Assembly: GCA_046155625.1 (NCBI GenBank)
Contig: JBJXFS010000359.1
Location: 35,767-99,766 of the forward strand
Direction: 5' to 3'
Length of the DNA: 64,000 nt
From: Verrucomicrobiales bacterium
Lineage (GTDB): Bacteria; Verrucomicrobiota; Verrucomicrobiia; Verrucomicrobiales; V1-33
Every line of letters begins with the position of its first letter. Positions within the stretch are counted from its first letter, which is position 1. Position numbers and translations under genes: made by a program. Of the stretch, positions 1-64,000 are shown piece after piece. The notes beneath the pieces were generated by a model. It saw only the letters and a list, made by a program, of their open reading frames with translations, searched no databases and was not told where the DNA came from.

Positions 1-214
1 TCTCGCCCTCCTCCCCAGCTCCACGCTCAGAACCCGCATGTACGTGTCGCTCGCCCGGATGGCAGATCGAGGCATCGCAGACAGCCGCCGTCACCACCTC
101 CGCGGCCTCCGAGCAGGAACACCAATATCCCTTGACCACCCCAAATACCTGAGCCACCGCCAGCGCCACCAAGACGAAGCAGGTAAGGACTGATCTATTG
201 GAGGTTAACCGCAC
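1..214 (-). CDS. possible N-terminal part of a hypothetical membrane/Cys-rich protein running off the left edge
   Basis: Hand translation of the minus strand from GTG (plus 214-212) gives VRLTSNRSVLTCFVLVALAVAQVFGVVKGYWCSCSEAAEVVTAAVCDASICHPGERHVHAG..., open to position 1. It has a hydrophobic N-terminus and is divergent from the UbiA-like gene. It is not in the ORF track because it is open-ended. No family recognised. Confidence 0.25.
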   Translation of the reverse strand, partial: MRLTSNRSVLTCFVLVALAVAQVFGVVKGYWCSCSEAAEVVTAAVCDASICHPGERHVHAGSERGAGEEGE

Positions 215-255
215 AAATGTAAAAGTCAGCGTAACGGCTCCAATTGCGATCTGAA

Positions 256-1206
256 ATGCCTCGCCTCACGCTTCATCAGACTCTGAACAACTCACGTTGG
301 TGGATTTACCAGCGAGAGCGGTTTCCCATTTTTGCCCACGGACTGCTCATCGCCGCTTTCAGCGCCTCGGCCGTCAGCTTCTCGGCCCTTCTGCGCGGCG
401 GTTCGCCTCCGCCAGCGATCGCTTCGTATCTGACGGCCTTCGTCACCTCATTCCTGCTCTTTCTGCAGCTTCGCATCGCCGACGAGCACAAAGACTTTGA
501 CGAAGACCGAGCGCACCGACCGTATCGGCCAGTCCCTCGCGGCCTCGTCACCCTGCGAGAGTTGGCCGCGCTCGCCGCGGCCGGGGCTTTCGCCCAGCTT
601 GTTTTGGCGGCGGCGGTCTCGTGGCACCTGGTCGGCCTGCTTCTCCTCACCTGGACATACCTGGCCCTCATGACCAAGGAGTTCTTCGTTCGTGATTGGC
701 TCGTCGCCCGTCCGGTCACGTACCTTTGGACTCACATGCTGATCATTCCGTTGGCGGACTTTTACGCGACCGCCTGCGATTGGCTGCGGGCGGGCCAGGC
801 CGCGCCACCCGGACTCTTTTGGTTCATCGCCGCCAGTTTCACCAACGGCGTCGCCTTGGAAATCGGTCGCAAAATCCGATCCCCCGACGGCGAGGAACCC
901 GGCGTCCGAACCTACTCGTCCCTCTGGGGGCCCAAGACCGCCACCACCGTCTGGCTCGCCGCCCTCGCCGCGACCGCCGCCTGCGCGCTGCCGGCCGCCC
1001 AGCGCATCGACTTCCTCGCGCCCGCCACCGTCGTACTGGGCAGCTTCTTCGTTACCGCCATTCTGATCGCGCGCGCGTTTGTCGCCAGTCCGATCATGCC
1101 ACGCGCCCGGCGCCTCGACCAGTTCTCCGCCCTTTGGACAGTCGCACTGTATTTAACCTTGGGGATCATCCCTCTGCTCCTTCGAGGCATCAGGTGGGAC
1201 GGGTGA
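256..1206 (+). CDS. UbiA-family-like integral membrane prenyltransferase
   Basis: ORF 244..1206 opens with TTG; the first ATG is at 256. Hydrophobic throughout, with multiple predicted TM helices. The Asp-rich loop LRIADEHKDFDEDRAHRPYRPVPRGL resembles the first UbiA motif (D-x-x-x-D ... RP-x-P-x-G). First gene of the same-strand operon. Confidence 0.6.
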   Translation: MPRLTLHQTLNNSRWWIYQRERFPIFAHGLLIAAFSASAVSFSALLRGGSPPPAIASYLTAFVTSFLLFLQLRIADEHKDFDEDRAHRPYRPVPRGLVTLRELAALAAAGAFAQLVLAAAVSWHLVGLLLLTWTYLALMTKEFFVRDWLVARPVTYLWTHMLIIPLADFYATACDWLRAGQAAPPGLFWFIAASFTNGVALEIGRKIRSPDGEEPGVRTYSSLWGPKTATTVWLAALAATAACALPAAQRIDFLAPATVVLGSFFVTAILIARAFVASPIMPRARRLDQFSALWTVALYLTLGIIPLLLRGIRWDG

Positions 1207-1306
1207 TCCTGCCAGGGCTTGGCGCGGATCTCCGCCCAATGGCGGATGGCAATCTGATTGGAGACGGGCATGGTCGGGATGGCCGCCAGGGTGCGGCGCC
1301 GCCTTG

Positions 1307-4045
1307 ATGACATTCGTATTCTGGCCAGAAAATGCCTCCACCGCCGGTGATATCGGCGGCAAGGCGTTGGCGTTATGGAGTTTGAGAGATAGTGGTCTCT
1401 CCGTTCCGGCATGGTTTGCGGTGTTGCCGTCGGCCTTTGCCGCCAGTGTGCCGGATTCTTTGAGGCAGTCCCTCCACCGCGACCTGGCCGACGCGGAGGC
1501 GGACTTATTGGGTGACGATTTGACCGGCGTGACCCCAAGCCGGGAGGTCGCCGTCGAGCTTGCGGCAGCAGTGGCGCGGCGGGCGCCAGCCGGCGAGTGG
1601 CTGGCGGTGCGTTCATCGGCGGTGGACGAAGATGGGATTGCGACCTCGTTCGCCGGCCAGTACGAATCCCTCTTGGCGGTGCGGCCAGACCAGGTCCTGG
1701 AGGCCGTGGCCACGGTGTGGCGCTCGGCATTCTCGAGCCGCGTCAGCGCGTATCGCAGGGCGCGCGGTCTCCCGGCCAAGTTGTCGGTACCGGCGGTTTT
1801 GGTGCAACGGTTGGTCCGGGCCGACTCCTCAGGTGTCGTTTTTGGCGCGGATCCGGTGAGCGGCCGACGCGACCGGTTAGTGGTGTCGGCAGTTCCCGGA
1901 TTTGGGATCGGACTAGTCCAAGGCGAGACCGATGCGGATACGTGGCACCTCGATGCGGACGGGCATGTGCTCAGCCGGAAGATCGCCCGCAAACCGGCCG
2001 CTTGGCGACTCGGTGACGGCGCCCTGAGTCAGCAACCGTTGAGCGAAAAGGACGGTGGACGAGCCACGCTCACCGACACCCAACTCGCCGAACTGGCCGG
2101 CGTGACCCGGACCGCGGGGCGCCATTTTGGAAGCCCGCAGGATGTCGAGTGGGCCATCGAGAACGGAACCATCCATATCGTCCAATCGCGGCCCATCACC
2201 ACGCTGAGCAACCGGCCCATCGATGACGCCCCGGTCGCAATCTGGGATAACAGCAACATCGTCGAAAGTTACTCGGGTGTGACGACGCCACTGACCTTCT
2301 CGTTTGCACAACGCGCCTATGAAGGCGTTTACCGTCAGTTCTGCCGGTTGCTGGCCGTGCCGGCCGCCCGGATCGAGGCCAGTGACCAGGTATTCCGAGG
2401 CATGCTTGGGCTGCACCAAGGACGGATCTACTACAACCTGTTGAACTGGTACCGCGTTCTCGCTCTGCTACCGGGGTTCACCGTGAACCGACGGTTCATG
2501 GAGCAAATGATGGGAGTGAAAGAACCGATGCCGACGGATGTCGTCGCCACACTGGAATCGGCGGGATCCGGAGCGCGCATCCGGGACGGCCTTCGGCTCG
2601 CTCTGAGCACCGTCACCCTCGTCGTCCACCACTGGCGCCTGCCTGCGATGATCCGGCGGTTCCGGACCCGCTTGGACGAGGCTCTCAGCTCTCAAGACAC
2701 CGCCTTGGACCAGCAACACTCCGGAACTCTGGCCTCATCGTTTCTCGACCTCGAACGTCGACTGCTCCGCCGCTGGGACGCTCCCCTGATCAACGATTTC
2801 CTAACGATGATCTTCTTCGGGGTGCTGCGCGATCTGACCGCCCGGTGGAGTGGCCAGACAGACGCGATGCTCCACAACGACCTGCTGAGCGACGGCGGCG
2901 GCATGCTGAGCGCTGAACCCGCACGCCTCATCGCCAACCTGGCTGGGCTGGCCACTGCTATTTCCGAATTACCGGCGCTCCTCATGCACGGCGATCGCGC
3001 CGCCATTGATGCCGCAATTGACCACGCGCCAACGCTCCGAACCGGGATTGACGCGTATCTCGCGCGCTTCGGCGAACGATGCTTCGACGAACTCAAGCTC
3101 GAAAGCTCCACCTTGCTCGACAACCCATTGCCGCTCTACCGCGCCATCGGAAGACTGGCGTCCAAACCAGCGTCCACAGCCGACTACACGCCGACTCCCA
3201 CTTCCGCCACCCCGCGCACCACCGCGGAAAAACGCATGGCCCGCACACTGGCCGGCCACCCAATACGGACCCTCGTCTTTCGCTGGGTCCTGCATCGAGC
3301 CCGCACCGGCGTGCGCGATCGTGAGAACCTGCGCCTCGAACGCACACGCCTTTTCGGTCGCGTGCGCCATCTCCTGCGCGCCCTGGGTCGGCGCTTTCAT
3401 GAGGCGGGAGCGCTCGATCACCCGGACGATGTGTTTTTTCTCGAGATCGATGAAGTGCTCAATCACGTCTCCGGTACCGGCTCCTCCGTGCAACTCCGCG
3501 CCCTCGCTGACCTGCGCCGCAAGGAATTCCAGGCTTATCGTCGCGCGGCCCCGCCGCCCAACCGCTTCACCACCCATGGCATCCCAAGCGCTCATCGGCC
3601 GGTCAGCGATGTCGAATCCACGGGCGCATCTGCGACCCACTCCGCGGCAGAGTCGTCCGCCACGACCAGCGATGAGCGCCGCGGTCTCGGATGCTGCCCG
3701 GGAAAGGTGCGCGGCCGAGTCTGTGTGGTGACCGATCCGGCCCAGACCGGCGTGCGGCCGGGCGACATTCTGGTGGCCGAGCGTACCGACCCCGGCTGGG
3801 TGCTCTTGTTTCCTTGTGCGGCCGGCCTGCTGGTCGAGCGCGGCAGCCTGCTCTCGCACTCCGCCATTGTCGCCCGCGAACTCCGCCTGCCCGCCATCGT
3901 GTCCATCATCGGCCTGATGTCGTGGCTCCGCGACGGTGATCACGTGGAATTCGACGGCGCCTCCGGCGTGGTGCGCCGGCTTTCTTCGGCCCGAACGATT
4001 TCCGCCGGCCCGCCATCGATTTCGTCGATACTTGTGGCCGATTAA
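1307..4045 (+). CDS. PEP/pyruvate-binding (ATP-grasp) + swivel-His 'PEP-utilising' dikinase-like protein (PpsA / rifampin-phosphotransferase architecture)
   Basis: The N-terminus GDIGGKALALWSL..GLSVPAWFAV ... SPQDVEWAIENGTIHIVQSRPIT matches the PPDK_N ATP-grasp signature. The C-terminus TDPGWVLLFPCAAGLLVERGSLLSHSAIVARELRLPAIV matches the PEP-utilisers mobile His domain. There is no C-terminal TIM-barrel PEP-binding domain. ATG at 1307 directly follows the TTG at 1304. Confidence 0.85.
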   Translation: MTFVFWPENASTAGDIGGKALALWSLRDSGLSVPAWFAVLPSAFAASVPDSLRQSLHRDLADAEADLLGDDLTGVTPSREVAVELAAAVARRAPAGEWLAVRSSAVDEDGIATSFAGQYESLLAVRPDQVLEAVATVWRSAFSSRVSAYRRARGLPAKLSVPAVLVQRLVRADSSGVVFGADPVSGRRDRLVVSAVPGFGIGLVQGETDADTWHLDADGHVLSRKIARKPAAWRLGDGALSQQPLSEKDGGRATLTDTQLAELAGVTRTAGRHFGSPQDVEWAIENGTIHIVQSRPITTLSNRPIDDAPVAIWDNSNIVESYSGVTTPLTFSFAQRAYEGVYRQFCRLLAVPAARIEASDQVFRGMLGLHQGRIYYNLLNWYRVLALLPGFTVNRRFMEQMMGVKEPMPTDVVATLESAGSGARIRDGLRLALSTVTLVVHHWRLPAMIRRFRTRLDEALSSQDTALDQQHSGTLASSFLDLERRLLRRWDAPLINDFLTMIFFGVLRDLTARWSGQTDAMLHNDLLSDGGGMLSAEPARLIANLAGLATAISELPALLMHGDRAAIDAAIDHAPTLRTGIDAYLARFGERCFDELKLESSTLLDNPLPLYRAIGRLASKPASTADYTPTPTSATPRTTAEKRMARTLAGHPIRTLVFRWVLHRARTGVRDRENLRLERTRLFGRVRHLLRALGRRFHEAGALDHPDDVFFLEIDEVLNHVSGTGSSVQLRALADLRRKEFQAYRRAAPPPNRFTTHGIPSAHRPVSDVESTGASATHSAAESSATTSDERRGLGCCPGKVRGRVCVVTDPAQTGVRPGDILVAERTDPGWVLLFPCAAGLLVERGSLLSHSAIVARELRLPAIVSIIGLMSWLRDGDHVEFDGASGVVRRLSSARTISAGPPSISSILVAD

Positions 4046-4085
4046 TATATTGGATCATTTTCGTCTCATCAGAGCACTTTCCTCA

Positions 4086-6608
4086 ATGATCTTGCCCCCC
4101 ACTCTCGAACTGCGACACGGTGCCACTCAGGAGTCAGTGCCGCCGCCGCCCCATCACAAGCCGCGGCTCACGGAACTCCTCGAATCGCTGAGGCTCGATG
4201 TTGATTACGAGCGGGGCGACGGATGCTATTTATATGGTCGCGACGAACAGGGCGCCGAGGTTGAGGTGTTGGACTTGGTCGGCGGCTATGGATCTCTCTT
4301 GCTTGGGCACGCGCATCCTGAGTTGGTGGCGGAGGCCCAGCGGTTGCTCGCCTCGGGCATACCCATCCACGCGCAGGGAACGCGCTCCGCGATGGCGGAG
4401 CGCCTGGCGAGTGCCTTGTCCCGCCGCGCGCAGGGTGACTATTGCGTTGTCTTTGGAAACTCGGGCACGGAAGCGATCGAGGCGGCCGTCAAGCATGCCA
4501 TGCTCGAAACCGGCGCCCGCACGTTCATCGCCCTCGAACGCGGCTTCCACGGGAAAACCCTGGGCGCCCTGCAATTGACGGCTCACCTCAACCATCGCGG
4601 CGGCTGGGAAACACCCGGGCTTTCAGTGATCCGCGTTCCCTTGAATGATGGGCAGGCGCTCGACCGCGCCTTCGCCGAGGCTGGGCGTCCCGCCGGGTTC
4701 ATTTATGAGCCGGTGCAAGGCGAAGGCGGCGTGCATGCCATGGATCCGGCCTTTGCGCAACGCGCCGCCGGCTTGTGTCGCGCCACTGGAGCCCCCCTCA
4801 TTGCCGATGAATGCCAGACTGGCCTCGGCCGAACCGGTACGTTTCTCGCCAGCGAACAACTCGGCGTGCGGCCGGATTACATCGTGCTCTCGAAGGCACT
4901 GGGCGGCGGGCTGGCCAAAATTTCCGCACTCCTCGTCCGGCGCGATCGCTATTGCGATGCGTTTGATCTCAAACACACCAGCACCTTCGCGGGAGATGCC
5001 TTCTCGTGCGCCATCGCCCTCAAAGTCCTGGATCTCGTCAGACCCGAGTTGATGACCGCGTGCCGCGAAAAGGGCGATAGGCTCATGCGCGGATTGGCGA
5101 CGTTGGCCGCCCGCTACCCGTCCGTCGTCTCGGAGGTGCGCGGCCAGGGGTTACTCGCTGCCATTCAGTTCCGCCGGTTGCGCCAATCGCCCAGCTTCGT
5201 CCTGCGGTTGCTGAGCGCTCAGGAGGATCTGACTTATGCCCTGACCAGCCATCTTTTGGCGCGCCACCGGCTGCGCGTCGCTCCCACCTTGAGCGATCCG
5301 TTCGTCCTTCGCCTCGAACCCTCTGCGTTGATCGACGACCAGGAAATCGATCGCACCGTGCAGGCGCTCGACTCGGTCTGCCAGCTCCTCGAAGCGGGTG
5401 ATGCCGTGAACCTCATGAGACATCTCGGCAACGGACGCGCCCCCGAATCTGGCTACCCGCGATGCCTCCGCGATGACCATCGCCTCGTGTTCTTCAATGA
5501 ACCGCGGGATCTCAAGCCAAGCGCCGACGCCCCCCCCGTCAAAGTCGCCTGGCTGTGCCACATGATCGACGACCAGGACTTCATCTCGCTTGATTCATCG
5601 TTTTCCGAATTGTCCCGACTCGACCGGAACGCCCTGCTGAACCGCTGGCTGCCCCGCGCGTCCCCGGTCGTGATGAGCCGGGTGGCCGTCAGGTCCACTC
5701 GGGGCACGGTTGTCGAGTTTCTGCCGATCATGCTGCCGTTTACATCCCGTTGGGTGAAGGAAGCGATGGATGCGCGCAGCCTCGATGCCGCCCAGGAACT
5801 CGTCCAGCGCGGCGTGGAAACGGCTGAAGCACTGGGATGCCGCCTCGTCTCGCTCGGCCAGTATACGTCGATGGTGACGATGAACGGTACGCGACTCGAT
5901 CCCCGCGGTCTCGGCATCACCACAGGCAACAGTTATGCGATCGCGCTGGCGATGCAAGCCGTGGCACGAGCCTGCCGGGATGGCGGAATTGAACCGTCGG
6001 CCAGCACTGTGGCGGTCGCCGGCGCCACCGGCAATATCGGGCGCACCTGTGCTCAGATTCTGGCCCGCCACTTTCGCCGGATCATCCTGATCGGATCCTC
6101 ACGGAGTGGGTCATTGGCGCGCCTTAAAACACTCGCCGCTTCTTTGCCCGATGCCGTGGTGGCCACTGACTTGAGCGCCGCCGCCAGGGCTGAAGTGGTG
6201 GTGGCCGCGATGAACTCGGTCGAGGCCCCGATCGAAAGCGCTCACCTCGCTCCAGGGGCGGTGGTCTGCGATCTCTCGATCCCTGCCAGCGTGCTCCCGG
6301 ACTTGAACGCGCACCGACCGGATGTCCGCATCATCCTCGGCGGCTTGGCCGCTCTGCCTTTCGCGGAAGACCTGCGTATCACCGGGTTCCCTCGACCCGC
6401 CGGACAAATCTACGCCTGCATGGCCGAAGCCATGATCCTCGGCTTCGAAGATCGGCGCGATCGTTGGTTCACCGGTTCGCTGAGCCCGGACCATGTCACG
6501 CACATCGCCCGCCTGGCCAATCATCATGGATTCAAGTTGGCCGCCTACAAGGAGAGCTCCGTGCTCGGATCCCCTCACCATGAACCCGCCTTCGCCATCG
6601 CCCGTTAA
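4086..6608 (+). CDS. fusion protein: class-III (PLP) aminotransferase + long-chain acyl-ACP reductase (AAR)-like NAD(P)H domain
   Basis: N-terminal half: LDLVGGYGSLLLGHAHPELV, NSGTEAIEAAVKHA, ADECQTGLGRTG and LSKALGGG (Lys codon 4893-4895) are class-III aminotransferase motifs. C-terminal half (from ~5538): SLGQYTSM, ITTGNSYA, the Rossmann loop TVAVAGATGNIGRTCAQIL, and IYACMAEAMILGFE (Cys codon 6417-6419). By eye these are collinear with cyanobacterial AAR (..VAVVGATGDIGSAVCRWL.. / ..MFACFAEAMLLEFE.., recalled from memory). I chose the ATG at 4086; the ORF is open from 3936. Confidence 0.85.
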   Translation: MILPPTLELRHGATQESVPPPPHHKPRLTELLESLRLDVDYERGDGCYLYGRDEQGAEVEVLDLVGGYGSLLLGHAHPELVAEAQRLLASGIPIHAQGTRSAMAERLASALSRRAQGDYCVVFGNSGTEAIEAAVKHAMLETGARTFIALERGFHGKTLGALQLTAHLNHRGGWETPGLSVIRVPLNDGQALDRAFAEAGRPAGFIYEPVQGEGGVHAMDPAFAQRAAGLCRATGAPLIADECQTGLGRTGTFLASEQLGVRPDYIVLSKALGGGLAKISALLVRRDRYCDAFDLKHTSTFAGDAFSCAIALKVLDLVRPELMTACREKGDRLMRGLATLAARYPSVVSEVRGQGLLAAIQFRRLRQSPSFVLRLLSAQEDLTYALTSHLLARHRLRVAPTLSDPFVLRLEPSALIDDQEIDRTVQALDSVCQLLEAGDAVNLMRHLGNGRAPESGYPRCLRDDHRLVFFNEPRDLKPSADAPPVKVAWLCHMIDDQDFISLDSSFSELSRLDRNALLNRWLPRASPVVMSRVAVRSTRGTVVEFLPIMLPFTSRWVKEAMDARSLDAAQELVQRGVETAEALGCRLVSLGQYTSMVTMNGTRLDPRGLGITTGNSYAIALAMQAVARACRDGGIEPSASTVAVAGATGNIGRTCAQILARHFRRIILIGSSRSGSLARLKTLAASLPDAVVATDLSAAARAEVVVAAMNSVEAPIESAHLAPGAVVCDLSIPASVLPDLNAHRPDVRIILGGLAALPFAEDLRITGFPRPAGQIYACMAEAMILGFEDRRDRWFTGSLSPDHVTHIARLANHHGFKLAAYKESSVLGSPHHEPAFAIAR

Positions 6609-8772
6609 AACGTCCCACCACGAAATCGGCGGCAAGGCGGCGACGTTGGTCGACTTGCAACTCGCCGGCTTCCAGGTGCCTGAGTTCCTGTGCACAACCG
6701 ACGCTTCATCCGCGGTCGCCACGCTCGGGTTGCCGCTCGCCGTGCGATCCTCGGCCTCGGCCGAGGACGGGCGCCAGGCGTCATTCGCCGGTCAATTCCG
6801 CAGCTTCCTCAATCTCCAGTCGGTGGATGAAGTTCAAACGGCCATCGGCCGCTGTCTCGCCTCGCTGGGAGCTGAGGCCGTCGCGAATTATTGCCGCCAC
6901 CATGGACTCGATCCGCGTTCGCTCCGCATGACGGTGATCGTGCAGCGGATGATCCAGCCAGAGTTATCGGGGGTTGCCTTTACCGTCAATCCGGCCACGG
7001 GGAGCGAGGAAGTAGTGGTTGAGGCGTGCGAAGGCGTGGGCGAGGCGTTGATGGCCGGGCACGCGGCCGCTCTGCCGCCCGACCACCCGATCCTCCGCCG
7101 ACACGCGGCGGAAATCACTCGGCTGGCTCGTGACATCCAAAGACATTTTGGAACGCCGCAGGACATTGAGTTCGCCGTGCAAGACGAGCGCGTGTTCATT
7201 TTACAGGCGCGACCCGTGACGCGCATCCAATTTGCCCCCGGCACAGGCGAGTGGACCAATGCGGACTTTCGTGACGGCGGCGTCTCGTCCGGTGTCTGCA
7301 CGCCGCTCATGTGGTCGTTGTACGACTTCATTTGGGAGGACGCGCTCAAGGGGTTTCTCCGCGACATCCGGCTGTTCCGCGGCGATTTCCCGGCGGGACG
7401 CGTCTTTTTCGGCCGGCCGTACTGGAACCTCGGCGCCGTGAAACACTGCCTCGCCCGACTCCCTGGCTTCGTGGAGCGCGAGTTCGACCGCGACCTCGGC
7501 GTGGAGCCCGCCTACGACGGCGACGGCAAGGTGACGCCGGTCACCCTGCGCGGCGTGCTGCGCGCACTGCCGACCATCGCTGCCATCCCGGCAGTTTGGA
7601 GACGACAGGAACGCGTGGCCCGCGAACTGCTGGACGGCGGCTTCGACCGGTTGACCTCCGGCTTCCGCACCATCCCCGATGATCCGGTGCCCGCCTTGCA
7701 GCAACTGGTCGAATTCGCTTACCGCACGGTGGAAACTGAGTACTTCCGCACGATCTATTGCGCATCGCTGGCCAAGCTCGCGTTCCTGGAGTCGTTTCCC
7801 GATGCCGACTACCCCGCGCTGGTTTCGGCGCTTCCGGAAATGAGGCATCTCGACCCCACGCGGGCCATGCGCGCGATGGTTCGCCGGGGCGAGTGCGATC
7901 CGGCCTCCTTTCAGCAGGCGTTTGCCCACCGCAGCCGCCGCGAGCTGGATATCCGTGCGCCGCGCTGGGACGAAGATCCCGAGTGGGTGCGGCAGATGAT
8001 CGAGCACGCCGGGACCGAACCCCCCGCCGATCCACAGCCGGCGTACCTCCGCGCGAGGGTCAAGGCGATGGCCGCCCTGCCCCGGCGGAAGCGCCGCTCG
8101 TTCGAACGCAAGCTCGACCGCCTGCGCACTTTCCTTTGGCTGCGCGAGGAAATGCGCGATCTCTCGAGCCGGATGTACCACCTGATCCGTCGCCACGTGC
8201 TCGCCGTGGCCCGCCAACGCCGACTCGGTGATGACATTTTCTTCATGACCTTCGGGGAAATCCTCGCCGACAACAGATCGGGCATACCGCGAGCGCGCGA
8301 GACTTACGAGGCATTCCGAAATTTCAAGGCGCCCAACGAAATCAGGTCCGGCATGGCCAGCCGCGTGGCACGCCAAAACGGCGAGCTGACAGGCACTGCG
8401 GCGAGCCGGGGAGTCGTGCGTGGGACGGCCCGCATCGCGCGTTCGATCGAAGAGGCGATGACGGTTGAGCGCGGCGCCGTGCTGATATGCCCCTTTACCG
8501 ACCCCGGCTGGACGCCGGTCCTCGATCGTGTGGCCGCCGTGGTCACCGAAACCGGCGGGTTGCTCTCGCACGCCGCAGTCATCTGCCGTGAATTCGCCCT
8601 GCCCGCCGTGCTCGGCGTGCCCGACGCCACTTCCCGCATCCCTCAGGGAGCCACCGTGGTCGTTGACGGCCAGTCCGGAGTCGTCACGATCGAAAGCGCG
8701 GCCCCCTCGCTGAGGGTCGAATGCCCCGTTCACACCCCAGTCACATCACAACAATCCGCCACCGCCTCATGA
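6580..8772 (+). CDS. second PEP/pyruvate-binding + swivel-His dikinase-like protein (paralog type of 1307..4045)
   Basis: HHEIGGKAATLVDLQLAGFQVPEF ... TPQDIEFAVQDERVFILQARPVT matches PPDK_N. The C-terminal FTDPGWTPVLDRVAAVVTETGGLLSHAAVICREFALPAVLG matches the mobile His domain. ATG 6580 overlaps the upstream stop at 6608 by 29 nt. The ORF is open from 6493. Confidence 0.85.
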   Translation: MNPPSPSPVKTSHHEIGGKAATLVDLQLAGFQVPEFLCTTDASSAVATLGLPLAVRSSASAEDGRQASFAGQFRSFLNLQSVDEVQTAIGRCLASLGAEAVANYCRHHGLDPRSLRMTVIVQRMIQPELSGVAFTVNPATGSEEVVVEACEGVGEALMAGHAAALPPDHPILRRHAAEITRLARDIQRHFGTPQDIEFAVQDERVFILQARPVTRIQFAPGTGEWTNADFRDGGVSSGVCTPLMWSLYDFIWEDALKGFLRDIRLFRGDFPAGRVFFGRPYWNLGAVKHCLARLPGFVEREFDRDLGVEPAYDGDGKVTPVTLRGVLRALPTIAAIPAVWRRQERVARELLDGGFDRLTSGFRTIPDDPVPALQQLVEFAYRTVETEYFRTIYCASLAKLAFLESFPDADYPALVSALPEMRHLDPTRAMRAMVRRGECDPASFQQAFAHRSRRELDIRAPRWDEDPEWVRQMIEHAGTEPPADPQPAYLRARVKAMAALPRRKRRSFERKLDRLRTFLWLREEMRDLSSRMYHLIRRHVLAVARQRRLGDDIFFMTFGEILADNRSGIPRARETYEAFRNFKAPNEIRSGMASRVARQNGELTGTAASRGVVRGTARIARSIEEAMTVERGAVLICPFTDPGWTPVLDRVAAVVTETGGLLSHAAVICREFALPAVLGVPDATSRIPQGATVVVDGQSGVVTIESAAPSLRVECPVHTPVTSQQSATAS

Positions 8773-9407
8773 ACCACCGACTCGCCGCCTACGCCGCCGC
8801 CCTCGCTTTCACTTTAATGCCGACGCCCGGCCTCGGCCAGGCGCCCGACGCCGCGGCCCCCGAGGCACCGGCTATTACCAGTCCCGGCGACACTAGCCCA
8901 GACGCCGAAGCGGCGCACGAGGCGCTGCGCGCGTTGCGCACGGAAATCATCGACGCCATCACCAAGGGAGACATGGATCGTGTGCTCAACTCGGTCACTC
9001 CAAATGTCGTGGTCACCTGGCAGAACAACGAAGTCTGCCGTGGTCGCGACGGGCTTCGCGATTTTTTCAATCGCATGGGCAAGGATGCGTTCAAGGGGTA
9101 CAAGGTGCCACCCACCCCGGACGACCTGACCCTGCTTCACGACGGCGATACGGGAATCTCGGTCGGCGAAACCGTCGCCGCCTACAACCTGCTCGGCGGA
9201 TCGTACGAACTTAAAAGCCGGTGGACCGCCACCCTGGTCAAAGAAGGCGACCGTTGGCTGCTCGCCGGCTACCACATCTCCATGAATGTGCTCGACAACC
9301 CGATCCTCGCCGCGGCCAAAGGATCGCTCTATGGCGTGGCGGGCGCCACACTGGTCGTTGGACTGGCGGTCGGTTTCATTCTCGGACGCAGGCGCCGTGC
9401 CGCGTAA
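8769..9407 (+). CDS. NTF2-like (SnoaL/DUF4440-type) protein with N-terminal signal peptide and C-terminal TM anchor
   Basis: MNHRLAAYAAALAFTLMPTPGLGQA is signal-like. The core ..ITKGDMDRVLNSVTPNVVVTWQNNEVCRGRDGLRDFF...GDRWLLAGYHISMNV is typical of the NTF2-like fold. The C-terminal LYGVAGATLVVGLAVGFILGRRRR is a TM helix followed by a basic tail. The start ATG overlaps the upstream TGA (ATGA at 8769-8772). Confidence 0.6.
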   Translation: MNHRLAAYAAALAFTLMPTPGLGQAPDAAAPEAPAITSPGDTSPDAEAAHEALRALRTEIIDAITKGDMDRVLNSVTPNVVVTWQNNEVCRGRDGLRDFFNRMGKDAFKGYKVPPTPDDLTLLHDGDTGISVGETVAAYNLLGGSYELKSRWTATLVKEGDRWLLAGYHISMNVLDNPILAAAKGSLYGVAGATLVVGLAVGFILGRRRRAA

Positions 9408-9451
9408 ACCGCCGCCGGTCGCCGGCCACCGGCCCCCCTCGATCGCCACCG

Positions 9452-10618
9452 ATGAATTCCGTCGCTCAGGATTTGCCGCCAATAGACGCGACCGCCAGCG
9501 AGGCCGCGACACGCGCGGATTTTTCGATCCTGCGCTACGCCCAGTGCTGGGAGGATGCCGATATCCTGCTCGAGGCGCTCGATGTGCGCCCGGGCGCCGT
9601 CTGCCTGTCGATCGCCTCCGCGGGTGACAACGCGCTCGCCCTGCTCGCCCGCCAACCGGCCCGCGTCGTGGCCGTTGACCTGAGCCCAGCACAATTGGCA
9701 TGCCTGGAACTGCGGGTGTCCGCCTTTCGCTGCCTCGACCATGCCGGCTTGCTGGAGCTCGTCGGATCCCGCCCGAGCGCGCGGCGCCGTGAATTGTACG
9801 CCCGCTGCCGGCCTTCTCTCGCGCCCGCCACCCGCGCCTTCTGGGATGGCCGCGTCGCGGACATCGATCGGGGCATCGGCGGAGCGGGAAAATTCGAGCA
9901 CTACTTCCAGACGTTCCGCGATCGCGTCCTTCCACTGGTTCATTCGAGAGCTCAGGTCGATCGCTTGCTGGCGGGCGGCACGGTCGAGGCGCGGTCGTCA
10001 TTTTACCGCGACGAATGGAACACGTGGCGATGGCAGCTGATGTTCCGCCTGTTCTTCTCGCGATTTGTCATGGGCCGGATGGGGCGCGACCCGAGCTTCT
10101 TTCGTTTCGTCGAGGGAAGCGTGGCCAGCCGGATCCTGACGCGGGCCGAGCACGCCCTCACCGCGCTCGACACGGCCGCAAATCCCTACCTCCAATGGAT
10201 CCTGACGGGTCGCCACCTGACTGCCCTGCCGTTTGCCCTGCGCGAGGAAAACTTCGATGCCATCCGCTCGCATCTCGACCGTCTCGAATGGCACCGCGAA
10301 CCGCTCGAGGCATTTCTCAAACGCACACCGCCCGCGACATTCGACGCCTGCAACCTCAGCGATATTTTCGAATACATTTCCGAACCGAGCTTCCACCGGC
10401 TCCTCGGGCAAATCGTGCAGTCCGCGCGTCCCGGCGCCCGGCTCGCCTACTGGAACACGCTGGCCGACCGACGGCGACCCGAGTCCATGGCCGATGCACT
10501 GCGACCTCTCCCAGACTTGAGCCGCCGGCTGCTCGCGCAGGACAAGGCATTTTTTTACTGTGCGTTTCATGTCGAGGAGGTCGTCGGTCAGACAGTTGAT
10601 TCTCCTTCACTGCCGTGA
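9452..10618 (+). CDS. DUF3419 / BtaA-like (S-adenosylmethionine:diacylglycerol 3-amino-3-carboxypropyl transferase-like) protein
   Basis: N-terminus ..FSILRYAQCWEDADILLEALDVRPGAVCLSIASAGDNALALLARQPARVVAVDLSPAQLACLELR.. is the characteristic DUF3419/BtaA start, including a SAM-MTase-like Gly-rich loop. ATG at 9452; the ORF is open from 9221. Confidence 0.75.
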   Translation: MNSVAQDLPPIDATASEAATRADFSILRYAQCWEDADILLEALDVRPGAVCLSIASAGDNALALLARQPARVVAVDLSPAQLACLELRVSAFRCLDHAGLLELVGSRPSARRRELYARCRPSLAPATRAFWDGRVADIDRGIGGAGKFEHYFQTFRDRVLPLVHSRAQVDRLLAGGTVEARSSFYRDEWNTWRWQLMFRLFFSRFVMGRMGRDPSFFRFVEGSVASRILTRAEHALTALDTAANPYLQWILTGRHLTALPFALREENFDAIRSHLDRLEWHREPLEAFLKRTPPATFDACNLSDIFEYISEPSFHRLLGQIVQSARPGARLAYWNTLADRRRPESMADALRPLPDLSRRLLAQDKAFFYCAFHVEEVVGQTVDSPSLP

Positions 10619-11586
10619 ACGGCCCTCCCTCCATCGCCGGGCCGGTGGCGCCGATACCATCGCCGTTTGATCCGAATCGCCAGCCGGGTCCTCCACCGCA
10701 AGCGCATCTCGATGTTCGGGATCCAGCGGGAGGCGTACTGGCGCGGTGTTCGCTCTGGTGGCGCGACCTGCCCCGCGTCGATGGACGACGACCGGGGTTC
10801 ATCGGGCACTTTACCTCCGGGTCGGAGACCGCGGCGGCAGCTCTCTTGCGCGATGCCTGCCGGCGATTGGCCGCTGATAGGTGTGAGCTCGCCATCGGGC
10901 CAGTGGATGGCAGTACCTGGGGAAACTATCGATTCGTCACAGCCAGCTCCGGCGAGCCACCCTTTCTATTCGAACCGGATCACCCGCCTGAATGGCCTGC
11001 GTTTTTCGTCGACGCCGGTTTTTGGCCTCTGGCGCGCTATTATTCCACCGCCACAGAAAAATTGGACGTCGCCAATCCTAAGGGGGATCGCGCGGCAACT
11101 CGACTGCTTGCCGGCGGTTGTCGGATTCGCACGCTCGAGTCGTCCCGGCTGACGCAGGAACTCGAGGCGGTCCACGGCGTCATTTTGGCCGCTTTTGCCG
11201 GCGCCTTGCTGTACCAGCCGATGCCGCGGGACGCGTTTGTGGCCGAACAGACTCGGATCGGCCCACTGCTTCGACCGGACCTCGTCCTCGTGGCCGAGAG
11301 GCAGGGCTCGGTGGTCGGCTTTCTCTTTGCCATTCCCGACCACCGTCAGGCGGCCCAAGCGAAGCCGATCGACACGGTGATCATCAAAACGCTCGCCGTC
11401 CTCCCGGGACGCGAGAATGCCGGGCTCGGCGTCTGGCTGGTCCGCCAGTTGCATCGGTCGGCCAAGGCGCTCGGGTTTCGCCGGGTCATCCACGCCCTCA
11501 TGCACGAGTCGAACTATTCGCTCAATATCCACCGCGAGTCGACCCGATGGCTGCGCGAATACACGCTTTTCGCCCGCACCCTGTGA
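10615..11586 (+). CDS. GNAT-family N-acyltransferase with N-terminal extension
   Basis: The C-terminal part VIIKTLAVLPGRENAGLGVWLVRQLHRSAKALGFRRVIHALM fits the GNAT acyl-CoA-binding motif A (Q/R-x-x-G-x-G/A). The GTG start overlaps the upstream TGA (GTGA at 10615-10618). Confidence 0.65.
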   Translation: MNGPPSIAGPVAPIPSPFDPNRQPGPPPQAHLDVRDPAGGVLARCSLWWRDLPRVDGRRPGFIGHFTSGSETAAAALLRDACRRLAADRCELAIGPVDGSTWGNYRFVTASSGEPPFLFEPDHPPEWPAFFVDAGFWPLARYYSTATEKLDVANPKGDRAATRLLAGGCRIRTLESSRLTQELEAVHGVILAAFAGALLYQPMPRDAFVAEQTRIGPLLRPDLVLVAERQGSVVGFLFAIPDHRQAAQAKPIDTVIIKTLAVLPGRENAGLGVWLVRQLHRSAKALGFRRVIHALMHESNYSLNIHRESTRWLREYTLFARTL

Positions 11587-13178
11587 ACATCGCCGACCTG
11601 CTCACCGCCCGCGCCTCAACCGACGGCGACTCGCTGGCGGTCATCGACGACACGGACGCCGCGCACCACAGCCTGACATTTGGCCAGTTTGAGCGGGCCG
11701 CGACCCGCATCGCCGCTTACCTCCATACCCTGAGACTTCGTACCGGTGACCGTGTGCTGGTCCTGCAACCGCTCTCACTAGAGCTGTGTCTCATCCTCGT
11801 CGCCATTCTGCGCGCCGGTCTGGTGGCGGTGTTCGTCGACCCATCGGCGGGGCTCAGCCATCTCGACTCCTGCTGTCGAACATCTCAACCGCGCGCTTTC
11901 ATCGGATCCAGACGGGCCCACCTGCTGCGGTTGCTTTCCCCGGGCCTGCGACGCATCCCGATGAAATGGCGCGGTGACTCTCTCGTCCACCGAGCCCTCA
12001 CGGAATCGGGTGGCGATCCGGAATCGTTCACGCGTCCCGATTTACCCGCAACCGCTCCCGCGCTGGTCCGGTTCACCAGTGGCAGCACCGGCGTGCCCAA
12101 AGCCGCTGTCCGTTCCCACGGATTCCTGCTGGCTCAACTGCGGGCCATCAAAGTCCACCTTCACCTTGAGCACGGCCAGACCGACCTCATCACCATGCCC
12201 ATGTTCATGCTGCCAAACCTGGCCGCTGGCATCACGTCCGTCCTCCCCGCCGCCGACATCCGAGCCCCGGGACGCATCGACGCCAAGTCGTTCATCCGGC
12301 AGATCCACGAGCGCCGCCCCGACCGCCTCACCGCCTCTCCCGCGCTCCTCCAGCGGTTGGTGGAATTTGCCCATACCCATACCCAATCGGCCAGCTCACT
12401 GCGCCGCATCGATACCGGGGGCGCGCCCGTCCATCCACGATTGCTCGACCACCTCCAGCCATTCGCCCCGAATGCCACGGTCACCGCGGTCTACGGGTCG
12501 ACCGAAGCCGAACCGATCGCCCTCCTGCCGGCGGAATCCATCACCGCCACCGACCGCCAGCGCATGGCATCGGGAGCCGGGTTGCTCGCCGGTCGCCCCG
12601 TGCCGGACATCGAAATCCGCATGTTCCGAGTGAGACTCGAACCGCCAGCCCGCCGATTGAGCGCGGACGAATTCGAGGCCCTGAGCGTCAGTCCCGGCCA
12701 ACCAGGGGAAATCGTCGTCCATGGTCCCCATGTCCATCCAGGCGACACCGACAATCCGGCCGCCGAACCAACCAAATTGTTCGTTGGCAAGACCGTCTGG
12801 CATCGCACGGGGGACGTCGGTCGCCTGGAAGCGGACGGCCGCCTGTGGCTGCTCGGGCGTTCGTCGGCCCGCCTCGATGACCCGCGCGGCACGCTCTATC
12901 CCTTTGAAATCGAAACCGCCGCCCTCATGAATGACTCCATTCGCCACGCCGCCCTCGTCGCCATCGACGGCCGCCGCATCCTCGCCGTCGAGCCGACCCG
13001 CCCAGGCCATCCACCCATCATACCAGACCCAATCCGCACCCAAGTCGACGACGTGCGGATCGTCCGCGCGCTGCCACTCGACCGCCGCCACAATGCCAAA
13101 ATAGACTATGCGCAACTGCGGAGACGTCTGTTTAAGTCAAGTAAGCGGAATGCCGCCAGACCTCAATGCTTCGAATGA
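11547..13178 (+). CDS. AMP-dependent synthetase/ligase (ANL adenylating enzyme, acyl-CoA-ligase-like)
   Basis: LVRFTSGSTGVPKAAV is the AMP-binding core motif. VYGSTEAEP, WHRTGDVGRL and the C-terminal ..RRHNAKIDY.. are the other ANL motifs. No carrier-protein domain. The start is ATG 11547 or GTG 11583, which would give a GTGA overlap with the GNAT stop. The Arg/Pro-rich ORF extension back to 11118 was rejected. Confidence 0.85.
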   Translation: MAARIHAFRPHPVNIADLLTARASTDGDSLAVIDDTDAAHHSLTFGQFERAATRIAAYLHTLRLRTGDRVLVLQPLSLELCLILVAILRAGLVAVFVDPSAGLSHLDSCCRTSQPRAFIGSRRAHLLRLLSPGLRRIPMKWRGDSLVHRALTESGGDPESFTRPDLPATAPALVRFTSGSTGVPKAAVRSHGFLLAQLRAIKVHLHLEHGQTDLITMPMFMLPNLAAGITSVLPAADIRAPGRIDAKSFIRQIHERRPDRLTASPALLQRLVEFAHTHTQSASSLRRIDTGGAPVHPRLLDHLQPFAPNATVTAVYGSTEAEPIALLPAESITATDRQRMASGAGLLAGRPVPDIEIRMFRVRLEPPARRLSADEFEALSVSPGQPGEIVVHGPHVHPGDTDNPAAEPTKLFVGKTVWHRTGDVGRLEADGRLWLLGRSSARLDDPRGTLYPFEIETAALMNDSIRHAALVAIDGRRILAVEPTRPGHPPIIPDPIRTQVDDVRIVRALPLDRRHNAKIDYAQLRRRLFKSSKRNAARPQCFE

Positions 13179-13266
13179 CGAACCGCACCCCCGCACCCAT
13201 CCTGAACACTCTGACCCTAGTCGCCAGAAAAAACACGATCACCCGTGGCACGACCACCTTGAAAGC

Positions 13267-13331
13267 GACAATGGGACGGGTAATTAGAATGCCGACAATG
13301 GGACGGGCAATTAGAAGGCAATTAGAATGCC
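13267..13331. repeat. tandem ~27-nt repeat GACAATGGGACGGG(T/C)AATTAGAA(T/G)GCC (2 copies + partial third)
   Basis: Read directly: gacaatgggacgggtaattagaatgcc / gacaatgggacgggcaattagaaggc / aattagaatgcc. A third related copy lies at 15104-15122. Confidence 0.8.
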
Positions 13332-13517
13332 ACCTCACAGACCTGTATCGCCGTGAGGCGCACCGTGTGGTGCATCGGTACCACTCCAGATGCGTGCAAA
13401 AAGAAGTCCGCCCTGGGATGAGGCGAGTTCTTGAACAAATGGGTTCCGTGGAGTCGCTTTACTGGATAGTCTTCGACACAATCCCGGAATCCCGATGGAG
13501 CCCGCCCGCCGCGGGAC

Positions 13518-14783
13518 ATGGGTGATTATTCTCCAATCTCATCCGACCTCATGACCGAATCCTTTGGCCAACACATACGTCCTCCGTTCCGTGGTATCGC
13601 GTGTTCCCATCGGTCAAATCGATGGGCCTTGTGGATTGGCTCGGCGGCGCTTGCGGGAGCCGTGTCGGCTGCGGAGCCGGTGCCGCCGCCGTCGATTGAG
13701 GCTCTGCTCAAGTCGCTTGAAAGCGTGGATTTTGGCGAGCGCGAGCGGGCCTTAGACGGCTTGAGCGCGCAGCGGGACGCTGCGGGCGACCGTGTGCCCG
13801 AGCTTCGGGAGCGTCTCCGCGATTCGGACCGGGAATCCCGTCAACGTGCGGGCCAAGCCCTGGCAGCGCTGGGAGTGAGCGAGACAGCTGTCATTGATGA
13901 ATTGATCTCTGGGATGGAGCGCCGAGTGCGCAACCGGTATCTGAACGGTCCGGATCCGGCGCTGACGTCGCTGTCTGCCTTAGTGAAGCTGGGAGCTCCA
14001 GCCGTGCCCGCTTTAGTCAAGGCCATGGAGAATCCTGGCTACACGAATAGCGATTGGGTCGTGATGACCCTGGGTCGGATGGGGCCTCAGGCCAGGGAGG
14101 CGGTACCGGCGCTGCTGCGACGCATGGAATCGGACACCGTAGCGGTCCAGTGCGCCGCCATTGAGGCGAAGTGGCGTATCGACGGGGACGCTGTGTTTGT
14201 CCGGGAGCGCGCCATTCCGCTGCTCGATTTGAAGGGCGGGCTCGAATGCAATGGCGCCGTCCACACGCTGGCGCTGCTCGGGCCCGACGCGGTGCCGGTG
14301 CTACCTGCTGTCATTGCGGCGCTCGAGAAATATGAGCATCTCGGCGTTTTGTACACATTGGCCGGCTTGGCTTGCCACGCTCCGGAGCAAGTCCTGCCCG
14401 TCCTGCGCCGGGCTCTTGATAACCCGCGCCTCGCTGACGCCGCGGCTGAACATCTCCAGAATTTGGGCGAACCATCCGGCCCGCTGATCCGTCATCAGCT
14501 GAAGCGACTCAAAGCGTCCGCCCCGGAGGACGGCAGCGATCCGATGCGAATCATTTATACGATCGTCGTCCACGGACCTGAGGCCACCGTCTTTCTGGAC
14601 GACTTGGTCGCCCTGCTCAAACACGAAACCCCCGCTGTGCGCCGCGCCGCTGCTTGGGGGCTCCCCCGCATTTTCGCGCCTGAAGCGCCCGTCGTGGCGG
14701 CGCTGAAACAAGCCGCCAGCGACCCGGCCACCGCCGAAGAAGCCGCCCGGAGTCTGGGGGTGGTGGAGCAAGCTCGACGCTAA
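13518..14783 (+). CDS. HEAT-repeat (PBS-lyase HEAT-like) protein, probably secreted
   Basis: Hydrophobic segment WALWIGSAALAGAVSAAEP, followed by repeated ~30-aa units with the pattern ..R..A..AL..LG......P.L...L.D (for example VPELRERLRDSDRESRQRAGQALAALG and PALVKAMENPGY). Start uncertain (13518 or 13551). Confidence 0.65.
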   Translation: MGDYSPISSDLMTESFGQHIRPPFRGIACSHRSNRWALWIGSAALAGAVSAAEPVPPPSIEALLKSLESVDFGERERALDGLSAQRDAAGDRVPELRERLRDSDRESRQRAGQALAALGVSETAVIDELISGMERRVRNRYLNGPDPALTSLSALVKLGAPAVPALVKAMENPGYTNSDWVVMTLGRMGPQAREAVPALLRRMESDTVAVQCAAIEAKWRIDGDAVFVRERAIPLLDLKGGLECNGAVHTLALLGPDAVPVLPAVIAALEKYEHLGVLYTLAGLACHAPEQVLPVLRRALDNPRLADAAAEHLQNLGEPSGPLIRHQLKRLKASAPEDGSDPMRIIYTIVVHGPEATVFLDDLVALLKHETPAVRRAAAWGLPRIFAPEAPVVAALKQAASDPATAEEAARSLGVVEQARR

Positions 14784-14931
14784 TCGGCTTACGGAACCGT
14801 TGAGCGGGCACGCCGATTTTTGAGCATGGAGGGAGCTTGATTTGGCGTCACGAGAGAAGGGCGGTGAGTTGGCGCACGTATTTTGCCTGTCACTCTATGG
14901 GTCGACCCTCCCCCCAAAATCCCGACCCCGG

Positions 14932-15120
14932 ATGTCACAGTCCGTTCAGCCCGAAGCAGAAAGCAATCTTCGGGCCGCTGAGCGGGTCGTTTCCCTGCTG
15001 GCCGACCACGGCGCGGCGTCCGTGGTAATTGGTGCGGTCGCTCTGGCGGCTCATCGTTACGTGCGCTTTACCGAGGACATCGATCTTGGCATGGACGCGG
15101 ATCGACGATGGGACGGGTAA
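14932..15120 (+). pseudogene. truncated N-terminal fragment of a nucleotidyltransferase-fold protein
   Basis: AAERVVSLLADHGAASVVIGAVALAAHRYVRFTEDIDLGMDA resembles the N-terminus of small nucleotidyltransferase-family proteins (G-x-x-A ... T-x-D-I-D-L). The frame stops after ~60 aa, exactly inside the repeat copy at 15104-15122. Confidence 0.4.
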
Positions 15121-15122
15121 TT
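15104..15122. repeat. third copy of the ATGGGACGGGTAATT repeat
   Basis: gacgatgggacgggtaatt compared with gacaatgggacgggtaatt at 13267: 18 of 19 identical, same orientation. Confidence 0.7.
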
Positions 15123-15159
15123 CATGGATTACCATTAAGGCACCAACCATCGACGACGA

Positions 15160-16371
15160 TCACGCGTCGAGCAGGGCGGCGACGCCCGGCAGCGTTTTAC
15201 CTTCGAGCAATTCCAGGCTGGCGCCGCCGCCGGTTGAGATAAATGTCACCTTGTCGGCGACACCGGCGCGTTTCACGGCCTTGACGCTGTCTCCGCCGCC
15301 GATGATGGATTTGCAGGCGGGGTTGGCGGCGATGGACTCGGCGATGGCGAAGGTCCCGTGGGCACATTCTTTGATTTCGAAAACGCCCATCGGTCCGTTC
15401 CAGACGATGGTTCGTGCCGTGGCCACTTCCGCGCTGTATTGCCGGATGGTTTCGGGCCCGATGTCCACGCCTTCCCAGCCATCGGGAATGCCGCAGCCGA
15501 GTTCAGTGTAGCGCGGTGGGCTCACTGTCTTGGCCGCGAAGTCAAGGTGTTCGACGATCAGGTTGTCCACGGGAAGGAGGAATTTCACGCCCCGCGCCTT
15601 GGCTTTCTCCAAGGCGGCCTTGGCGGTCGGGACGTGTTCGGGTTCGCACAGCGATTTCCCGATGCTCTGGCCGAGCGCGAGTTTGAACGTGTACGCCATG
15701 CCGCCGCCGATGAGGATGGTGTCTGCCTGGTCGAGCAGGCGGTCGATCACCTTGATTTTGTCGCTGACTTTTGCGCCCCCCAGAATGACGACAAACGGGC
15801 GGGCGGGTGACTGGAGCGCATCGTGCATGAACGCCAGTTCCTTTTCCATGAGGAATCCGGACACAGCCGGCAAGTGAGCAGCCACTCCAGCGGTCGAGCT
15901 GTGCGCGCGGTGGGCCGAGCCGAACGCGTCATTGACAAACACATCGCCGAGCCAGGCGATTTGCCGAGCCAGCTCTGGATCGTTCTTTTCTTCGCCCGGT
16001 TCGAAACGGACGTTCTCGAGCAGTGTGACATCCCCATTTTTCATGTGCTCGACAATTTGCGCCGGAATCTCCCCAACAACATCGTGGCTGAAGGCCACCG
16101 GATGACCGATGAGTGTGTGGAGGTAATCGCCGACCGGACGCAGGGAGAATTCTGGCGACGGTTTCCCCTTCGGCCGTCCGAGGTGCGACATGAGGATCAC
16201 TTTCGCGCCGTGTTCGCGCAGATAGTTGATCGTCGGCAAACTCTCGCGGATGCGCGTATCATCCGTCACGACCGCGGTTCCCGATTGATGGTCAAGCGGC
16301 ACATTGAAATCGACGCGAACCAGGGCGCGTTTGCCGGCCAGGTCGATGTCGCGAATGGTTTTTTTGGGCAT
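15160..16371 (-). CDS. pgk: phosphoglycerate kinase
   Basis: MPKKTIRDIDLAGKRALVRVDFNVPL..., SHLGRPKG, and FISTGGGASLELLEGK at the C-terminus are canonical Pgk motifs. The ATG at 16371 was verified as CAT at 16369-16371. The upstream ORF extension to 16665 was rejected. Confidence 0.97.
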   Translation of the reverse strand: MPKKTIRDIDLAGKRALVRVDFNVPLDHQSGTAVVTDDTRIRESLPTINYLREHGAKVILMSHLGRPKGKPSPEFSLRPVGDYLHTLIGHPVAFSHDVVGEIPAQIVEHMKNGDVTLLENVRFEPGEEKNDPELARQIAWLGDVFVNDAFGSAHRAHSSTAGVAAHLPAVSGFLMEKELAFMHDALQSPARPFVVILGGAKVSDKIKVIDRLLDQADTILIGGGMAYTFKLALGQSIGKSLCEPEHVPTAKAALEKAKARGVKFLLPVDNLIVEHLDFAAKTVSPPRYTELGCGIPDGWEGVDIGPETIRQYSAEVATARTIVWNGPMGVFEIKECAHGTFAIAESIAANPACKSIIGGGDSVKAVKRAGVADKVTFISTGGGASLELLEGKTLPGVAALLDA

Positions 16372-16692
16372 GGCACGATCAGGTAAAGAAATGACGGTGG
16401 CTCGCCGGCTCCCCTTGCGGGAGAATGCCGTCACCTCCTCAAGCCATCGGGCAAAAGTCCCGCCGGTCAAGCCGCCAGTCGGAAGAACCGCCGGGTCCAC
16501 TACCGCGTGCCGCGGGCGCGACGGGCGCTGCAGCGTGGGAGTGGGATTCTTTAAGCCTCCTGATCGATGAAATGCATTGAGTTGAGTACCGCCGGGAGAG
16601 GCGGAATTGTCGGCTGAGTCGCGAAGCCTTGTGCGATAGTCCCTCTCCGCCCATCGTTCCTCCACCGAGGACGATTCCGCCTTTTCTGGCGT

Positions 16693-18012
16693 TCACGTCA
16701 TTTCGCGCGACCACGGGGCGCGGAGCGGGCGCGAGCGAAAGCGGCTGGCATTGGCTTCCGGGTCATCGGGGAAGACTTCTTTCTCCGGATCCCACCGGAG
16801 GGTGCGACCGGTCTGGAGCGCGATGTTACCGAGGTGGCAGAGCGTGGCGCAGCGGTGACCGATTTCCGCCGGGAAGTACGGCTCGCCGCGCGACTTGATG
16901 CAGTCGAGGAAGTTGCGGTGTTCGCCCTGAGGGCAGGTGAAAAGGCGCTGGTCATTGGCGCCGAATGGCTCCTTGATGATTTCGGGGCGACTGGCCGTCA
17001 GGTCGGTGTTCCAGGACGGGCTGCCCACCCAGCCGTCGCTTCCGTGACACTGGATGCCAGTGCCGCCGTCCTTGACGTGCAGGACGACACCGTTGGCATA
17101 GCGGTACTCGAGGTCGAAGGTCCGGTAGGCGTTATACTGACTGTTCTCCTTGGCCCTCCCTGTCCCCTTGACCTCCACGGGTCCGGTGCGCTCGGTGTCG
17201 TTGGCCCACTGGGCGGTATCGAGTTGGTGCATACCCCAATCGCTGAGCATGCCCCCGGAGTAATCGAGGATGTGTCGCCAGCGCATGCGTTCGGTTCGTT
17301 CAGGGGTGAACGGGGCGACGGAGGCGGGACCGAGCCAGAGATCGTAGTCGAGGTCCTCGGGGACGGGGACTTCGGATTCATCGGGATAGTCCGTGCCGGT
17401 GGGCAGCGAGACCTCGATGCGCTGGAGGCGGCCGATGCGTCCATCGCGGACGATTTCGGCGAGTTGGTGATAAACCCGCAGGCTTCGATCTTCAGTGGAC
17501 GTCTGGAAGACCCGGCCGGATTTTTTGACGAGGTCGGCGATGAAGCGTCCATCCGCGATGGTAAGCGTGGGTTTTTCGCAAATGACATCCTTGCCGGCGC
17601 GAAGGGCCATGGCGCTCATGACAGCGTGCCAGTGATCGGGAGTGGAGATCATGATCGCGTCGATGTCGGGACGGGCCAGCATTTCGCGAAAGTCGGCGTA
17701 CACGCGACAGTCCTTGTTTTGATAGGTGACATCGACGATCCGCTTCGCATCCTCCCGGCGGCTGCGAAAGACGTCGCACACGGCCACGGCCCGGGCATCC
17801 GGTTGCTCGAGGAAAGTCATCAGATTGCGCGAAACGCCGTGGTCACCCATGCCGATGAAACCGACGGCAATCTGTTTACTGGGCGCGTTGGCTCCGCGCA
17901 GACGGGCCGGGAGAATGGTCGGGGCGGCCAGGGCAGTGGCGACGGACTGGAGAAACCGGCGGCGGGTGGTTGTGGAGGCACGGCGGTTGGCCATCAATCG
18001 GTTGGCGGTCAT
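16693..18012 (-). CDS. Gfo/Idh/MocA-family NAD(P)-dependent oxidoreductase with twin-arginine signal
   Basis: The N-terminus TTRRRFLQSVATALAAPTILPA is Tat-like. IAVGFIGMGDHG is the Rossmann motif and ..VICEKP.. is the family EKP motif. Confidence 0.85.
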   Translation of the reverse strand: MTANRLMANRRASTTTRRRFLQSVATALAAPTILPARLRGANAPSKQIAVGFIGMGDHGVSRNLMTFLEQPDARAVAVCDVFRSRREDAKRIVDVTYQNKDCRVYADFREMLARPDIDAIMISTPDHWHAVMSAMALRAGKDVICEKPTLTIADGRFIADLVKKSGRVFQTSTEDRSLRVYHQLAEIVRDGRIGRLQRIEVSLPTGTDYPDESEVPVPEDLDYDLWLGPASVAPFTPERTERMRWRHILDYSGGMLSDWGMHQLDTAQWANDTERTGPVEVKGTGRAKENSQYNAYRTFDLEYRYANGVVLHVKDGGTGIQCHGSDGWVGSPSWNTDLTASRPEIIKEPFGANDQRLFTCPQGEHRNFLDCIKSRGEPYFPAEIGHRCATLCHLGNIALQTGRTLRWDPEKEVFPDDPEANASRFRSRPLRAPWSREMT

Positions 18013-18168
18013 GAGCGGACAAGGTGGTTTTGATGGGCGCCGGCAACGCGCCCGTCAGCGAGTGTGGCCAGGACGAGACCGTTGGCAAGCCGTCGCGGAA
18101 ATGTCACCCGACACGGCGGGAAACAACCATTGCCGCCGCCGCCGGCTCCGGACATACTCGCGCGCCTC

Positions 18169-19278
18169 ATGAACACCGCTTTTCCCGAAGAACGCCTCCT
18201 CCTGGGACCCGGCCCGAGTCCAGTCCCCGCGCGCGTCCTGCGCGCTCTCGGCGCTCCCACTCTCGGCCACCTCGATCCCCAGTATGTCGCGATCATGGAC
18301 GAAGTGTGCGAGATGCTGCGCCAAGTCTTCCGCACCCGGAACGCCCTGACTTTTCCGGTCAGCGGCACCGGTATGGCCGGCATGGAATGCCTGGCGGTCA
18401 ACCTGCTGGAACCCGGTGACGAGGCCATTGTGGGCGTGAACGGCGTTTTCGGCGGGCGCATGAAGGACGTCATGGAACGCTGCGGCGCCACCGTCCATGC
18501 CGTCGAGGCGCCCTGGGGCGAAGTCATCGGGTCCGACAAGTTCGCCGCCGCCCTCGACCGGCATCCCAAGGCCAAGCTGGTCGGGCTGGTCCACGCGGAA
18601 ACCAGCACCGGAGCTCATCAACCGCTCGAGGGGATGGCCGACATGGTGCATCAAACTGGCGCGCTCCTGGTGGTCGATGCCGTGACCAGTCTGGGCGGGC
18701 ACGACTTGCGGGTGGACGACTGGGGGATCGACGCGGTTTACAGCGGCACTCAAAAGTGTCTAAGCTGTCCCCCCGGTCTGGCCCCGGTGAGTTTCGGCGA
18801 GCGCGCGCTGGCCGCGATGGAGGCGCGAAAGACGAAAGTCCAGTCTTGGTACCTGGACGTCTCGATGCTGCGCAAGTACTACACGTCCGGCGGCGGCGGC
18901 CGCGTCTATCATCACACCGCGCCCATCAACATGACCTATGCCTTGCGCGAGGCGCTGGCCATGGTCCTGGAGGAAGGGCTGGACGCCCGGATCGAGCGCC
19001 ACTCGCGGATGCACCGGCGCCTGCGGTCCGGATTGGAATCGCTCGGCATCCGGTACGTGCCCGCCCGCTCACTGTATACGCTCAACTGCATCCACATTCC
19101 GGACGGCGTGGAGGACGCCCCCATCCGCCGGCGGCTGCTCGATGATTACGGCATTGAAATCGGCGCCGGCCTCGGCGTCATGGCCGGCAAAGCGTGGCGC
19201 ATCGGGCTGATGGGACATGGAGCCACCGTGCGCAACGTGGACCTGGTCCTCGCCGCCCTCCGCGCCGTGCTGGCCTAA
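18169..19278 (+). CDS. class-V aminotransferase (alanine-glyoxylate / serine-pyruvate aminotransferase family)
   Basis: [18 protein letters not shown] at the N-terminus. [22 protein letters not shown] contains the PLP-Lys motif (S-G-x-Q-K). ATG verified at 18169. Confidence 0.88.
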
Positions 19279-19290
19279 TCACCGATCGCC

Positions 19291-20982
19291 ATGGTCTGGT
19301 CCCAGCAATACAACCCGCTCGGCCAGCTCTGGCTGTCCGCCCTGGTGGCCGCGCTGCCGGTCGTCGCCCTGCTCGGACTGCTCGCGTTTGCCCATGCGCG
19401 AGCCCACGTGGCCGCGCTTGTCGGATTGGGCGTCGCGTTTTTGATCGCGGTGCTCGTGTACCGAATGCCCGCTCCGCTGGCCGGCATGGCGGCCGTGCAG
19501 GGCGCGTGCTTCGGGTTGTTCCCGATCGGTTGGATCGTACTGAACGCGATCTTTGTATACACCCTGAGCGTCGAGACCGGCCAATTCGCGGTGCTGCAGC
19601 GCCAGATTGCCGCTGTGTCCGGGGACCGCCGAATCCAGGCACTCCTCATCGCTTTCAGCTTCGGCGCCTTCATCGAAGGGGCCGCCGGATTCGGCGCCCC
19701 GGTCGCCATCACCGGCGCCCTCATGATCGGCTTGGGATTCAAACCACTTGAGGCCGCGAAACTCGCCCTCATCGGCAACACCGCACCCGTCGCCTTCGGA
19801 TCGCTCGGCACCCCGCTCACGACGCTTGCCGACATCACCGGACTCGACCTCATGCAGCTCAGCGCCATGGTCGGTCGTCAACTTCCAGTCTTTTCGCTTA
19901 TCGTTCCGTTCTGGTTGGTCGCCGCCCAAGTCGGATGGCGCGGCATGGTCGCCATCTGGCCCGCCTGCTTCGTCACCGGCTTCAGCTTCGGCGTCATGCA
20001 ATTCGTCGTCAGCAATTGGCACGGCCCCTGGTTGGTGGACATCGTCAGTGCGGTCGTCGCCATGGGGGCACTGGTCGGGCTGATGCGAGTTTGGAGGCCG
20101 GGGCCGGATGGGGCTTATGAGGCTTCTGGGGCCAATGAGCTGAGTCCCTTAAGTCCCTCTGGTCCCTTCCGTCCCTCCACCGCCAGGTCCCATGATCCGG
20201 CCCCTCCTACCCGCCCTCCCCTGGCCTGGAAAGCTTGGCTGCCTTGGGCTTTTTTGACTTTGGCGGTTTTCTTGTGGGGGCTGCCCGCGATCAAGAGTGG
20301 ACTGAATGCCGTCTTTAGCCCCGACTTCGAAGTCCCACTGCTCCATCGCGCCGTCGAGCGCGTCCCGCCGGTCGTCCCCCACCCTGAACCCGAAAAAGCC
20401 GTCTTCCGGTTCAACCTCCTCTCCGCCACCGGTACCGCCGCCCTCATCGCCGGTCTGGCTGCCGGCCTCTGTCTCGGATTGTCCCCAGCCCGCCTCGCCC
20501 GCCTCTACCTCACCACCGTTTGGAAACTGCGCATCCCGCTCGCCACCATCGCCCTCATGCTCGCCCTCGGCTATGTCACTCGCTTCTCCGGCACCGACAC
20601 CACCCTCGGCCTCATGATGGCCTCCACCGGCGTGCTTTTCCCGTTCTTCTCTCCGCTCATCGGCTGGCTCGGCGTCGCCCTCACCGGCAGCGACACCTCG
20701 TCCAACGTCATCTTCGGCAACCTCCAGCAAGTTACCGCCAACCAACTCGGCCTCTCCCCGGTCCTCATGGCCGCCTCCAATAGCTCCGGCGGCGTCATGG
20801 GCAAAATGATCGATGCCCAAAGCATCGTCGTCGCCAGCGTCGCCACCAGCGGCCACCCGGAGAGCCCCCACCCAGGCGCCATCCTCCGCTCCGTCTTCTG
20901 GCACAGCATCGCCCTCGCCCTCCTCATGGGCCTCCTCGTCCTCGCCCAAGCCTACCTCATGCCTGGTGTCATCCCCAAATAA
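19291..20982 (+). CDS. lctP: L-lactate permease (LctP family)
   Basis: The N-terminus [25 protein letters not shown].. and ..[29 protein letters not shown].. are typical of LctP/GlcA permeases. Polytopic membrane protein. Confidence 0.9.
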
Positions 20983-21048
20983 GAATCGGTTGTCCTCGCG
21001 TGGGCCGGATTTCCCTCGCGGGAGGTACGCGACACCGCTAACAAGAAA

Positions 21049-21201
21049 ATGATGGCTGACACCCGCATCGCCAGCATGTCCGAGCAAACCAAAGGGCGCT
21101 TCGATTGCCATCGCATGGCCTACGGTGGCTTCCGCTCCATCGCCTGCACCAAAACCCGCGCTACCTCTCGGCCTCTCGGCCAGGGCGTTTTCATCTATTG
21201 A
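21049..21201 (+). CDS. possible small protein (50 aa), no family recognised
   Basis: Hand translation: MMADTRIASMSEQTKGRFDCHRMAYGGFRSIACTKTRATSRPLGQGVFIY*. Third positions show a strong C/G bias like the neighbouring genes. It falls below the ORF-track length cutoff. Confidence 0.3.
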   Translation: MMADTRIASMSEQTKGRFDCHRMAYGGFRSIACTKTRATSRPLGQGVFIY

Positions 21202-21224
21202 AGCAGTGGCTTGATCTTAAACGA

Positions 21225-21530
21225 CAAATCAACATCGCGAAAACCTAAGGGAGCCGAAGGCTTTCGGACTGGGAGCATCCCAGCGCTTCGGGGCGGAGCG
21301 CCCTCTCTGCGAAGGAACTTTCGCCCGAAAGAGCGGCAATGCTTGCCGAAGTCCACGAATATCAACGATTTCGGCGTAAGACGGGTCGTCCAGAAACTTC
21401 CCCGCCGACCCAGTTATCTCCGAGAAGCGCGTGAGCCTCACGCCTCGACAGTACGAATGGCTTGCTCGAGAATGAAAATGCCCTGGCCTTTCGGCCAAAC
21501 GACTGAAATCATGCTTGATTGTGCGGCATG
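21225..21530. ncRNA. candidate structured RNA region (class unknown, strand unknown)
   Basis: Lower-GC intergenic stretch packed with at least 9 short perfect hairpins. Examples: ccgaa-ggct-ttcgg, ctggga-gca-tcccag, gggcg-gag-cgccc, gcgaa-ggaact-ttcgc, cggcaa-tgc-ttgccg, gcgtgag-c-ctcacgc, ggcc-tttc-ggcc. No known RNA signature recognised. Confidence 0.2.
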
Positions 21531-21559
21531 AGTGATTATCATGATTTCTTAATAATCCA

Positions 21560-22555
21560 GTGAAAACATGTGATCCCACGGCTCAAGCGGATCCGGAGTT
21601 GAGGCATCGGTCAGAGTGGCTACTCAACGGAGTGGATGTGCCGACGCCGGTCGGCTCGCGCTTTGAGTGTCCGGTGTGCGGCGAATGGCTGACGAGGCCC
21701 GTGGGGACGGGCGAGATATTTGTGGAATGCACGGCATGTGGTTCTGGGGTGGTGGCGCCCCAGCCGGAGTACGGATGTCGCGCCATGCCCTATCGCGATT
21801 GGTTGCGACTGCAACAGATCGACTGGGAGTTGGAGAAGCCGCGCTCGGCGGAGCGCGTTGTCGCGGGCGATACCCGGGGGCCACGCCTGGAATTGCCTTC
21901 GGGCCGAGCGACCTCAGGTCCCATGAAACCGCGCTGGCGGCATTGGACGCCTTGGGCGCTGGCGTCGACACTGGTGGCAGCGGCGGGATGGATGGCTTGG
22001 GCCAACCTGAACCGACCGGTGCCGGCGGCGCAGACTCTCATCGATTCGTTGCTTCATTCATTGCCCAGCGTTCCTCCTTCACCCTCCTCCGCTCCGGCTC
22101 GCTCGCGCACTGCCGAGGCCCGTCCCTTTCCGCTGAATTCCGAGCCGGTCCCCGATGGCCTGGTTCGTGGGCCCAACAGGACCTATGAGCCGGATAAGCC
22201 CCATGTTCCCCGCCTCGCCCTGGCGGATCTCCCTCAGTCTCCCGGGACCGAGCACGGTCCGATCGTGGTGCGGGCAAGCCGAACTCACGATTTTGCGCGG
22301 TCGGCGCCTCCAGAGGAAACTCATCTGTGCTTGAAACTCACTGATCCCGACCAGACGGCACCGGGATTGCGAGCTTATGTTTTGCGATCCGGTGACTCTG
22401 GATCGCTCGCGGACTCCCTGCTGCCTTGGGGCAGGGAACGGCGCGTGCACGTCCGGCTCCGTTGGGAGGCGCCCAACCCGGCCCAAGGCCGGGCCGGCCA
22501 TTGGTTGTTGGTGGAACTCGCCGACGCTGAGCCCACGCTGACCGCCGCACCCTAA
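21560..22555 (+). CDS. hypothetical zinc-ribbon / single-pass membrane protein
   Basis: GTG start. CPVCGEWL...VECTACGSG is a CxxC...CxxC ribbon. The TM segment is WTPWALASTLVAAAGWMAWANL, followed by a Pro/Ser-rich linker and a C-terminal globular part. No family recognised. Confidence 0.55.
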   Translation: MKTCDPTAQADPELRHRSEWLLNGVDVPTPVGSRFECPVCGEWLTRPVGTGEIFVECTACGSGVVAPQPEYGCRAMPYRDWLRLQQIDWELEKPRSAERVVAGDTRGPRLELPSGRATSGPMKPRWRHWTPWALASTLVAAAGWMAWANLNRPVPAAQTLIDSLLHSLPSVPPSPSSAPARSRTAEARPFPLNSEPVPDGLVRGPNRTYEPDKPHVPRLALADLPQSPGTEHGPIVVRASRTHDFARSAPPEETHLCLKLTDPDQTAPGLRAYVLRSGDSGSLADSLLPWGRERRVHVRLRWEAPNPAQGRAGHWLLVELADAEPTLTAAP

Positions 22556-22587
22556 GGCGGAGCCGCATCCTAAGGCGGAGCCGCGCC

Positions 22588-23271
22588 TTAAGGCACCGCG
22601 GGCCGCTCGCCACCGTGGCGGATATCGTGTGCGGTTTCGGCGTAGACGATGTCCTCAGCGATATTCACCGCGTGATCCCCGACGCGCTCAAGACCGCGGA
22701 CGATGAACATTAGATCGACATAGTCATCAATGTGCGTCACGTCTTCCTGTGACCGCCGGATCATCCGGCGGATGGCTTCCGAGTAGATCTGGTCGAGCTC
22801 CCGGTCTCTCGCCTCCAGTGACAACGCCAATTTCAGGTCGCTCACGTTGAAGGCGGCCACCGCATCGCGCAGCATGGCTGCCGCCAGATCGTAGACGCCT
22901 TGAATAAATTGCGCCTCGGGCACCGGCGAGTGGCCATTGATTTTCCGCGCCCGGCGCGCGATCGACACCGCTTCATCGGAAACCCGCTCCAACTGCTGAC
23001 CGATCTTCATGGCCACAAAAACCCGGCGCAGATCGGTCGCCACCGGACTGAACTTCATGATGATGTCCAGCCCCGCCTGGTCGATGGCCACCTCCAGACG
23101 GTCCACCGCATCATCGTCTGCGATCACGCTGTTGCACTGAACATTGTCCCGTTCGAGCAATCCATGCACGGCACTCGTCACATTCCGCTGGGCCAAGCTG
23201 GCCATGCGGATCACGTCCTGCTTCAACGAGCGCAGCGATTCCTCGAAGGCCTGCAGAATATGATGGGACAT
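22588..23271 (-). CDS. phoU: phosphate signalling complex protein PhoU
   Basis: Two PhoU repeats with ..E..VD....I.. patterns: AVDRLEVAIDQAGLDIIMKF, RVSDEAVSIARRA, RELDQIYSEAIRRMI and RVGDHAVNIAEDIVY. Start uncertain (23271, 23313 or 23334). Confidence 0.9.
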   Translation of the reverse strand: MSHHILQAFEESLRSLKQDVIRMASLAQRNVTSAVHGLLERDNVQCNSVIADDDAVDRLEVAIDQAGLDIIMKFSPVATDLRRVFVAMKIGQQLERVSDEAVSIARRARKINGHSPVPEAQFIQGVYDLAAAMLRDAVAAFNVSDLKLALSLEARDRELDQIYSEAIRRMIRRSQEDVTHIDDYVDLMFIVRGLERVGDHAVNIAEDIVYAETAHDIRHGGERPAVP

Positions 23272-23358
23272 GGCTGGAGTGTCGGCGCTAACTTCAAGGG
23301 GGCGAGCGTTCATGACGGGGGACCGAAAAGGCAAAGTGAGACCGTGACTCCTTCGCTG

Positions 23359-23469
23359 CTGTCACCTCGTCAGTGGACGTAGGCCAATATGACGAAGTTG
23401 TCACTTTTAGAGACAATCCGTCGCGCGGCGGGCCGCGTCCACGGGCGATCGGTGACAATTTCGTCATAT
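23359..23469. promoter_or_regulatory. Pho-box-like TGTCA(C) repeats / 18-nt inverted repeat in the phoU-pstS divergent region
   Basis: ctgtcac at 23359-23365. atatgacgaagttgtcac (23387-23404) and gtgacaatttcgtcatat (23452-23469) are reverse complements at 17 of 18 positions. There is a local palindrome ttgtcacttttagagacaa. The half-sites resemble the E. coli Pho box CTGTCAT. Confidence 0.4.
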
Positions 23470-23684
23470 AACTCCAGGCGGTTCATGCTGCGGCCGTTGA
23501 AAACGAACGATAAAGACATGGCGAACGACCCAACCTCGGACGTGTGACGAAACCGTAACCTCAATCCCATTGTGAGTGACGGTCTTGACGGGAAATCATT
23601 CTTTGGAGCGCGCGCCCATCCTCATGCCGGCCGACCGCCCCCTGGTTTACCCTCCGAAACACACTCCATCCGCCACAAACCACC

Positions 23685-24674
23685 ATGACCAAAACCACAC
23701 TCCATCGATTCCTGCGCTCCCTGGCCGGAGGCACGCTGTTCACCGCGCTGGTCCTGACCGCGAATGCCGCCCCAGTCGTCGTCGATCCCGCCATCAAGCC
23801 TTACAAGCCGGTCAGCGGCGTGTCGGGCAATCTGAACTCGATAGGCTCGGACACCTTGAACAACCTGATGACGTTTTGGGCCGAAGGTTTCAAAAAAGCC
23901 TACCCGAACGTCAACATTCAAATCGAAGGCAAGGGGTCGGCGACCGCCCCTCCCGCCCTCATCGAAGGCACCGCCCAACTCGGCCCGATGAGCCGCGAAA
24001 TGAAGAAGGAAGAACTCGACGCGTTCGAGAAAAAATTTGGCTACAAGCCGACCGAAGTGAAAGTCGCGATCGACGCTCTCGCCGTCTTCGTCCACAAAGA
24101 CAACCCGATCAAAGGGTTGTCGATGCAACAAGTTGACAGCATTTTCTCCTCAACTTTCAAAGCGGGCGGCAAGGACGTGACCGCCTGGGATCAAGTTGGG
24201 CTCGCGCCCTGGGCCGGCAAGGCGCTCTCGCTCTACGGCCGCAACAGCGCTTCCGGCACTTACGCCTACTTCAAAGAAGTCGCCCTCAAAAAAGGTGACT
24301 TCAAATCCACGGTGAAAGAGCAACCTGGATCCAGCGCCGTGGTCCAGGGCATCTCCGCCGACCAATACGGGATCGGGTACTCCGGCATCGGATACGTCAC
24401 CTCCAGCGTCCGCGCGCTACCGTTATCAGAAAAGCCCAACGGCAAGTTGGTCGAAGCGACCTACGAAAACTGCCTGAGCGGCGATTATCCACTCGCACGA
24501 TTCCTGTATATTTACATCAACAAAAAGCCTGGCGCTCCGATGGACAAACTCACCGCTGAGTTCCTGAAGTTTGTGGTTTCCAAGGCGGGTCAGGAAATCG
24601 TGGTCAAGGATGGTTACTTCCCGATCCCGGCGAAGGTCGCCACCGAAGTCCAGGCGGCGATCGGCAAGAAGTGA
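23685..24674 (+). CDS. pstS: phosphate ABC transporter substrate-binding protein PstS
   Basis: Signal peptide, then ..[38 protein letters not shown]... and SGTYAYFKE. PstS family, and sits upstream of pstCAB. Confidence 0.93.
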
Positions 24675-24764
24675 CCCCAGCGCCTCTATCCCGCCACGCG
24701 ATCCAGGGACAATGGGCCTCCGTAATGGTCCGGTCCTTGATGAGCCGAGTACAGCGCCATCCCC

Positions 24765-27026
24765 ATGTCGGCACCCGTTCCCGAACGATTCCTGGTGGCC
24801 AAGGCCACGCTGCGTTTCGACCGCCTGATGACCTTCCTCATCCGGTTCGGTGGCATCGCGATCGTGCTCGCCGTATTCGGGATGTGCCTGTTCATTCTCC
24901 TGGAAGTCGTGCCCCTCTTTCGGGGCGCCCGGGTCCAACCGGCCCGCACTGTCGCGCTGGCGCCCTCGGCTGCCTTGGCCGACCGGCCGGCAATCTTCGG
25001 ACTGGATGAATGGTCGCTGCTCCCATTCACGTTCGACGGCCGCGACACCGTGCGATTCGTCGATGCGACCGGGCGGGAGCCGACGGTCGAGACAAAACTC
25101 GAGTTGCCGGAAGGCGCCATCGTGACCGCCTCGCGCCTGGATGCCGTTGATCAAAAAGTGATGATCGGATTGTCGGACGGTCAGGTCGGCTCGTTCACTA
25201 TCCAATACACGACCGAACTGGCGGCGGACGGACGCCGCATCGTGACCGGCGAAATCGAGATGGGACCCTTTTACCCGCTGGGGGAGCCGGGTCGCGCCAT
25301 TGTCGACCTCGACTTCGGCGGCGCCGGCGAGCAGCAGCTGATTGCGGCCAGGCAGGAGCGCGACGGCCGACTTGAATTGCATGCCCTTCTCCTGCGAGAA
25401 AAACGCAGCCTGCTCGGCAGCGGCGGGATCGAGGAGGTGGCCCGCATTGACCTGACCCCGCAACTCAGGGGACAGCCGACGCGCTTGCTCGTCCCGCGCA
25501 CGGGAGACGCAGTGATCGTGGCGACCACGACGCACACTGTGGAGTATTTCTTCCGCACCGATGACACCCTGTCGCTCCGACAGGAGTTCACGCCCATGGG
25601 TGGCGTCTCGCCGGGCGACGAGGATATCGCCTCGATGGATTTTGTTTTCGGCGACGTGTCTCTGGTCTTTACGAACGCCGCCGGAGCCATGAACCTTTGG
25701 AGCCTTAACATCCCTGCCGGGGGCGACCAGCGCATCTTCGTCCAGACCAAGGTTTTCGACCCACTCCCGGCCGGCGCCTCACTCTTCGCCGCAAGCCAAC
25801 GGAACAAATCGTTCCTCACGGGAAACGGTCGCCATGTGACCCTGCGCCACGCCACCACGGCCACCACTCGCTGGAGCGAGTCTCTGCCGTTCGCCCCAAC
25901 GGCCGTGGCCGTGGATGGGAAATTCGAGCACGCCGGCTTCCTCGACGATCAGGGCGCCCTGCATCTCTACGAAATTCATGACCCGCACCCGGAGGCCGGC
26001 ATGCCTGCCTTCTTCGGAAAGATTTGGTACGAGGGTGCCACCGGTCCCGACTACGTCTGGCAAAGCACCAGCGGCAATGACGATTTCGAGCCCAAACTAT
26101 CGCTGGTGCCGCTCATCTTCGGCACCCTCAAGGGAACGCTCTGGGCCATGGTCTTCGCGGTCCCGATCGCCCTGCTCGCCGCCATTTACACTGCCCATTT
26201 CCTCCCCGCCGGCATCAAACGCATCGTCAAACCCGCCATGGAAATCATGGCCTCCCTGCCCTCGGTCGTCCTTGGCTTCCTCGCCGCTCTCTGGCTCGCC
26301 CCACTGCTCGAAACGCGCGTCCCATCCGTACTGCTCTGCGTGCTCGGCATCCCGGCCGTCGCCATGCTTACGGGCTGGCTCTGGAGCCGCCAACCAGCCC
26401 GACGACGCGGCCTGCTGCCGCCCGGCCTCGAGTGGCTCGCATTCGCCCCCATCTTGATTGCCGCGATTGCGCTGCTCTGGAATCTCGGACCCTCCCTCGA
26501 TCGCGTCGCGTTCGATGGCGATTTCCGGCAATGGTGGCCGCGGGTGACCGGCGCCAGCTTCGACCAGCGCAACTCGCTGGTCGTCGGCTTCATGATGGGA
26601 TTTGCCGTGATCCCGATCATTTTTACCATCTCGGAAGACGCGTTGGCCGCGGTGCCGCCCTCGCTCACGGCGGCCTCGGCGGCCCTGGGTGCGAGCCGCT
26701 GGCAGACGGTGCGAACGGTGGTGCTTCCCGTCGCCAGCGCGGGCATCTTCTCCGCCCTCATGGTGGGTCTCGGGCGCGCCGTGGGCGAAACGATGATCGT
26801 GGTCATGGCCACCGGCAACACCCCGATCATGGAATGGAATATCTTTAACGGCATGCGCACGCTCGCCGCCAACATCGCCGTCGAACTGCCCGAAGCACCC
26901 GTCGCGTCGACCCACTACCGAACTCTGTTCCTCGGCGCCCTCGTCTTGTTCGGCCTCACCTTCGTCCTGAATACCATCGCCGAACTGCTCCGCCAGCACC
27001 TGCGCGAAAAATTCAAGCTCGTCTGA
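24765..27026 (+). CDS. pstC: phosphate ABC transporter permease PstC (long form with large N-terminal periplasmic extension)
   Basis: The C-terminal ~300 aa carry the ABC permease core, with the EAA-type loop AAVPPSLTAASAALGASRWQTVRTVVLPVASAGIF. The N-terminal ~430 aa extension follows one TM helix. Confidence 0.9.
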   Translation: MSAPVPERFLVAKATLRFDRLMTFLIRFGGIAIVLAVFGMCLFILLEVVPLFRGARVQPARTVALAPSAALADRPAIFGLDEWSLLPFTFDGRDTVRFVDATGREPTVETKLELPEGAIVTASRLDAVDQKVMIGLSDGQVGSFTIQYTTELAADGRRIVTGEIEMGPFYPLGEPGRAIVDLDFGGAGEQQLIAARQERDGRLELHALLLREKRSLLGSGGIEEVARIDLTPQLRGQPTRLLVPRTGDAVIVATTTHTVEYFFRTDDTLSLRQEFTPMGGVSPGDEDIASMDFVFGDVSLVFTNAAGAMNLWSLNIPAGGDQRIFVQTKVFDPLPAGASLFAASQRNKSFLTGNGRHVTLRHATTATTRWSESLPFAPTAVAVDGKFEHAGFLDDQGALHLYEIHDPHPEAGMPAFFGKIWYEGATGPDYVWQSTSGNDDFEPKLSLVPLIFGTLKGTLWAMVFAVPIALLAAIYTAHFLPAGIKRIVKPAMEIMASLPSVVLGFLAALWLAPLLETRVPSVLLCVLGIPAVAMLTGWLWSRQPARRRGLLPPGLEWLAFAPILIAAIALLWNLGPSLDRVAFDGDFRQWWPRVTGASFDQRNSLVVGFMMGFAVIPIIFTISEDALAAVPPSLTAASAALGASRWQTVRTVVLPVASAGIFSALMVGLGRAVGETMIVVMATGNTPIMEWNIFNGMRTLAANIAVELPEAPVASTHYRTLFLGALVLFGLTFVLNTIAELLRQHLREKFKLV

Positions 27027-27031
27027 CCCGC

Positions 27032-28729
27032 ATGCACGCTCCCGCCCCCACCACCGGCCAATCCCGACGAAAATGCCCGCCCGGCGAGGCGCAGGTCTGG
27101 CTGACCGCGCTCGGCCTGACCATGGGCGTGTGCATGATCGTCGGCCTGCTCCTCCTCATCCTCGTCCGCGGCGTGGCCGTCTTCTGGCCCGAGCGAGTCA
27201 CCGAGTTCACCCTGCACCCGGACGCCGGCTCCGCCGTCCAGGGGAAAACGACCGTCGCCGGCGAGATCGTCCGCACTCAACTGCGCCGCGACGGCGGAGG
27301 CGAAGAAATCCAGGTCCACATCGGCAACAAGGATGTCCATGGATTCAATTTCCACTGGATCCAGTCGGCCGACATCGCCAGCCGTTCGCAGCCAGCTGAC
27401 CTCATGGCGCTGGAACGCCTCGAATACGGCGATGCGTTCGCCCGACCGATTGCCCTCGAGGCGGAGAATTCCCCCGTCCTCTCCGCCACCAACCCCGCCT
27501 TCCGTTCCCGACTCGCCGAAGCCGTCGCCCGAGCCGAACACACCCGCGACCGCATCGAAAACATCGAAAAACACCAGATCGGCGCCGTTAACCGCCAACT
27601 GGCCAAGCTCGAACTCGAGTTCAAAACCCGCCCACTCGAAGCTCAGAATCCGGAAACTGCCGCACGTTCGGTCGAATACGAAAACCTCGCCGAAGAAGCC
27701 CGCACCGCCTACGAGCAACGCAAGGCCGTTCTCCAGGCCGATTACGAAAAACTCGCCGCCGAAGCGCGCGAGCTGCGAGCCACGCTGGCCCACTCTTCCC
27801 TGCAATATCGCACGGCCACCGGTGATGAAAAAACACTGGCTGTCGGCGAAATCGTCCGGTTTTACCACCCAAACGAATTGAGTTTCGGCGAGCGCCTCGG
27901 CATTTTCTTCAGCCGGATTTGGGAATTTCTCAGCGAGGAGCCCCGCGAAGCCAATACCGAAGGGGGCATCTTCCCCGCCATCTTCGGCACTTTCGTCATG
28001 ACGGTCCTCATGAGCCTGCTCGTCACGCCGCTCGGCGTCATCGCCGCCATCTACCTGCGGGAGTACGCCAAACAAGGACTGCTCGTGCGCACCGTGCGCA
28101 TCTGCGTCAACAATCTCGCTGGCGTGCCGTCCATTGTCTTTGGCGTGTTCGGTCTGGGGTTCTTCGTCTATACGCTCGGTAGCAAGGTCGATTCCACGTT
28201 CTTTTCGGCGTCCCTGCCCACCCCGACCTTCGGCACCGGCGGCATCCTCTGGGCCTCGCTCACTCTCGCCCTGCTCACACTCCCCGTCATTATCGTCGCC
28301 ACTGAGGAGGCGCTCGCCGCCGTCCCCCGCGGAGTGAGGGAGGCCGCCCTGGCCTGTGGCGCCAGCAAATGGCAGATGATTCAGCGCGTCGTGCTGCCCA
28401 GCGCGGCCCCCGGCGTGCTCACCGGCGTGATCCTGTCGATGGCCCGCGGCGCGGGCGAAGTGGCTCCGCTCATGTTGGTCGGTGTCGTCAAACTCGCTCC
28501 AAGCCTGCCCATCGACGGCATCTTCCCGTTCATTCATCCCGAGCGAAAGTTCATGCACTTGGGGTTTCACATCTACGACCTTGGATTCCAATCGCCCGAT
28601 TCCGAGGCCGCCAAACCGATGGTCTTCGCCACCACCCTCCTGCTCATCGCCCTGGTCGTCGTCATGAACCTCGCGGCCATTGTTATTCGCAACCATTTGC
28701 GCAGGAAGTATGCCGCCAGCACCTTCTAG
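27032..28729 (+). CDS. pstA: phosphate ABC transporter permease PstA (long form)
   Basis: The C-terminal core includes [41 protein letters not shown]. It has an N-terminal TM helix plus a ~250-aa extra domain. Confidence 0.9.
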
Positions 28730-29576
28730 CACCTCCGCGGTCATCGACCGCACGCCGCCCATGCCGACGACGCCCGACGACGACGCCTCGACACGCCCTC
28801 CCGTCCCCTGCGCAGACACCGAATCCATCATGGTCGAGGTGCGCGATTTTTCATTCTACTACGGCGCCAAACAGGCGCTTCATGGCATCAATCTGCGCAT
28901 TCCCGAAAAGGAGGTGACCGCGTTCATCGGTCCTTCCGGGTGCGGCAAGACCACGCTGCTCCGAAACCTGAACCGCATGAACGACCTCATCGACGGCATC
29001 CGCCATGAGGGCGATATCCTGCTTGACGGCACCAGCCTCTACGATCCGGCCGTCGAGGTCATCTCGCTGCGCAAGCGGGTCGGCATGGTATTCCAAAAAT
29101 ACAACCCGTTCCCGAAGTCGATCTACGAAAACATCGTGTTTTCGCTCCGGGTCGCCGGCCGCAACAAAAAATCGGAGCTCGACGAGGTGGTCGAGCGCAG
29201 CCTGCGCGGGGCCGCACTGTGGGATGAGGTGAAGGATCGGCTGCACGAAAGCGCCTACGGTCTGTCCGGTGGCCAGCAGCAGCGGTTGTGTATCGCCCGG
29301 GCCATCGCCAACCGGCCGCAGATCCTCCTCATGGACGAACCGTGCGCCGCCCTCGACCCGATCGCCACGCTCAAGATCGAGGAACTCATGCATGAATTGA
29401 AGAAGGAATTCACCATCGTCATCGTCACGCATAACATGCACCAGGCGACGCGGGTCTCGGATCGCACCGCCTTCTTTTACCTGGGCCACCTCATCGAGTA
29501 TGACCGCACCGACACCTTGTTCTCCACCCCCAGCCAGAAGCAAACCGAGGCCTACATCAGTGGACTCTTCAGTTGA
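28710..29576 (+). CDS. pstB: phosphate ABC transporter ATP-binding protein PstB (copy 1)
   Basis: Walker [10 protein letters not shown], signature [14 protein letters not shown], Walker [13 protein letters not shown], and the PstB-typical [19 protein letters not shown] 28710 is preceded by aggaag. The ORF is open from 28680. Confidence 0.93.
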
Positions 29577-30387
29577 GCCCCGGCCGCAATTCGACCCCGG
29601 GGCAACTTCTGGCGCCGGCTCCGCTCCCGCCGAGGTCGAGATCGAAATCGACCATGTCGATTTTTCCTACGGGTCCAAGCCGGCCCTGCGCGGCGTCCAT
29701 TTCAACGTGCCGGCCCGGCAGGTCACGGCGCTCATCGGTCCGTCCGGCTGCGGCAAAAGCACCCTGCTGCGCTGCCTGAACCGCATGAACGAGGTCATCC
29801 CCGACGCCCGCATTACGAGCGGCGCGATCCGCATTGGCGGCCAGGATATTTACGACCGCGACCTCGATGTCATCGACCTCCGGAGGCGCGTCGGCATGGT
29901 GTTTCAAAAGTCCAACCCTTTCCCGAAGTCCATTTTCGACAACGTCGCCTACGGCCTGCGCATCGCCGGTGAGTCGCGCAAATCGGTACTCGACGAAGCC
30001 GTTGAGCGCAGCTTGCGCGCCGCCGCCCTGTGGGACGAATGCAAAGACCGACTCGACCAAAGCGGGTTCGGCTTGTCCGGTGGCCAGCAACAGCGGTTGT
30101 GTATCGCCCGCGCCATCGCCGTGCGACCCGAAGTCCTGCTCATGGACGAGCCATGCTCGGCGCTTGACCCGATCGCCACGCTCAAAATCGAGGAACTCAT
30201 CGAGGAACTCAAAGCCGAGTTCACCATCGTGATCGTGACCCACAACATGCAGCAGGCCACCCGATGCAGCGACCGCACCGCGTTTTTCTACCTCGGCGAG
30301 CTGATCGAGGAAGGCCCGACCGGCACGATCTTCAGCGCCCCGCGCGAAAAACGCACCGAGGAATACATCAGCGGACGCTTCGGTTGA
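29500..30387 (+). CDS. pstB: phosphate ABC transporter ATP-binding protein PstB (copy 2, tandem paralog)
   Basis: [51 protein letters not shown]. The start is uncertain: ATG 29500 would overlap copy 1 by 77 nt, and an in-frame GTG at 29560 is the alternative. Confidence 0.9.
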
Positions 30388-30693
30388 GGTAGGTAGTACC
30401 GCCAGAAAAAGGCGGGATCGACGGGGTAGGGCGAAGCGGTGGGCGACAGGACGTTTCGCCAACGGCTTTGCGCCTCAGCCGTCGATTCCGGCCCCAGCGG
30501 CCGGTACTCCAACTCCGGGGCTTCGCGCGAATGGATTATTGTGAGGATCCTTGTGGTGGGCGAAACGCCCTGCGTGCGATTCAACGGGTTCGGACCCACT
30601 CGCCGGAGCCTGGCGCTGGACGCGCGGGCAGCCGGCCGGGACGCCGGCTGCGGCGGACGAAGCCCGCCCCCGCTGCGCGCCCCCGCTGCGCGC

Positions 30694-31815
30694 TCACGCC
30701 AGCGCTGCGCGCACCGTCTCGCCGAAGGCGGGCGCCCGAAACTCCCCTTCGCCCAGTCCTTCGCGGCTTCGGGCTTCGTGCAGCGCGACGACGGGTGCAT
30801 CGATGCCCTCGTCGGTCAGCTGCCACGTGCCAAAGTGCAGACCGAGGCTGCGGCGGGCACCCAGGTCGCGGTGGGCCAGCACGGCTTCTTCGGGGTTCAT
30901 GTGCATCGTCTTCATGAACCACCGAGGTTCATAGGCGCCGATCGGGAGAAGGGCCAGATCGGGCGCCCCGAGCCGCCGCCGGGTCTCGGCAAAATGCGGG
31001 CCATAGCCGGTGTCGCCACCGAAATAAACACGAGTGCCCGCGCGCTCGATCATGAAAGCCCCCCAGAGTGTGGCGTTGCGACCATGACCACCCCGATTCG
31101 ACCAATGGACCGCCGGGGCAAACGTCACCGTCGCGCCACTGGCTGAGTGCGACTGCCACCAATCGAGTTCCATCACATGGTTCAGGCCGTGACCCGCGAG
31201 GAACGCGCGGTTCCCGAGACCAGTGAGCATGAGGGGACGGCTGTGGGCTTGCAGTCGTTGCAGCGTGGGCACGTCCAAGTGGTCGTAGTGGTTGTGGCTC
31301 ACCAGGACCAGATCGATGGGCGGCAGCTGATCCCAAGCCAGCGCGGGCGGCCGCACCCGCCTCGGACCCGCCCAACTCACCGGGCTGCACCGGTCCGACC
31401 ATATCGGGTCGGTGAGGACCGTCAGCCCATGCCATTGCAAGAGAAAGGTGGCGTGGCCAATAAACGTCGCAGTCACCTCGCCTTCGGCCGTCGGCGGTGG
31501 CGGCGCGGCGCCTAACGGCAAGGGTGAGCCGTCGTCCACCGACTCCGGCCACGGCACGCGTCCGCCACTGAGTCGCCAGCGCCACAAGTCGAGCCATGAT
31601 TTATCGTCGCGCGGGAGGCCAGGGTTAAAGAAAACCCGTCCATCGAAATGGTCCGTGACCGGGCCCTGCCAGCCGGGACCGGCCGAAAGCCACTGGTTTT
31701 TGCCAACCGTAACGCCGCCCCATCCCAGCGTGCCGCCGAGCATCCATCGCAGAAAGCGGCGGCGTGGGACGCGGCGCCCCGCCACTGGGGCGCGAGTGTC
31801 GGATGTGGCGCTCAT
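30694..31815 (-). CDS. MBL-fold metallo-hydrolase (COG2220 / NAPE-PLD-like) with Tat-type signal
   Basis: VSHNHYDHLD is the metallo-beta-lactamase His motif, and GGDTGY ... is consistent with the fold. The N-terminus RRVPRRRFLRWMLGGTLGWGGV is a twin-arginine leader. Confidence 0.8.
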   Translation of the reverse strand: MSATSDTRAPVAGRRVPRRRFLRWMLGGTLGWGGVTVGKNQWLSAGPGWQGPVTDHFDGRVFFNPGLPRDDKSWLDLWRWRLSGGRVPWPESVDDGSPLPLGAAPPPPTAEGEVTATFIGHATFLLQWHGLTVLTDPIWSDRCSPVSWAGPRRVRPPALAWDQLPPIDLVLVSHNHYDHLDVPTLQRLQAHSRPLMLTGLGNRAFLAGHGLNHVMELDWWQSHSASGATVTFAPAVHWSNRGGHGRNATLWGAFMIERAGTRVYFGGDTGYGPHFAETRRRLGAPDLALLPIGAYEPRWFMKTMHMNPEEAVLAHRDLGARRSLGLHFGTWQLTDEGIDAPVVALHEARSREGLGEGEFRAPAFGETVRAALA

Positions 31816-31879
31816 TGAGTCCCAAGGAGCATGATAGAAATGCGGGCGGGCGCATCGAAGGCGAGGTCAATCCTTCGGC

Positions 31880-32902
31880 TCATCCACCCAGATCGTTTTC
31901 GAGAACGATCCGGTAGCGGGCGCGCCCGTGCCGGAGATGTTCGAGTGCCTCGTTCACGCGGCTCATGGGGAATGATTCGGTGACCGGGGCAATCCCGTGG
32001 CGTGCGCAAAACGCGAGCATAGTATCGACGGTTGCCGGACTGCCCAGCGGGGATCCAGAGATCGATTTTTGGCCCGAGATGAGGGGAAATGCCGCCACGC
32101 CAAGCGGCTCGAGCACAGCTCCCACTATGTGCAGTCGGCCTTTCGGCTTGAGTGCCGCGACATAGGCATTCCAGTCGAGCGCCACGTTGGTTGTATTGAG
32201 AATGAAGTCGAAGGATCCGGCTTCGGCGGCCAATGCTTTCGGATCGCGTGAATCCACTGTCCGGTGCGCGCCGAGGCCCAGCGCCTCGTCGCGCTTGCCG
32301 GCGCTGCTGGTAAACCCGGTGACTTCGCAGCCCCAAGCGCGCAGGAATTTGAGCGCCAGGTGGCCGAGCCCGCCGATCCCGATCACGCCGACGCGGTCGG
32401 TCGGGCGCACGCCGAACTCGACCATCGGACTGAAAACCGTGATGCCACCGCAGAAAAGCGGGCCGGCCGTCGAGGGGGTCAAGGCCTCGGGCAGTGGTGC
32501 GGCCCAAGTCCACTGAGCCCGCACGCGGGTGGCGAAGCCCCCCGGGCGGCCGACTATGGTTCCTTCCGTTGTCTGACACAGGTTGTGGGCTCCGCTCATG
32601 CAGGACGGGCAGCAACCGCAACTGGAGGAATTCCAGCCCACCCCGACGCGGTCACCCAGCTTGATCCGCTTCACCTGCAGGCCGACATCCACCACCCGCC
32701 CGACGATCTCGTGGCCCGGAACCAGCGGATACGCCGACATTCCCCAGGCATTGTCGATCATCGACAAGTCGCTGTGGCAGATGCCGCAGGATTCCACGGC
32801 GATCTCCACCTGCTCCCCACCCAGCGGACCCAGAGTGAATTCGTGGGGCACCAGGGGCTGACCAGCGGCCGGAGCGGCAAAGGCATGAATCGTGGCTGGC
32901 AT
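31880..32902 (-). CDS. zinc-type NAD(P)-dependent alcohol dehydrogenase (MDR family)
   Basis: GICHSDLSMIDNAWGMSAYPLVPGHEIVGRV is the catalytic Zn motif. CGCCPSCMSGAHNLC is the structural Zn site. GIGGLGHLA is the Rossmann motif. ATG at 32902; the ORF is open to 33022. Confidence 0.9.
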   Translation of the reverse strand: MPATIHAFAAPAAGQPLVPHEFTLGPLGGEQVEIAVESCGICHSDLSMIDNAWGMSAYPLVPGHEIVGRVVDVGLQVKRIKLGDRVGVGWNSSSCGCCPSCMSGAHNLCQTTEGTIVGRPGGFATRVRAQWTWAAPLPEALTPSTAGPLFCGGITVFSPMVEFGVRPTDRVGVIGIGGLGHLALKFLRAWGCEVTGFTSSAGKRDEALGLGAHRTVDSRDPKALAAEAGSFDFILNTTNVALDWNAYVAALKPKGRLHIVGAVLEPLGVAAFPLISGQKSISGSPLGSPATVDTMLAFCARHGIAPVTESFPMSRVNEALEHLRHGRARYRIVLENDLGG

Positions 32903-33116
32903 AAGGCGCAATGGGTACGCCAATAAGCGCCAAATCGGATCCCCCGCATCCGGATTCTCGGAGACCGGTGGCTCATCCAGCAAATCGAAGACACCCACTC
33001 GATCAGTGTGCCGCCGCGACAACGGGTGCCCTGCGCCCTGGCATTTTCACATCATTGTAATTTTTAACGATTCAATAATAGATGAATTCTCCACGTCTAC
33101 GACATCCACTCTAAAA

Positions 33117-33407
33117 TTAGGTGTCCACAATGGCCCCTGCTCGAAAAGTGGGTGTCCACGATGGCCCCCCAGCCTCGAGTTGGAGCGAATGTGCCGCGAT
33201 GGTCGCCTGCACCGAAGGAGCCGAGGGCGCCAACGCCAAGCGGTAATAAATGTCCTGCTCCCCGCGCTGCGCGACGTCACCTAAGGCGACTTGGTAGTCG
33301 CCGTCCGCTGGTGCCGTCCATAGGATACGCGCCTCAAGCGAACTACCGTCATCGTCATTGGTCGTCAATCGTGGACACCCACTCAATCGGTTCTCCATCG
33401 CTTCCAA
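33117..33407 (-). pseudogene. orphan fragment paralogous to the second PPC domain of the adjacent 33439..35046 gene
   Basis: The fragment TTNDDDGSSLEARILWTAPADGDYQVALGDVAQRGEQDIYYRLALAPSAPSVQATIAAHSLQLEAG matches the upstream gene's ATNDDDGGSLEARLLWTAPADGDYEVAVGDVAQRGGHEVYYRLALAPPAPSVQATITAHTIKLDAG. DNA identity by eye is roughly three quarters. The fragment has no N-terminal part and no credible start. Confidence 0.6.
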
Positions 33408-33435
33408 ATGTGGGTGTCCAAGATTGCGCCCCCCC
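33120..33435. repeat. GTGGGTGTCC...GCCCCCC short dispersed repeat, 3 direct copies + 1 inverted core
   Basis: ggtgtccacaatggcccct (33120-33138). gtgggtgtccacgatggcccccc (33148-33170). Inverted core gtggacacccac (33371-33382). gtgggtgtccaagattgcgccccccc (33410-33435). Related copies lie at 50374 and 50411. Confidence 0.75.
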
Positions 33436-33438
33436 AGA

Positions 33439-35046
33439 CTACGGCTTCGCGACTCCCACGGTGAGCCATGCCTGGTCTGTCTCGTTGATCAGCAGTTGCT
33501 GGTATCCCTGAGGGACGCCGTTGTTCTCCGATGTGGTGGCCATGCGGTAGACAACGGTGTGCTCGCGGTCGCCTTCGACCTCTCGCAACCTCAGGCGCAT
33601 CGGCGTTCCGCCAGCCACCGCCGCCGGATCGGCTGTCAGCATCAGCGTGACCTCACCGCCAGTCTCGGGCACGTCGACCTGGGCCGCACTCACGCCGGCT
33701 GGCAAATCGACAGCGATCAGCTTCAGTATTGGTTTGAACCCGTGTCGTAGTGCGATATTCACCTTCACCTCCGCCGATTTACCGGCGTCGAGTTTGATCG
33801 TATGAGCGGTGATGGTCGCCTGCACTGAGGGGGCCGGGGGCGCCAACGCCAAGCGGTAATAAACCTCATGGCCCCCGCGTTGCGCCACGTCACCCACAGC
33901 CACCTCGTAGTCGCCGTCGGCGGGCGCCGTCCAAAGGAGGCGCGCTTCGAGCGAGCCACCGTCGTCATCGTTGGTCGCCAGTTCTTTTCCGGTGAAGTCG
34001 AACACTTTGACCCAAGGATCAATTTCGGATCCCTGACCCCGGCCGGTCACCGAAATCTCCACCACCGAGTCCTTGGTCAGACGCACGCCATACCGGTCCA
34101 CCTCGCCGGGTGCACTCAACCGCCCGCTCACGGCGGATGGGATGGGCAATGGCTTTCCAACCGCGGACTCGACTGACTCGGGGTTCTCACTGAGGACCAC
34201 GGGAACCGGGGTTTCGCACTCGGCGCGATCGATCTTCACTTCCCGTTCGGTGAGATTCCATCCCTCGAGCCTGAGGTGTGCCGGCTGGCCGCGGGTGGCG
34301 GCCAACGGCCAGGTGTGGCGCACGACCGGCCCCGTTGACAGGTGCAGCCGATACACGCACGTCTCGCCGCCGGCGAAACGAATCTCAGTCGAGGCTGGGT
34401 AGGCGTGCCCCATGGTCTGCACGATGTACGTGCCGTCTTCCGGCGCCGTGCACGCGAGAAACGGGTCCATCGTGACGTGATCGTGATTGAAAGCCAGCGT
34501 CCGCCCCGCCTCGTCTCTCACTTGCAGGAGCGCGTCGTATCCAGCGGCCAGCACATGCGCCTCGACCCGGGCGACCAGCACTTCGCCTTTCCGCGCACGA
34601 ATGGCGAACGAATCGACGTCACCCGCTTTTTCGTGTCTGCCGTTCACGATTGCCACCGGCCCGGTCAGGACCTGCGGGGCGCGGAAGTCGTCATTGGGCT
34701 CGACCTCGAGCGTCTGCGGTTGGTCGGCAATGACCACGGCGATCGGCGCCGAGGCCCCCTCGGCATTGAACGCCCGGATCAGGCACGGACCCGCGGGAGC
34801 GTCGGCCGGCACCTGCAGACTGCCCGTTCCCGCTGACTCGCCCGGGCTGAAGGACAATCCGGGCACTGTCGACCAGATGTGGCACGGCCACGGGTCGAAC
34901 TTGCCCACCAGCTTGACTTCGGTGGTGGCGCCGCGCTCGACCGCCGCCGGATGCACGTGCGTGAGCACCGGCTCAGAGGCCACGATCGTCCACCCCGGCA
35001 GCGCCGCCGCTGCCACGCCGGTCATGAGAGTCGTCGTCCGCCGCAT
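33439..35046 (-). CDS. secreted protein with two pre-peptidase C-terminal (PPC) domains
   Basis: Signal MRRTTTLMTGVAAAALPGWTIVA. EPNDDFRAPQVL...NGRHEKAGDVDSFAIRARKGEVLV, and a second ..SGRLSAPGEVDRYGVRLTKDSVVEISV..NDDDGGS.., fit the PPC pattern (E-x-N-D ... G-D-x-D-x-y). ATG 35046 lies 4 nt after the DUF1501 stop. Confidence 0.7.
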   Translation of the reverse strand: MRRTTTLMTGVAAAALPGWTIVASEPVLTHVHPAAVERGATTEVKLVGKFDPWPCHIWSTVPGLSFSPGESAGTGSLQVPADAPAGPCLIRAFNAEGASAPIAVVIADQPQTLEVEPNDDFRAPQVLTGPVAIVNGRHEKAGDVDSFAIRARKGEVLVARVEAHVLAAGYDALLQVRDEAGRTLAFNHDHVTMDPFLACTAPEDGTYIVQTMGHAYPASTEIRFAGGETCVYRLHLSTGPVVRHTWPLAATRGQPAHLRLEGWNLTEREVKIDRAECETPVPVVLSENPESVESAVGKPLPIPSAVSGRLSAPGEVDRYGVRLTKDSVVEISVTGRGQGSEIDPWVKVFDFTGKELATNDDDGGSLEARLLWTAPADGDYEVAVGDVAQRGGHEVYYRLALAPPAPSVQATITAHTIKLDAGKSAEVKVNIALRHGFKPILKLIAVDLPAGVSAAQVDVPETGGEVTLMLTADPAAVAGGTPMRLRLREVEGDREHTVVYRMATTSENNGVPQGYQQLLINETDQAWLTVGVAKP

Positions 35047-35050
35047 GGAT

Positions 35051-36388
35051 TCAGACGAAAAGCTCCTTGATGAGACGACCGTCATTCACCAGCGGCACAG
35101 GACGGCCCACCGCGGTGTAAAGCGTTTGGTGCGGGTCGATGCCCATCTTGGTGTAGACCGACGCTGCGAAATCCTCAGGCCGATGCACGTTTTCCGAAGC
35201 GTAATACCCTTTGGCGTCGGTGGCTCCGACGATCTGGCCGCCTGGAATGCCCGCGCCCGCCATGAGCACTGACATGGCATGCGGCCAGTGATCGCGGCCT
35301 CCATCCTTGTTGATCTTCGGCGTGCGCCCGAACTCGCCCAGGACGAGCACCAGTGTGCTTGCCAACAGCCCGCGCTCGTCGAGGTCTCCGATCAAGGCCG
35401 AGACGCCCTGGTCGAGCGTCTTGAGTTGGTCCCCCTTGTACGCGGCCTCAATCCCGGAGTGATGATCCCATCCTCCCCAGTTCACCGTCACCCAGGACAC
35501 GCCAACCTCGACCAACCGCCGGGCTAAAAGCATTCGCTGGCCCATGTCGGTGCGTCCATAGCGCTCGCGCACCTGCGGATCCTCCTGCTTCAGGTCAAAG
35601 GCCGCCTGGGCCGCCGCCGAGGACACCAGTTCAAACCCCTGCTCGTAAAAACGATCGAATTCCACTGCCGGATCTTCGACCGCGCGATCATTGGCGCGTT
35701 TCATCCGGTCGAGCGCGGCGCGCAGGTCTCGTCGAGACTTCACCCGTCCTTCCGCCAACTCCCCGGGCAGCACCACGTCGTGAACGCGGAAAGAGTCGGT
35801 GTTGGGATAGCCACTGACGATAAACGGGGCGTGCTCGCCACCGAGGAAATTGGGCCCGCCCGAGCGCGTGTTCGAGGGGGTCGCCATATAAGGCGGCAAT
35901 CCATCGCGAACTCCGCGCGACTGCGACACCATCGACCCCATGGACGGGTGGAACGTCACGAAGGCTCCGCATCCGACCGGCACCGGGGTGGGCGCGCCGG
36001 TCATCATGTAATGGTTGCCGCCCCCGTGATTGGGATCCCGATGGCTGATCGATCGGACGACCGTGAATTTGTCGAAAATCCCAGCGAGTTTCGTCACCGG
36101 TTCACTGAAGTGCACCCCGGGCACCGACGTGGCCACGGTCTTGAAAACCCCTCGGATGTCCTCCGGCGCCTCCGGCTTCGGATCGAAGGTTTCAAAGTGG
36201 GACGGCCCGCCATCGAGCCAGATCATGATGCAGTTGACTGGGCGGGTCGAGGCGCCACCCGCGACCCCGTCCGCGGCCATGGCCTTGAGTCTGAGAAGAT
36301 CGCAAAGGCCGTAACCCAGCAGCCCGCGCAGACCGAATTGGAGGAAGTCCCGGCGGGCCAAGCCGTCGCAATAGTGACGATGGATCAT
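35051..36388 (-). CDS. DUF1501 domain protein (sulfatase-like fold, Tat signal)
   Basis: The N-terminus CDGLARRDFLQFGLRGLLG is the typical DUF1501 leader. ..NCIMIWLDGGPSHFETFDPKP.. and ..GEFGRTPKINKDGGRDHWP.. are hallmark DUF1501 motifs. Confidence 0.88.
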   Translation of the reverse strand: MIHRHYCDGLARRDFLQFGLRGLLGYGLCDLLRLKAMAADGVAGGASTRPVNCIMIWLDGGPSHFETFDPKPEAPEDIRGVFKTVATSVPGVHFSEPVTKLAGIFDKFTVVRSISHRDPNHGGGNHYMMTGAPTPVPVGCGAFVTFHPSMGSMVSQSRGVRDGLPPYMATPSNTRSGGPNFLGGEHAPFIVSGYPNTDSFRVHDVVLPGELAEGRVKSRRDLRAALDRMKRANDRAVEDPAVEFDRFYEQGFELVSSAAAQAAFDLKQEDPQVRERYGRTDMGQRMLLARRLVEVGVSWVTVNWGGWDHHSGIEAAYKGDQLKTLDQGVSALIGDLDERGLLASTLVLVLGEFGRTPKINKDGGRDHWPHAMSVLMAGAGIPGGQIVGATDAKGYYASENVHRPEDFAASVYTKMGIDPHQTLYTAVGRPVPLVNDGRLIKELFV

Positions 36389-36391
36389 AAG

Positions 36392-38929
36392 TCAGTGGTT
36401 GAAGACAAATTCAGCCGAATTGACCAACGACCAGAGCACGTCCTCGGTCGCTTGTCGGCGGACGGTCGGGTCGTCCGAGAACGGGGCGATAGCGGCGGCC
36501 ATTTCGTCGTCGGTCGGCAAGCGAGTGTAGCACGCCAAGTACAACTCTGTCACGATTTCCGCTGGGGTGGCGCTGCTGGAGGCCAGGCGATGGACGCGGG
36601 CTCCGGGCTCGGTGCTGGTCAATTTCGCATGCAGCTGGTCTGAATTCATGAGGTGGAGCGACTGGCTCATGGCTGGCCGGAGATTTCGCTCGCACGGGCA
36701 GTCGCTGCTCGAGTTCGGGCGGCCGAACGCGTCCATCGTGCGCGACTCGATTTTGTACGTCCACGCTTGAGCGGCCCGACTAGCAGGTGGGAGGCCGGGA
36801 TAGTGGGTGGGTACGCCGGTGACATCGGCCAAGGCGTCGGCCATGGCCTCCGCGCCGAGCCGGCGGCGATACGCCCGCGAGAAGTGGCGCGTGTCGGCGG
36901 TGTTGGTGGCGTTCGGCTCGCTGCGCAACTGGTAGAGATGCGAGTTCATGATGAAGCGCATGAGCGCCTTCAGATCGTAATTGGCGCGCACCAATTCCGC
37001 GGCCAGCGCATCGAGCAGGGCGGGATGACTGGGCGGGTTGGAAAGCCGAAAATCGTCGACCGGGTCGACAATGCCCTTGCCGAAGAACCGGCTCCAGACG
37101 CGGTTGGCCATGGCGCGCGCGAAGAACGGGTTGGCTGGATCGAGCAGCCAGTCGGCCAGTGCGCGCCGCGGGTCGTCGTTTTCCCCCACGGCAGCGGGAG
37201 GCCCATCGGGCGGCTTCGGGGCGAGTGGCTCTCCGGTGACCGGGTGTTTGTGCTGGCGGCCGGCGACCACGAAGAATGTTTCGTTTCCCCCGGAGATCGG
37301 GGCCGAGATGCCCCCGCCCTTTTGCTGTAGCGGGGCGAAATAGGCCGCGAACTGGTGGAAGTCGTCCTGGCTCCACTTTTCGTTCGGGTGGTGGTGGCAT
37401 TTGGCGCAGTCGAGCCGCACGCCGAGAAACAACTGACTGAACATGGTTGTCAGTTCGGCCGGCTCGCGGCGGTCTCGATAGATCACCGCGGGGCCCAGGC
37501 GATGCGTGTTTCCTTGGGCGAGCACGATCTCCCGGACCAACTGGTCGACCGGCGTGTTGCGCTGAAAGTGGTCACGCAGCCATTGGTCGAGGACATAGAC
37601 ACTTTTGACGCCCACCCGATCGGGGTTGGGCCGGAGCAGGTCGGCCCACTGCGTGGCCCAGTGGTCGGCAAATGCGGGATGGTCGAGCACGCGGTCGATG
37701 GCGGCGCGACGTTTAGCGGGGCTGGGGTCGGCGAGGAAAGCGCGGGCCTCGTCCGGGCTGGGGAGCAGGCCGATGGTGTCGAGCGAGGTACGGCGCAGGA
37801 ATTCGCCATCACTGCATGGGTCCGAGGGCAATAATCCGAGCTGGCGAAACGTGTCGTAGGCGTGGGCGTCGATCGCATTGTGGACGGGCAGCGAGGCATA
37901 GGCCGCCTCGGGCAGCATACGATCAGCGGGAACGATGATCGTCGAATCGCCCACGACACCCATGAACCGCGCCACCACCACGGCCTGGCCACTGGCTTGG
38001 TCGATGCGAATCACGCCATTCGCGTCGACCTCGGCGATCTGTTTGTCGTTGGCCGAGAACGCCGCCAAATGCGTGACGTCCCGGACCGAGCCATCGGCAT
38101 GATGAGCGTGCACGACCAGGCGCTGGCGTGCGCCTTTGCGGTAGCGCCGTGACTTGGGGATGACTTCGAGACGGGTCAGGGCCGGCTCCTGCGGGTCGCG
38201 AAACATCAAGCCGCCGCCGATCCAGCGGACCAGCGTGCGATAGGCATCCGAATCTCGCGTGAAACGCTCGCCGCCCTCGTGGGCCACTTCCTGGGTGGCT
38301 TTAAGCAGGAGCAAGCTTTCCTCGGGGGCCGCGGGGAAGAGGCGCCGACCGCGGGCCGCCGTGACGATTTCCCGATAATCGGCCTGAGGGTCGAAGGAAA
38401 ACACACTGAGCCGAAAACCATTTTGGCCTTCCGGCTTGGCGTGACAGGCGCCCGCGTTGCATCCGCTTCGTCCCAGCACCGGGAGCACGTCGCGCACGAA
38501 AGTCGAGGGTTGGGCCGGCTGCGGGCTGACCGTCACCGGGATCTCGACACGCCGGCCGCGCCACTCGGCGGTCAGAACCATCGAGCCCGCCGCGCGGCCG
38601 CGCATGATACCCAGTCCCTCGATGGCAATGAGATCCGCGGCGCTGGGTGTTAGAGTCGCCAGCTCGGTCACATCGCTCTCGGTGCCATCCGCGTTCCGGG
38701 CCGTGATGAGAAAACTCACGCGCCCACCTTCTGGCACGGCGAGCGATGCCGGCTCGCCCACCAACGCCACGATCGCGTCGGCCAGTCCCAACGACTCAGG
38801 CAAAGCGGTGGCCGCCGCGGGTGCGGGCACGGCGGTTGGTGCCACCACCTCCGTCTCCGAAGCACCCCAGCTTGGCCCAAGCCCGGCCAGGGAGACAGCG
38901 ACGATGGTCACAATCGACGGGAGTTTCAT
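36392..38929 (-). CDS. Big_2 + DUF1549 (PSCyt2) + DUF1553 (PSD1) protein
   Basis: Signal peptide, then an Ig-like segment. GRSGCNAGACHAKPEGQNGFRLSVF is DUF1549 cytochrome-like. ..LFLGVRLDCAKCHHHPNEKWSQDDFHQFAAYF.. is the DUF1549 core. The C-terminal ..NSSSDCPCERN..PAMSQSLHLMN.. is DUF1553. Confidence 0.88.
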   Translation of the reverse strand: MKLPSIVTIVAVSLAGLGPSWGASETEVVAPTAVPAPAAATALPESLGLADAIVALVGEPASLAVPEGGRVSFLITARNADGTESDVTELATLTPSAADLIAIEGLGIMRGRAAGSMVLTAEWRGRRVEIPVTVSPQPAQPSTFVRDVLPVLGRSGCNAGACHAKPEGQNGFRLSVFSFDPQADYREIVTAARGRRLFPAAPEESLLLLKATQEVAHEGGERFTRDSDAYRTLVRWIGGGLMFRDPQEPALTRLEVIPKSRRYRKGARQRLVVHAHHADGSVRDVTHLAAFSANDKQIAEVDANGVIRIDQASGQAVVVARFMGVVGDSTIIVPADRMLPEAAYASLPVHNAIDAHAYDTFRQLGLLPSDPCSDGEFLRRTSLDTIGLLPSPDEARAFLADPSPAKRRAAIDRVLDHPAFADHWATQWADLLRPNPDRVGVKSVYVLDQWLRDHFQRNTPVDQLVREIVLAQGNTHRLGPAVIYRDRREPAELTTMFSQLFLGVRLDCAKCHHHPNEKWSQDDFHQFAAYFAPLQQKGGGISAPISGGNETFFVVAGRQHKHPVTGEPLAPKPPDGPPAAVGENDDPRRALADWLLDPANPFFARAMANRVWSRFFGKGIVDPVDDFRLSNPPSHPALLDALAAELVRANYDLKALMRFIMNSHLYQLRSEPNATNTADTRHFSRAYRRRLGAEAMADALADVTGVPTHYPGLPPASRAAQAWTYKIESRTMDAFGRPNSSSDCPCERNLRPAMSQSLHLMNSDQLHAKLTSTEPGARVHRLASSSATPAEIVTELYLACYTRLPTDDEMAAAIAPFSDDPTVRRQATEDVLWSLVNSAEFVFNH

Positions 38930-40425
38930 TGGGGATCGGGATCTTTCGTAACGCTCGCGGCCGCCGCCGGGACAGTGGCTGACTCAATGTCAACCGGCTC
39001 AAACGCCTTGCCATCGGCCGTCCACCCGACGACCCGCCCATCGCTGGTGCCGGCGAAGAGGCGACCGCCGTCCGGCGCCACCACCACACACAGCAGCGGC
39101 ACGTCGACGCCGCCGAGGCGGCGCTCGTTCCCGGTCTCCGAACTTTGAGCTCCCGAATGCGCCTTGAGATCAGTGTAGCGATAAGCCGCGCCCTCGTCGG
39201 TCACCGCGACCACCGCGCCCTCCGCTCCCCAAGCCACCGCGTTGATGGCGGCAGGCTTGTTGGCCAGCGCCACGATGTTCTCCCGGGTGGCCACATCCCA
39301 GACCTTGAGCTGCCGGTCCGCGCCCGCCGTGACCAATTGCGATCCATCCCCATTGAAGGCCAAGCCAAGCACCTGGGTCGCATGGCCTTCGAACCGCGCC
39401 ACTTCGCGGCCACTCGCCAACTCCCAGACTTTTACAAACCCATCACCCCCGGCGGTGGCCACGTTTCCGCCGTTCTGACGGCTCGCCAGGGCAAAAATGG
39501 TGTCGGAATGAGCCGTCCAGGACCTCACGATCGCCCCCGTTGCCCAGTCCAGCACCCTGACCACTCCCTGCTCTCCGGTCAGTCCGTCCGCGGCAATCGC
39601 CTGGGTACCATCGGCAAGGGCCTGAAGAGCCGTGATCCGGTCGGTGAGACCGCTGATGATTTCGCGTTCGGGTGACAGAGTGGCGGCATCCCACACAAGA
39701 ATCCGACGAAACGCGCCCGTCACGAGCCGCCGGCCGTCCGGCGTCCACGCGATCGATTGCACCGCGTCCAGGTGCGCCTTCGCTCGCGCCTTCAACACGA
39801 GCAAGTCCCCCTCAACCTCAAACACCGTCAATTCCGACCCGCACCCGGCCGCCAGTCGCCGCCCGTCCGGCGACAACGCCATCGCCATCACCGGACGATA
39901 CTCCGCGGGAAGCGCGCCGAGGGCCACCGGACGCAGACTCATCCCACCGCCAGCGCCGCCCCCGTCGTCCCACGCCATCCCATCACGCACCCATTCAGCC
40001 AACAGTGCGATGTGCGCCTCCGACAATTGCTTCTTCGGCGGCATATGCGGATCGGCATCGGGCGCCAGCAACCCGATCAACCGGCTTTCCTCCGGCTTCC
40101 CCTCCACCACCGCGGGTCCGCCCTCGCCGCCTCGTAACACCGCCTCCCGTGTCGTCATGTCCAGCCCCCCTTTCCGTTTTTCCGGATTGTGGCACGACAC
40201 ACAGCTCACCTTTAATAACTGTCGAGCCCCGCCCACTCGCGAAGTCAGCTCACCTGCCACCCCGGATCCCGCCATTACCAACACCCCCGCCCCAACGGCC
40301 GCCACCCGCGCCGCCACTCCCCCGCACCGAAGCGCGGGCCACCGACACTGCAACTGGACCGCATCGCGCCAGTCCAGTCGTCGTCGGCCATTGGACGAAT
40401 ACCACATTCCTTCATCATGCCACAA
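38926..40425 (-). CDS. planctomycete cytochrome c (PSCyt1) domain + WD40 beta-propeller protein
   Basis: LLKVSCVSCHNPEKRKGGLDMTTREAVLRGGEGGPAVVEGKPEESRLIGLL..DPHMPPKKQLSEAHIALLAEWV is PSCyt1. It is followed by about 7 WD-like blades (..VWDAATL.., ..VKVWELASG.., ..LKVWDVATR..). Its stop overlaps the downstream start (ATGA on the minus strand, 38926-38929). The N-terminal start is uncertain. Confidence 0.85.
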   Translation of the reverse strand: MWHDEGMWYSSNGRRRLDWRDAVQLQCRWPALRCGGVAARVAAVGAGVLVMAGSGVAGELTSRVGGARQLLKVSCVSCHNPEKRKGGLDMTTREAVLRGGEGGPAVVEGKPEESRLIGLLAPDADPHMPPKKQLSEAHIALLAEWVRDGMAWDDGGGAGGGMSLRPVALGALPAEYRPVMAMALSPDGRRLAAGCGSELTVFEVEGDLLVLKARAKAHLDAVQSIAWTPDGRRLVTGAFRRILVWDAATLSPEREIISGLTDRITALQALADGTQAIAADGLTGEQGVVRVLDWATGAIVRSWTAHSDTIFALASRQNGGNVATAGGDGFVKVWELASGREVARFEGHATQVLGLAFNGDGSQLVTAGADRQLKVWDVATRENIVALANKPAAINAVAWGAEGAVVAVTDEGAAYRYTDLKAHSGAQSSETGNERRLGGVDVPLLCVVVAPDGGRLFAGTSDGRVVGWTADGKAFEPVDIESATVPAAAASVTKDPDPQ

Positions 40426-40515
40426 CCCCGCCTGCTGCCTACCACAAGCCGCCCGGTTCGGTTGGCAGGCGTCAACCGATCACCCCATCGGCCATTGCCT
40501 GACTACGCCGCCGAT

Positions 40516-40659
40516 CTACCAGTCGGTGTACCGAGATTACCCGGAGCGCGAAGCCGGTCCGTACACCAACGTTCCGCCCCCACGTCCCCTCCCCCTGCTC
40601 CCGACCGCCCGAACGACGGTACCGACCCAACGCTTCCAGTTGGTGTACCGAGTTCACCC
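40516..40659. promoter_or_regulatory. pair of 27-nt direct repeats (GGTGTACCGAG core) plus inverted core, in a divergent promoter region
   Basis: ctaccagtcggtgtaccgagattaccc (40516-40542) and cttccagttggtgtaccgagttcaccc (40633-40659) match at 23 of 27 positions. An inverted gtacacc lies at 40561-40567. A second direct repeat, cgtacct x2, lies at ~40719-40736, just upstream of the regulator gene. Confidence 0.35.
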
Positions 40660-40780
40660 AATCCCTGCAAAAATCCACCAAGACGCGGCTCATTTTTGTG
40701 ATCTTAATTATTGACCAATCCGTACCTTTTGCGTACCTCTGCGACACTTCATTAATCCAATCATTTCCAGGAGGTTCGTC

Positions 40781-42043
40781 ATGTTTTTTAAACTATTGCG
40801 TGATTTGGCGAGGCCACAGGTGGTGGCCGTTATCGACATCCTCAAGCGGTCCGACGGCCTGCCGGTCGGCGAAATCGCCGATGCTCTCCAGATGAGCTAC
40901 ATGGGAGTGAAGCAGTACTGCCTCGAATTGGAAAAGCGTGGATACGTGGATACGTGGCGACAACCGCGAGTGACTGGCCGGCCGGAACTGACCTATCGGT
41001 TGACCCCGAAGGCGCAGGCCCTGTTTCCTCAACTGAGCACGGAGTTGACGATGGAGGTGCTGGCTGCCATACGGCAACTGCATGGGCCGACCTCTGTCGA
41101 AAAGATCCTGTTTCAGTTTTTCCTGAAAAAATCCGAGGCGTATGCCAAAAGACTGAGGGGGAATTCCCTGATCGAGCGGGTGACCGCTCTCGCCAAACTG
41201 CGGGAGGCCGAGGGATATTGTGCTCAAGTCGAGGTCGACGCCCAACACGGGCTGCGACTCACCGAATATCACAATCCACTGGCCGAAGTGATGCGGGAAT
41301 ACCCGTCGGTCGCGCGCATGGAGGAATCGATGATGGCGAGGCTTCTGCAGGCACCAGTGAAACGTGACCTGAGCACTGTCTCCGGTCTGATGCGCATCAG
41401 TTTCCTCGTCGCGGGCGCCACTCTGCCACCGCCCGCACCGCCAGCTGCCGGCGCCCGTTTGCGACGAGCCTCCAAACGGAAAGCCTCCGCCGCGGTTGAA
41501 AGCCCTGCCCAGGCGTTTCGGACCTCGGCTGGAACGCCACCCGCGGACAGCGAGAATTCCGAAACCATCATGGCGGTGAAAAGGGTCAACACGGACGCGA
41601 TGACTTCGGACGATTCGACGGCGGCTGAGGCCGTCGTTTCAGATTTCGCGGAGCAGGCACCCATGGGGGACGCCGAACCAGCCGCTGACTCCCCACTTTC
41701 CACGGCGGCCATGGGCCAAGCGCCCGCCCTCACCGAACTCGAACCCGCCATCGCGATTGCCAATGGGGCGACCGATGACACGCCCGAGGCGACCATTCCC
41801 GATCACGCCGAGGCCGAAGTGGTGGCCGCCGCCGTGGCCCCGCCTCAGCCCCAGCCCGCTCATACCGTGGGCGGACTGAAGACCGATTCTCCGCCTCCCT
41901 CCTCGTCGAGCGACGAGTGGCTCCTTTTCCCGGATCCCGCGGAGTCGCCACCAAGCCGATCGAATGGCCGTTCGGTTATTCCGTCCCGCTCCGGGCCAAA
42001 GTCTCCTGCGCCGGTCGCGGAGGAATTGCTCCTCAGTCTGTAG
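40781..42043 (+). CDS. winged-helix (ArsR/MarR-like) transcriptional regulator with long low-complexity Ala/Pro/Ser C-terminal tail
   Basis: Strong SD (ccaggaggttcgtcATG). The N-terminus VVAVIDILKRSDGLPVGEIADALQMSYMGVKQYCLELEKRGYVDTWRQPRVTGRPELTYRLT has the wHTH pattern. The C-terminal ~200 aa are compositionally biased. Confidence 0.7.
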   Translation: MFFKLLRDLARPQVVAVIDILKRSDGLPVGEIADALQMSYMGVKQYCLELEKRGYVDTWRQPRVTGRPELTYRLTPKAQALFPQLSTELTMEVLAAIRQLHGPTSVEKILFQFFLKKSEAYAKRLRGNSLIERVTALAKLREAEGYCAQVEVDAQHGLRLTEYHNPLAEVMREYPSVARMEESMMARLLQAPVKRDLSTVSGLMRISFLVAGATLPPPAPPAAGARLRRASKRKASAAVESPAQAFRTSAGTPPADSENSETIMAVKRVNTDAMTSDDSTAAEAVVSDFAEQAPMGDAEPAADSPLSTAAMGQAPALTELEPAIAIANGATDDTPEATIPDHAEAEVVAAAVAPPQPQPAHTVGGLKTDSPPPSSSSDEWLLFPDPAESPPSRSNGRSVIPSRSGPKSPAPVAEELLLSL

Positions 42044-42101
42044 CGTCCTCGTCCTCGAAGTGGCCGCTCCGCTCGCTCACCTGCCCCCCACGCCCGTTAC
42101 T

Positions 42102-42208
42102 CCCCCGTCCATCGGGCAAAGCCCGTTTCGCGCTAAACACTGATGACTGATTACTGATTACAGCCTTCCGCTTTCCGAGTTGAAACTCCCTCCGCCGACC
42201 GCCGCCCA
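42102..42208. repeat. composite intergenic repeat: CCCCCGTCCATCG ... (TGATTAC)n ... CCGACCGCCGCCCA (short version)
   Basis: cccccgtccatcg (42102-42114). tgatgac-tgattac-tgattac (42141-42161). ccgaccgccgccca (42195-42208). The same three blocks occur in the same order at 50431-50574. Confidence 0.65.
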
Positions 42209-42210
42209 GC

Positions 42211-42519
42211 TCAGTTTCCGTGCGCCTTCTGCACACTGGCCGCGATCCGCTCCCACTCCGCCTCGATCGCGTCCAGGGCCGATGGCGGGCGGGCGGCCCG
42301 AGCGTACCAATAGCGGGCGTTTCCTTCGTCTCCTTCGATCAAGTGGAGGAGCGCATGAATCCAAGATCCCATAGGCGTGTGGATCTCCTGGGCCACGGCG
42401 TGCGCCTCGTCCCAGCGCCCGGCGCGGCAGAGCCACAAAGCACGGGCCTCGTCGCCCAAGTGGGCCGGTGGCTCGGAGTCGGCGTCGGCGGAGGCTTTGA
42501 GATCGGCGGGTGTCATCAT
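42211..42519 (-). CDS. small hypothetical protein (102 aa) downstream of selO
   Basis: MMTPADLKASADADSEPPAHLGDEARALWLCRAGRWDEAHAVAQEIHTPMGSWIHALLHLIEGDEGNARYWYARA... Start codons verified as CATCAT at 42514-42519. It lies 16 nt downstream of the selO stop. The remainder of ORF 42211..42867 overlaps selO and was rejected. Confidence 0.55.
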   Translation of the reverse strand: MMTPADLKASADADSEPPAHLGDEARALWLCRAGRWDEAHAVAQEIHTPMGSWIHALLHLIEGDEGNARYWYARAARPPSALDAIEAEWERIAASVQKAHGN

Positions 42520-42535
42520 AGAGTTGAAACAGAAA

Positions 42536-44002
42536 TCACGTCCCACAAAACGTGCGGTAGGTCGGCGCGTCGGCGGGGGCCGGCGCTCGGAATTCCGGTG
42601 CGTGACGCTCGTGGTCAAAAGGATGAACCAACACCTCGAGCAGGCGGTGAAAGTGGGATAAGTCTTGATCGCGCGAGGCCGCATTGAGGGCGGCTTCGAC
42701 CAGGTGGTTGCGCGGGATGACGGCTGGATTGCGCTGGCGCATGAGCGCGGATGATTCGTCGAGGGATTGGCTCTGCCGGACGCGCCGGGCGAGCCACCGC
42801 GTTTTCCAGGCTTCGAAGACAGCATCGTTGGCGACTTCCGGATCTCCCGTGGTGGCGAGCGCGGCAAACGTATTCGTGAAGTCGGCTCTCGCTTGTTGCA
42901 TCCAGTCCAGCAGCTCGTTGATCAATGATTCGTCCCCGGATTCCACGGAGAAAAGCCCAAGCTTCTCGGTGAAAGCGGCGAGCCAGTGTTCCTGAAAGCA
43001 CCCTGGAAATCGATAGACGGCTTCCGCGGCCCGATCGAGTGCTTGCGCCGGGTCAGGATGAATCAACGGAAGCAGGGCCTCACCGAGACGAGCGAGGTTC
43101 CAATGCGCGATCATCGGTTGGTTTCGGTACGCGTACCTCCCGTGGTGGTCGATCGAACTGAATACCGTGGCGGGATCGTAGGCATCCATGAAAGCACAGG
43201 GACCGTAGTCGATCGTTTCGCCGGAAAGCGTCATGTTGTCCGTGTTCATCACACCATGAATAAACCCGACGGCCTGCCACCGAGCGATGAGCGCCGCCTG
43301 CCGCTCGATCACCCCCTCCAGCAAGGCCAGTGCCGGGAATTCAGCATCCACCTGCTGCGCGTAATGCCGCCCGACCGTGTACCCGACCAGCGCGGCAAGC
43401 GCGTCTCGGTCGCCCGTAGCCGCGGCCCATTCGATCGTGCCGACGCGGAGGTGACTGGCGGCAACCCGCGTGAGCACGGCGCCAGGCAGTGTTTCGCGTC
43501 GCCTCACTTCCTCACCCGTCGCCACCACCGCCAAACTCCGAGTCGTCGGAATCCCCAGCGCGTGCATGGCCTCGCTCACGAGATATTCGCGCAGCATCGG
43601 TCCGAGCGCCGCACGACCATCGCCGCCGCGCGAAAACGGAGTGCGCCCCGACCCTTTCAGCTGAATGTCAAATCGCTCGCCCCGCGGCGTGATCTGCTCG
43701 CCCAGCAAAATCGCACGCCCGTCGCCCAACCCCGTAAAATGCCCAAACTGATGCCCCGCATACGCCTGGGCAATCGGCTCCGCTCCGGGCGGCAGAACAT
43801 TGCCCGCAAAAATCGCCGCCCCCGCCTCGCCCGCCATCAACTCCGCCGACAACCCCAGCCACACCGCCAGCCGCTCGTTCAACACCACCAATTCAGGCCT
43901 CCCCACCGGCTCCGGCGCCAGCCGCACAAAAAGCGATTCGGGCAGCCGCGCATACGTCCGCTCAAGCCGCCAGCCAGCTAAATGTGTCGTGGACTCAACC
44001 AT
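42536..44002 (-). CDS. selO: protein adenylyltransferase SelO (YdiU family)
   Basis: Collinear with E. coli YdiU: YAGHQFGHFTGLGDGRAILLGE, LKGSGRTPFSRGGDGRA, GIPTTRSLAVV, HLRVGT, GFIHGVMNTDNMTLSGETIDYGPCAF, NQP.IA.WNLARL. Confidence 0.95.
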   Translation of the reverse strand: MVESTTHLAGWRLERTYARLPESLFVRLAPEPVGRPELVVLNERLAVWLGLSAELMAGEAGAAIFAGNVLPPGAEPIAQAYAGHQFGHFTGLGDGRAILLGEQITPRGERFDIQLKGSGRTPFSRGGDGRAALGPMLREYLVSEAMHALGIPTTRSLAVVATGEEVRRRETLPGAVLTRVAASHLRVGTIEWAAATGDRDALAALVGYTVGRHYAQQVDAEFPALALLEGVIERQAALIARWQAVGFIHGVMNTDNMTLSGETIDYGPCAFMDAYDPATVFSSIDHHGRYAYRNQPMIAHWNLARLGEALLPLIHPDPAQALDRAAEAVYRFPGCFQEHWLAAFTEKLGLFSVESGDESLINELLDWMQQARADFTNTFAALATTGDPEVANDAVFEAWKTRWLARRVRQSQSLDESSALMRQRNPAVIPRNHLVEAALNAASRDQDLSHFHRLLEVLVHPFDHERHAPEFRAPAPADAPTYRTFCGT

Positions 44003-44132
44003 CCTCTTACCCCTCCTCTATCCACTCCAGCCCGCCTGTAAATCTTTGCCGTCGATGGTTGTCGAAAAGACGTCATCGTTCGGTCCTCGACACTTCCGGT
44101 GCGGATCGCTTTACCGGAATAGGTGCAATCTG

Positions 44133-44206
44133 CCCCCTTGCCACCCCCCTCACATGACCCACGCACCCGTTGCCAGCGCCGACTCTCAGCACCAAATTCC
44201 TATCAG
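44133..44206 (+). promoter_or_regulatory. ~70-nt conserved upstream element, copy 1 (5' of the giant surface-protein gene)
   Basis: ccccttgccacccccctcacatgacccacgcacccgttgccagcgccgac...accaaattcctatcag aligns with 49160-49232. The identical 18-nt core tcacatgacccacgcacc lies at 44150-44167 and at 49176-49193. Confidence 0.45.
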
Positions 44207-44367
44207 AAGGAGCGGCTTTTTCACCATCGAAGAAGGACACCCTCCACGCCCTTGCGCTTCTCCCGGGCGGCCCGTATAAACCAGGCGCTCCATCTATCGC
44301 GGGGTTGATTCGATTTATGATTGTACTCCCCATGCACCTTGGCTGCCGATGGCAGAGACAATTTCGG

Positions 44368-47300
44368 ATGTCCGTTTGTGGAGTATTCGCCCTTGGGATC
44401 GGACTGGGCTGGGTGCGCGGGGCGAATCGTCCGACCGGGATGGATCGGGTGGTGACGCTTCTCGAGGATGGGACGACCACATTGGCCCCGGCTGTTTTCG
44501 GGTTCTCGGATGCGGGTGACGTTCAGCCACATACCTTCACCAGGGTAAGAATCACTGAGTTGCCGACGAGCGGGGTGTTGAGTGTCGACGGCAAACCGAT
44601 AACGCGCGGGCAGTATATCGGGGTGACTCCGATGCCTGGGATCGAGTGGGCAATCCGGGATCAGTCGGTCAACAGTGAAGAACCTCTCCAGTGGCAGGGG
44701 ATGGCGATTTCCGCCGATGGGATGACGATGGCTGCCATCGGCTACACCCGTTGGGGTGCACGCCTGTTTTTTTCCGTGGATGGCGGGCTGACCTGGCAAC
44801 CGCGATCGGAGCAGGCCGGGTGGTCGGATGTGGCCTGTTCCGCGGACGGGACGCGCTGGCTCGCCGCTGACTATCTGGGCCGTCTGTATGTTTCCGATGA
44901 CACTGGAATGAATTGGAGCGCGCGAAGCGACGACACGACTTGGAGTAAAGTGACGTCATCCGCTGACGGCCGACGCCTGTACGCGGTCAGCGCGAATCGG
45001 GGCCTATTTAGGTCTGTCGATTTTGGACTGACTTGGGAACGGCTGGTCGACGCGCCTACCGGAATTCGGTTGTCGGTTTCCCAGGACGGCTTGCGGCTGA
45101 CCGTGGTCACGCCAGAAGGTGTGCAGGTTTCCAAGGATGGCGGGGCCTCCTGGGAACTGCGGGGCCAGTTACCAGGCAGCTGTCTTTCGATCGCCGCCTC
45201 GGCCGATGGGATGCGTCTGGCCACGGTTACTTACACCAGCGTGGGAGCTGAGCTCACGGGCTACCGCTGTCTCTCGAGCGATGGCGGTGGGAGTTGGATG
45301 GTGGAGCCGAGCGCCACCTATTGGACATCGGTCACTTCCTCCGCCGATGGCCGGGTTTTGGCGACGGCCGCAAGCCCAGGGACCGTCCACGTGTCCTGGG
45401 ACTTTGGCGCCACGTGGGTGTCACGCGGCAGCGAGGGGCGGTTGCACACCGTGGCGGTTTCGGCCGATGGACGGCGATTGGTCGCGGGGGGCGCCAGCCC
45501 GTTGGTCGTTTCGGAACCAAGCATTCCGCGGATCAGTTTCTCTCCCGGCGCGGACGATCACGGGCGTCCATACGCGAGCTTGCGTTTTCAAGTGGAAGAC
45601 AGCGGCCCGGCACCCGAGAACCTCTCGGAGCCACCAAATCAGCTCACCTTTGACGTTGAATCCGTTAATGATGCACCGACGCCCGAGCTGGAGTTGGAAG
45701 AGCAGTTCGCCCCGGTAGGCACCGGTTTTTCCTGGGTCGTACCTTCCAATGCGTTTGCCGACGTGGATGAAGGAAGCGTGATCACGTTGATCGCAACACA
45801 GACTGACGGCAGTGTCCTGCCCGCTTGGCTGGCGTTCGATCCAGCCACCCGAATTTTTTCGGGGGTCCCGCCCGAGACCGCTCGCGGCCTGGTGCCGCTA
45901 CGGCTGACTGCGAGAGATGATGGCGTCCCAGCGTTATCGACGTCCATTGATTTCGCACTTCGGGTCGGCAGTGCGGCCCCCTCCGGAACGGACGGGGACG
46001 TGGCGATGGATGAGGATGGCGTCTTGGCGCTCACGGCTCATTTGTTTGGTTTTACGGATCAGGGAGATACGCCGCCGAACTCGTTTACCCGGGTCCGGGT
46101 GGCGTCGATCCCCACGGCGGGCTCTTTGCTGGAGGATGGTCAACCGCTGGCGGCTGGGGATGTTGTGCCAGTGGTGAAGGAGGCTCTGCTTCGATGGACG
46201 CGATCGGGGTCGCCTCAAAACTTTGATTCGATCGCCGTGTCGGCGGATGGGATGGTCGTCGGAGCCGTCGGCGATAGTCGGCTGATGTTTTCTTCTGATT
46301 CCGGTCAAACCTGGACCGCGCGGGAGCAAGGCCGGCTTTGGCAGCAGGTGGCGTGCTCTTCCGACGGGCTGAAGTGGATCGGCTGTGTCTTCGATGGCCT
46401 GATTCACACCTCTTCAGATCAAGGAGCGACGTGGCAACCGCGACTGGAGGAGAAAAAGTGGAATTGCGTGGCGTCCTCGGACGATGGACGAACGCTTGTG
46501 GCCGGCGCTTATGGCGACCGGCTCTACGTCTCGACGACGGGTGGATTGAGTTGGACGCCACGTGGTCCGATTGGCGGTTGGGTGTCGGTCGCGGGCACGG
46601 CCGGGGGGACTCGCTGGATTGCGGCCATGGACGACGGAAGGTTGTACGTGTCCGAAACCACTGGAGTCACTTGGGTGGCCGTGGGAGAAACGAGCCAATG
46701 GTATGACGTCGCCTGTTCCGCCGACGGGACGATGCTCGCCGCCGTCGATGGTCAAAACATTTCGCTGTCGACGGACTTTGGTCAGACTTGGCGTGTCGTG
46801 AAGTCGGCTGAGGCTGGAACGCATTGGAGGGATGTCGCGCTGTCCTCCGATGGGCGTCACGTCGCGGTGGTGGCGTACAACGGAACGATTTGGACTTCCC
46901 GCGACCGCGGGCGGACTTGGATCTCGAGGGAACGTCCGAGGGCGTGGCGGTGCGTTGACTGCAGCGTTGATGGGGACGTCCTTTTTGCGGCGGGCCAGAA
47001 CGTCGAGGTGCACCGATCGCAGGCGGTCGTGCCAGAGTTCGTTTTCCGACCGACCGCCAACGCCTTTGGTTCCCCCTATTCGAGTTTCACGTTTCAGGTG
47101 GAGGACAACGGGCAGGGTGGGCCGACGATCGATCCATCACCCAATGTGTTGACGGTGAATGTGCGGCCGGCCAACGACGCGCCTACGGTCAGCCGCCCGC
47201 TGGCCAATCGAACCGCGTTGGAGCGATCGCCCTTTCAAATTCAAGTCAGCTCCGCGACCTTTCAGGACGTGGACACCGGAACCACGTTTTCGTTAAAGGC

Positions 47301-49113
47301 CGCGCTGGCAGGTGGACGGCCGCTGCCGGATTGGCTTCAGTTCGATTCCGCGACGCGCACGTTCATGGGTGCGCCCGGCACGGCGCAGACCGGATTGCTG
47401 CTGATCGACCTCATCGCCACTGACAACGGCAATCCACCGCTCTCCGTGACGGATCAATTTGAGATCGTCGTTGGCAACATAGCGGATGCTCCCGAAGGCC
47501 GTGATGGAGCGATCTTTGTCCCGCTAGGTCGCAGTCATGTCTTCCATCCGTCCGACTTTTCCTTCGAAGATCCAGGGGATTCGCCGCCGGATCGACTGTC
47601 GCGCATCCGGCTGACCACGCTGCCGGAAGCGGGCACGCTGACCATTGACGGCGAGCCCGCGGAAGCCGGTGGATTTGTGCGGCTCGTCTCCAGCGCGGTT
47701 GGCGCCGAGTGGCAACCGGGGATGCTGAGCCGCTCGTGGAGCGCGATCGCGAGTTCGGCTGACGGGACGCGATTGCTGGCCGCCATAGGAGGGAGTCAGG
47801 GCTTTGGAACCCTCTATGTTTCGGCCGATTCAGGCCAAACCTGGACCGCTCGCGGAACCTCCCGTGCGTGGTACGCTGCCACAATGTCCGCGGACGGAGA
47901 AACGATGGCGGCGGCCGGTGAAGGACAGATTTATGTTTCAATCGACGCCGGCGTCACGTGGACGGCGCGCGCCGAATCTCACAGTTGGCGGTCGCTCGCC
48001 TCTTCGGCCGATGGCTCGCGGCTGGTTGCCGGTCGTCGCAACGGACAATTGTTCACATCCGGCGATTCCGGGGTGACCTGGACGCCGCGGGAATCGAGCC
48101 GGAATTGGCGTGGCCTGGCATCGTCCCACGATGGATCGCGATTGGCCGCCGCGGACTTGGGTGGGAGGATCTATCTTTCCACTGACGCGGGTGTGACTTG
48201 GAATCCCTCGGGGCCAACCGGTGCCTGGCGTTCGATTGCCGGGTCCGCCGATGGCACAAGGTGGTTCGCGGTAGCTGAAGACGGTCAGATCCACGTCTCG
48301 TGGGATGGAGGCGCTCACTGGACTGCCAAGGAAGCGACGCGTCTTTGGAGCGCCGTGGCCTGCTCCGCCGATGGATCACATGTGGCGGCGGTAGCGGGAA
48401 ATAGTCAGATTTTCGTTTCGAGCGACTTCGGGCAGACGTGGCGAGGTCGGGAATCCGCTCGGGCGTGGAGTTCCATCGCCACTTCCGCTGACGGATCCCG
48501 ATGGGTGGCGGCCGTCAACAATGGGCTGAATGGAGGCCTGCTGTACTTTTCGGCCATCGAACCGGCCAGCCAGCTCGTCTTCACCCCGGCTCCCGCTGGG
48601 CTGGGCGCGCCTTACGCAACGTTTACGTATCAGATCGAGGACGACGGCAACCTGCCCAGTGAGCGACTCGACCTGACACCGAACACAATGCAAATCGATG
48701 TTGCGAATGAGAGCCCATTCCAGGTGTGGGCGCGTGGACACGGCCTGCCTCCCGACCCAACCGCCGGGGAAGGCGAGCACGTGCTCCGGTTCCAATTCGG
48801 CATGGAGGCGATGGGAGCCCCGAATTCTTTGCATGTCGTTGGCGACACCGTGCTGGCGCGAGGCCTGCCGGTCTTGCGGTCGCCCACCACCGAAGCACCT
48901 GGATTTGCCCTGCTTTATGCCCGGCGGATCGGCGCCGGTTTGACCACCTGGGTCGAATTCACCGACGGATTAAGCGCTTGGGAATCAGCCACTCTCCCCG
49001 AAACTATCATCGCCACCGATGAAATCGTCCAAGTCCGTCGCGCTCGGTTTCCGGACGCCCTCAGCACTGGAAGGTCGCCTCGATTCGCCAGGGTCGTCGT
49101 CCGTCATCCGTGA
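44368..49113 (+). CDS. giant secreted surface protein: 3 x [Ig/VCBS-like module + BNR/Asp-box beta-propeller + cadherin-like (dystroglycan-type) domain]
   Basis: Signal-like MSVCGVFALGIGLGWVRG. More than 20 Asp-box repeats fit S-x-D-x-G-x-T-W (SVDGGLTWQPR, SDDTGMNWSAR, SKDGGASWELR, SSDSGQTWTAR, STDFGQTWRVV, SADSGQTWTAR and others). There are three collinear modules: FGFSDAGDVQPHTFTRVRITELPTSGVLSVDG, FGFTDQGDTPPNSFTRVRVASIPTAGSLLEDG and FSFEDPGDSPPDRLSRIRLTTLPEAGTLTIDG. The motifs ..FQVED.G.. + ..NDAPT.. + LP.WL.FD..TR.F.G.P are cadherin-like. The start is 44317, 44332 or 44368. Confidence 0.8.
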   Translation: MSVCGVFALGIGLGWVRGANRPTGMDRVVTLLEDGTTTLAPAVFGFSDAGDVQPHTFTRVRITELPTSGVLSVDGKPITRGQYIGVTPMPGIEWAIRDQSVNSEEPLQWQGMAISADGMTMAAIGYTRWGARLFFSVDGGLTWQPRSEQAGWSDVACSADGTRWLAADYLGRLYVSDDTGMNWSARSDDTTWSKVTSSADGRRLYAVSANRGLFRSVDFGLTWERLVDAPTGIRLSVSQDGLRLTVVTPEGVQVSKDGGASWELRGQLPGSCLSIAASADGMRLATVTYTSVGAELTGYRCLSSDGGGSWMVEPSATYWTSVTSSADGRVLATAASPGTVHVSWDFGATWVSRGSEGRLHTVAVSADGRRLVAGGASPLVVSEPSIPRISFSPGADDHGRPYASLRFQVEDSGPAPENLSEPPNQLTFDVESVNDAPTPELELEEQFAPVGTGFSWVVPSNAFADVDEGSVITLIATQTDGSVLPAWLAFDPATRIFSGVPPETARGLVPLRLTARDDGVPALSTSIDFALRVGSAAPSGTDGDVAMDEDGVLALTAHLFGFTDQGDTPPNSFTRVRVASIPTAGSLLEDGQPLAAGDVVPVVKEALLRWTRSGSPQNFDSIAVSADGMVVGAVGDSRLMFSSDSGQTWTAREQGRLWQQVACSSDGLKWIGCVFDGLIHTSSDQGATWQPRLEEKKWNCVASSDDGRTLVAGAYGDRLYVSTTGGLSWTPRGPIGGWVSVAGTAGGTRWIAAMDDGRLYVSETTGVTWVAVGETSQWYDVACSADGTMLAAVDGQNISLSTDFGQTWRVVKSAEAGTHWRDVALSSDGRHVAVVAYNGTIWTSRDRGRTWISRERPRAWRCVDCSVDGDVLFAAGQNVEVHRSQAVVPEFVFRPTANAFGSPYSSFTFQVEDNGQGGPTIDPSPNVLTVNVRPANDAPTVSRPLANRTALERSPFQIQVSSATFQDVDTGTTFSLKAALAGGRPLPDWLQFDSATRTFMGAPGTAQTGLLLIDLIATDNGNPPLSVTDQFEIVVGNIADAPEGRDGAIFVPLGRSHVFHPSDFSFEDPGDSPPDRLSRIRLTTLPEAGTLTIDGEPAEAGGFVRLVSSAVGAEWQPGMLSRSWSAIASSADGTRLLAAIGGSQGFGTLYVSADSGQTWTARGTSRAWYAATMSADGETMAAAGEGQIYVSIDAGVTWTARAESHSWRSLASSADGSRLVAGRRNGQLFTSGDSGVTWTPRESSRNWRGLASSHDGSRLAAADLGGRIYLSTDAGVTWNPSGPTGAWRSIAGSADGTRWFAVAEDGQIHVSWDGGAHWTAKEATRLWSAVACSADGSHVAAVAGNSQIFVSSDFGQTWRGRESARAWSSIATSADGSRWVAAVNNGLNGGLLYFSAIEPASQLVFTPAPAGLGAPYATFTYQIEDDGNLPSERLDLTPNTMQIDVANESPFQVWARGHGLPPDPTAGEGEHVLRFQFGMEAMGAPNSLHVVGDTVLARGLPVLRSPTTEAPGFALLYARRIGAGLTTWVEFTDGLSAWESATLPETIIATDEIVQVRRARFPDALSTGRSPRFARVVVRHP

Positions 49114-49159
49114 GATTTGAGAGGGCGTTGGCGTGAGCGAAGTACTCCAACGGAACACA

Positions 49160-49266
49160 CCCCCTCCCACCCCCGTCACATGACCCACGCACCGGTTCCC
49201 AGCGCCGACACCCGGAAACCAATTCCCGTCAGGCGGTGCGTGGTTCCTGGATGCGTGGTTCCTGGA
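49160..49266 (+). promoter_or_regulatory. conserved upstream element, copy 2, followed by a 15-nt tandem duplication
   Basis: Copy of the 44133-44206 element, starting ~45 nt after the giant gene's stop. It is followed by tgcgtggttcctgga x2 (49237-49251 and 49252-49266). It lies ~165 nt upstream of ATG 49399. Confidence 0.45.
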
Positions 49267-49398
49267 CACCCACATTCTTATAGCGACAAGGTCGCCAAGA
49301 GACACGGGATGTGTGGGATAGAAGGCATGTCCGGATGGAAGGCATGTCCAACGCCCGGGTGTTGTAGAGCGTCTCGGTCCGGCTATGGTCCCGCATCG

Positions 49399-50310
49399 AT
49401 GAGCCAGTGGATTACCCAAATCGCCACATCCTACCGAGGAGCCGTGGCGGCCTTCGCAGGCGGCGGTGAGCTCGAAGGCCGTGTCTTCCTGTGGAATCTG
49501 GCGACCGGATCGCGGGAAGCTGATTTGACGACGGAGTTTGATATGGGCGGCAGGAGGCTCGCGATCAATCAGACCGGCTCCCGGCGCGCGGTTGGCAGCT
49601 GGAACGGCCGGAGTCTGAGTCTGCATAACGTTTTGACTGAGACACTATCGTGGCGTCACGCCGAGATGGAGAAAGTGGAGGGCGTTGCTTTTTCACTGGA
49701 TGACGCACACGTCTATTGCCATTTCGGAGAGGATCGGATGATGGAATTCCGCGAGGCTGATGGGGAGACTGCGCGATTTAGGCCGACAGTCGCCGATCTC
49801 AGGGGTGTCGAGGAGTATTGGGAAAGCCCATTTGACCCGCTGTGTGTCCGAGTCCCCTGGCCGGATCCCCTCAACAGGATCACGGTCATGACAACCAGGC
49901 ATTCGCCAGTCGCACGAATCCGCCGGAAAACGTTCGGGTTCCTCGATTATGCCTTCGCCCAGGGGCCGTTGTGCGTATCCGATAGCACCGGTCCGGTCTC
50001 CTGCTATCACCTGAGGACAGGAGACGAGTTATGGACTTTCGATCCAGGCAAGGGGGTTCATGCTCTGAACGTGGCTTGGGTCCAATCGGCCGGCTGTTTC
50101 GCGGCTCTTACATACTCTTACCAGCCTGACGGCGAGCACACGATTTATCTCCTCGACGCCGCGATCGGCAAACCGATTGCCGCGCATCCCCTACCACCGG
50201 CCTGCCCCCATGCGTTCGCCCACTCAGGGGAATGGGTGGTCGCGGCGGATGGATCCGTGACAGATACTCTGACAGCCAAGCGATTACGGACACTCCCGCT
50301 GTTTGAGTGA
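49399..50310 (+). CDS. hypothetical protein, possibly beta-propeller-like
   Basis: MSQWITQIATSYRGAVAAFAGGGELEGRVFLWNLATGS... contains WD/PQQ-like strands (..RVFLWNLATG.., ..CYHLRTGDELWTF..). The ORF is open from 49117, but the first 94 codons cover the conserved noncoding element. No family recognised. Confidence 0.5.
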   Translation: MSQWITQIATSYRGAVAAFAGGGELEGRVFLWNLATGSREADLTTEFDMGGRRLAINQTGSRRAVGSWNGRSLSLHNVLTETLSWRHAEMEKVEGVAFSLDDAHVYCHFGEDRMMEFREADGETARFRPTVADLRGVEEYWESPFDPLCVRVPWPDPLNRITVMTTRHSPVARIRRKTFGFLDYAFAQGPLCVSDSTGPVSCYHLRTGDELWTFDPGKGVHALNVAWVQSAGCFAALTYSYQPDGEHTIYLLDAAIGKPIAAHPLPPACPHAFAHSGEWVVAADGSVTDTLTAKRLRTLPLFE

Positions 50311-50364
50311 AACGGCCTTGCTGAGGCCTCAGTCAGAGACATCCATTCTCTGGGCATCGGCAAT

Positions 50365-50635
50365 GACCGATGAGTGGGCGTCCTCGTTCTGGTTCCGCAA
50401 CGACCGATGAGTGGGTGTCCTCGTTCCGCCCCCCTGTCCATCGCCGATGACTCGCCTGTCAATTGAAGCCTGCCGATTTCGGGCTGACAGCTGATTACCT
50501 CTGATTACTGATTACTTATTACTGATTACTGACTACTGATTACTGATTACTGCGTTCCAACCGACCGCCGCCCACCGACCACCGCCCTCCGCCCAGCGAC
50601 CACCGCCCTCCGCCCGCCGACCGCCGACCGCCGCT
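50365..50635. repeat. composite intergenic repeat, long version: 37-nt tandem duplication + (TGATTAC)8 microsatellite + 21-nt GC-rich tandem repeat
   Basis: gaccgatgagtggg(c/t)gtcctcgttc at 50365-50389 and 50402-50426. cccctgtccatcg at 50431-50443. Heptamers tgattac/ttattac/tgactac at 50492-50498 and, contiguously, 50502-50550. ccgaccgccgccca at 50561-50574. cgaccaccgccctccgccc at 50576-50594 and 50597-50615. Confidence 0.85.
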
Positions 50636-50669
50636 TGCGCGGATCCCTCATCCACCGCTTGTTCGGAGC

Positions 50670-51743
50670 ATGATGATCATTCGCGCGGTCCTGGCGGTGA
50701 CGATGTTGAGCGGCCTTTCGGCATGCGGAACAGTTGGATTCTACACTCAGGCGCTGCGCGGCCAGTGGGAAGTCCAGCGCAAGGCGCGGCCGATTGCGGA
50801 GGTGGCGGACGACCCGGCGATTTCCCCGGCCACGCGGACCGCGCTCAACGAAGTTCCGGGGATGCGGCGTTTTGCCGTTGACTCGCTGGGCCTGCCTGAA
50901 AATGGATCGTACACCACGTACACCGATCTCGGGCGCCCGCACGTTGTATGGGTGGTCTTCGCAGCCGGAGAATTCTCGATTGAGCCGAAGCGCTGGTGGT
51001 ATCCGTTGGTCGGCTCAGTGGCCTACCGCGGGTATTTTTCCGAACCGCCGGCCCGCTTGCTCGCCGCCCGACTTCAGGCCGACAACCTAGAAACCTATGT
51101 GGGCGGGGTCGATGCCTACTCGACTCTTGGTCTGCTGCGCGATCCGGTCCTGAACACCTTTATTCACCGTGGCGATGCGCAGGTGGCCGAACTCATCTTC
51201 CACGAGCTCACCCACCAAAAGGTGTACCTTGCTGGCGACACCGAGTTTAATGAGGCGCTGGCCACCGCGCATGCCGAGCATGGCGTGCGACGGTGGCTGA
51301 CCGCCAGCGGCCGCCGTAAGGATCTGGCCCGCTACAGCGCCGAATCCCGGGCTCGTCGCGCCTTCATCGCCCTGGCCCTCGACACGCGGAGGCGTCTGGC
51401 CGCCAGCTACGCGGCCACGGTCGGCCAACCGACGACTGCCCGGCGTGCCGCCAAGCAGGAAATACTCGACGATCTCCAGCGTCATGCGCTCGGCCTGCGG
51501 CAGCGGTATCCGTTCCTCGGTCGGGTCGACAAGTTTTTCCACGAACCCGTCACCAATGCCCGACTCGCCACTCTCGCCACCTACTACGACCTCGTGCCGG
51601 GATTCGAGTCGCTGCTCGCCCGGTACCCGGACGATGCCGAAGCATTTTTCGCCGAAGTCGAAGCGCTGGGAAAACTCCCCAAGACGGAGCGCCATGCGGC
51701 GTTGCGGGCCCTGATCGCACCACGTGAGAAGGCGGGTTCCTGA
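50670..51743 (+). CDS. putative zinc aminopeptidase lipoprotein (DUF2265-type)
   Basis: Lipobox MMIIRAVLAVTMLSGLSACG. The HELTHQ zinc-binding motif sits in ELIFHELTHQKVY..DTEFNEALAT, as in the 'putative aminopeptidase' family. Confidence 0.75.
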   Translation: MMIIRAVLAVTMLSGLSACGTVGFYTQALRGQWEVQRKARPIAEVADDPAISPATRTALNEVPGMRRFAVDSLGLPENGSYTTYTDLGRPHVVWVVFAAGEFSIEPKRWWYPLVGSVAYRGYFSEPPARLLAARLQADNLETYVGGVDAYSTLGLLRDPVLNTFIHRGDAQVAELIFHELTHQKVYLAGDTEFNEALATAHAEHGVRRWLTASGRRKDLARYSAESRARRAFIALALDTRRRLAASYAATVGQPTTARRAAKQEILDDLQRHALGLRQRYPFLGRVDKFFHEPVTNARLATLATYYDLVPGFESLLARYPDDAEAFFAEVEALGKLPKTERHAALRALIAPREKAGS

Positions 51744-51763
51744 GGCTCAATCGGGCGCGGCAA

Positions 51764-53230
51764 TCAACCCAGTGCTTTGCTCAGCAATTCGCTGACGATC
51801 TTCGGATTCGCTTTGCCTCCGCTGGCTTTCATGACCTGACCGACGAGCACGTTCACCACCTTGGATTCCCCCGCTTTGATGCGGGCCACGAGGTCCGGAC
51901 TGGCGGCAATGGCCTGCTGGACGAAGGCGTCGATCTCCCCCGTATCGGTGACCTGGGTGTATCCTTTGGCCTTGACGATTTCCGCGGGTGCCGCGCGGGT
52001 CGAGAACATCTCGGCAAAGACTTCCTTGGCCTGGGCGCCGCTGATCGCCCCGCGATCAACCAACCCCACCAACTCGCGCAGGGCCGATGCCGTCACGGGA
52101 TTCTCGGAAAATGGCGTCTGCCCGTCGTTGAGACGACCCAGCAGCTCGTTGATGATCCAATTGGCCACCGCCTTCGGTTTCGCGGATCCGGCGACCGCCT
52201 CTTCGAAATAGTGGGCCAATGCCGGCTCGCTGGTGAGGACGCCCGCGTCGTAGGGCGTGAGTGCGTGGTCGCGGACGAAGCGCGCCCGTTTCGCATGTGG
52301 CAGTTCGGGCAGCCGCTGGCGCACCTCGGCCAGCCATCCCTCGGTCCTCACCGGAAGCAAATCGGGATCGGGGAAATAACGATAATCGTGTGCATCCTCC
52401 TTGCCGCGCATGTCGGTGCTCTCGCCTCGCTCGTCATCCCAGCGCCGCGTCTCCTGTCGCTGCGCCACCCCGCGGTCGAGCTCACCCGTCTGGCGGAGGA
52501 TTTCGAACTGAATCGCCCGACGCACCGCCGCCACCGAGTTCAAATTCTTCAGCTCGATCTTCGCGCCCAGCGGATCGCCCTCGGCCCGGCGCACCGAAAC
52601 ATTCACGTCGCACCGCATCTGCCCGCGTTCCATGTCGGCATCCGAAACCCCGGCATACACGAGGATCTGGCGCAAGCTCGCCAACACCGCGGCCGCTTCG
52701 TCCGCCGTGCGGATCGCCGGCTCCGTCACAATTTCCATCAACGGCGTGCCGGCCCGGTTGAAGTCGAGTCCGCTGCTCGCGCCAAAGTGCACACTCTTGC
52801 CCGCATCCTCCTCCAAATGAATCCTCGTGAGCGGAATCGTCCCGACCACACCGGCCTCCCCGCCCTCGGGGCGCTGGCCTTTCGGGAAATACTGGTCGTA
52901 CATCGGAATGCCACCCCCCACCACCAGCGGTTGGTCGTACTGGCTGGTCTGATAGTTCTTCGGCATGTCGGCATAAAAATAATTCTTGCGGTCCCACTTT
53001 GAGATCGCCGGCGTGGTCGCCTCAAGTAACTGTCCGGTCAATATCGTCAGCCTGATCGCCTCCTCGTTGAGCACGGGAAGCGCTCCCGGCAACCCAAGAC
53101 ATGTCGGACACGTCCGCGTATTCGGCTCATCCCCATAACTCGTCGCACACGAGCAGAACATCTTGCTCCGCGTCTTCAAGTGCACGTGGATCTCAAGTCC
53201 AATGGTTGGAATGTAATCGGCAATCGGCAT
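51764..53230 (-). CDS. gatB: Asp-tRNA(Asn)/Glu-tRNA(Gln) amidotransferase subunit B
   Basis: MPIADYIPTIGLEIHVHLKTRSKMFCSC...EPNT..CP.CLGLPGALPVLN, RKNYFY.D.PK.YQ.SQ, CDVNVS, and a C-terminal YqeY-like tail. ATG verified as CAT at 53228-53230. The extension to 53533 was rejected. Confidence 0.97.
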   Translation of the reverse strand: MPIADYIPTIGLEIHVHLKTRSKMFCSCATSYGDEPNTRTCPTCLGLPGALPVLNEEAIRLTILTGQLLEATTPAISKWDRKNYFYADMPKNYQTSQYDQPLVVGGGIPMYDQYFPKGQRPEGGEAGVVGTIPLTRIHLEEDAGKSVHFGASSGLDFNRAGTPLMEIVTEPAIRTADEAAAVLASLRQILVYAGVSDADMERGQMRCDVNVSVRRAEGDPLGAKIELKNLNSVAAVRRAIQFEILRQTGELDRGVAQRQETRRWDDERGESTDMRGKEDAHDYRYFPDPDLLPVRTEGWLAEVRQRLPELPHAKRARFVRDHALTPYDAGVLTSEPALAHYFEEAVAGSAKPKAVANWIINELLGRLNDGQTPFSENPVTASALRELVGLVDRGAISGAQAKEVFAEMFSTRAAPAEIVKAKGYTQVTDTGEIDAFVQQAIAASPDLVARIKAGESKVVNVLVGQVMKASGGKANPKIVSELLSKALG

Positions 53231-53584
53231 GGGGGGTGGTCGGAGATGGTTTGTGAAGAGTATTCGGTATGCGGTTTTCAGTATGCGGATTTCAGTAATC
53301 GGCCCAAACGGGCGTGGCACAATGGAGAGTAACCGGCGATAGACAGGATGAGCAACCAGCAAGGGGGCGAAGCGGGCAGCGAAGCGGATATTTCGAGGAC
53401 GAGGACGATTCAAAGCATCCTGAACAGGTCTTTTCAGTCCACGGGATTGTTCGTCGGCTTTCACCATCCATCCTCTGCGCCGCTCGTCCCTGTCCACGTC
53501 CTCGACGTCAGCTGGGCAATCCTCGCGCACCAACGACTCGAAAAACGGCGCTTACTCAACAAAGTCGGGGGTATCGGTCCGACA

Positions 53585-54109
53585 CTACTGGAAATCAGAG
53601 CGCTCCATGCCGGATGAAGGCCTAATCAAAATTCTCGCTCCCCATTCCACCCGATGAGTCAGCATGATTTCCTGATCGAAATCGAACCAAGCGCGGAACG
53701 ACTGGCCGGCGAGCATGGGACCGAGCCAATGGCGGTCGTCCGCCCACATCTCCTCGTACGGAAGGGCGTCAACCGGCCACCACAGGGGAATCGCCTCATC
53801 GGTTTCGACGGGTGTTCCGGCGAATTGTGATCCGACGAACACGCGACAATAGAGAGCGAGCCCGTCGACAAACTGGAAGTGAAGTTCGCCGCGCCTCACC
53901 GGGTCATGGACTACGATGCCCAACTCCTCGTTCACCTCACGCACCGCACACTGCATGTAGGACTCGCCGGGATCCAGGCGTCCGCCGGGGCCGTTGATTT
54001 TGCCCGCGCCGAGACCACGCTTCTTGCGGATGAGCAGGACCTGGCCGTCCTGCACTACAAACAGCAGAGTGGCACGCATCGTCGGTTCCCAGGTCGCCCA
54101 GTCGGTCAT
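53585..54109 (-). CDS. NUDIX hydrolase (MutT-like)
   Basis: The Nudix box GPGGRLDPGESYMQCAVREVNEELGI fits G-x5-E-x7-R-E-x2-E-E-x-G. Start alternatives are 54145 (GTG), 54109 and 54079. Confidence 0.85.
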   Translation of the reverse strand: MTDWATWEPTMRATLLFVVQDGQVLLIRKKRGLGAGKINGPGGRLDPGESYMQCAVREVNEELGIVVHDPVRRGELHFQFVDGLALYCRVFVGSQFAGTPVETDEAIPLWWPVDALPYEEMWADDRHWLGPMLAGQSFRAWFDFDQEIMLTHRVEWGARILIRPSSGMERSDFQ

Positions 54110-54370
54110 GTGAGCGAGCGTAGCCACGCCGGCCCGGCGCGCCACTGTGACGGGAATGTTCCCGTCTCGCTTGTCGCCGTGCGCCGCGAATGCTTTTTCT
54201 TTTGGCGGCCATAGCCCGCCATCTGGAGTTTGTCCCTATTTGCGCCAAGAGGGATGCCAGGAGAGGAGGATTCTGGCATCGGCAAGCATTGTCAGCTATC
54301 GTCCAAGCACCTTGACTAAGAAAATCTTGCACCCTTTGAGCACAGATTTCAGCGGACGATTGAAGCTGGA

Positions 54371-54593
54371 GGTGGGACGAGACCTCCCGGGCTCGTAGGC
54401 GGTGGGAGCGTGGTGACCGAAGCCCGTTCTTCGCCTTCTCAAGCGGTGCCCCAAGCTAGAGAAGGCGATGAGCCATGAGGCGGCCATCGCGAAGTCTCCG
54501 GGTGTGAATCACGCGACCATCACCCGAGAAGTGGAGACTTTTCACTCACAGCACGCCTTCACCGCCTACGCGCCCGGGAGGTCGCGTCCCACC
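54371..54593. mobile_element. MITE-like element / internally deleted IS30-family remnant bounded by 34-bp terminal inverted repeats
   Basis: ggtgggacgagacctcccgggctcgtaggcggtg (54371-54404) is the reverse complement of caccgcctacgcgcccgggaggtcgcgtcccacc (54560-54593) at 32 of 34 positions. The internal short ORF (54468-) encodes ..AAIAKSPGVNHATITREVE.., which resembles the IS30 transposase HTH (..IATALNRSPSTISREV..). No transposase catalytic domain is present. Confidence 0.45.
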
Positions 54594-54742
54594 CCAATGC
54601 CCCCTCCTCTCATTCGCTTAGGCGTCGTTTCGTTAACAAAACACCAGGGAAAACGTACAGACACCAAGCCGCGGACGACGCCCACGGCCATCATGGCGTA
54701 ATCTCTGCTTGACCGCAGAGCCGGTCAGGCGGCAGTTCCGTC

Positions 54743-56539
54743 ATGTCCGCTCGCGTCCGCCGCTCCCAAGTTCCCGCGACCCAGGCTGACCCGCCACGGC
54801 CGCCGCTGCCAGCGGAGACGTATCGGGCGCTTTTTGCCCACAGTCCGGTGCCGACACTGGTGTGCGACACGGATGGGAATTTCGTTGAGGTCAATCAGGC
54901 ATTCGCGCAGTTGTTCGGGTACTCGCGCCGGGAGCTGGTCGGCGGGCGGGTCAGTGTGGTGACACACCCACTGGATCTGGCAGAGCATCGCGAGCGGCTG
55001 GAGGGATTTCGCGGCGGGAAGGCGGATGCCTTCGCCACGCGCAAGCGGTATCTGACCAAGGACGGGCGCACTCTTTGGGGCGAGAGCCACGCCCGACTGG
55101 TCCGGGACGCGGATGGGTTGCCCCGCTGGATTGTGGCGCAGATTTTCGACCGCACCGAGGAGCAGATCACCGCGGAACAAGCGCGGGAATCCGAGCAGCA
55201 ACTCCAGGCCATCCTCGACAACTCATCCGCTGTCATCTTCGTCAAGGATTTGCAAGGGCGCTACATCATGGTCAATCGCCGCTTCGAGCAGCTCCACCGC
55301 CTGGTCCGCAGCAGCGTGCTCGGGCGCACCGACCGCCAGCTCTTCGACGCCAAGATCGCCCGTGTTCTCCGCCGGCACGATCAGGCCATCATCGCGGCCG
55401 GCCGCGAAACCCAACTCGAGGAGGAAATGCTCTTCGGCAACGAGCTGCGCACGTTCATCAGCCTCAAATTCCCGCTGCGCAATCTCGAAGGCGACATCGT
55501 CGCCATCGCCGGCATGTCGACCGACATCACCCGCCGCAAACGCGCCGAGACGCGCCTCAAAGTGCTCAACGAGCGCCTGCTCCGCGCCAACGACGAGCTC
55601 AAAAAAACTCAGCTCCAGCTAATTCAGGCCGAAAAGCTCGAATCGATCGGACGCTTGGCCGCCGGGGTCGCCCACGAAGTGAAAAACCCGCTGGCCCTGC
55701 TCCTCATGGGGGTCGAGTATCTGGAGAGCCACGTACCGACCGGCGACGAGCATGTGCCGGCCATTCTAAAGGAAATGCGCGAGGCCATCACTCGCGCCGA
55801 ACGCATCATCGTCGGCATGGTCGATTTTTCGAGCCACCGCCAGCTCGACTGGCAGACCGTCCATCTCAACCAGATCATCGAGGGGGCCGCCCTGCTCACA
55901 CGACACCAGTTCACCCGCAAAAGCGTTCGCCTGAAAAAAAACTTCGACCGCCAGCTCCCACCGATCCGGGCCGACAAGACGCGCATCGAGCAGGTCATCG
56001 TCAATCTATTCATCAATGCCGTCCAGGCCGTCAAAAAAGGCGGCCGCGTCTCGGTCGCCACGTGGTCCCGCCAGCTTGGCGAGCAGGACCGCCGCAATTT
56101 CGGATCCCGCACGGCCAATCCTTTTCGCGCCGGAGACCGCGTGGTCATCGTGGAAATCGCTGACAACGGACCCGGAATCCCGCCGGAAGTGCTCGGAAAA
56201 GTATTCGATCCATTCTTCACCACCAAGCCGACCGGGGAAGGCACCGGCCTCGGCTTGAGCGTCACCCGCAAGATCGTCGACCTCCACGAGGGTCAGATTG
56301 AGCTGATCAACGCGCCGGAAGGCGGCGTGAAAGTCACATTGACCTTCAAGGCCCAAGAATCAATGCTTCAGTCTTCCGACGCGGTGGGGCCGTCGGGAGA
56401 GGCTGACGGGTTCGACCTTTCGCCTGCTCAACCATCCACCGCATCGGCGCCACTCCAACACCATGAAAAAAATTCTCCTCGTGGACGACGAAGTCGGGTT
56501 CACCCGGCTCGTCAAACTCAATCTCGAAAAGACCGGTAA
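54743..56539 (+). CDS. PAS-PAS sensor histidine kinase
   Basis: Two PAS modules (..NQAFAQLFGYSRRELVG.. and ..AVIFVKDLQGRYIMVNRRFEQLH..). Coiled coil. H-box RLAAGVAHEVKNPL. N/G boxes NLFINAVQAV and DNGPGIPPEVLGKVFDPFFTTKPTGEGTGLGLS. The 3' tail overlaps the receiver gene by 77 nt. Confidence 0.9.
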   Translation: MSARVRRSQVPATQADPPRPPLPAETYRALFAHSPVPTLVCDTDGNFVEVNQAFAQLFGYSRRELVGGRVSVVTHPLDLAEHRERLEGFRGGKADAFATRKRYLTKDGRTLWGESHARLVRDADGLPRWIVAQIFDRTEEQITAEQARESEQQLQAILDNSSAVIFVKDLQGRYIMVNRRFEQLHRLVRSSVLGRTDRQLFDAKIARVLRRHDQAIIAAGRETQLEEEMLFGNELRTFISLKFPLRNLEGDIVAIAGMSTDITRRKRAETRLKVLNERLLRANDELKKTQLQLIQAEKLESIGRLAAGVAHEVKNPLALLLMGVEYLESHVPTGDEHVPAILKEMREAITRAERIIVGMVDFSSHRQLDWQTVHLNQIIEGAALLTRHQFTRKSVRLKKNFDRQLPPIRADKTRIEQVIVNLFINAVQAVKKGGRVSVATWSRQLGEQDRRNFGSRTANPFRAGDRVVIVEIADNGPGIPPEVLGKVFDPFFTTKPTGEGTGLGLSVTRKIVDLHEGQIELINAPEGGVKVTLTFKAQESMLQSSDAVGPSGEADGFDLSPAQPSTASAPLQHHEKNSPRGRRSRVHPARQTQSRKDR

Positions 56540-56834
56540 GTACACCGTCCGCGTCATCAACGACTCGACCGAGGCTCTCGAGGCCATGCACACATTCGCT
56601 CCTGATCTCGCTTTGCTCGACATCGTCATGCCCGATCTGGACGGAGGCGATCTGGTGGCCCAGATGAAACAGGATCCCGTGCTCAAAAAAATCCCGGTCC
56701 TCATGCTCACCGCGCTGGTCGCCCAACGGGAAACTGGCGGCAAACCGACCGAGCGCGGCGACCTCACGATGATTGCGAAACCTGTCAGCATGCCCACGCT
56801 GATCGCCGCCATCCAGGAAAAACTCGGGGCGTAG
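56463..56834 (+). CDS. single-domain response regulator (CheY-like receiver)
   Basis: MKKILLVDDE..., phospho-acceptor context LALLDIVMPDLDG, ..IPVLMLTA.., ..KP.. No output domain. Confidence 0.9.
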   Translation: MKKILLVDDEVGFTRLVKLNLEKTGKYTVRVINDSTEALEAMHTFAPDLALLDIVMPDLDGGDLVAQMKQDPVLKKIPVLMLTALVAQRETGGKPTERGDLTMIAKPVSMPTLIAAIQEKLGA

Positions 56835-56964
56835 CACTCGTGCCACAGCGGATTTCGCGCAGCTCGGAATGGCGTGCGCGAAATTGGGATCTCTCGAGGC
56901 CACGGTTTTAATCTCGACTTGGATTTCCGGATCGGGCATCTTGATGGGGCTTATCGAGTTTGCC

Positions 56965-57684
56965 ATGGCCGCCTTTCCAGAGACCCGATGGAGCCAAGTG
57001 CTGACCGCTCGGGGAGACGGCCCAAAATCCCGGGAGGCGCTCGAGTCATTGTGCCAGGCCTATTGGCCACCGGTGTATCATTTTATCCGGCATCGCGGGC
57101 AAAACCATGCGGACGCCCAGGACTTGACGCAGGGTTTCTTTGCGACGCTGCTGGAACGACGCTCATTCGACACCGTGGATCCTTCCAAGGGGCGACTGCG
57201 CAGTTTTTTGCTCACGGCCGTCACGCGCTTCATGGCCAACGAACACGAAAGATCGATGGCCTGGAAACGGGGCGGCCGCGCCGTCCATCTTCGGATCGAT
57301 CCGGAGACCGCTTGGGACGTGCCGTCATGCGATCCGGGGCACGCGCTGACACCCGAAATCGCCTTCGAGCGCGCGTGGGCATTGCGATTGTTGGACCGGG
57401 TGTTGGAAGATTTGGGCCGGGCGGCTGAGGAGGCGGGGCAAGGCGCGCTTTTCGGTGAATTGCGGGGCCTGATTTCGTTCGAACCCCCGCCGGCAAGCTA
57501 CGAAACCATTGGGACTCGTCTTGACATGTCGGTTTCCGCCGTCAAAGCCGCCGCGCATCGGCTCCGCCATCGCTACCGGGATGCCCTCCGACGTCACATC
57601 GCCGATACCGTGGCTCATGAGGAGGAAGTGGAAGACGAACTGAATCATCTCTTTGAAATCTTTTCAGATCCCCTGTCGCCGTGA
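56965..57684 (+). CDS. ECF-type RNA polymerase sigma factor (Ser/Thr-kinase-associated type)
   Basis: The sigma-2-like region is ..LCQAYWPPVYHFIRHRGQNHADAQDLTQGFFATLLER.. The sigma-4 HTH is ..SYETIGTRLDMSVSAVKAAAHRLRHRYRDAL.. It sits immediately upstream of a Hanks kinase. ATG verified at 56965. Confidence 0.8.
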   Translation: MAAFPETRWSQVLTARGDGPKSREALESLCQAYWPPVYHFIRHRGQNHADAQDLTQGFFATLLERRSFDTVDPSKGRLRSFLLTAVTRFMANEHERSMAWKRGGRAVHLRIDPETAWDVPSCDPGHALTPEIAFERAWALRLLDRVLEDLGRAAEEAGQGALFGELRGLISFEPPPASYETIGTRLDMSVSAVKAAAHRLRHRYRDALRRHIADTVAHEEEVEDELNHLFEIFSDPLSP

Positions 57685-57889
57685 CAGGACGGCATGGACT
57701 CCGGTCCCGGCGCAACCTCAGAAAACCAATCCGGAATAATAAGAAAAGCTCCCCTTGTCCTCAGTACCTTGGCTTCTCCTCCACGCCGCCCCGCCAGGGC
57801 AGCGTAAAGCAAACGGAGCCCGAAGGGGGGTGATCGGGCGATCACCGCTTTTGCGCTCAGACAACCCGACCAATAGCGCCCCCAACCTC

Positions 57890-60800
57890 ATGAGCCCCCC
57901 CATCATATGCCCCGCCTGCGGGCGACGCCTTCGGGCCGGCTCGGGCGGAGAGATGTGCCCAAGGTGTCTTCTGGGAGTTGGCATGCTGGGTCCGCCCACG
58001 GCGCGACTGGACGCGGACGGCCCCGAAGTCGCTGATTTGCAGCCCTACTTTCCGGACCTTCGCATCGATTCGATGCTGGGACAGGGAGGCATGGGGTCGG
58101 TGTACAAGGTATGGCAAACGGCGCTGGAACGGTTTGCGGCGCTGAAAGTACTGCCTCTGGACTTTGCTTCCCGGCCCGGATTTCGGGATCGATTCACGCG
58201 TGAGGCGCGGACGCTGGCGGCGTTGAATCATCCTCACATAGTGACGGTTTATGATTTCGGCGAACGCCACCATCACTTCTTTTTCTTGATGGAGTATGTG
58301 GATGGCGGCGATTTGCGCTCACTCATCCGGTCTCGTTCGCCGAGCACACGCGAAACCCTGCATGTGATCGACCAAGTCTGCGACGCCCTCGCGTATGCGC
58401 ACGAGCAGGGCGTGGTGCATCGCGACATCAAACCTGGCAATGTTCTGCTCGATTCGCGAGGGCGGGTGAAAATAGCCGATTTCGGTGTGGCGAAATTGCT
58501 GGGGCAAACGGATACCGGCATGCCCGCCGGCTACGTGTTGGGCACCCCGCGTTACATGGCGCCCGAGCAACTGGAGTCGCCGGTGACGGTGGATCATCGC
58601 GCCGATATTTATTCGCTGGGCGTCCTGCTTTACGAGTTGCTCACCGGCAATCTGCCGACCGAGCCGGTGACGCCGCTCCCCCGCTCTGCCACCCGTGATA
58701 ACCGGTTGGAGGGAGTGGTTCTGCGGGCACTCGAACGGGATCCGAACCACCGGTTCCAACACGCCAGCGAGATTCGGGAAAACGTGAGGCAATTATTGGC
58801 GCCAAAGAGAACTCGCGGACGCGTTTGGGCATTCGGCGGCTTGGCGGTGGGGGCGAGCGCGGCAGCAGCGGCTCTGATGCTCAAGACGACTGACTCGCAT
58901 TCGGTCGAGCCAGACCCGTTCCCGCCGGTTTGGGAAAACTCGTTGGGAATGCGATTCCGACCGGTTCCGGACGTGCCGGGATTGGTTTCGATTTGGGAAA
59001 CGCGCGTTCGCGATTGGAATGCGTTTGCCAGCGAGCAGGCACCTGGCCTGACCGCCCCGCCCTTCAAACAAAGCGATGACCATCCGTTGACCGGAGTGTC
59101 GCTGGACACGGCCGAGGCCTTTTGCCGTTGGTTGACGGCGAAAGAACGGCGAATGGGATTGCTGACGGCAAACCAGCAGTATCGGCTGCCGAGCGATGAA
59201 GAATGGAGCCTCGCGGTCGGTCTTCGGGAACCGGCGGCCGCTTCGCCGGCGCAACGCCATCTTCAGGTGCGGGACGAATACCCCTGGGGCACCCTGGCCC
59301 CCATTCCGCTCGGAGCGGGCAACTATCCAGACTCCGCCCTGCAGGCGCGCGTCCCCACCAGCCAAGCGGTCGCCGGCTACTACGATGGAATCCCCTTCAC
59401 TTCCCCGGTCGGTACTTTCGCGGCGAATCCGCTCGGTCTCCACGATCTCGGAGGCAATGTCTGGGAATTGACCTCGTCACCCTTTTCGCCGGAGATGGCC
59501 AAGCCCACGTGGCGCGGTGGGTCTTGGGCCTTCCCCGATACGGCCAGTGGCTTCGACTTTCTGCTCTCGTCCTTCCGACTGACCGAAGGGATCGACCTGC
59601 CGCCATCGACGTGCGGTTTTCGCATCGTTCGCGCGCAGGTCGACTCCTTGCCCGCGGCGTTGCTCTCGGCCGTGCAGGACGGCGATGCGGCGGCCGTGCG
59701 CGACTCTCTGACCGTCGGCAATTCCAAACTGGACGAAACCGACGCCTTTGGCCGGACCGCGCTGGCGCTGGCGGTCCGGAGTGCGAACCAATCGATGGTC
59801 AATATGCTGCTGGAAGCCGGCGCGCGCGTCGACCTCCAGGACCCCAGTGGCTTCACCCCCATGCATGATGCGGCGAAGGCCGGCCACGCCGCCCTGATCA
59901 AGCGACTGGTGGCTCACGGTGGACGGGTTGACGTCCGAGCGGGGGGGAATGGCCTGCGCCCGTTGGATACCGCCGCCGCCGCTGGTTCCATTCCCGTTAT
60001 GGAAGCCCTGCTGGAGGCCGGCGCGCGGGTGAATCCACCGGGCGACACCGACCCTTCGCCTGTCGTCGAGGCCTTGAGCCAGCGGCACGCGTCGGCGGCC
60101 CTTTGGCTTTTGGACCACGGCGCCGACCCCCAGGCCGACCCGCAGCGCACCGGGCAGACACCGGTCGCCGTGGCGGCGCTTTACGGGGAAGCCGAAGTTG
60201 TCGCGCGCTTGCTTTCCATGGGGGCGGCGATCGAGACGCGGGCGATGGGTCTGTCGCTGTTGAGTTTGGCGGCGATGGGAGCCGATCCGGAGACCATTCA
60301 GTTGCTGATCGACCGTGGGGTCGACACTTCAGAAATCACGCCGCTGGCACTGGCGTGCGCCAGCCAGGCATTGATAGGGGGAGGGGCTGAGCCCGCCTCG
60401 CAGGCATCCGGAGCTCCGGAGGCAGAGCGACCATGGGGAGGGGTTCCACCGATGCTGAGGGCCGTGATGAAACGCTTCCTCAATGACGTCGCCACGCGGC
60501 GCGCATCCGGAGGCCGGGCTGAATCGATTCGGAAACTAGTCGAAGCCGGGGCACCGATTGAGGAGCGATTGCCCAATGGCCTAACGGTGTTTCAATCGGC
60601 CGTCTATGTGGGGGATGGGGAGGCGGTGCAGGCGTTGCTGGCGGCTGGATGTGACCCACAATCCGCGGATCACGCTGGATTCACGCCGTTGCATACGGCG
60701 CTCGAGCGCGGCCACCTGGAAATCGTGCGTCTGCTGCTGGGGCGCCAGGTGGCTGTCGGCACGCTGACCGCCGAGGGGCTCACGCCTTTGCACATCGCGT

Positions 60801-61771
60801 CCGTGGCGGGACGAGCCGAAGCAGTGCCTTGGTTGGTCGCCGCGGGAGCCGAGGTGAATGCTCCTTCGCGCCATGGACTCACGGCCCTCCAGTATGCCGC
60901 TGGTTATGGATGGGGGGCGACGGTGGAGGCGCTGATCGGGCAGGGAGCGCGTGTCGATGCTGTGGGCGGCGCGACTCAGATCACGGCGCTGCACCTGGCG
61001 GCCGGCGGGCCTGCCGGCGCCCAGGCGCAAATGCGGAAAGACGCGCCGCTGCTTCCCCTCCATGAACCGAAGGCTCCGGCTTCTCCCGCGGCACCGGAGG
61101 ACCAGTATCTCGCTGCCGTCCGCCTGCTTCTGGATCACGGCGCCAGGGTCGACGTACGGACTTCGGAAGGGGTCGCACCGATGCACTTCGCGGCCCAGCA
61201 CGATGCCGAACCGATTGTTACCCTTTTGCTCGATCGCGGGGCGGGACAGGAAACGCACGATCTCGAATTTCGAACGCCGCTGCATTATGCCGCCATCGGG
61301 AACGCCGCCCGAGTGACGGCGCTCTTGTTGAGCCGTGGAGCGAAACTCAACCCGCTTCTGGCCGCTTCCTCGCCATTCCATGAAGCGACCGCCCGAGGCA
61401 ACGTCGAAGTGGCCGCCCTTTTGCGCGGACATGGCGCTGATCTTGACGGACGCAATGCACAGACGGCCACGCCGCTTCACCTCGCGATCGATGGCGGTCA
61501 CCGGCGCATGGTCGAGTGGTTGGTCGAAGCGGGAGCCGATCTCGAGCAGCGTGACGGGGGATGGATGACCCCCCTGCACCGCGCCGTGCATGCGGGGTCC
61601 CCTGAGATCGTCCGGCTTCTCTGCCAACGAGGGGCCAATCCCGACGCCCGCGATTTCTCCAGCGCCACGCCGCTTCAATACGCCCAGTCCCTCAATCAAC
61701 CTGAACTGCAAGCCATCCTGCGCCAAGCCGCCGCCTCGCGGCGCCCGACCGCCACCCGCCGCACGCCATGA
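57890..61771 (+). CDS. multidomain Ser/Thr protein kinase: Zn-ribbon + Hanks kinase + TM + FGE-sulfatase (SUMF1-like) domain + ~20 ankyrin repeats
   Basis: CPACGRRL...CPRCLLG is the ribbon. GQGGMGSVYKV, HRDIKPGNVLL, DFGVAKL and APE are kinase motifs. TM helix VWAFGGLAVGASAAAAALML. ..HPLTGVSLDTAEAFCRWL.., HDLGGNVWELT and WRGGSWA are FGE-domain motifs. A long run of ankyrin units follows (..G.TPLH.A...GH.E.V..LL..GA..). ATG verified at 57890. Confidence 0.88.
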   Translation: MSPPIICPACGRRLRAGSGGEMCPRCLLGVGMLGPPTARLDADGPEVADLQPYFPDLRIDSMLGQGGMGSVYKVWQTALERFAALKVLPLDFASRPGFRDRFTREARTLAALNHPHIVTVYDFGERHHHFFFLMEYVDGGDLRSLIRSRSPSTRETLHVIDQVCDALAYAHEQGVVHRDIKPGNVLLDSRGRVKIADFGVAKLLGQTDTGMPAGYVLGTPRYMAPEQLESPVTVDHRADIYSLGVLLYELLTGNLPTEPVTPLPRSATRDNRLEGVVLRALERDPNHRFQHASEIRENVRQLLAPKRTRGRVWAFGGLAVGASAAAAALMLKTTDSHSVEPDPFPPVWENSLGMRFRPVPDVPGLVSIWETRVRDWNAFASEQAPGLTAPPFKQSDDHPLTGVSLDTAEAFCRWLTAKERRMGLLTANQQYRLPSDEEWSLAVGLREPAAASPAQRHLQVRDEYPWGTLAPIPLGAGNYPDSALQARVPTSQAVAGYYDGIPFTSPVGTFAANPLGLHDLGGNVWELTSSPFSPEMAKPTWRGGSWAFPDTASGFDFLLSSFRLTEGIDLPPSTCGFRIVRAQVDSLPAALLSAVQDGDAAAVRDSLTVGNSKLDETDAFGRTALALAVRSANQSMVNMLLEAGARVDLQDPSGFTPMHDAAKAGHAALIKRLVAHGGRVDVRAGGNGLRPLDTAAAAGSIPVMEALLEAGARVNPPGDTDPSPVVEALSQRHASAALWLLDHGADPQADPQRTGQTPVAVAALYGEAEVVARLLSMGAAIETRAMGLSLLSLAAMGADPETIQLLIDRGVDTSEITPLALACASQALIGGGAEPASQASGAPEAERPWGGVPPMLRAVMKRFLNDVATRRASGGRAESIRKLVEAGAPIEERLPNGLTVFQSAVYVGDGEAVQALLAAGCDPQSADHAGFTPLHTALERGHLEIVRLLLGRQVAVGTLTAEGLTPLHIASVAGRAEAVPWLVAAGAEVNAPSRHGLTALQYAAGYGWGATVEALIGQGARVDAVGGATQITALHLAAGGPAGAQAQMRKDAPLLPLHEPKAPASPAAPEDQYLAAVRLLLDHGARVDVRTSEGVAPMHFAAQHDAEPIVTLLLDRGAGQETHDLEFRTPLHYAAIGNAARVTALLLSRGAKLNPLLAASSPFHEATARGNVEVAALLRGHGADLDGRNAQTATPLHLAIDGGHRRMVEWLVEAGADLEQRDGGWMTPLHRAVHAGSPEIVRLLCQRGANPDARDFSSATPLQYAQSLNQPELQAILRQAAASRRPTATRRTP

Positions 61772-64000
61772 AACCACGATTCATTTCGCTCCTGCTCGCC
61801 GTTTGCTTTTTCACTCCCGCCCTCGAGGGCGAAGAACCAGCGACACTCGGCCCCAGCGCCGAGGACGGTTTCTCGCTCCTTACCCAAGCTTCCCATGCCA
61901 TCGATGCGTACGACTTGGCCGAAGCGGAACGTCTGGCCCGCCTTGGGGTCGAGCAGACGATCATCGAGAACGGCGACGAACATCCTGCCGTGGCCAGCGC
62001 TTTGACGGCTTTGGGGCGGGCTCTCTTCCGCCAGGAACGATTCGAGGAAGCCGTGCCCCACTTTGCCCGCGCCCTGGCCATCGTCGACCGGGCGATGGGC
62101 AAAACCTCGCCGGCGGCTTCCCTGCTGGCGGAAATGGTCATGGAATGCTGGCATCGAGACGGACGGGCCGCCGAGTCACTGGCGGCCGCCGACGATGCCC
62201 TCAGCCGGTTCCGTGAGCAGAACGGCGCGGACGAGATCCGACTGCTCACCGCCCACCGCCGCCGGGGAGAATCCCTGATTGCCCTGGGCCGGGTGGAGGA
62301 AGCGGAGGCCAGTCTAACCGAGGCACTGGGCCGGTCGCATCGCCTCTTCGGGGAATCGCATCCCGGGACTTCGGAAGTCCAAGGGCGGCTCGAAGAATGC
62401 CGGCGTCGCCGGGGAGAGGCCGTGGTGCCGCTTTATGTTGGGCCGTTTGGAAGCCCTCATCGGCTGATCTTTGAGGGAAACGAAACTATTCCACAGGGCG
62501 AACTTCAGAAATCGGTCTTCACGCATCCACCCGTGTTCGCCGCCTCGCATCCGGCAGCGCCCATGGCACTTTACCTCAAGCAACTGGAAACTGCGGTGTC
62601 GGAAGGCTATCGCCACGCCGGGTTCCCCAACCCCGAAGTGACGGTCGAGATCGATGCGACCGCCAATGTGATTCGCCTGCGCCTCGTGGAGGGAAGGCGT
62701 TACCAGTGTGGAAAAGTGATCATCCGAGGCGCCACCGGCATTGATGTCGACGAGCTCACAGCCAACCTCACCACAACTCGCGCTTCCGCCGTGTCGGAAA
62801 AAGCTTTTGAGCGGCTGGAATCATCCATGGCGGGTAACCTCAGCAAGCTCGGCACGGGCGCCTTGGGCAGCGGGGAAAGTCTTCCGACATTCGTGGATCC
62901 GCTGGTGAAAGCCGAGATCAGCGCCGGGCCCGGATCGAAGCCGCCCCCGACGGATGATCAGGCGGCGGTCGCCGAACAAATCGCGACCCTGCAGAAGCAA
63001 CAACTTCCCTTTTCCGGCACCCTTGATCCCGTGTGGATGACGGGCGGGCCGGCCCGGTTCTCCCGCGGGGCGGCCGACGGTCTCCACGGCCGCGTGCGTG
63101 CCCATTTTTTTGAAATCGGACGAGCGCAGACGGAATTCGCCTGCCAAACCGAAGTCAACGAAACGACGGGGACGGTCGACCTGATCATCGAAATCCAGGA
63201 CCAAGGGCCGGCCAGCGTCCTCGGCACCGTGACGGTGACTGGCGCCACCAAAAACTCCGCGGATCAGATCGCGGGACTGGCCGGGTTGGTGTCCGGCAGT
63301 CCGATGAAACGCCAGACGCTCCGCGATGCCACCAAAGCCCTGTGGCAAAGCGGACGGTTTCGCGACTTTAAAGTGTCGGCGCAGAACCGCAGTCCGAAAG
63401 CTCCGGAAATCGATGTCTCGCTGACCGTGGTCGAACTCGAAACGGCACCACCACTGGCGGAGCCCCTGGCCCCCGAACTGCAGGCACTGGTGAAGTGCGC
63501 CGCATTTCTTTCCTCTCCCGATCAATGGAACGGAGATCTCGTTGTAGAGTGGAAACCGAAAGCCGAGAAACCGCGCAATGGCGGGACACGCAAAGGCGTG
63601 ACCTCGACCGTGGTTCAAGCCGCCTATTCATCCGGCGGAGACATCGTGTTGAGTGCGGCTTCGCCTGGCCCTCCGCGCCAAGGGTTTCTTCTGACCCTGC
63701 ACGATCGCTCGATCGATTTGGTGTCCAGCTCACCGGAGCCGCATCTGGCCTTGAGAACCTCGCTGCCCAAAACTGGCGGGGGGATGATTCACTTTGGCAT
63801 GATCCCTGGCCTCACCCCAGGCAGCGAGTCAAGCCTCCAATTTGGCGCGGGTTTCAGTTCTGCGATGGAAGAAGCCTCGCTTCGCCTGGAAATCGCCGTA
63901 CCTCCCGCGTTTTTCCTGGAAAAAGGCTTGCGCTCGAAGCTGCGCACTTCGCGGCGACGCGGTCAAATGACCTTGGTAAGCGACACTCTCGGCCGGCTCC
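61768..64000 (+). CDS. TPR + POTRA-domain outer-membrane (Omp85/BamA-TamA-like) protein, 3'-partial (runs off the window)
   Basis: Hand translation in this frame is open from ATG 61768 (ATGA overlap with the kinase stop) to 64000. It begins MKPRFISLLLAVCFFTPALEGEEP... (signal). TPR-like helices follow (..EEAVPHFARALAIVDRAMG.., ..GRVEEAEASLTEALGRSHRLFGESHP..). POTRA-like units follow (..RLIFEGNETIPQGELQKSV.. and ..VTVTGATKNSADQIAGLAGLVSGSPMKRQTLRDATKALWQSGRFRDFKV..). It is absent from the ORF track because it has no stop in the window. Confidence 0.7.
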   Translation, partial: MKPRFISLLLAVCFFTPALEGEEPATLGPSAEDGFSLLTQASHAIDAYDLAEAERLARLGVEQTIIENGDEHPAVASALTALGRALFRQERFEEAVPHFARALAIVDRAMGKTSPAASLLAEMVMECWHRDGRAAESLAAADDALSRFREQNGADEIRLLTAHRRRGESLIALGRVEEAEASLTEALGRSHRLFGESHPGTSEVQGRLEECRRRRGEAVVPLYVGPFGSPHRLIFEGNETIPQGELQKSVFTHPPVFAASHPAAPMALYLKQLETAVSEGYRHAGFPNPEVTVEIDATANVIRLRLVEGRRYQCGKVIIRGATGIDVDELTANLTTTRASAVSEKAFERLESSMAGNLSKLGTGALGSGESLPTFVDPLVKAEISAGPGSKPPPTDDQAAVAEQIATLQKQQLPFSGTLDPVWMTGGPARFSRGAADGLHGRVRAHFFEIGRAQTEFACQTEVNETTGTVDLIIEIQDQGPASVLGTVTVTGATKNSADQIAGLAGLVSGSPMKRQTLRDATKALWQSGRFRDFKVSAQNRSPKAPEIDVSLTVVELETAPPLAEPLAPELQALVKCAAFLSSPDQWNGDLVVEWKPKAEKPRNGGTRKGVTSTVVQAAYSSGGDIVLSAASPGPPRQGFLLTLHDRSIDLVSSSPEPHLALRTSLPKTGGGMIHFGMIPGLTPGSESSLQFGAGFSSAMEEASLRLEIAVPPAFFLEKGLRSKLRTSRRRGQMTLVSDTLGRL

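Follow-up and report, generated by a model that had tools for sequence, protein, structure and literature searches.

A conserved eight-gene operon of a Verrucomicrobiales bacterium with a candidate role in the synthesis of a fatty-amine-derived lipid

Comparison with described systems

The closest described system is the module for tail formation and condensation of tambjamine YP1 in Pseudoalteromonas tunicata, which consists of TamA (ANL-ACP), TamH (a transaminase and thioester reductase fusion) and TamQ (a PigC-type condensing enzyme). TamH converted C12-acyl-ACP to dodecylamine in vitro (PMC9594044; bioRxiv 10.1101/2025.08.11.669332), needed its substrate tethered to an ACP and did not use acyl-CoA (bioRxiv 10.1101/2025.08.11.669332). 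Other described systems with related proteins are PigE and PigC of Serratia, RedH of Streptomyces, the rifampin phosphotransferase Rph of Listeria, BtaA (SAM:diacylglycerol 3-amino-3-carboxypropyl transferase) with BtaB in DGTS betaine lipid synthesis, the acyl-ACP reductase (AAR) of cyanobacterial alkane synthesis and the OlsB/OlsA-type aminolipids (ornithine, lysine and glycine).

The operon described here lies at 256-13178 of a 64,000-nucleotide stretch of DNA (the window). As in PtTamH, its fusion protein has the class-III transaminase first and the AAR-like reductase second, with a GxxGxxG motif and a catalytic cysteine, although the spacing from GxxGxxG to the cysteine is 132 residues compared to 180 in TamH (from the motif positions in the TamH paper). 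As in the tambjamine module, genes for an ANL enzyme and for PigC/RedH-family enzymes lie beside that of the fusion. However, the operon has neither bipyrrole (MBC) genes nor TamT, carries two dikinase-like paralogues instead of one, adds DUF3419, tandem GNAT, UbiA and anchored NTF2 proteins, and comes from different phyla. The preliminary description had taken both TamH and TamA as precedents. The first holds for the fusion, while the second applies in part, as Pfam found no PP-binding domain in the ANL enzyme and no ACP gene or domain in the operon, whose intergenic gaps are too small for one.

The reductase domain (4PPM residues 63-336) and the transaminase domain of PigE are both homologous to the fusion but stand in the reverse order, and the RedH model spans the full dikinase-like 1 protein including its central domain; scores were nevertheless far below the family cut-offs, and the pyrrole chemistry of prodigiosin systems is absent. 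Among solved structures, Rph (5FBS/5HV1) is closest to both dikinase-like proteins and has the same three-part architecture with a C-terminal swivel histidine, whereas the central substrate domains were barely alignable for enzyme 1 (24.7 bits) and not alignable for enzyme 2, and the operon context is biosynthetic. BtaA belongs to the same Pfam family (DUF3419), but the operon has no BtaB N-methyltransferase and the conserved partner of its DUF3419 protein is an amine-forming and not a glycerolipid enzyme. The reductase domain of the fusion is also homologous to cyanobacterial AAR and shares its nucleotide motif and the position of its catalytic cysteine; in the operon this domain is fused to a transaminase, and as a deformylating oxygenase is absent, the aldehyde would be aminated and not decarbonylated. 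Similar to the OlsB/OlsA-type aminolipids, the product could be phosphorus-free with an amino-acid head group and an N-acyl chain, made with a GNAT-fold N-acyltransferase, but the known aminolipids begin with a free amino acid and 3-hydroxyacyl-ACP. A search by term showed that "fatty amine", "aminotransferase" and "BtaA" do not occur in a 2024 aminolipid review, whose sole "reductase" was FabG.

These likenesses (a TamH/PigE-like fusion, PigC/RedH-like enzymes and an ANL enzyme resembling TamH/TamQ/TamA, a BtaA-family protein and an AAR-like reductase) could indicate a variant of a known pathway, namely a tambjamine/prodiginine pigment, DGTS or cyanobacterial-type alkane synthesis. This is very improbable, as genes for MBC, BtaB and aldehyde-deformylating oxygenase were absent from the Pfam annotation of the ten ORFs at 244-14783 and 29 long ORFs elsewhere in the window, were absent from the related loci as well, and the NCBIfam scores were far below the cut-offs (PigC 251 of 1300, RedH 327 of 1350 and PigE 375 of 850). 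The earlier statement that the gene combination matches no characterised pathway is to be narrowed, since the ANL, fusion and PigC/RedH-like part mirrors TamA/TamH/TamQ, but it stands in that literature searches found no paper linking the gene cluster to a product.

Operon structure and gene content

The ORF listing and reading of the junctions showed eight genes with almost no spacing, all on the plus strand (Table 1). The ATG of dikinase-like 2 at 6580 lies inside the fusion gene, which it overlaps by 29 nt up to the TAA at 6606-6608. An ATGA overlap joins dikinase-like 2 to the NTF2-like gene (8769-8772), and GTGA overlaps join DUF3419 to GNAT (10615-10618) and GNAT to ANL (11583-11586); every overlap reported before was thus found in the sequence. 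The other intergenic gaps were 100, 40 and 44 nt. The starts at 9452 and 10615 match NCBI-annotated proteins of 388 and 323 amino acids which are 100% identical to those of the window and originate from a "Verrucomicrobiales bacterium" MAG. Catalytic motifs were intact in all operon enzymes on sequence inspection. Together these genes make up a single, translationally coupled operon of a Verrucomicrobiales genome, and an origin of the DNA in the PVC group was confirmed.

Table 1. Genes of the operon with their positions in the window and Pfam matches.
Gene product	Position	Strand	Length (aa)	Features	Pfam match
UbiA-superfamily membrane prenyltransferase	256..1206	+	316	About 8 hydrophobic segments	UbiA 4e-12, above gathering score
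Dikinase-like 1	1307..4045	+	912	ATP-grasp, central substrate domain, C-terminal swivel-His (SH851S)	PPDK_N 5e-54, PEP-utilizers 1e-19
TamH-type bifunctional enzyme	4086..6608	+	840	Class-III PLP transaminase and AAR-like thioester reductase	Aminotran_3 2.5e-68
Dikinase-like 2	6580..8772	+	730	Same architecture, divergent central domain, swivel His664	PPDK_N 1e-46, PEP-utilizers 9e-24
NTF2-like (SnoaL/DUF4440) protein	8769..9407	+			SnoaL_3 5e-8, DUF4440 1.5e-7
DUF3419 (BtaA-family) SAM-dependent transferase	9452..10618	+	388		DUF3419 2.4e-71
Tandem-GNAT N-acyltransferase	10615..11586	+	323		Acetyltransf_1 5e-6, C-terminal half
ANL adenylate-forming enzyme	11583..13178	+	531	Fatty-acid-CoA-ligase-like	AMP-binding 1.4e-49

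Of the eight domain calls made before, Pfam profiles supported all, including the dikinase and DUF3419 assignments, except the AAR-like reductase; the HMM libraries, Pfam included, have no model for this domain, and its assignment was confirmed by alignment with the sequences of proteins of solved structure. All NCBIfam equivalog scores were below the cut-off, so a specific function can be assigned to none of the proteins. It was also considered that unrelated genes might lie together by chance or that the ORFs might be spurious, as the sequence has a GC content of 64% with many long spurious ORFs on either strand. Every gene has a strong family match, the start and stop codons overlap between genes and the order is identical in independent contigs at 42-82% protein identity; this explanation was refuted and its probability is negligible.

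Fusion enzyme and the fatty-amine core

A search of solved structures matched the C-terminal 369 residues of the fusion to the N-domain of PigE (4PPM) at 1.9e-19 and its C-terminal domain to the cyanobacterial acyl-ACP reductase (6JZQ/6JZU) at about 1e-13 (6JZQ 9e-14), where Cys778 aligned with the catalytic Cys294 of AAR. The reductase domain also had a weak Semialdhyde_dh NAD-binding match in Pfam. The transaminase half matched the PigE model of NCBIfam and has acetylornithine and putrescine transaminases among its relatives. The PLP Lys270, D241ECQ and G646ATGNIG (GxxGxxG) were invariant in 23 homologues.

The previously proposed core, from fatty acid through activated acyl and aldehyde to fatty amine, is well supported by homology because the fusion shares its domain order, motifs and AAR-like reductase with the biochemically characterised TamH. 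The AAR-like domain would reduce a long-chain acyl thioester to the aldehyde using Cys778 and NAD(P)H, the thioester coming from acyl-ACP of fatty-acid synthesis or from the ANL enzyme, and the fused transaminase domain would then aminate this aldehyde, giving a primary fatty amine as TamH does.

Dikinase-like enzymes

Both dikinase-like proteins have the Rph/PigC/RedH architecture with the PEP-utilizers swivel domain at the C-terminus and no PEP/pyruvate (TIM-barrel) domain by Pfam. The best PDB match of dikinase-like 1 was the Listeria rifampin phosphotransferase (5FBS/5HV1); it scored 776 bits with NF004881 (cut-off 883) and aligned end to end with the RedH model at 327 bits. Its central domain alone matched RedH at 3.9e-20 and Rph at 6.7e-6; the substrate region resembles RedH more closely than Rph. 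For dikinase-like 2 the best PDB match was Rph (5HV2/5FBS, 1e-51), and its central domain had no significant family match.

By analogy with PigC, RedH and Rph, both enzymes would transfer the beta-phosphate of ATP through the swivel histidine to an oxygen (or nitrogen) of an intermediate. This may activate a carbonyl for condensation with an amine, as in PigC/TamQ, or leave a phosphate ester, as in Rph. Phosphorylation of hydroxyl groups, the role first proposed, is thus one of several options since the ANL enzyme, the fusion and the PigC/RedH-like enzyme mirror TamA/TamH/TamQ. No carbonyl partner for a TamQ-like condensation was evident among the operon genes.

Other proteins of the operon

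The UbiA protein is polytopic by hydropathy; its best NCBIfam models were generic prenyltransferases far below the cut-off, and its first Asp-rich motif and RPxPxG aligned with the archaeal DGGGP synthase 6M31. It would add a prenyl group within the membrane. The NTF2-like protein scored near the cut-off of the SgcJ/EcaC family and has a signal-peptide-like N-terminus and a C-terminal TM helix (185-207) followed by RRRR. The domain of this membrane-anchored protein is predicted to face the periplasm, where it may bind or finish the product at the outer face of the inner membrane.

DUF3419 was the most conserved protein of the operon, with the best 120 homologues 66-80% identical. No solved relative was found by sequence search; the AF2 model (pLDDT 86) showed a class-I SAM-fold core with a large helical insertion, and its PDB neighbours were weak and all SAM enzymes (TM up to 0.3). 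As a BtaA-family protein it would transfer the SAM-derived 3-amino-3-carboxypropyl group onto the fatty amine or a hydroxyl of the intermediate and give an amino-acid-type head group. The BtaA link comes from the Pfam family, and the protein could instead be methyltransferase-like.

The AF2 model of the GNAT (pLDDT 86.9) matched tandem GNATs in Foldseek, namely MAB_4324, MshD, glucosamine N-acetyltransferase and VipF (E 1e-13 to 1e-10, TM about 0.55-0.6), and more remotely FemX/MprF. G270 and G272 were invariant in 40 homologues and lie in a GxG stretch which we take to be the CoA-binding loop. The enzyme may N-acylate an amine from acyl-CoA, possibly supplied by the ANL enzyme. The ANL protein has motifs A3, A5, A7 and A10. 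Its best NCBIfam model was NF006754 "fatty acid CoA ligase family" (362 bits, cut-off 478), ahead of the models for OleC and long-chain FACL.

Conservation of the gene neighbourhood

The operon is conserved across several phyla of soil and freshwater bacteria, and the genes anticipated to be syntenic in other genomes were found to be so across phyla. At least four other independent contigs carried all eight genes in identical order (42-82% protein identity); loci L001, L089/L090 and L102 had the full set, L088 also matched with its upstream end cut, and L098 had the eight genes rearranged. UbiA orthologues (53-72% identity) occupied the same position in L001, L089/90, L098 and L102, and in 10 loci an NTF2 orthologue (59-82% identity) separated dikinase 2 from DUF3419. 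In 18 of 26 orthologue loci the fusion was directly followed by a dikinase 2 orthologue; the two reading frames overlap in L001, L003, L085 and L087, and this pair was also present in loci with no ANL gene (L003, L087, L097, L099 and L100). The trio of dikinase 1, fusion and dikinase 2 was retained in L146 at just 34% identity. DUF3419 directly followed fusions of 27-35% identity in L032, L138, L140, L152 and L163, and ANL directly followed the fusion in several remote loci (cluster 8).

This pairing would also fit a rather unlikely module in which dikinase 2 precedes the fusion and a carboxylate passes through acyl phosphate, Cys-dependent reduction and transamination as in ArgB/ArgC/ArgD, the substrate possibly being the carboxylate of the SAM-derived aminocarboxypropyl group and not a fatty acid. 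The tightness of the pair, its retention where ANL is missing, the lack of an ACP in the operon, the Semialdhyde_dh match, the kinship to acetylornithine/putrescine transaminases and the DUF3419-fusion adjacency at low identity point to it. Against this, the reductase domain is specifically AAR/TamH/PigE-like, i.e., of enzymes using thioesters, and the ANL gene directly after the fusion in cluster 8 fits thioester supply. To our knowledge, no member of the PPDK/Rph/PigC family forms acyl phosphates.

Accessory genes in loci related to the operon included MMPL transporter (9), P450 (5), sulfotransferase (3) and fatty-acid hydroxylase (3). A fatty-acid desaturase was found in L002, where a PS decarboxylase(-like) gene adjoins DUF3419 downstream, and a DAGK_cat lipid kinase was a neighbour in L003 and L087. 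Fusion orthologues had no dikinase or DUF3419 neighbours in L086, L106-L108 and L115, and a remote Metabacillus cluster contained amine oxidase, Glu/Leu dehydrogenase and MFS genes, which looks like small-molecule and not lipid chemistry.

Proposed product

Overall, the operon most likely converts a fatty acid to a fatty amine which is then decorated to a not-yet-described membrane-associated lipid. In our judgement, there is an even chance that the product is a fatty-amine-derived amphiphile kept in, or exported through, the cell envelope. We infer aminocarboxypropylation, N-acylation, phosphorylation, prenylation and a membrane-lipid product, with putative roles for DUF3419, the tandem GNAT, both dikinase-like enzymes, UbiA and the periplasmic NTF2 protein; the lipid-type neighbours in related loci (MMPL, P450, sulfotransferase, hydroxylase, desaturase, PS decarboxylase and DAGK_cat) strengthen these steps. 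The amphiphile reading is also favoured by the ANL enzyme, whose closest models are those of fatty-acid CoA ligase and OleC, the polytopic UbiA and the membrane-anchored NTF2 protein. The ACP-tethered substrate needed by TamH in an operon with no ACP, the NCBIfam scores below cut-off, the possibly methyltransferase-like DUF3419, the missing carbonyl partner, the fusions standing without dikinase or DUF3419 neighbours and the Metabacillus cluster speak against it.

Possible, at a lower probability, is an exported specialised metabolite (a cationic lipo-amine/lipo-polyamine surfactant, antibiotic or signal) and not a structural membrane lipid, where the Rph-like phosphotransferases and GNAT would mask a toxic amine inside the cell for self-protection or as a pro-drug, with unmasking or export at the periplasmic face. 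Rifampin phosphotransferases, to which both dikinase-like enzymes are closest among solved proteins, inactivate an antibiotic, amine inactivation is common among GNATs, and TamH and PigE belong to secondary metabolism. In addition, the distribution is patchy with varying accessory genes, MFS/MMPL exporters, sulfotransferase and P450 flank the operon in relatives, and the PS-decarboxylase-like gene of L002 after DUF3419 would give an N-alkyl-1,3-diaminopropane-type cation. However, no exporter was found by Pfam inside the operon of the window, the cluster occurs very widely (557 clusters of GNAT homologues, several phyla), and the dikinase-fusion-dikinase trio is its deepest-conserved part (L146, L002 and L103), whereas such deep conservation would be unusual among resistance genes. 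Of the neighbours, MMPL, desaturase, hydroxylase and lipid kinase suit envelope lipids equally well.

Organization and boundaries of the operon

The region at positions 244-13178 contained eight genes, all on the plus strand and closely packed. The junctions showed the four overlaps claimed in the preliminary description (one of 29 nt at 6580-6608, an ATGA at 8769 and two GTGA overlaps, at 10615 and 11583), and the remaining intergenic gaps were 100, 40 and 44 nt. The starts of the DUF3419 gene (9452) and the GNAT gene (10615) matched NCBI proteins that were 100% identical to the window proteins. These records carry the label 'MAG: Verrucomicrobiales bacterium', which confirmed that the window is of PVC origin. 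Promoter and terminator scans inside the operon gave no signal above shuffled expectation, and the Rfam scan found no riboswitch.

Genes of the operon with their positions in the window
Gene	Position	Strand	Basis
UbiA	256-1206	+	ORF listing, junctions read
dikinase-like 1	1307-4045	+	ORF listing, junctions read
transaminase-reductase fusion	4086-6608	+	ORF listing, junctions read
dikinase-like 2	6580-8772	+	ORF listing, junctions read
NTF2-like	8769-9407	+	ORF listing, junctions read
DUF3419	9452-10618	+	ORF listing, junctions read
GNAT	10615-11586	+	ORF listing, junctions read
ANL	11583-13178	+	ORF listing, junctions read

Upstream of UbiA (nt 1-243), no plus-strand ORF ended and an open minus-strand frame was present, while in the closest full relatives, L089/L090 (L numbers denote related loci from genome or metagenome scans), the longest ORFs 5' of UbiA were on the minus strand. 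UbiA is therefore probably the first gene of the operon. At the 3' end, a ninth ORF of approximately 116 aa without a family match (13175-13525) shared an ATGA overlap with the ANL stop codon, and a gene for a 421-aa HEAT-repeat protein (13518-14783) overlapped the end of this ORF by 8 nt. The two may share a transcript with the operon. Neither product had a tblastn match in any related locus, and the GC content fell to 0.60 at 13175-14783.

Protein family assignments

Pfam annotation covered the ten ORFs at 244-14783 together with another 29 long ORFs elsewhere in the window, and housekeeping and typical PVC genes were among them. The profile search backed each domain assignment that had been made from the sequence, and motif reading showed that the catalytic motifs of the fusion, both dikinase-like proteins and the adenylate-forming enzyme (ANL) were undamaged. 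No operon protein scored above any NCBIfam equivalog cut-off, and the proteins thus belong to known superfamilies and not to named characterised families. No genes for the bipyrrole aldehyde MBC were found among these ten and 29 ORFs or in the related loci. Genes for acyl carrier protein (ACP), a deformylating oxygenase and BtaB, the methyltransferase that completes DGTS together with BtaA, were likewise absent from the annotated window ORFs. Neither the operon nor those ORFs included a methyltransferase of any kind. Within the operon, where gaps did not exceed 100 nt, there was no PP-binding domain and no ACP gene.

The transaminase-reductase fusion

The N-terminal part of the 840-aa fusion was a class-III PLP transaminase (Pfam Aminotran_3, 2.5e-68) in which the Schiff-base lysine motif LSK270ALGGG, with Lys270 as the PLP lysine, and D241ECQTG were both invariant in 23 homologues. 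For the C-terminal 369 residues, the matches were PigE, in its N-terminal domain (4PPM, 1.9e-19), and the acyl-ACP reductase of cyanobacteria (AAR; 6JZQ/6JZU, about 1e-13). This part carried the nucleotide motif GxxGxxG as G646ATGNIG, and its IYAC778MAEAM stretch aligned with the AAR catalytic-Cys motif, with Cys778 as the catalytic residue. In the characterised Pseudoalteromonas TamH (PtTamH) a transaminase is followed by a thioester reductase of the AAR type, which has both GxxGxxG and a catalytic Cys (PMC9594044). The domain order of the fusion was identical to that of TamH, whereas PigE has both domains in reverse order. TamH, cited as a precedent in the preliminary description, is a true homologue of the fusion, beyond analogy. 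The best-supported reaction, judged from sequence, is that the reductase domain would convert an acyl thioester to an aldehyde and the transaminase domain would convert this aldehyde to a primary fatty amine.

TamH and the ANL-ACP enzyme TamA convert fatty acids to fatty amines (PMC9594044), and the TamH substrate must be ACP-bound, acyl-CoA being rejected (bioRxiv 10.1101/2025.08.11.669332). The ANL of TamA has an ACP domain that delivers the acyl substrate, whereas the operon ANL had AMP-binding as its sole domain, with motifs A3, A5, A7 and A10 present. Since ACP is missing from the operon both as a domain and as a gene, the acyl donor would be housekeeping acyl-ACP, as for AAR, or the ANL product.

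The dikinase-like enzymes

Both proteins flanking the fusion had an ATP-grasp domain, a central substrate domain and a C-terminal swivel histidine (His851 in enzyme 1, His664 in enzyme 2), the architecture of PigC/RedH/TamQ and of rifampin phosphotransferase (Rph). Pfam gave only PPDK_N and C-terminal PEP-utilizers domains, so that the PEP/pyruvate-binding TIM barrel was absent from both, and NCBIfam PpsA models scored far under cut-off. Identity as PEP synthase or pyruvate phosphate dikinase was ruled out on these two grounds. The best solved relative of both proteins was Rph. Identity with Rph itself was not supported by the scores of its model (274 and 241 bits, cut-off 999) or by the central domains, which barely matched (24.7 bits for enzyme 1, none for enzyme 2). 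Enzyme 1 aligned with RedH end to end (327 bits, cut-off 1350) and scored 251 bits with PigC (cut-off 1300), while enzyme 2 scored 213 bits with PigC and 200 bits with RedH, under cut-off, and neither enzyme reached any family cut-off. Taken alone, the central domain of enzyme 1 matched RedH at 3.9e-20 versus 6.7e-6 for Rph; that of enzyme 2 had no significant match among the family models tried.

Comparison of the N-terminal regions of enzyme 2 (6580-7300) and enzyme 1 (1307-2230) showed that the ATP-grasp motifs GGK and AVRSSA..ED were kept, that approximately 45 residues between them in enzyme 1 were missing from enzyme 2, and that residue 30 of enzyme 2 aligned to Rph residue 101. A separate PPDK_N-only ORF was located after the enzyme 2 orthologue in the locus L087.

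Enzymes of this family pass the beta-phosphate of ATP through phospho-His to an oxygen of pyruvate enolate or of a rifampin hydroxyl, and in PigC/TamQ the phosphate acceptor is the carbonyl oxygen of MBC. The activation of aniline is reportedly tied to phenylphosphoamidate formation in the title of one paper, and the synthase of that study is presumably related to the dikinase-like family, in which case nitrogen would also be a possible phosphate acceptor. The two operon enzymes may activate or phosphorylate an intermediate by way of phospho-His, and three roles were considered. In the first, a carbonyl would be activated as by TamQ/PigC and would then condense with the amine; this role is in line with the precedent of this family partnering TamH/PigE-type enzymes, and with the RedH-like central domain of enzyme 1. 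A second role would be Rph-like phosphorylation of a hydroxyl or amine. In the third, a dikinase-like enzyme would make an acyl phosphate and feed it to the reductase domain; the very tight coupling of the fusion to enzyme 2, kept where ANL is absent, points to this role, but we know of no precedent for acyl-phosphate formation by the family. Caulobacter ceramide-phosphoglycerate (Cpg) was rejected as a parallel, as papers show that Cpg is made without a dikinase-like enzyme, its proteins being the PgsA-like CpgA, the lipid kinase CpgB and CpgC, which has no domain.

Other enzymes of the operon

The DUF3419 protein, a BtaA-family SAM enzyme (Pfam 241 bits, cut-off 28.2), was the most conserved protein of the operon, its 120 best homologues being 66-80% identical. 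Its model (pLDDT 86.4) showed a class-I SAM-fold core interrupted by a large helical insertion, and a PDB structure search gave only weak generic SAM-fold matches. Since no DUF3419 structure has been solved and the search found no close solved relative, it is Pfam membership that suggests a BtaA-type, SAM-dependent aminocarboxypropylation for this enzyme. The AlphaFold model of the GNAT protein (pLDDT 86.9) was a tandem GNAT resembling MshD, MAB_4324 and glucosamine N-acetyltransferase. Its homologues formed at least 557 clusters, and G270 and G272, in a GxG stretch that we take to be the CoA-binding loop, were invariant in 40 homologues. It may perform N-acylation with acyl-CoA, which ANL may supply.

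UbiA (Pfam 46 bits, cut-off 34.2) had approximately eight hydrophobic segments and a DExxDxxxD...RPxPxG pattern whose first Asp-rich motif gave a weak alignment with archaeal DGGGP synthase, while the second Asp-rich motif was not clearly identified in its sequence. It would carry out prenylation within the membrane. The NTF2-like protein carried a segment resembling a signal peptide at its N-terminus and a TM anchor at its C-terminus and so probably works at the periplasmic face, where it may handle the product.

Conservation of the gene neighbourhood

Synteny data were obtained from a metagenome scan with the reductase domain and from tblastn of the eight window proteins. The full-length fusion alignment picked generic class-III transaminase motifs as a scan query, and most of the 80 loci from genome contigs were unrelated transaminases, with L005-L009, L021 and L032 usable; the metagenome scan was rerun with the reductase domain only, which worked. 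Full-length fusion homologues of more than 50% identity were numerous and belonged by name to Opitutaceae, Verrucomicrobiales, Acidobacteriota, Planctomycetes and Deltaproteobacteria. One, WP_414662512.1, was from a cultured Horticoccus strain, which makes the question directly testable.

All eight genes were present in the window order in L001, L089/L090 and L102. The same order was found in L088, where the upstream end is missing from the contig, and L098 had the same eight genes split into two divergent blocks. Protein identities in the eight-gene loci were 42-82%. The enzyme 2 orthologue was immediately 3' of the fusion in 18 of the 26 orthologue-level loci with enough downstream sequence, and its start overlapped the fusion end in L001, L003, L085 and L087. 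The trio of dikinase 1, fusion and dikinase 2 was kept at 34% identity in L146, and DUF3419 was directly 3' of 27-35% identical fusions in L032, L138, L140, L152 and L163. The neighbourhood is thus conserved, and the shared gene order in independent loci excluded a chance juxtaposition, which the preliminary description had raised as one of the outcomes that would undo its proposal.

In L032 (Metabacillus rhizosphaerae NZ_CP147403.1, a cultured Firmicute), a compact cluster at 8259-16866 surrounded a 30% identical fusion and comprised a flavin amine oxidase, the fusion, DUF3419, a Glu/Leu/Phe/Val-type dehydrogenase, an MFS transporter and a TetR regulator. Here the fusion and DUF3419 seem to serve another purpose, in small-molecule chemistry, and the cluster is accessible to experiment.

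Lipid-type genes in related loci

Long antisense ORFs in the high-GC DNA interfered in part with de novo clustering of neighbourhood ORFs, which was therefore used only to spot extra recurrent families, which were then checked with Pfam. Recurrent neighbours included MMPL transporters (9 loci), P450 (5 loci), a second ANL type directly 3' of the fusion (5 loci), fatty-acid hydroxylase (3 loci) and sulfotransferase, which was just 5' of the operon in three loci (L001, L098 and L102). DAGK_cat lipid kinases were found in L003 and L087. A variant cluster at 1640-13313 of L002, which lies on an 824-kb metagenome contig, contained dikinase 1, dikinase 2, DUF3419, a phosphatidylserine-decarboxylase-like gene immediately after DUF3419, a GNAT-like gene, the fusion and a fatty-acid desaturase, with no UbiA, NTF2 or ANL. 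The position of this decarboxylase gene is the strongest, though indirect, hint that DUF3419 equips a lipid with a head group of the alpha-amino-acid type. The decarboxylase may later act on that head group, by analogy with the conversion of phosphatidylserine to phosphatidylethanolamine.

Comparison with known systems and possible product

The nearest known system was the TamA/TamH/TamQ part of tambjamine biosynthesis. The operon has the amine-forming fusion and the enzyme families in common with it, but neither the bipyrrole branch nor the carrier domain, and it brings in five other functions. To our knowledge, enzymatic fatty-amine formation of the TamH type has been characterised to date only in this pigment pathway. 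The operon is none of the DGTS, alkane, prodiginine and OlsB/OlsA aminolipid pathways, and no description of the cluster was found in the open-access literature, where absence is not proof. Of the interpretation first given for the operon, the anatomy and the amine core held, while the downstream chemistry and the product are still hypotheses. The operon is best described as a known fatty-amine module inside a widespread, uncharacterised operon that is probably lipid-forming. In several poorly studied but environmentally abundant phyla, a conserved operon is built around this module, which is coupled there to a BtaA-family SAM enzyme, two PigC/Rph-type phosphotransfer enzymes, a tandem GNAT and a membrane prenyltransferase.

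A more specific proposal, which we consider rather unlikely, is a new glycerol-free class of envelope lipids with a fatty-amine backbone and a SAM-derived aminocarboxypropyl (or, decarboxylated, aminopropyl) head group, which would be N-acylated, phosphorylated or condensed, and prenylated. Such lipids would occur widely among the Verrucomicrobiota, Acidobacteriota, Planctomycetota and Deltaproteobacteria of soil and freshwater, and the pigment pair of TamH/PigE and PigC/TamQ would have been recruited secondarily from this older lipid module. An envelope lipid as the product would represent a new backbone type for bacterial membrane chemistry and would give functions to DUF3419 beyond betaine lipids and to a large, so far unassigned branch of proteins annotated as 'PEP synthase'. 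An exported lipo-amine would represent a new natural-product family. In either case, TamH-like enzymes are interesting biocatalysts for making amines from fatty acids.

Other genes in the window

A phosphate-uptake locus was identified at 22588-29576, approximately 10 kb downstream of the operon, with PhoU (minus strand), PstS, a long PstC/A-like permease and PstB; it may be relevant if the operon product is a phosphorus-sparing lipid. A SelO-family gene was located at 42536-44002. The tRNA-SeC called by ARAGORN at 47299-47381 lies within a 1647-aa BNR/He_PIG repeat ORF (44170-49113) and is probably a false positive. A 1338-aa protein (57755-61771) combined a Ser/Thr kinase, an FGE-sulfatase (formylglycine-generating-enzyme-like) domain and many ankyrin repeats, and an ECF-type sigma factor gene (56869-57684) was found just 5' of its gene. 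Finally, the minus-strand genes at 35051-40425 encoded a PSCyt1 and WD40 protein, a DUF1549/DUF1553 (PSCyt2/PSD1) protein and a DUF1501 protein, a run typical of Planctomycetes and Verrucomicrobia and consistent with a PVC origin.
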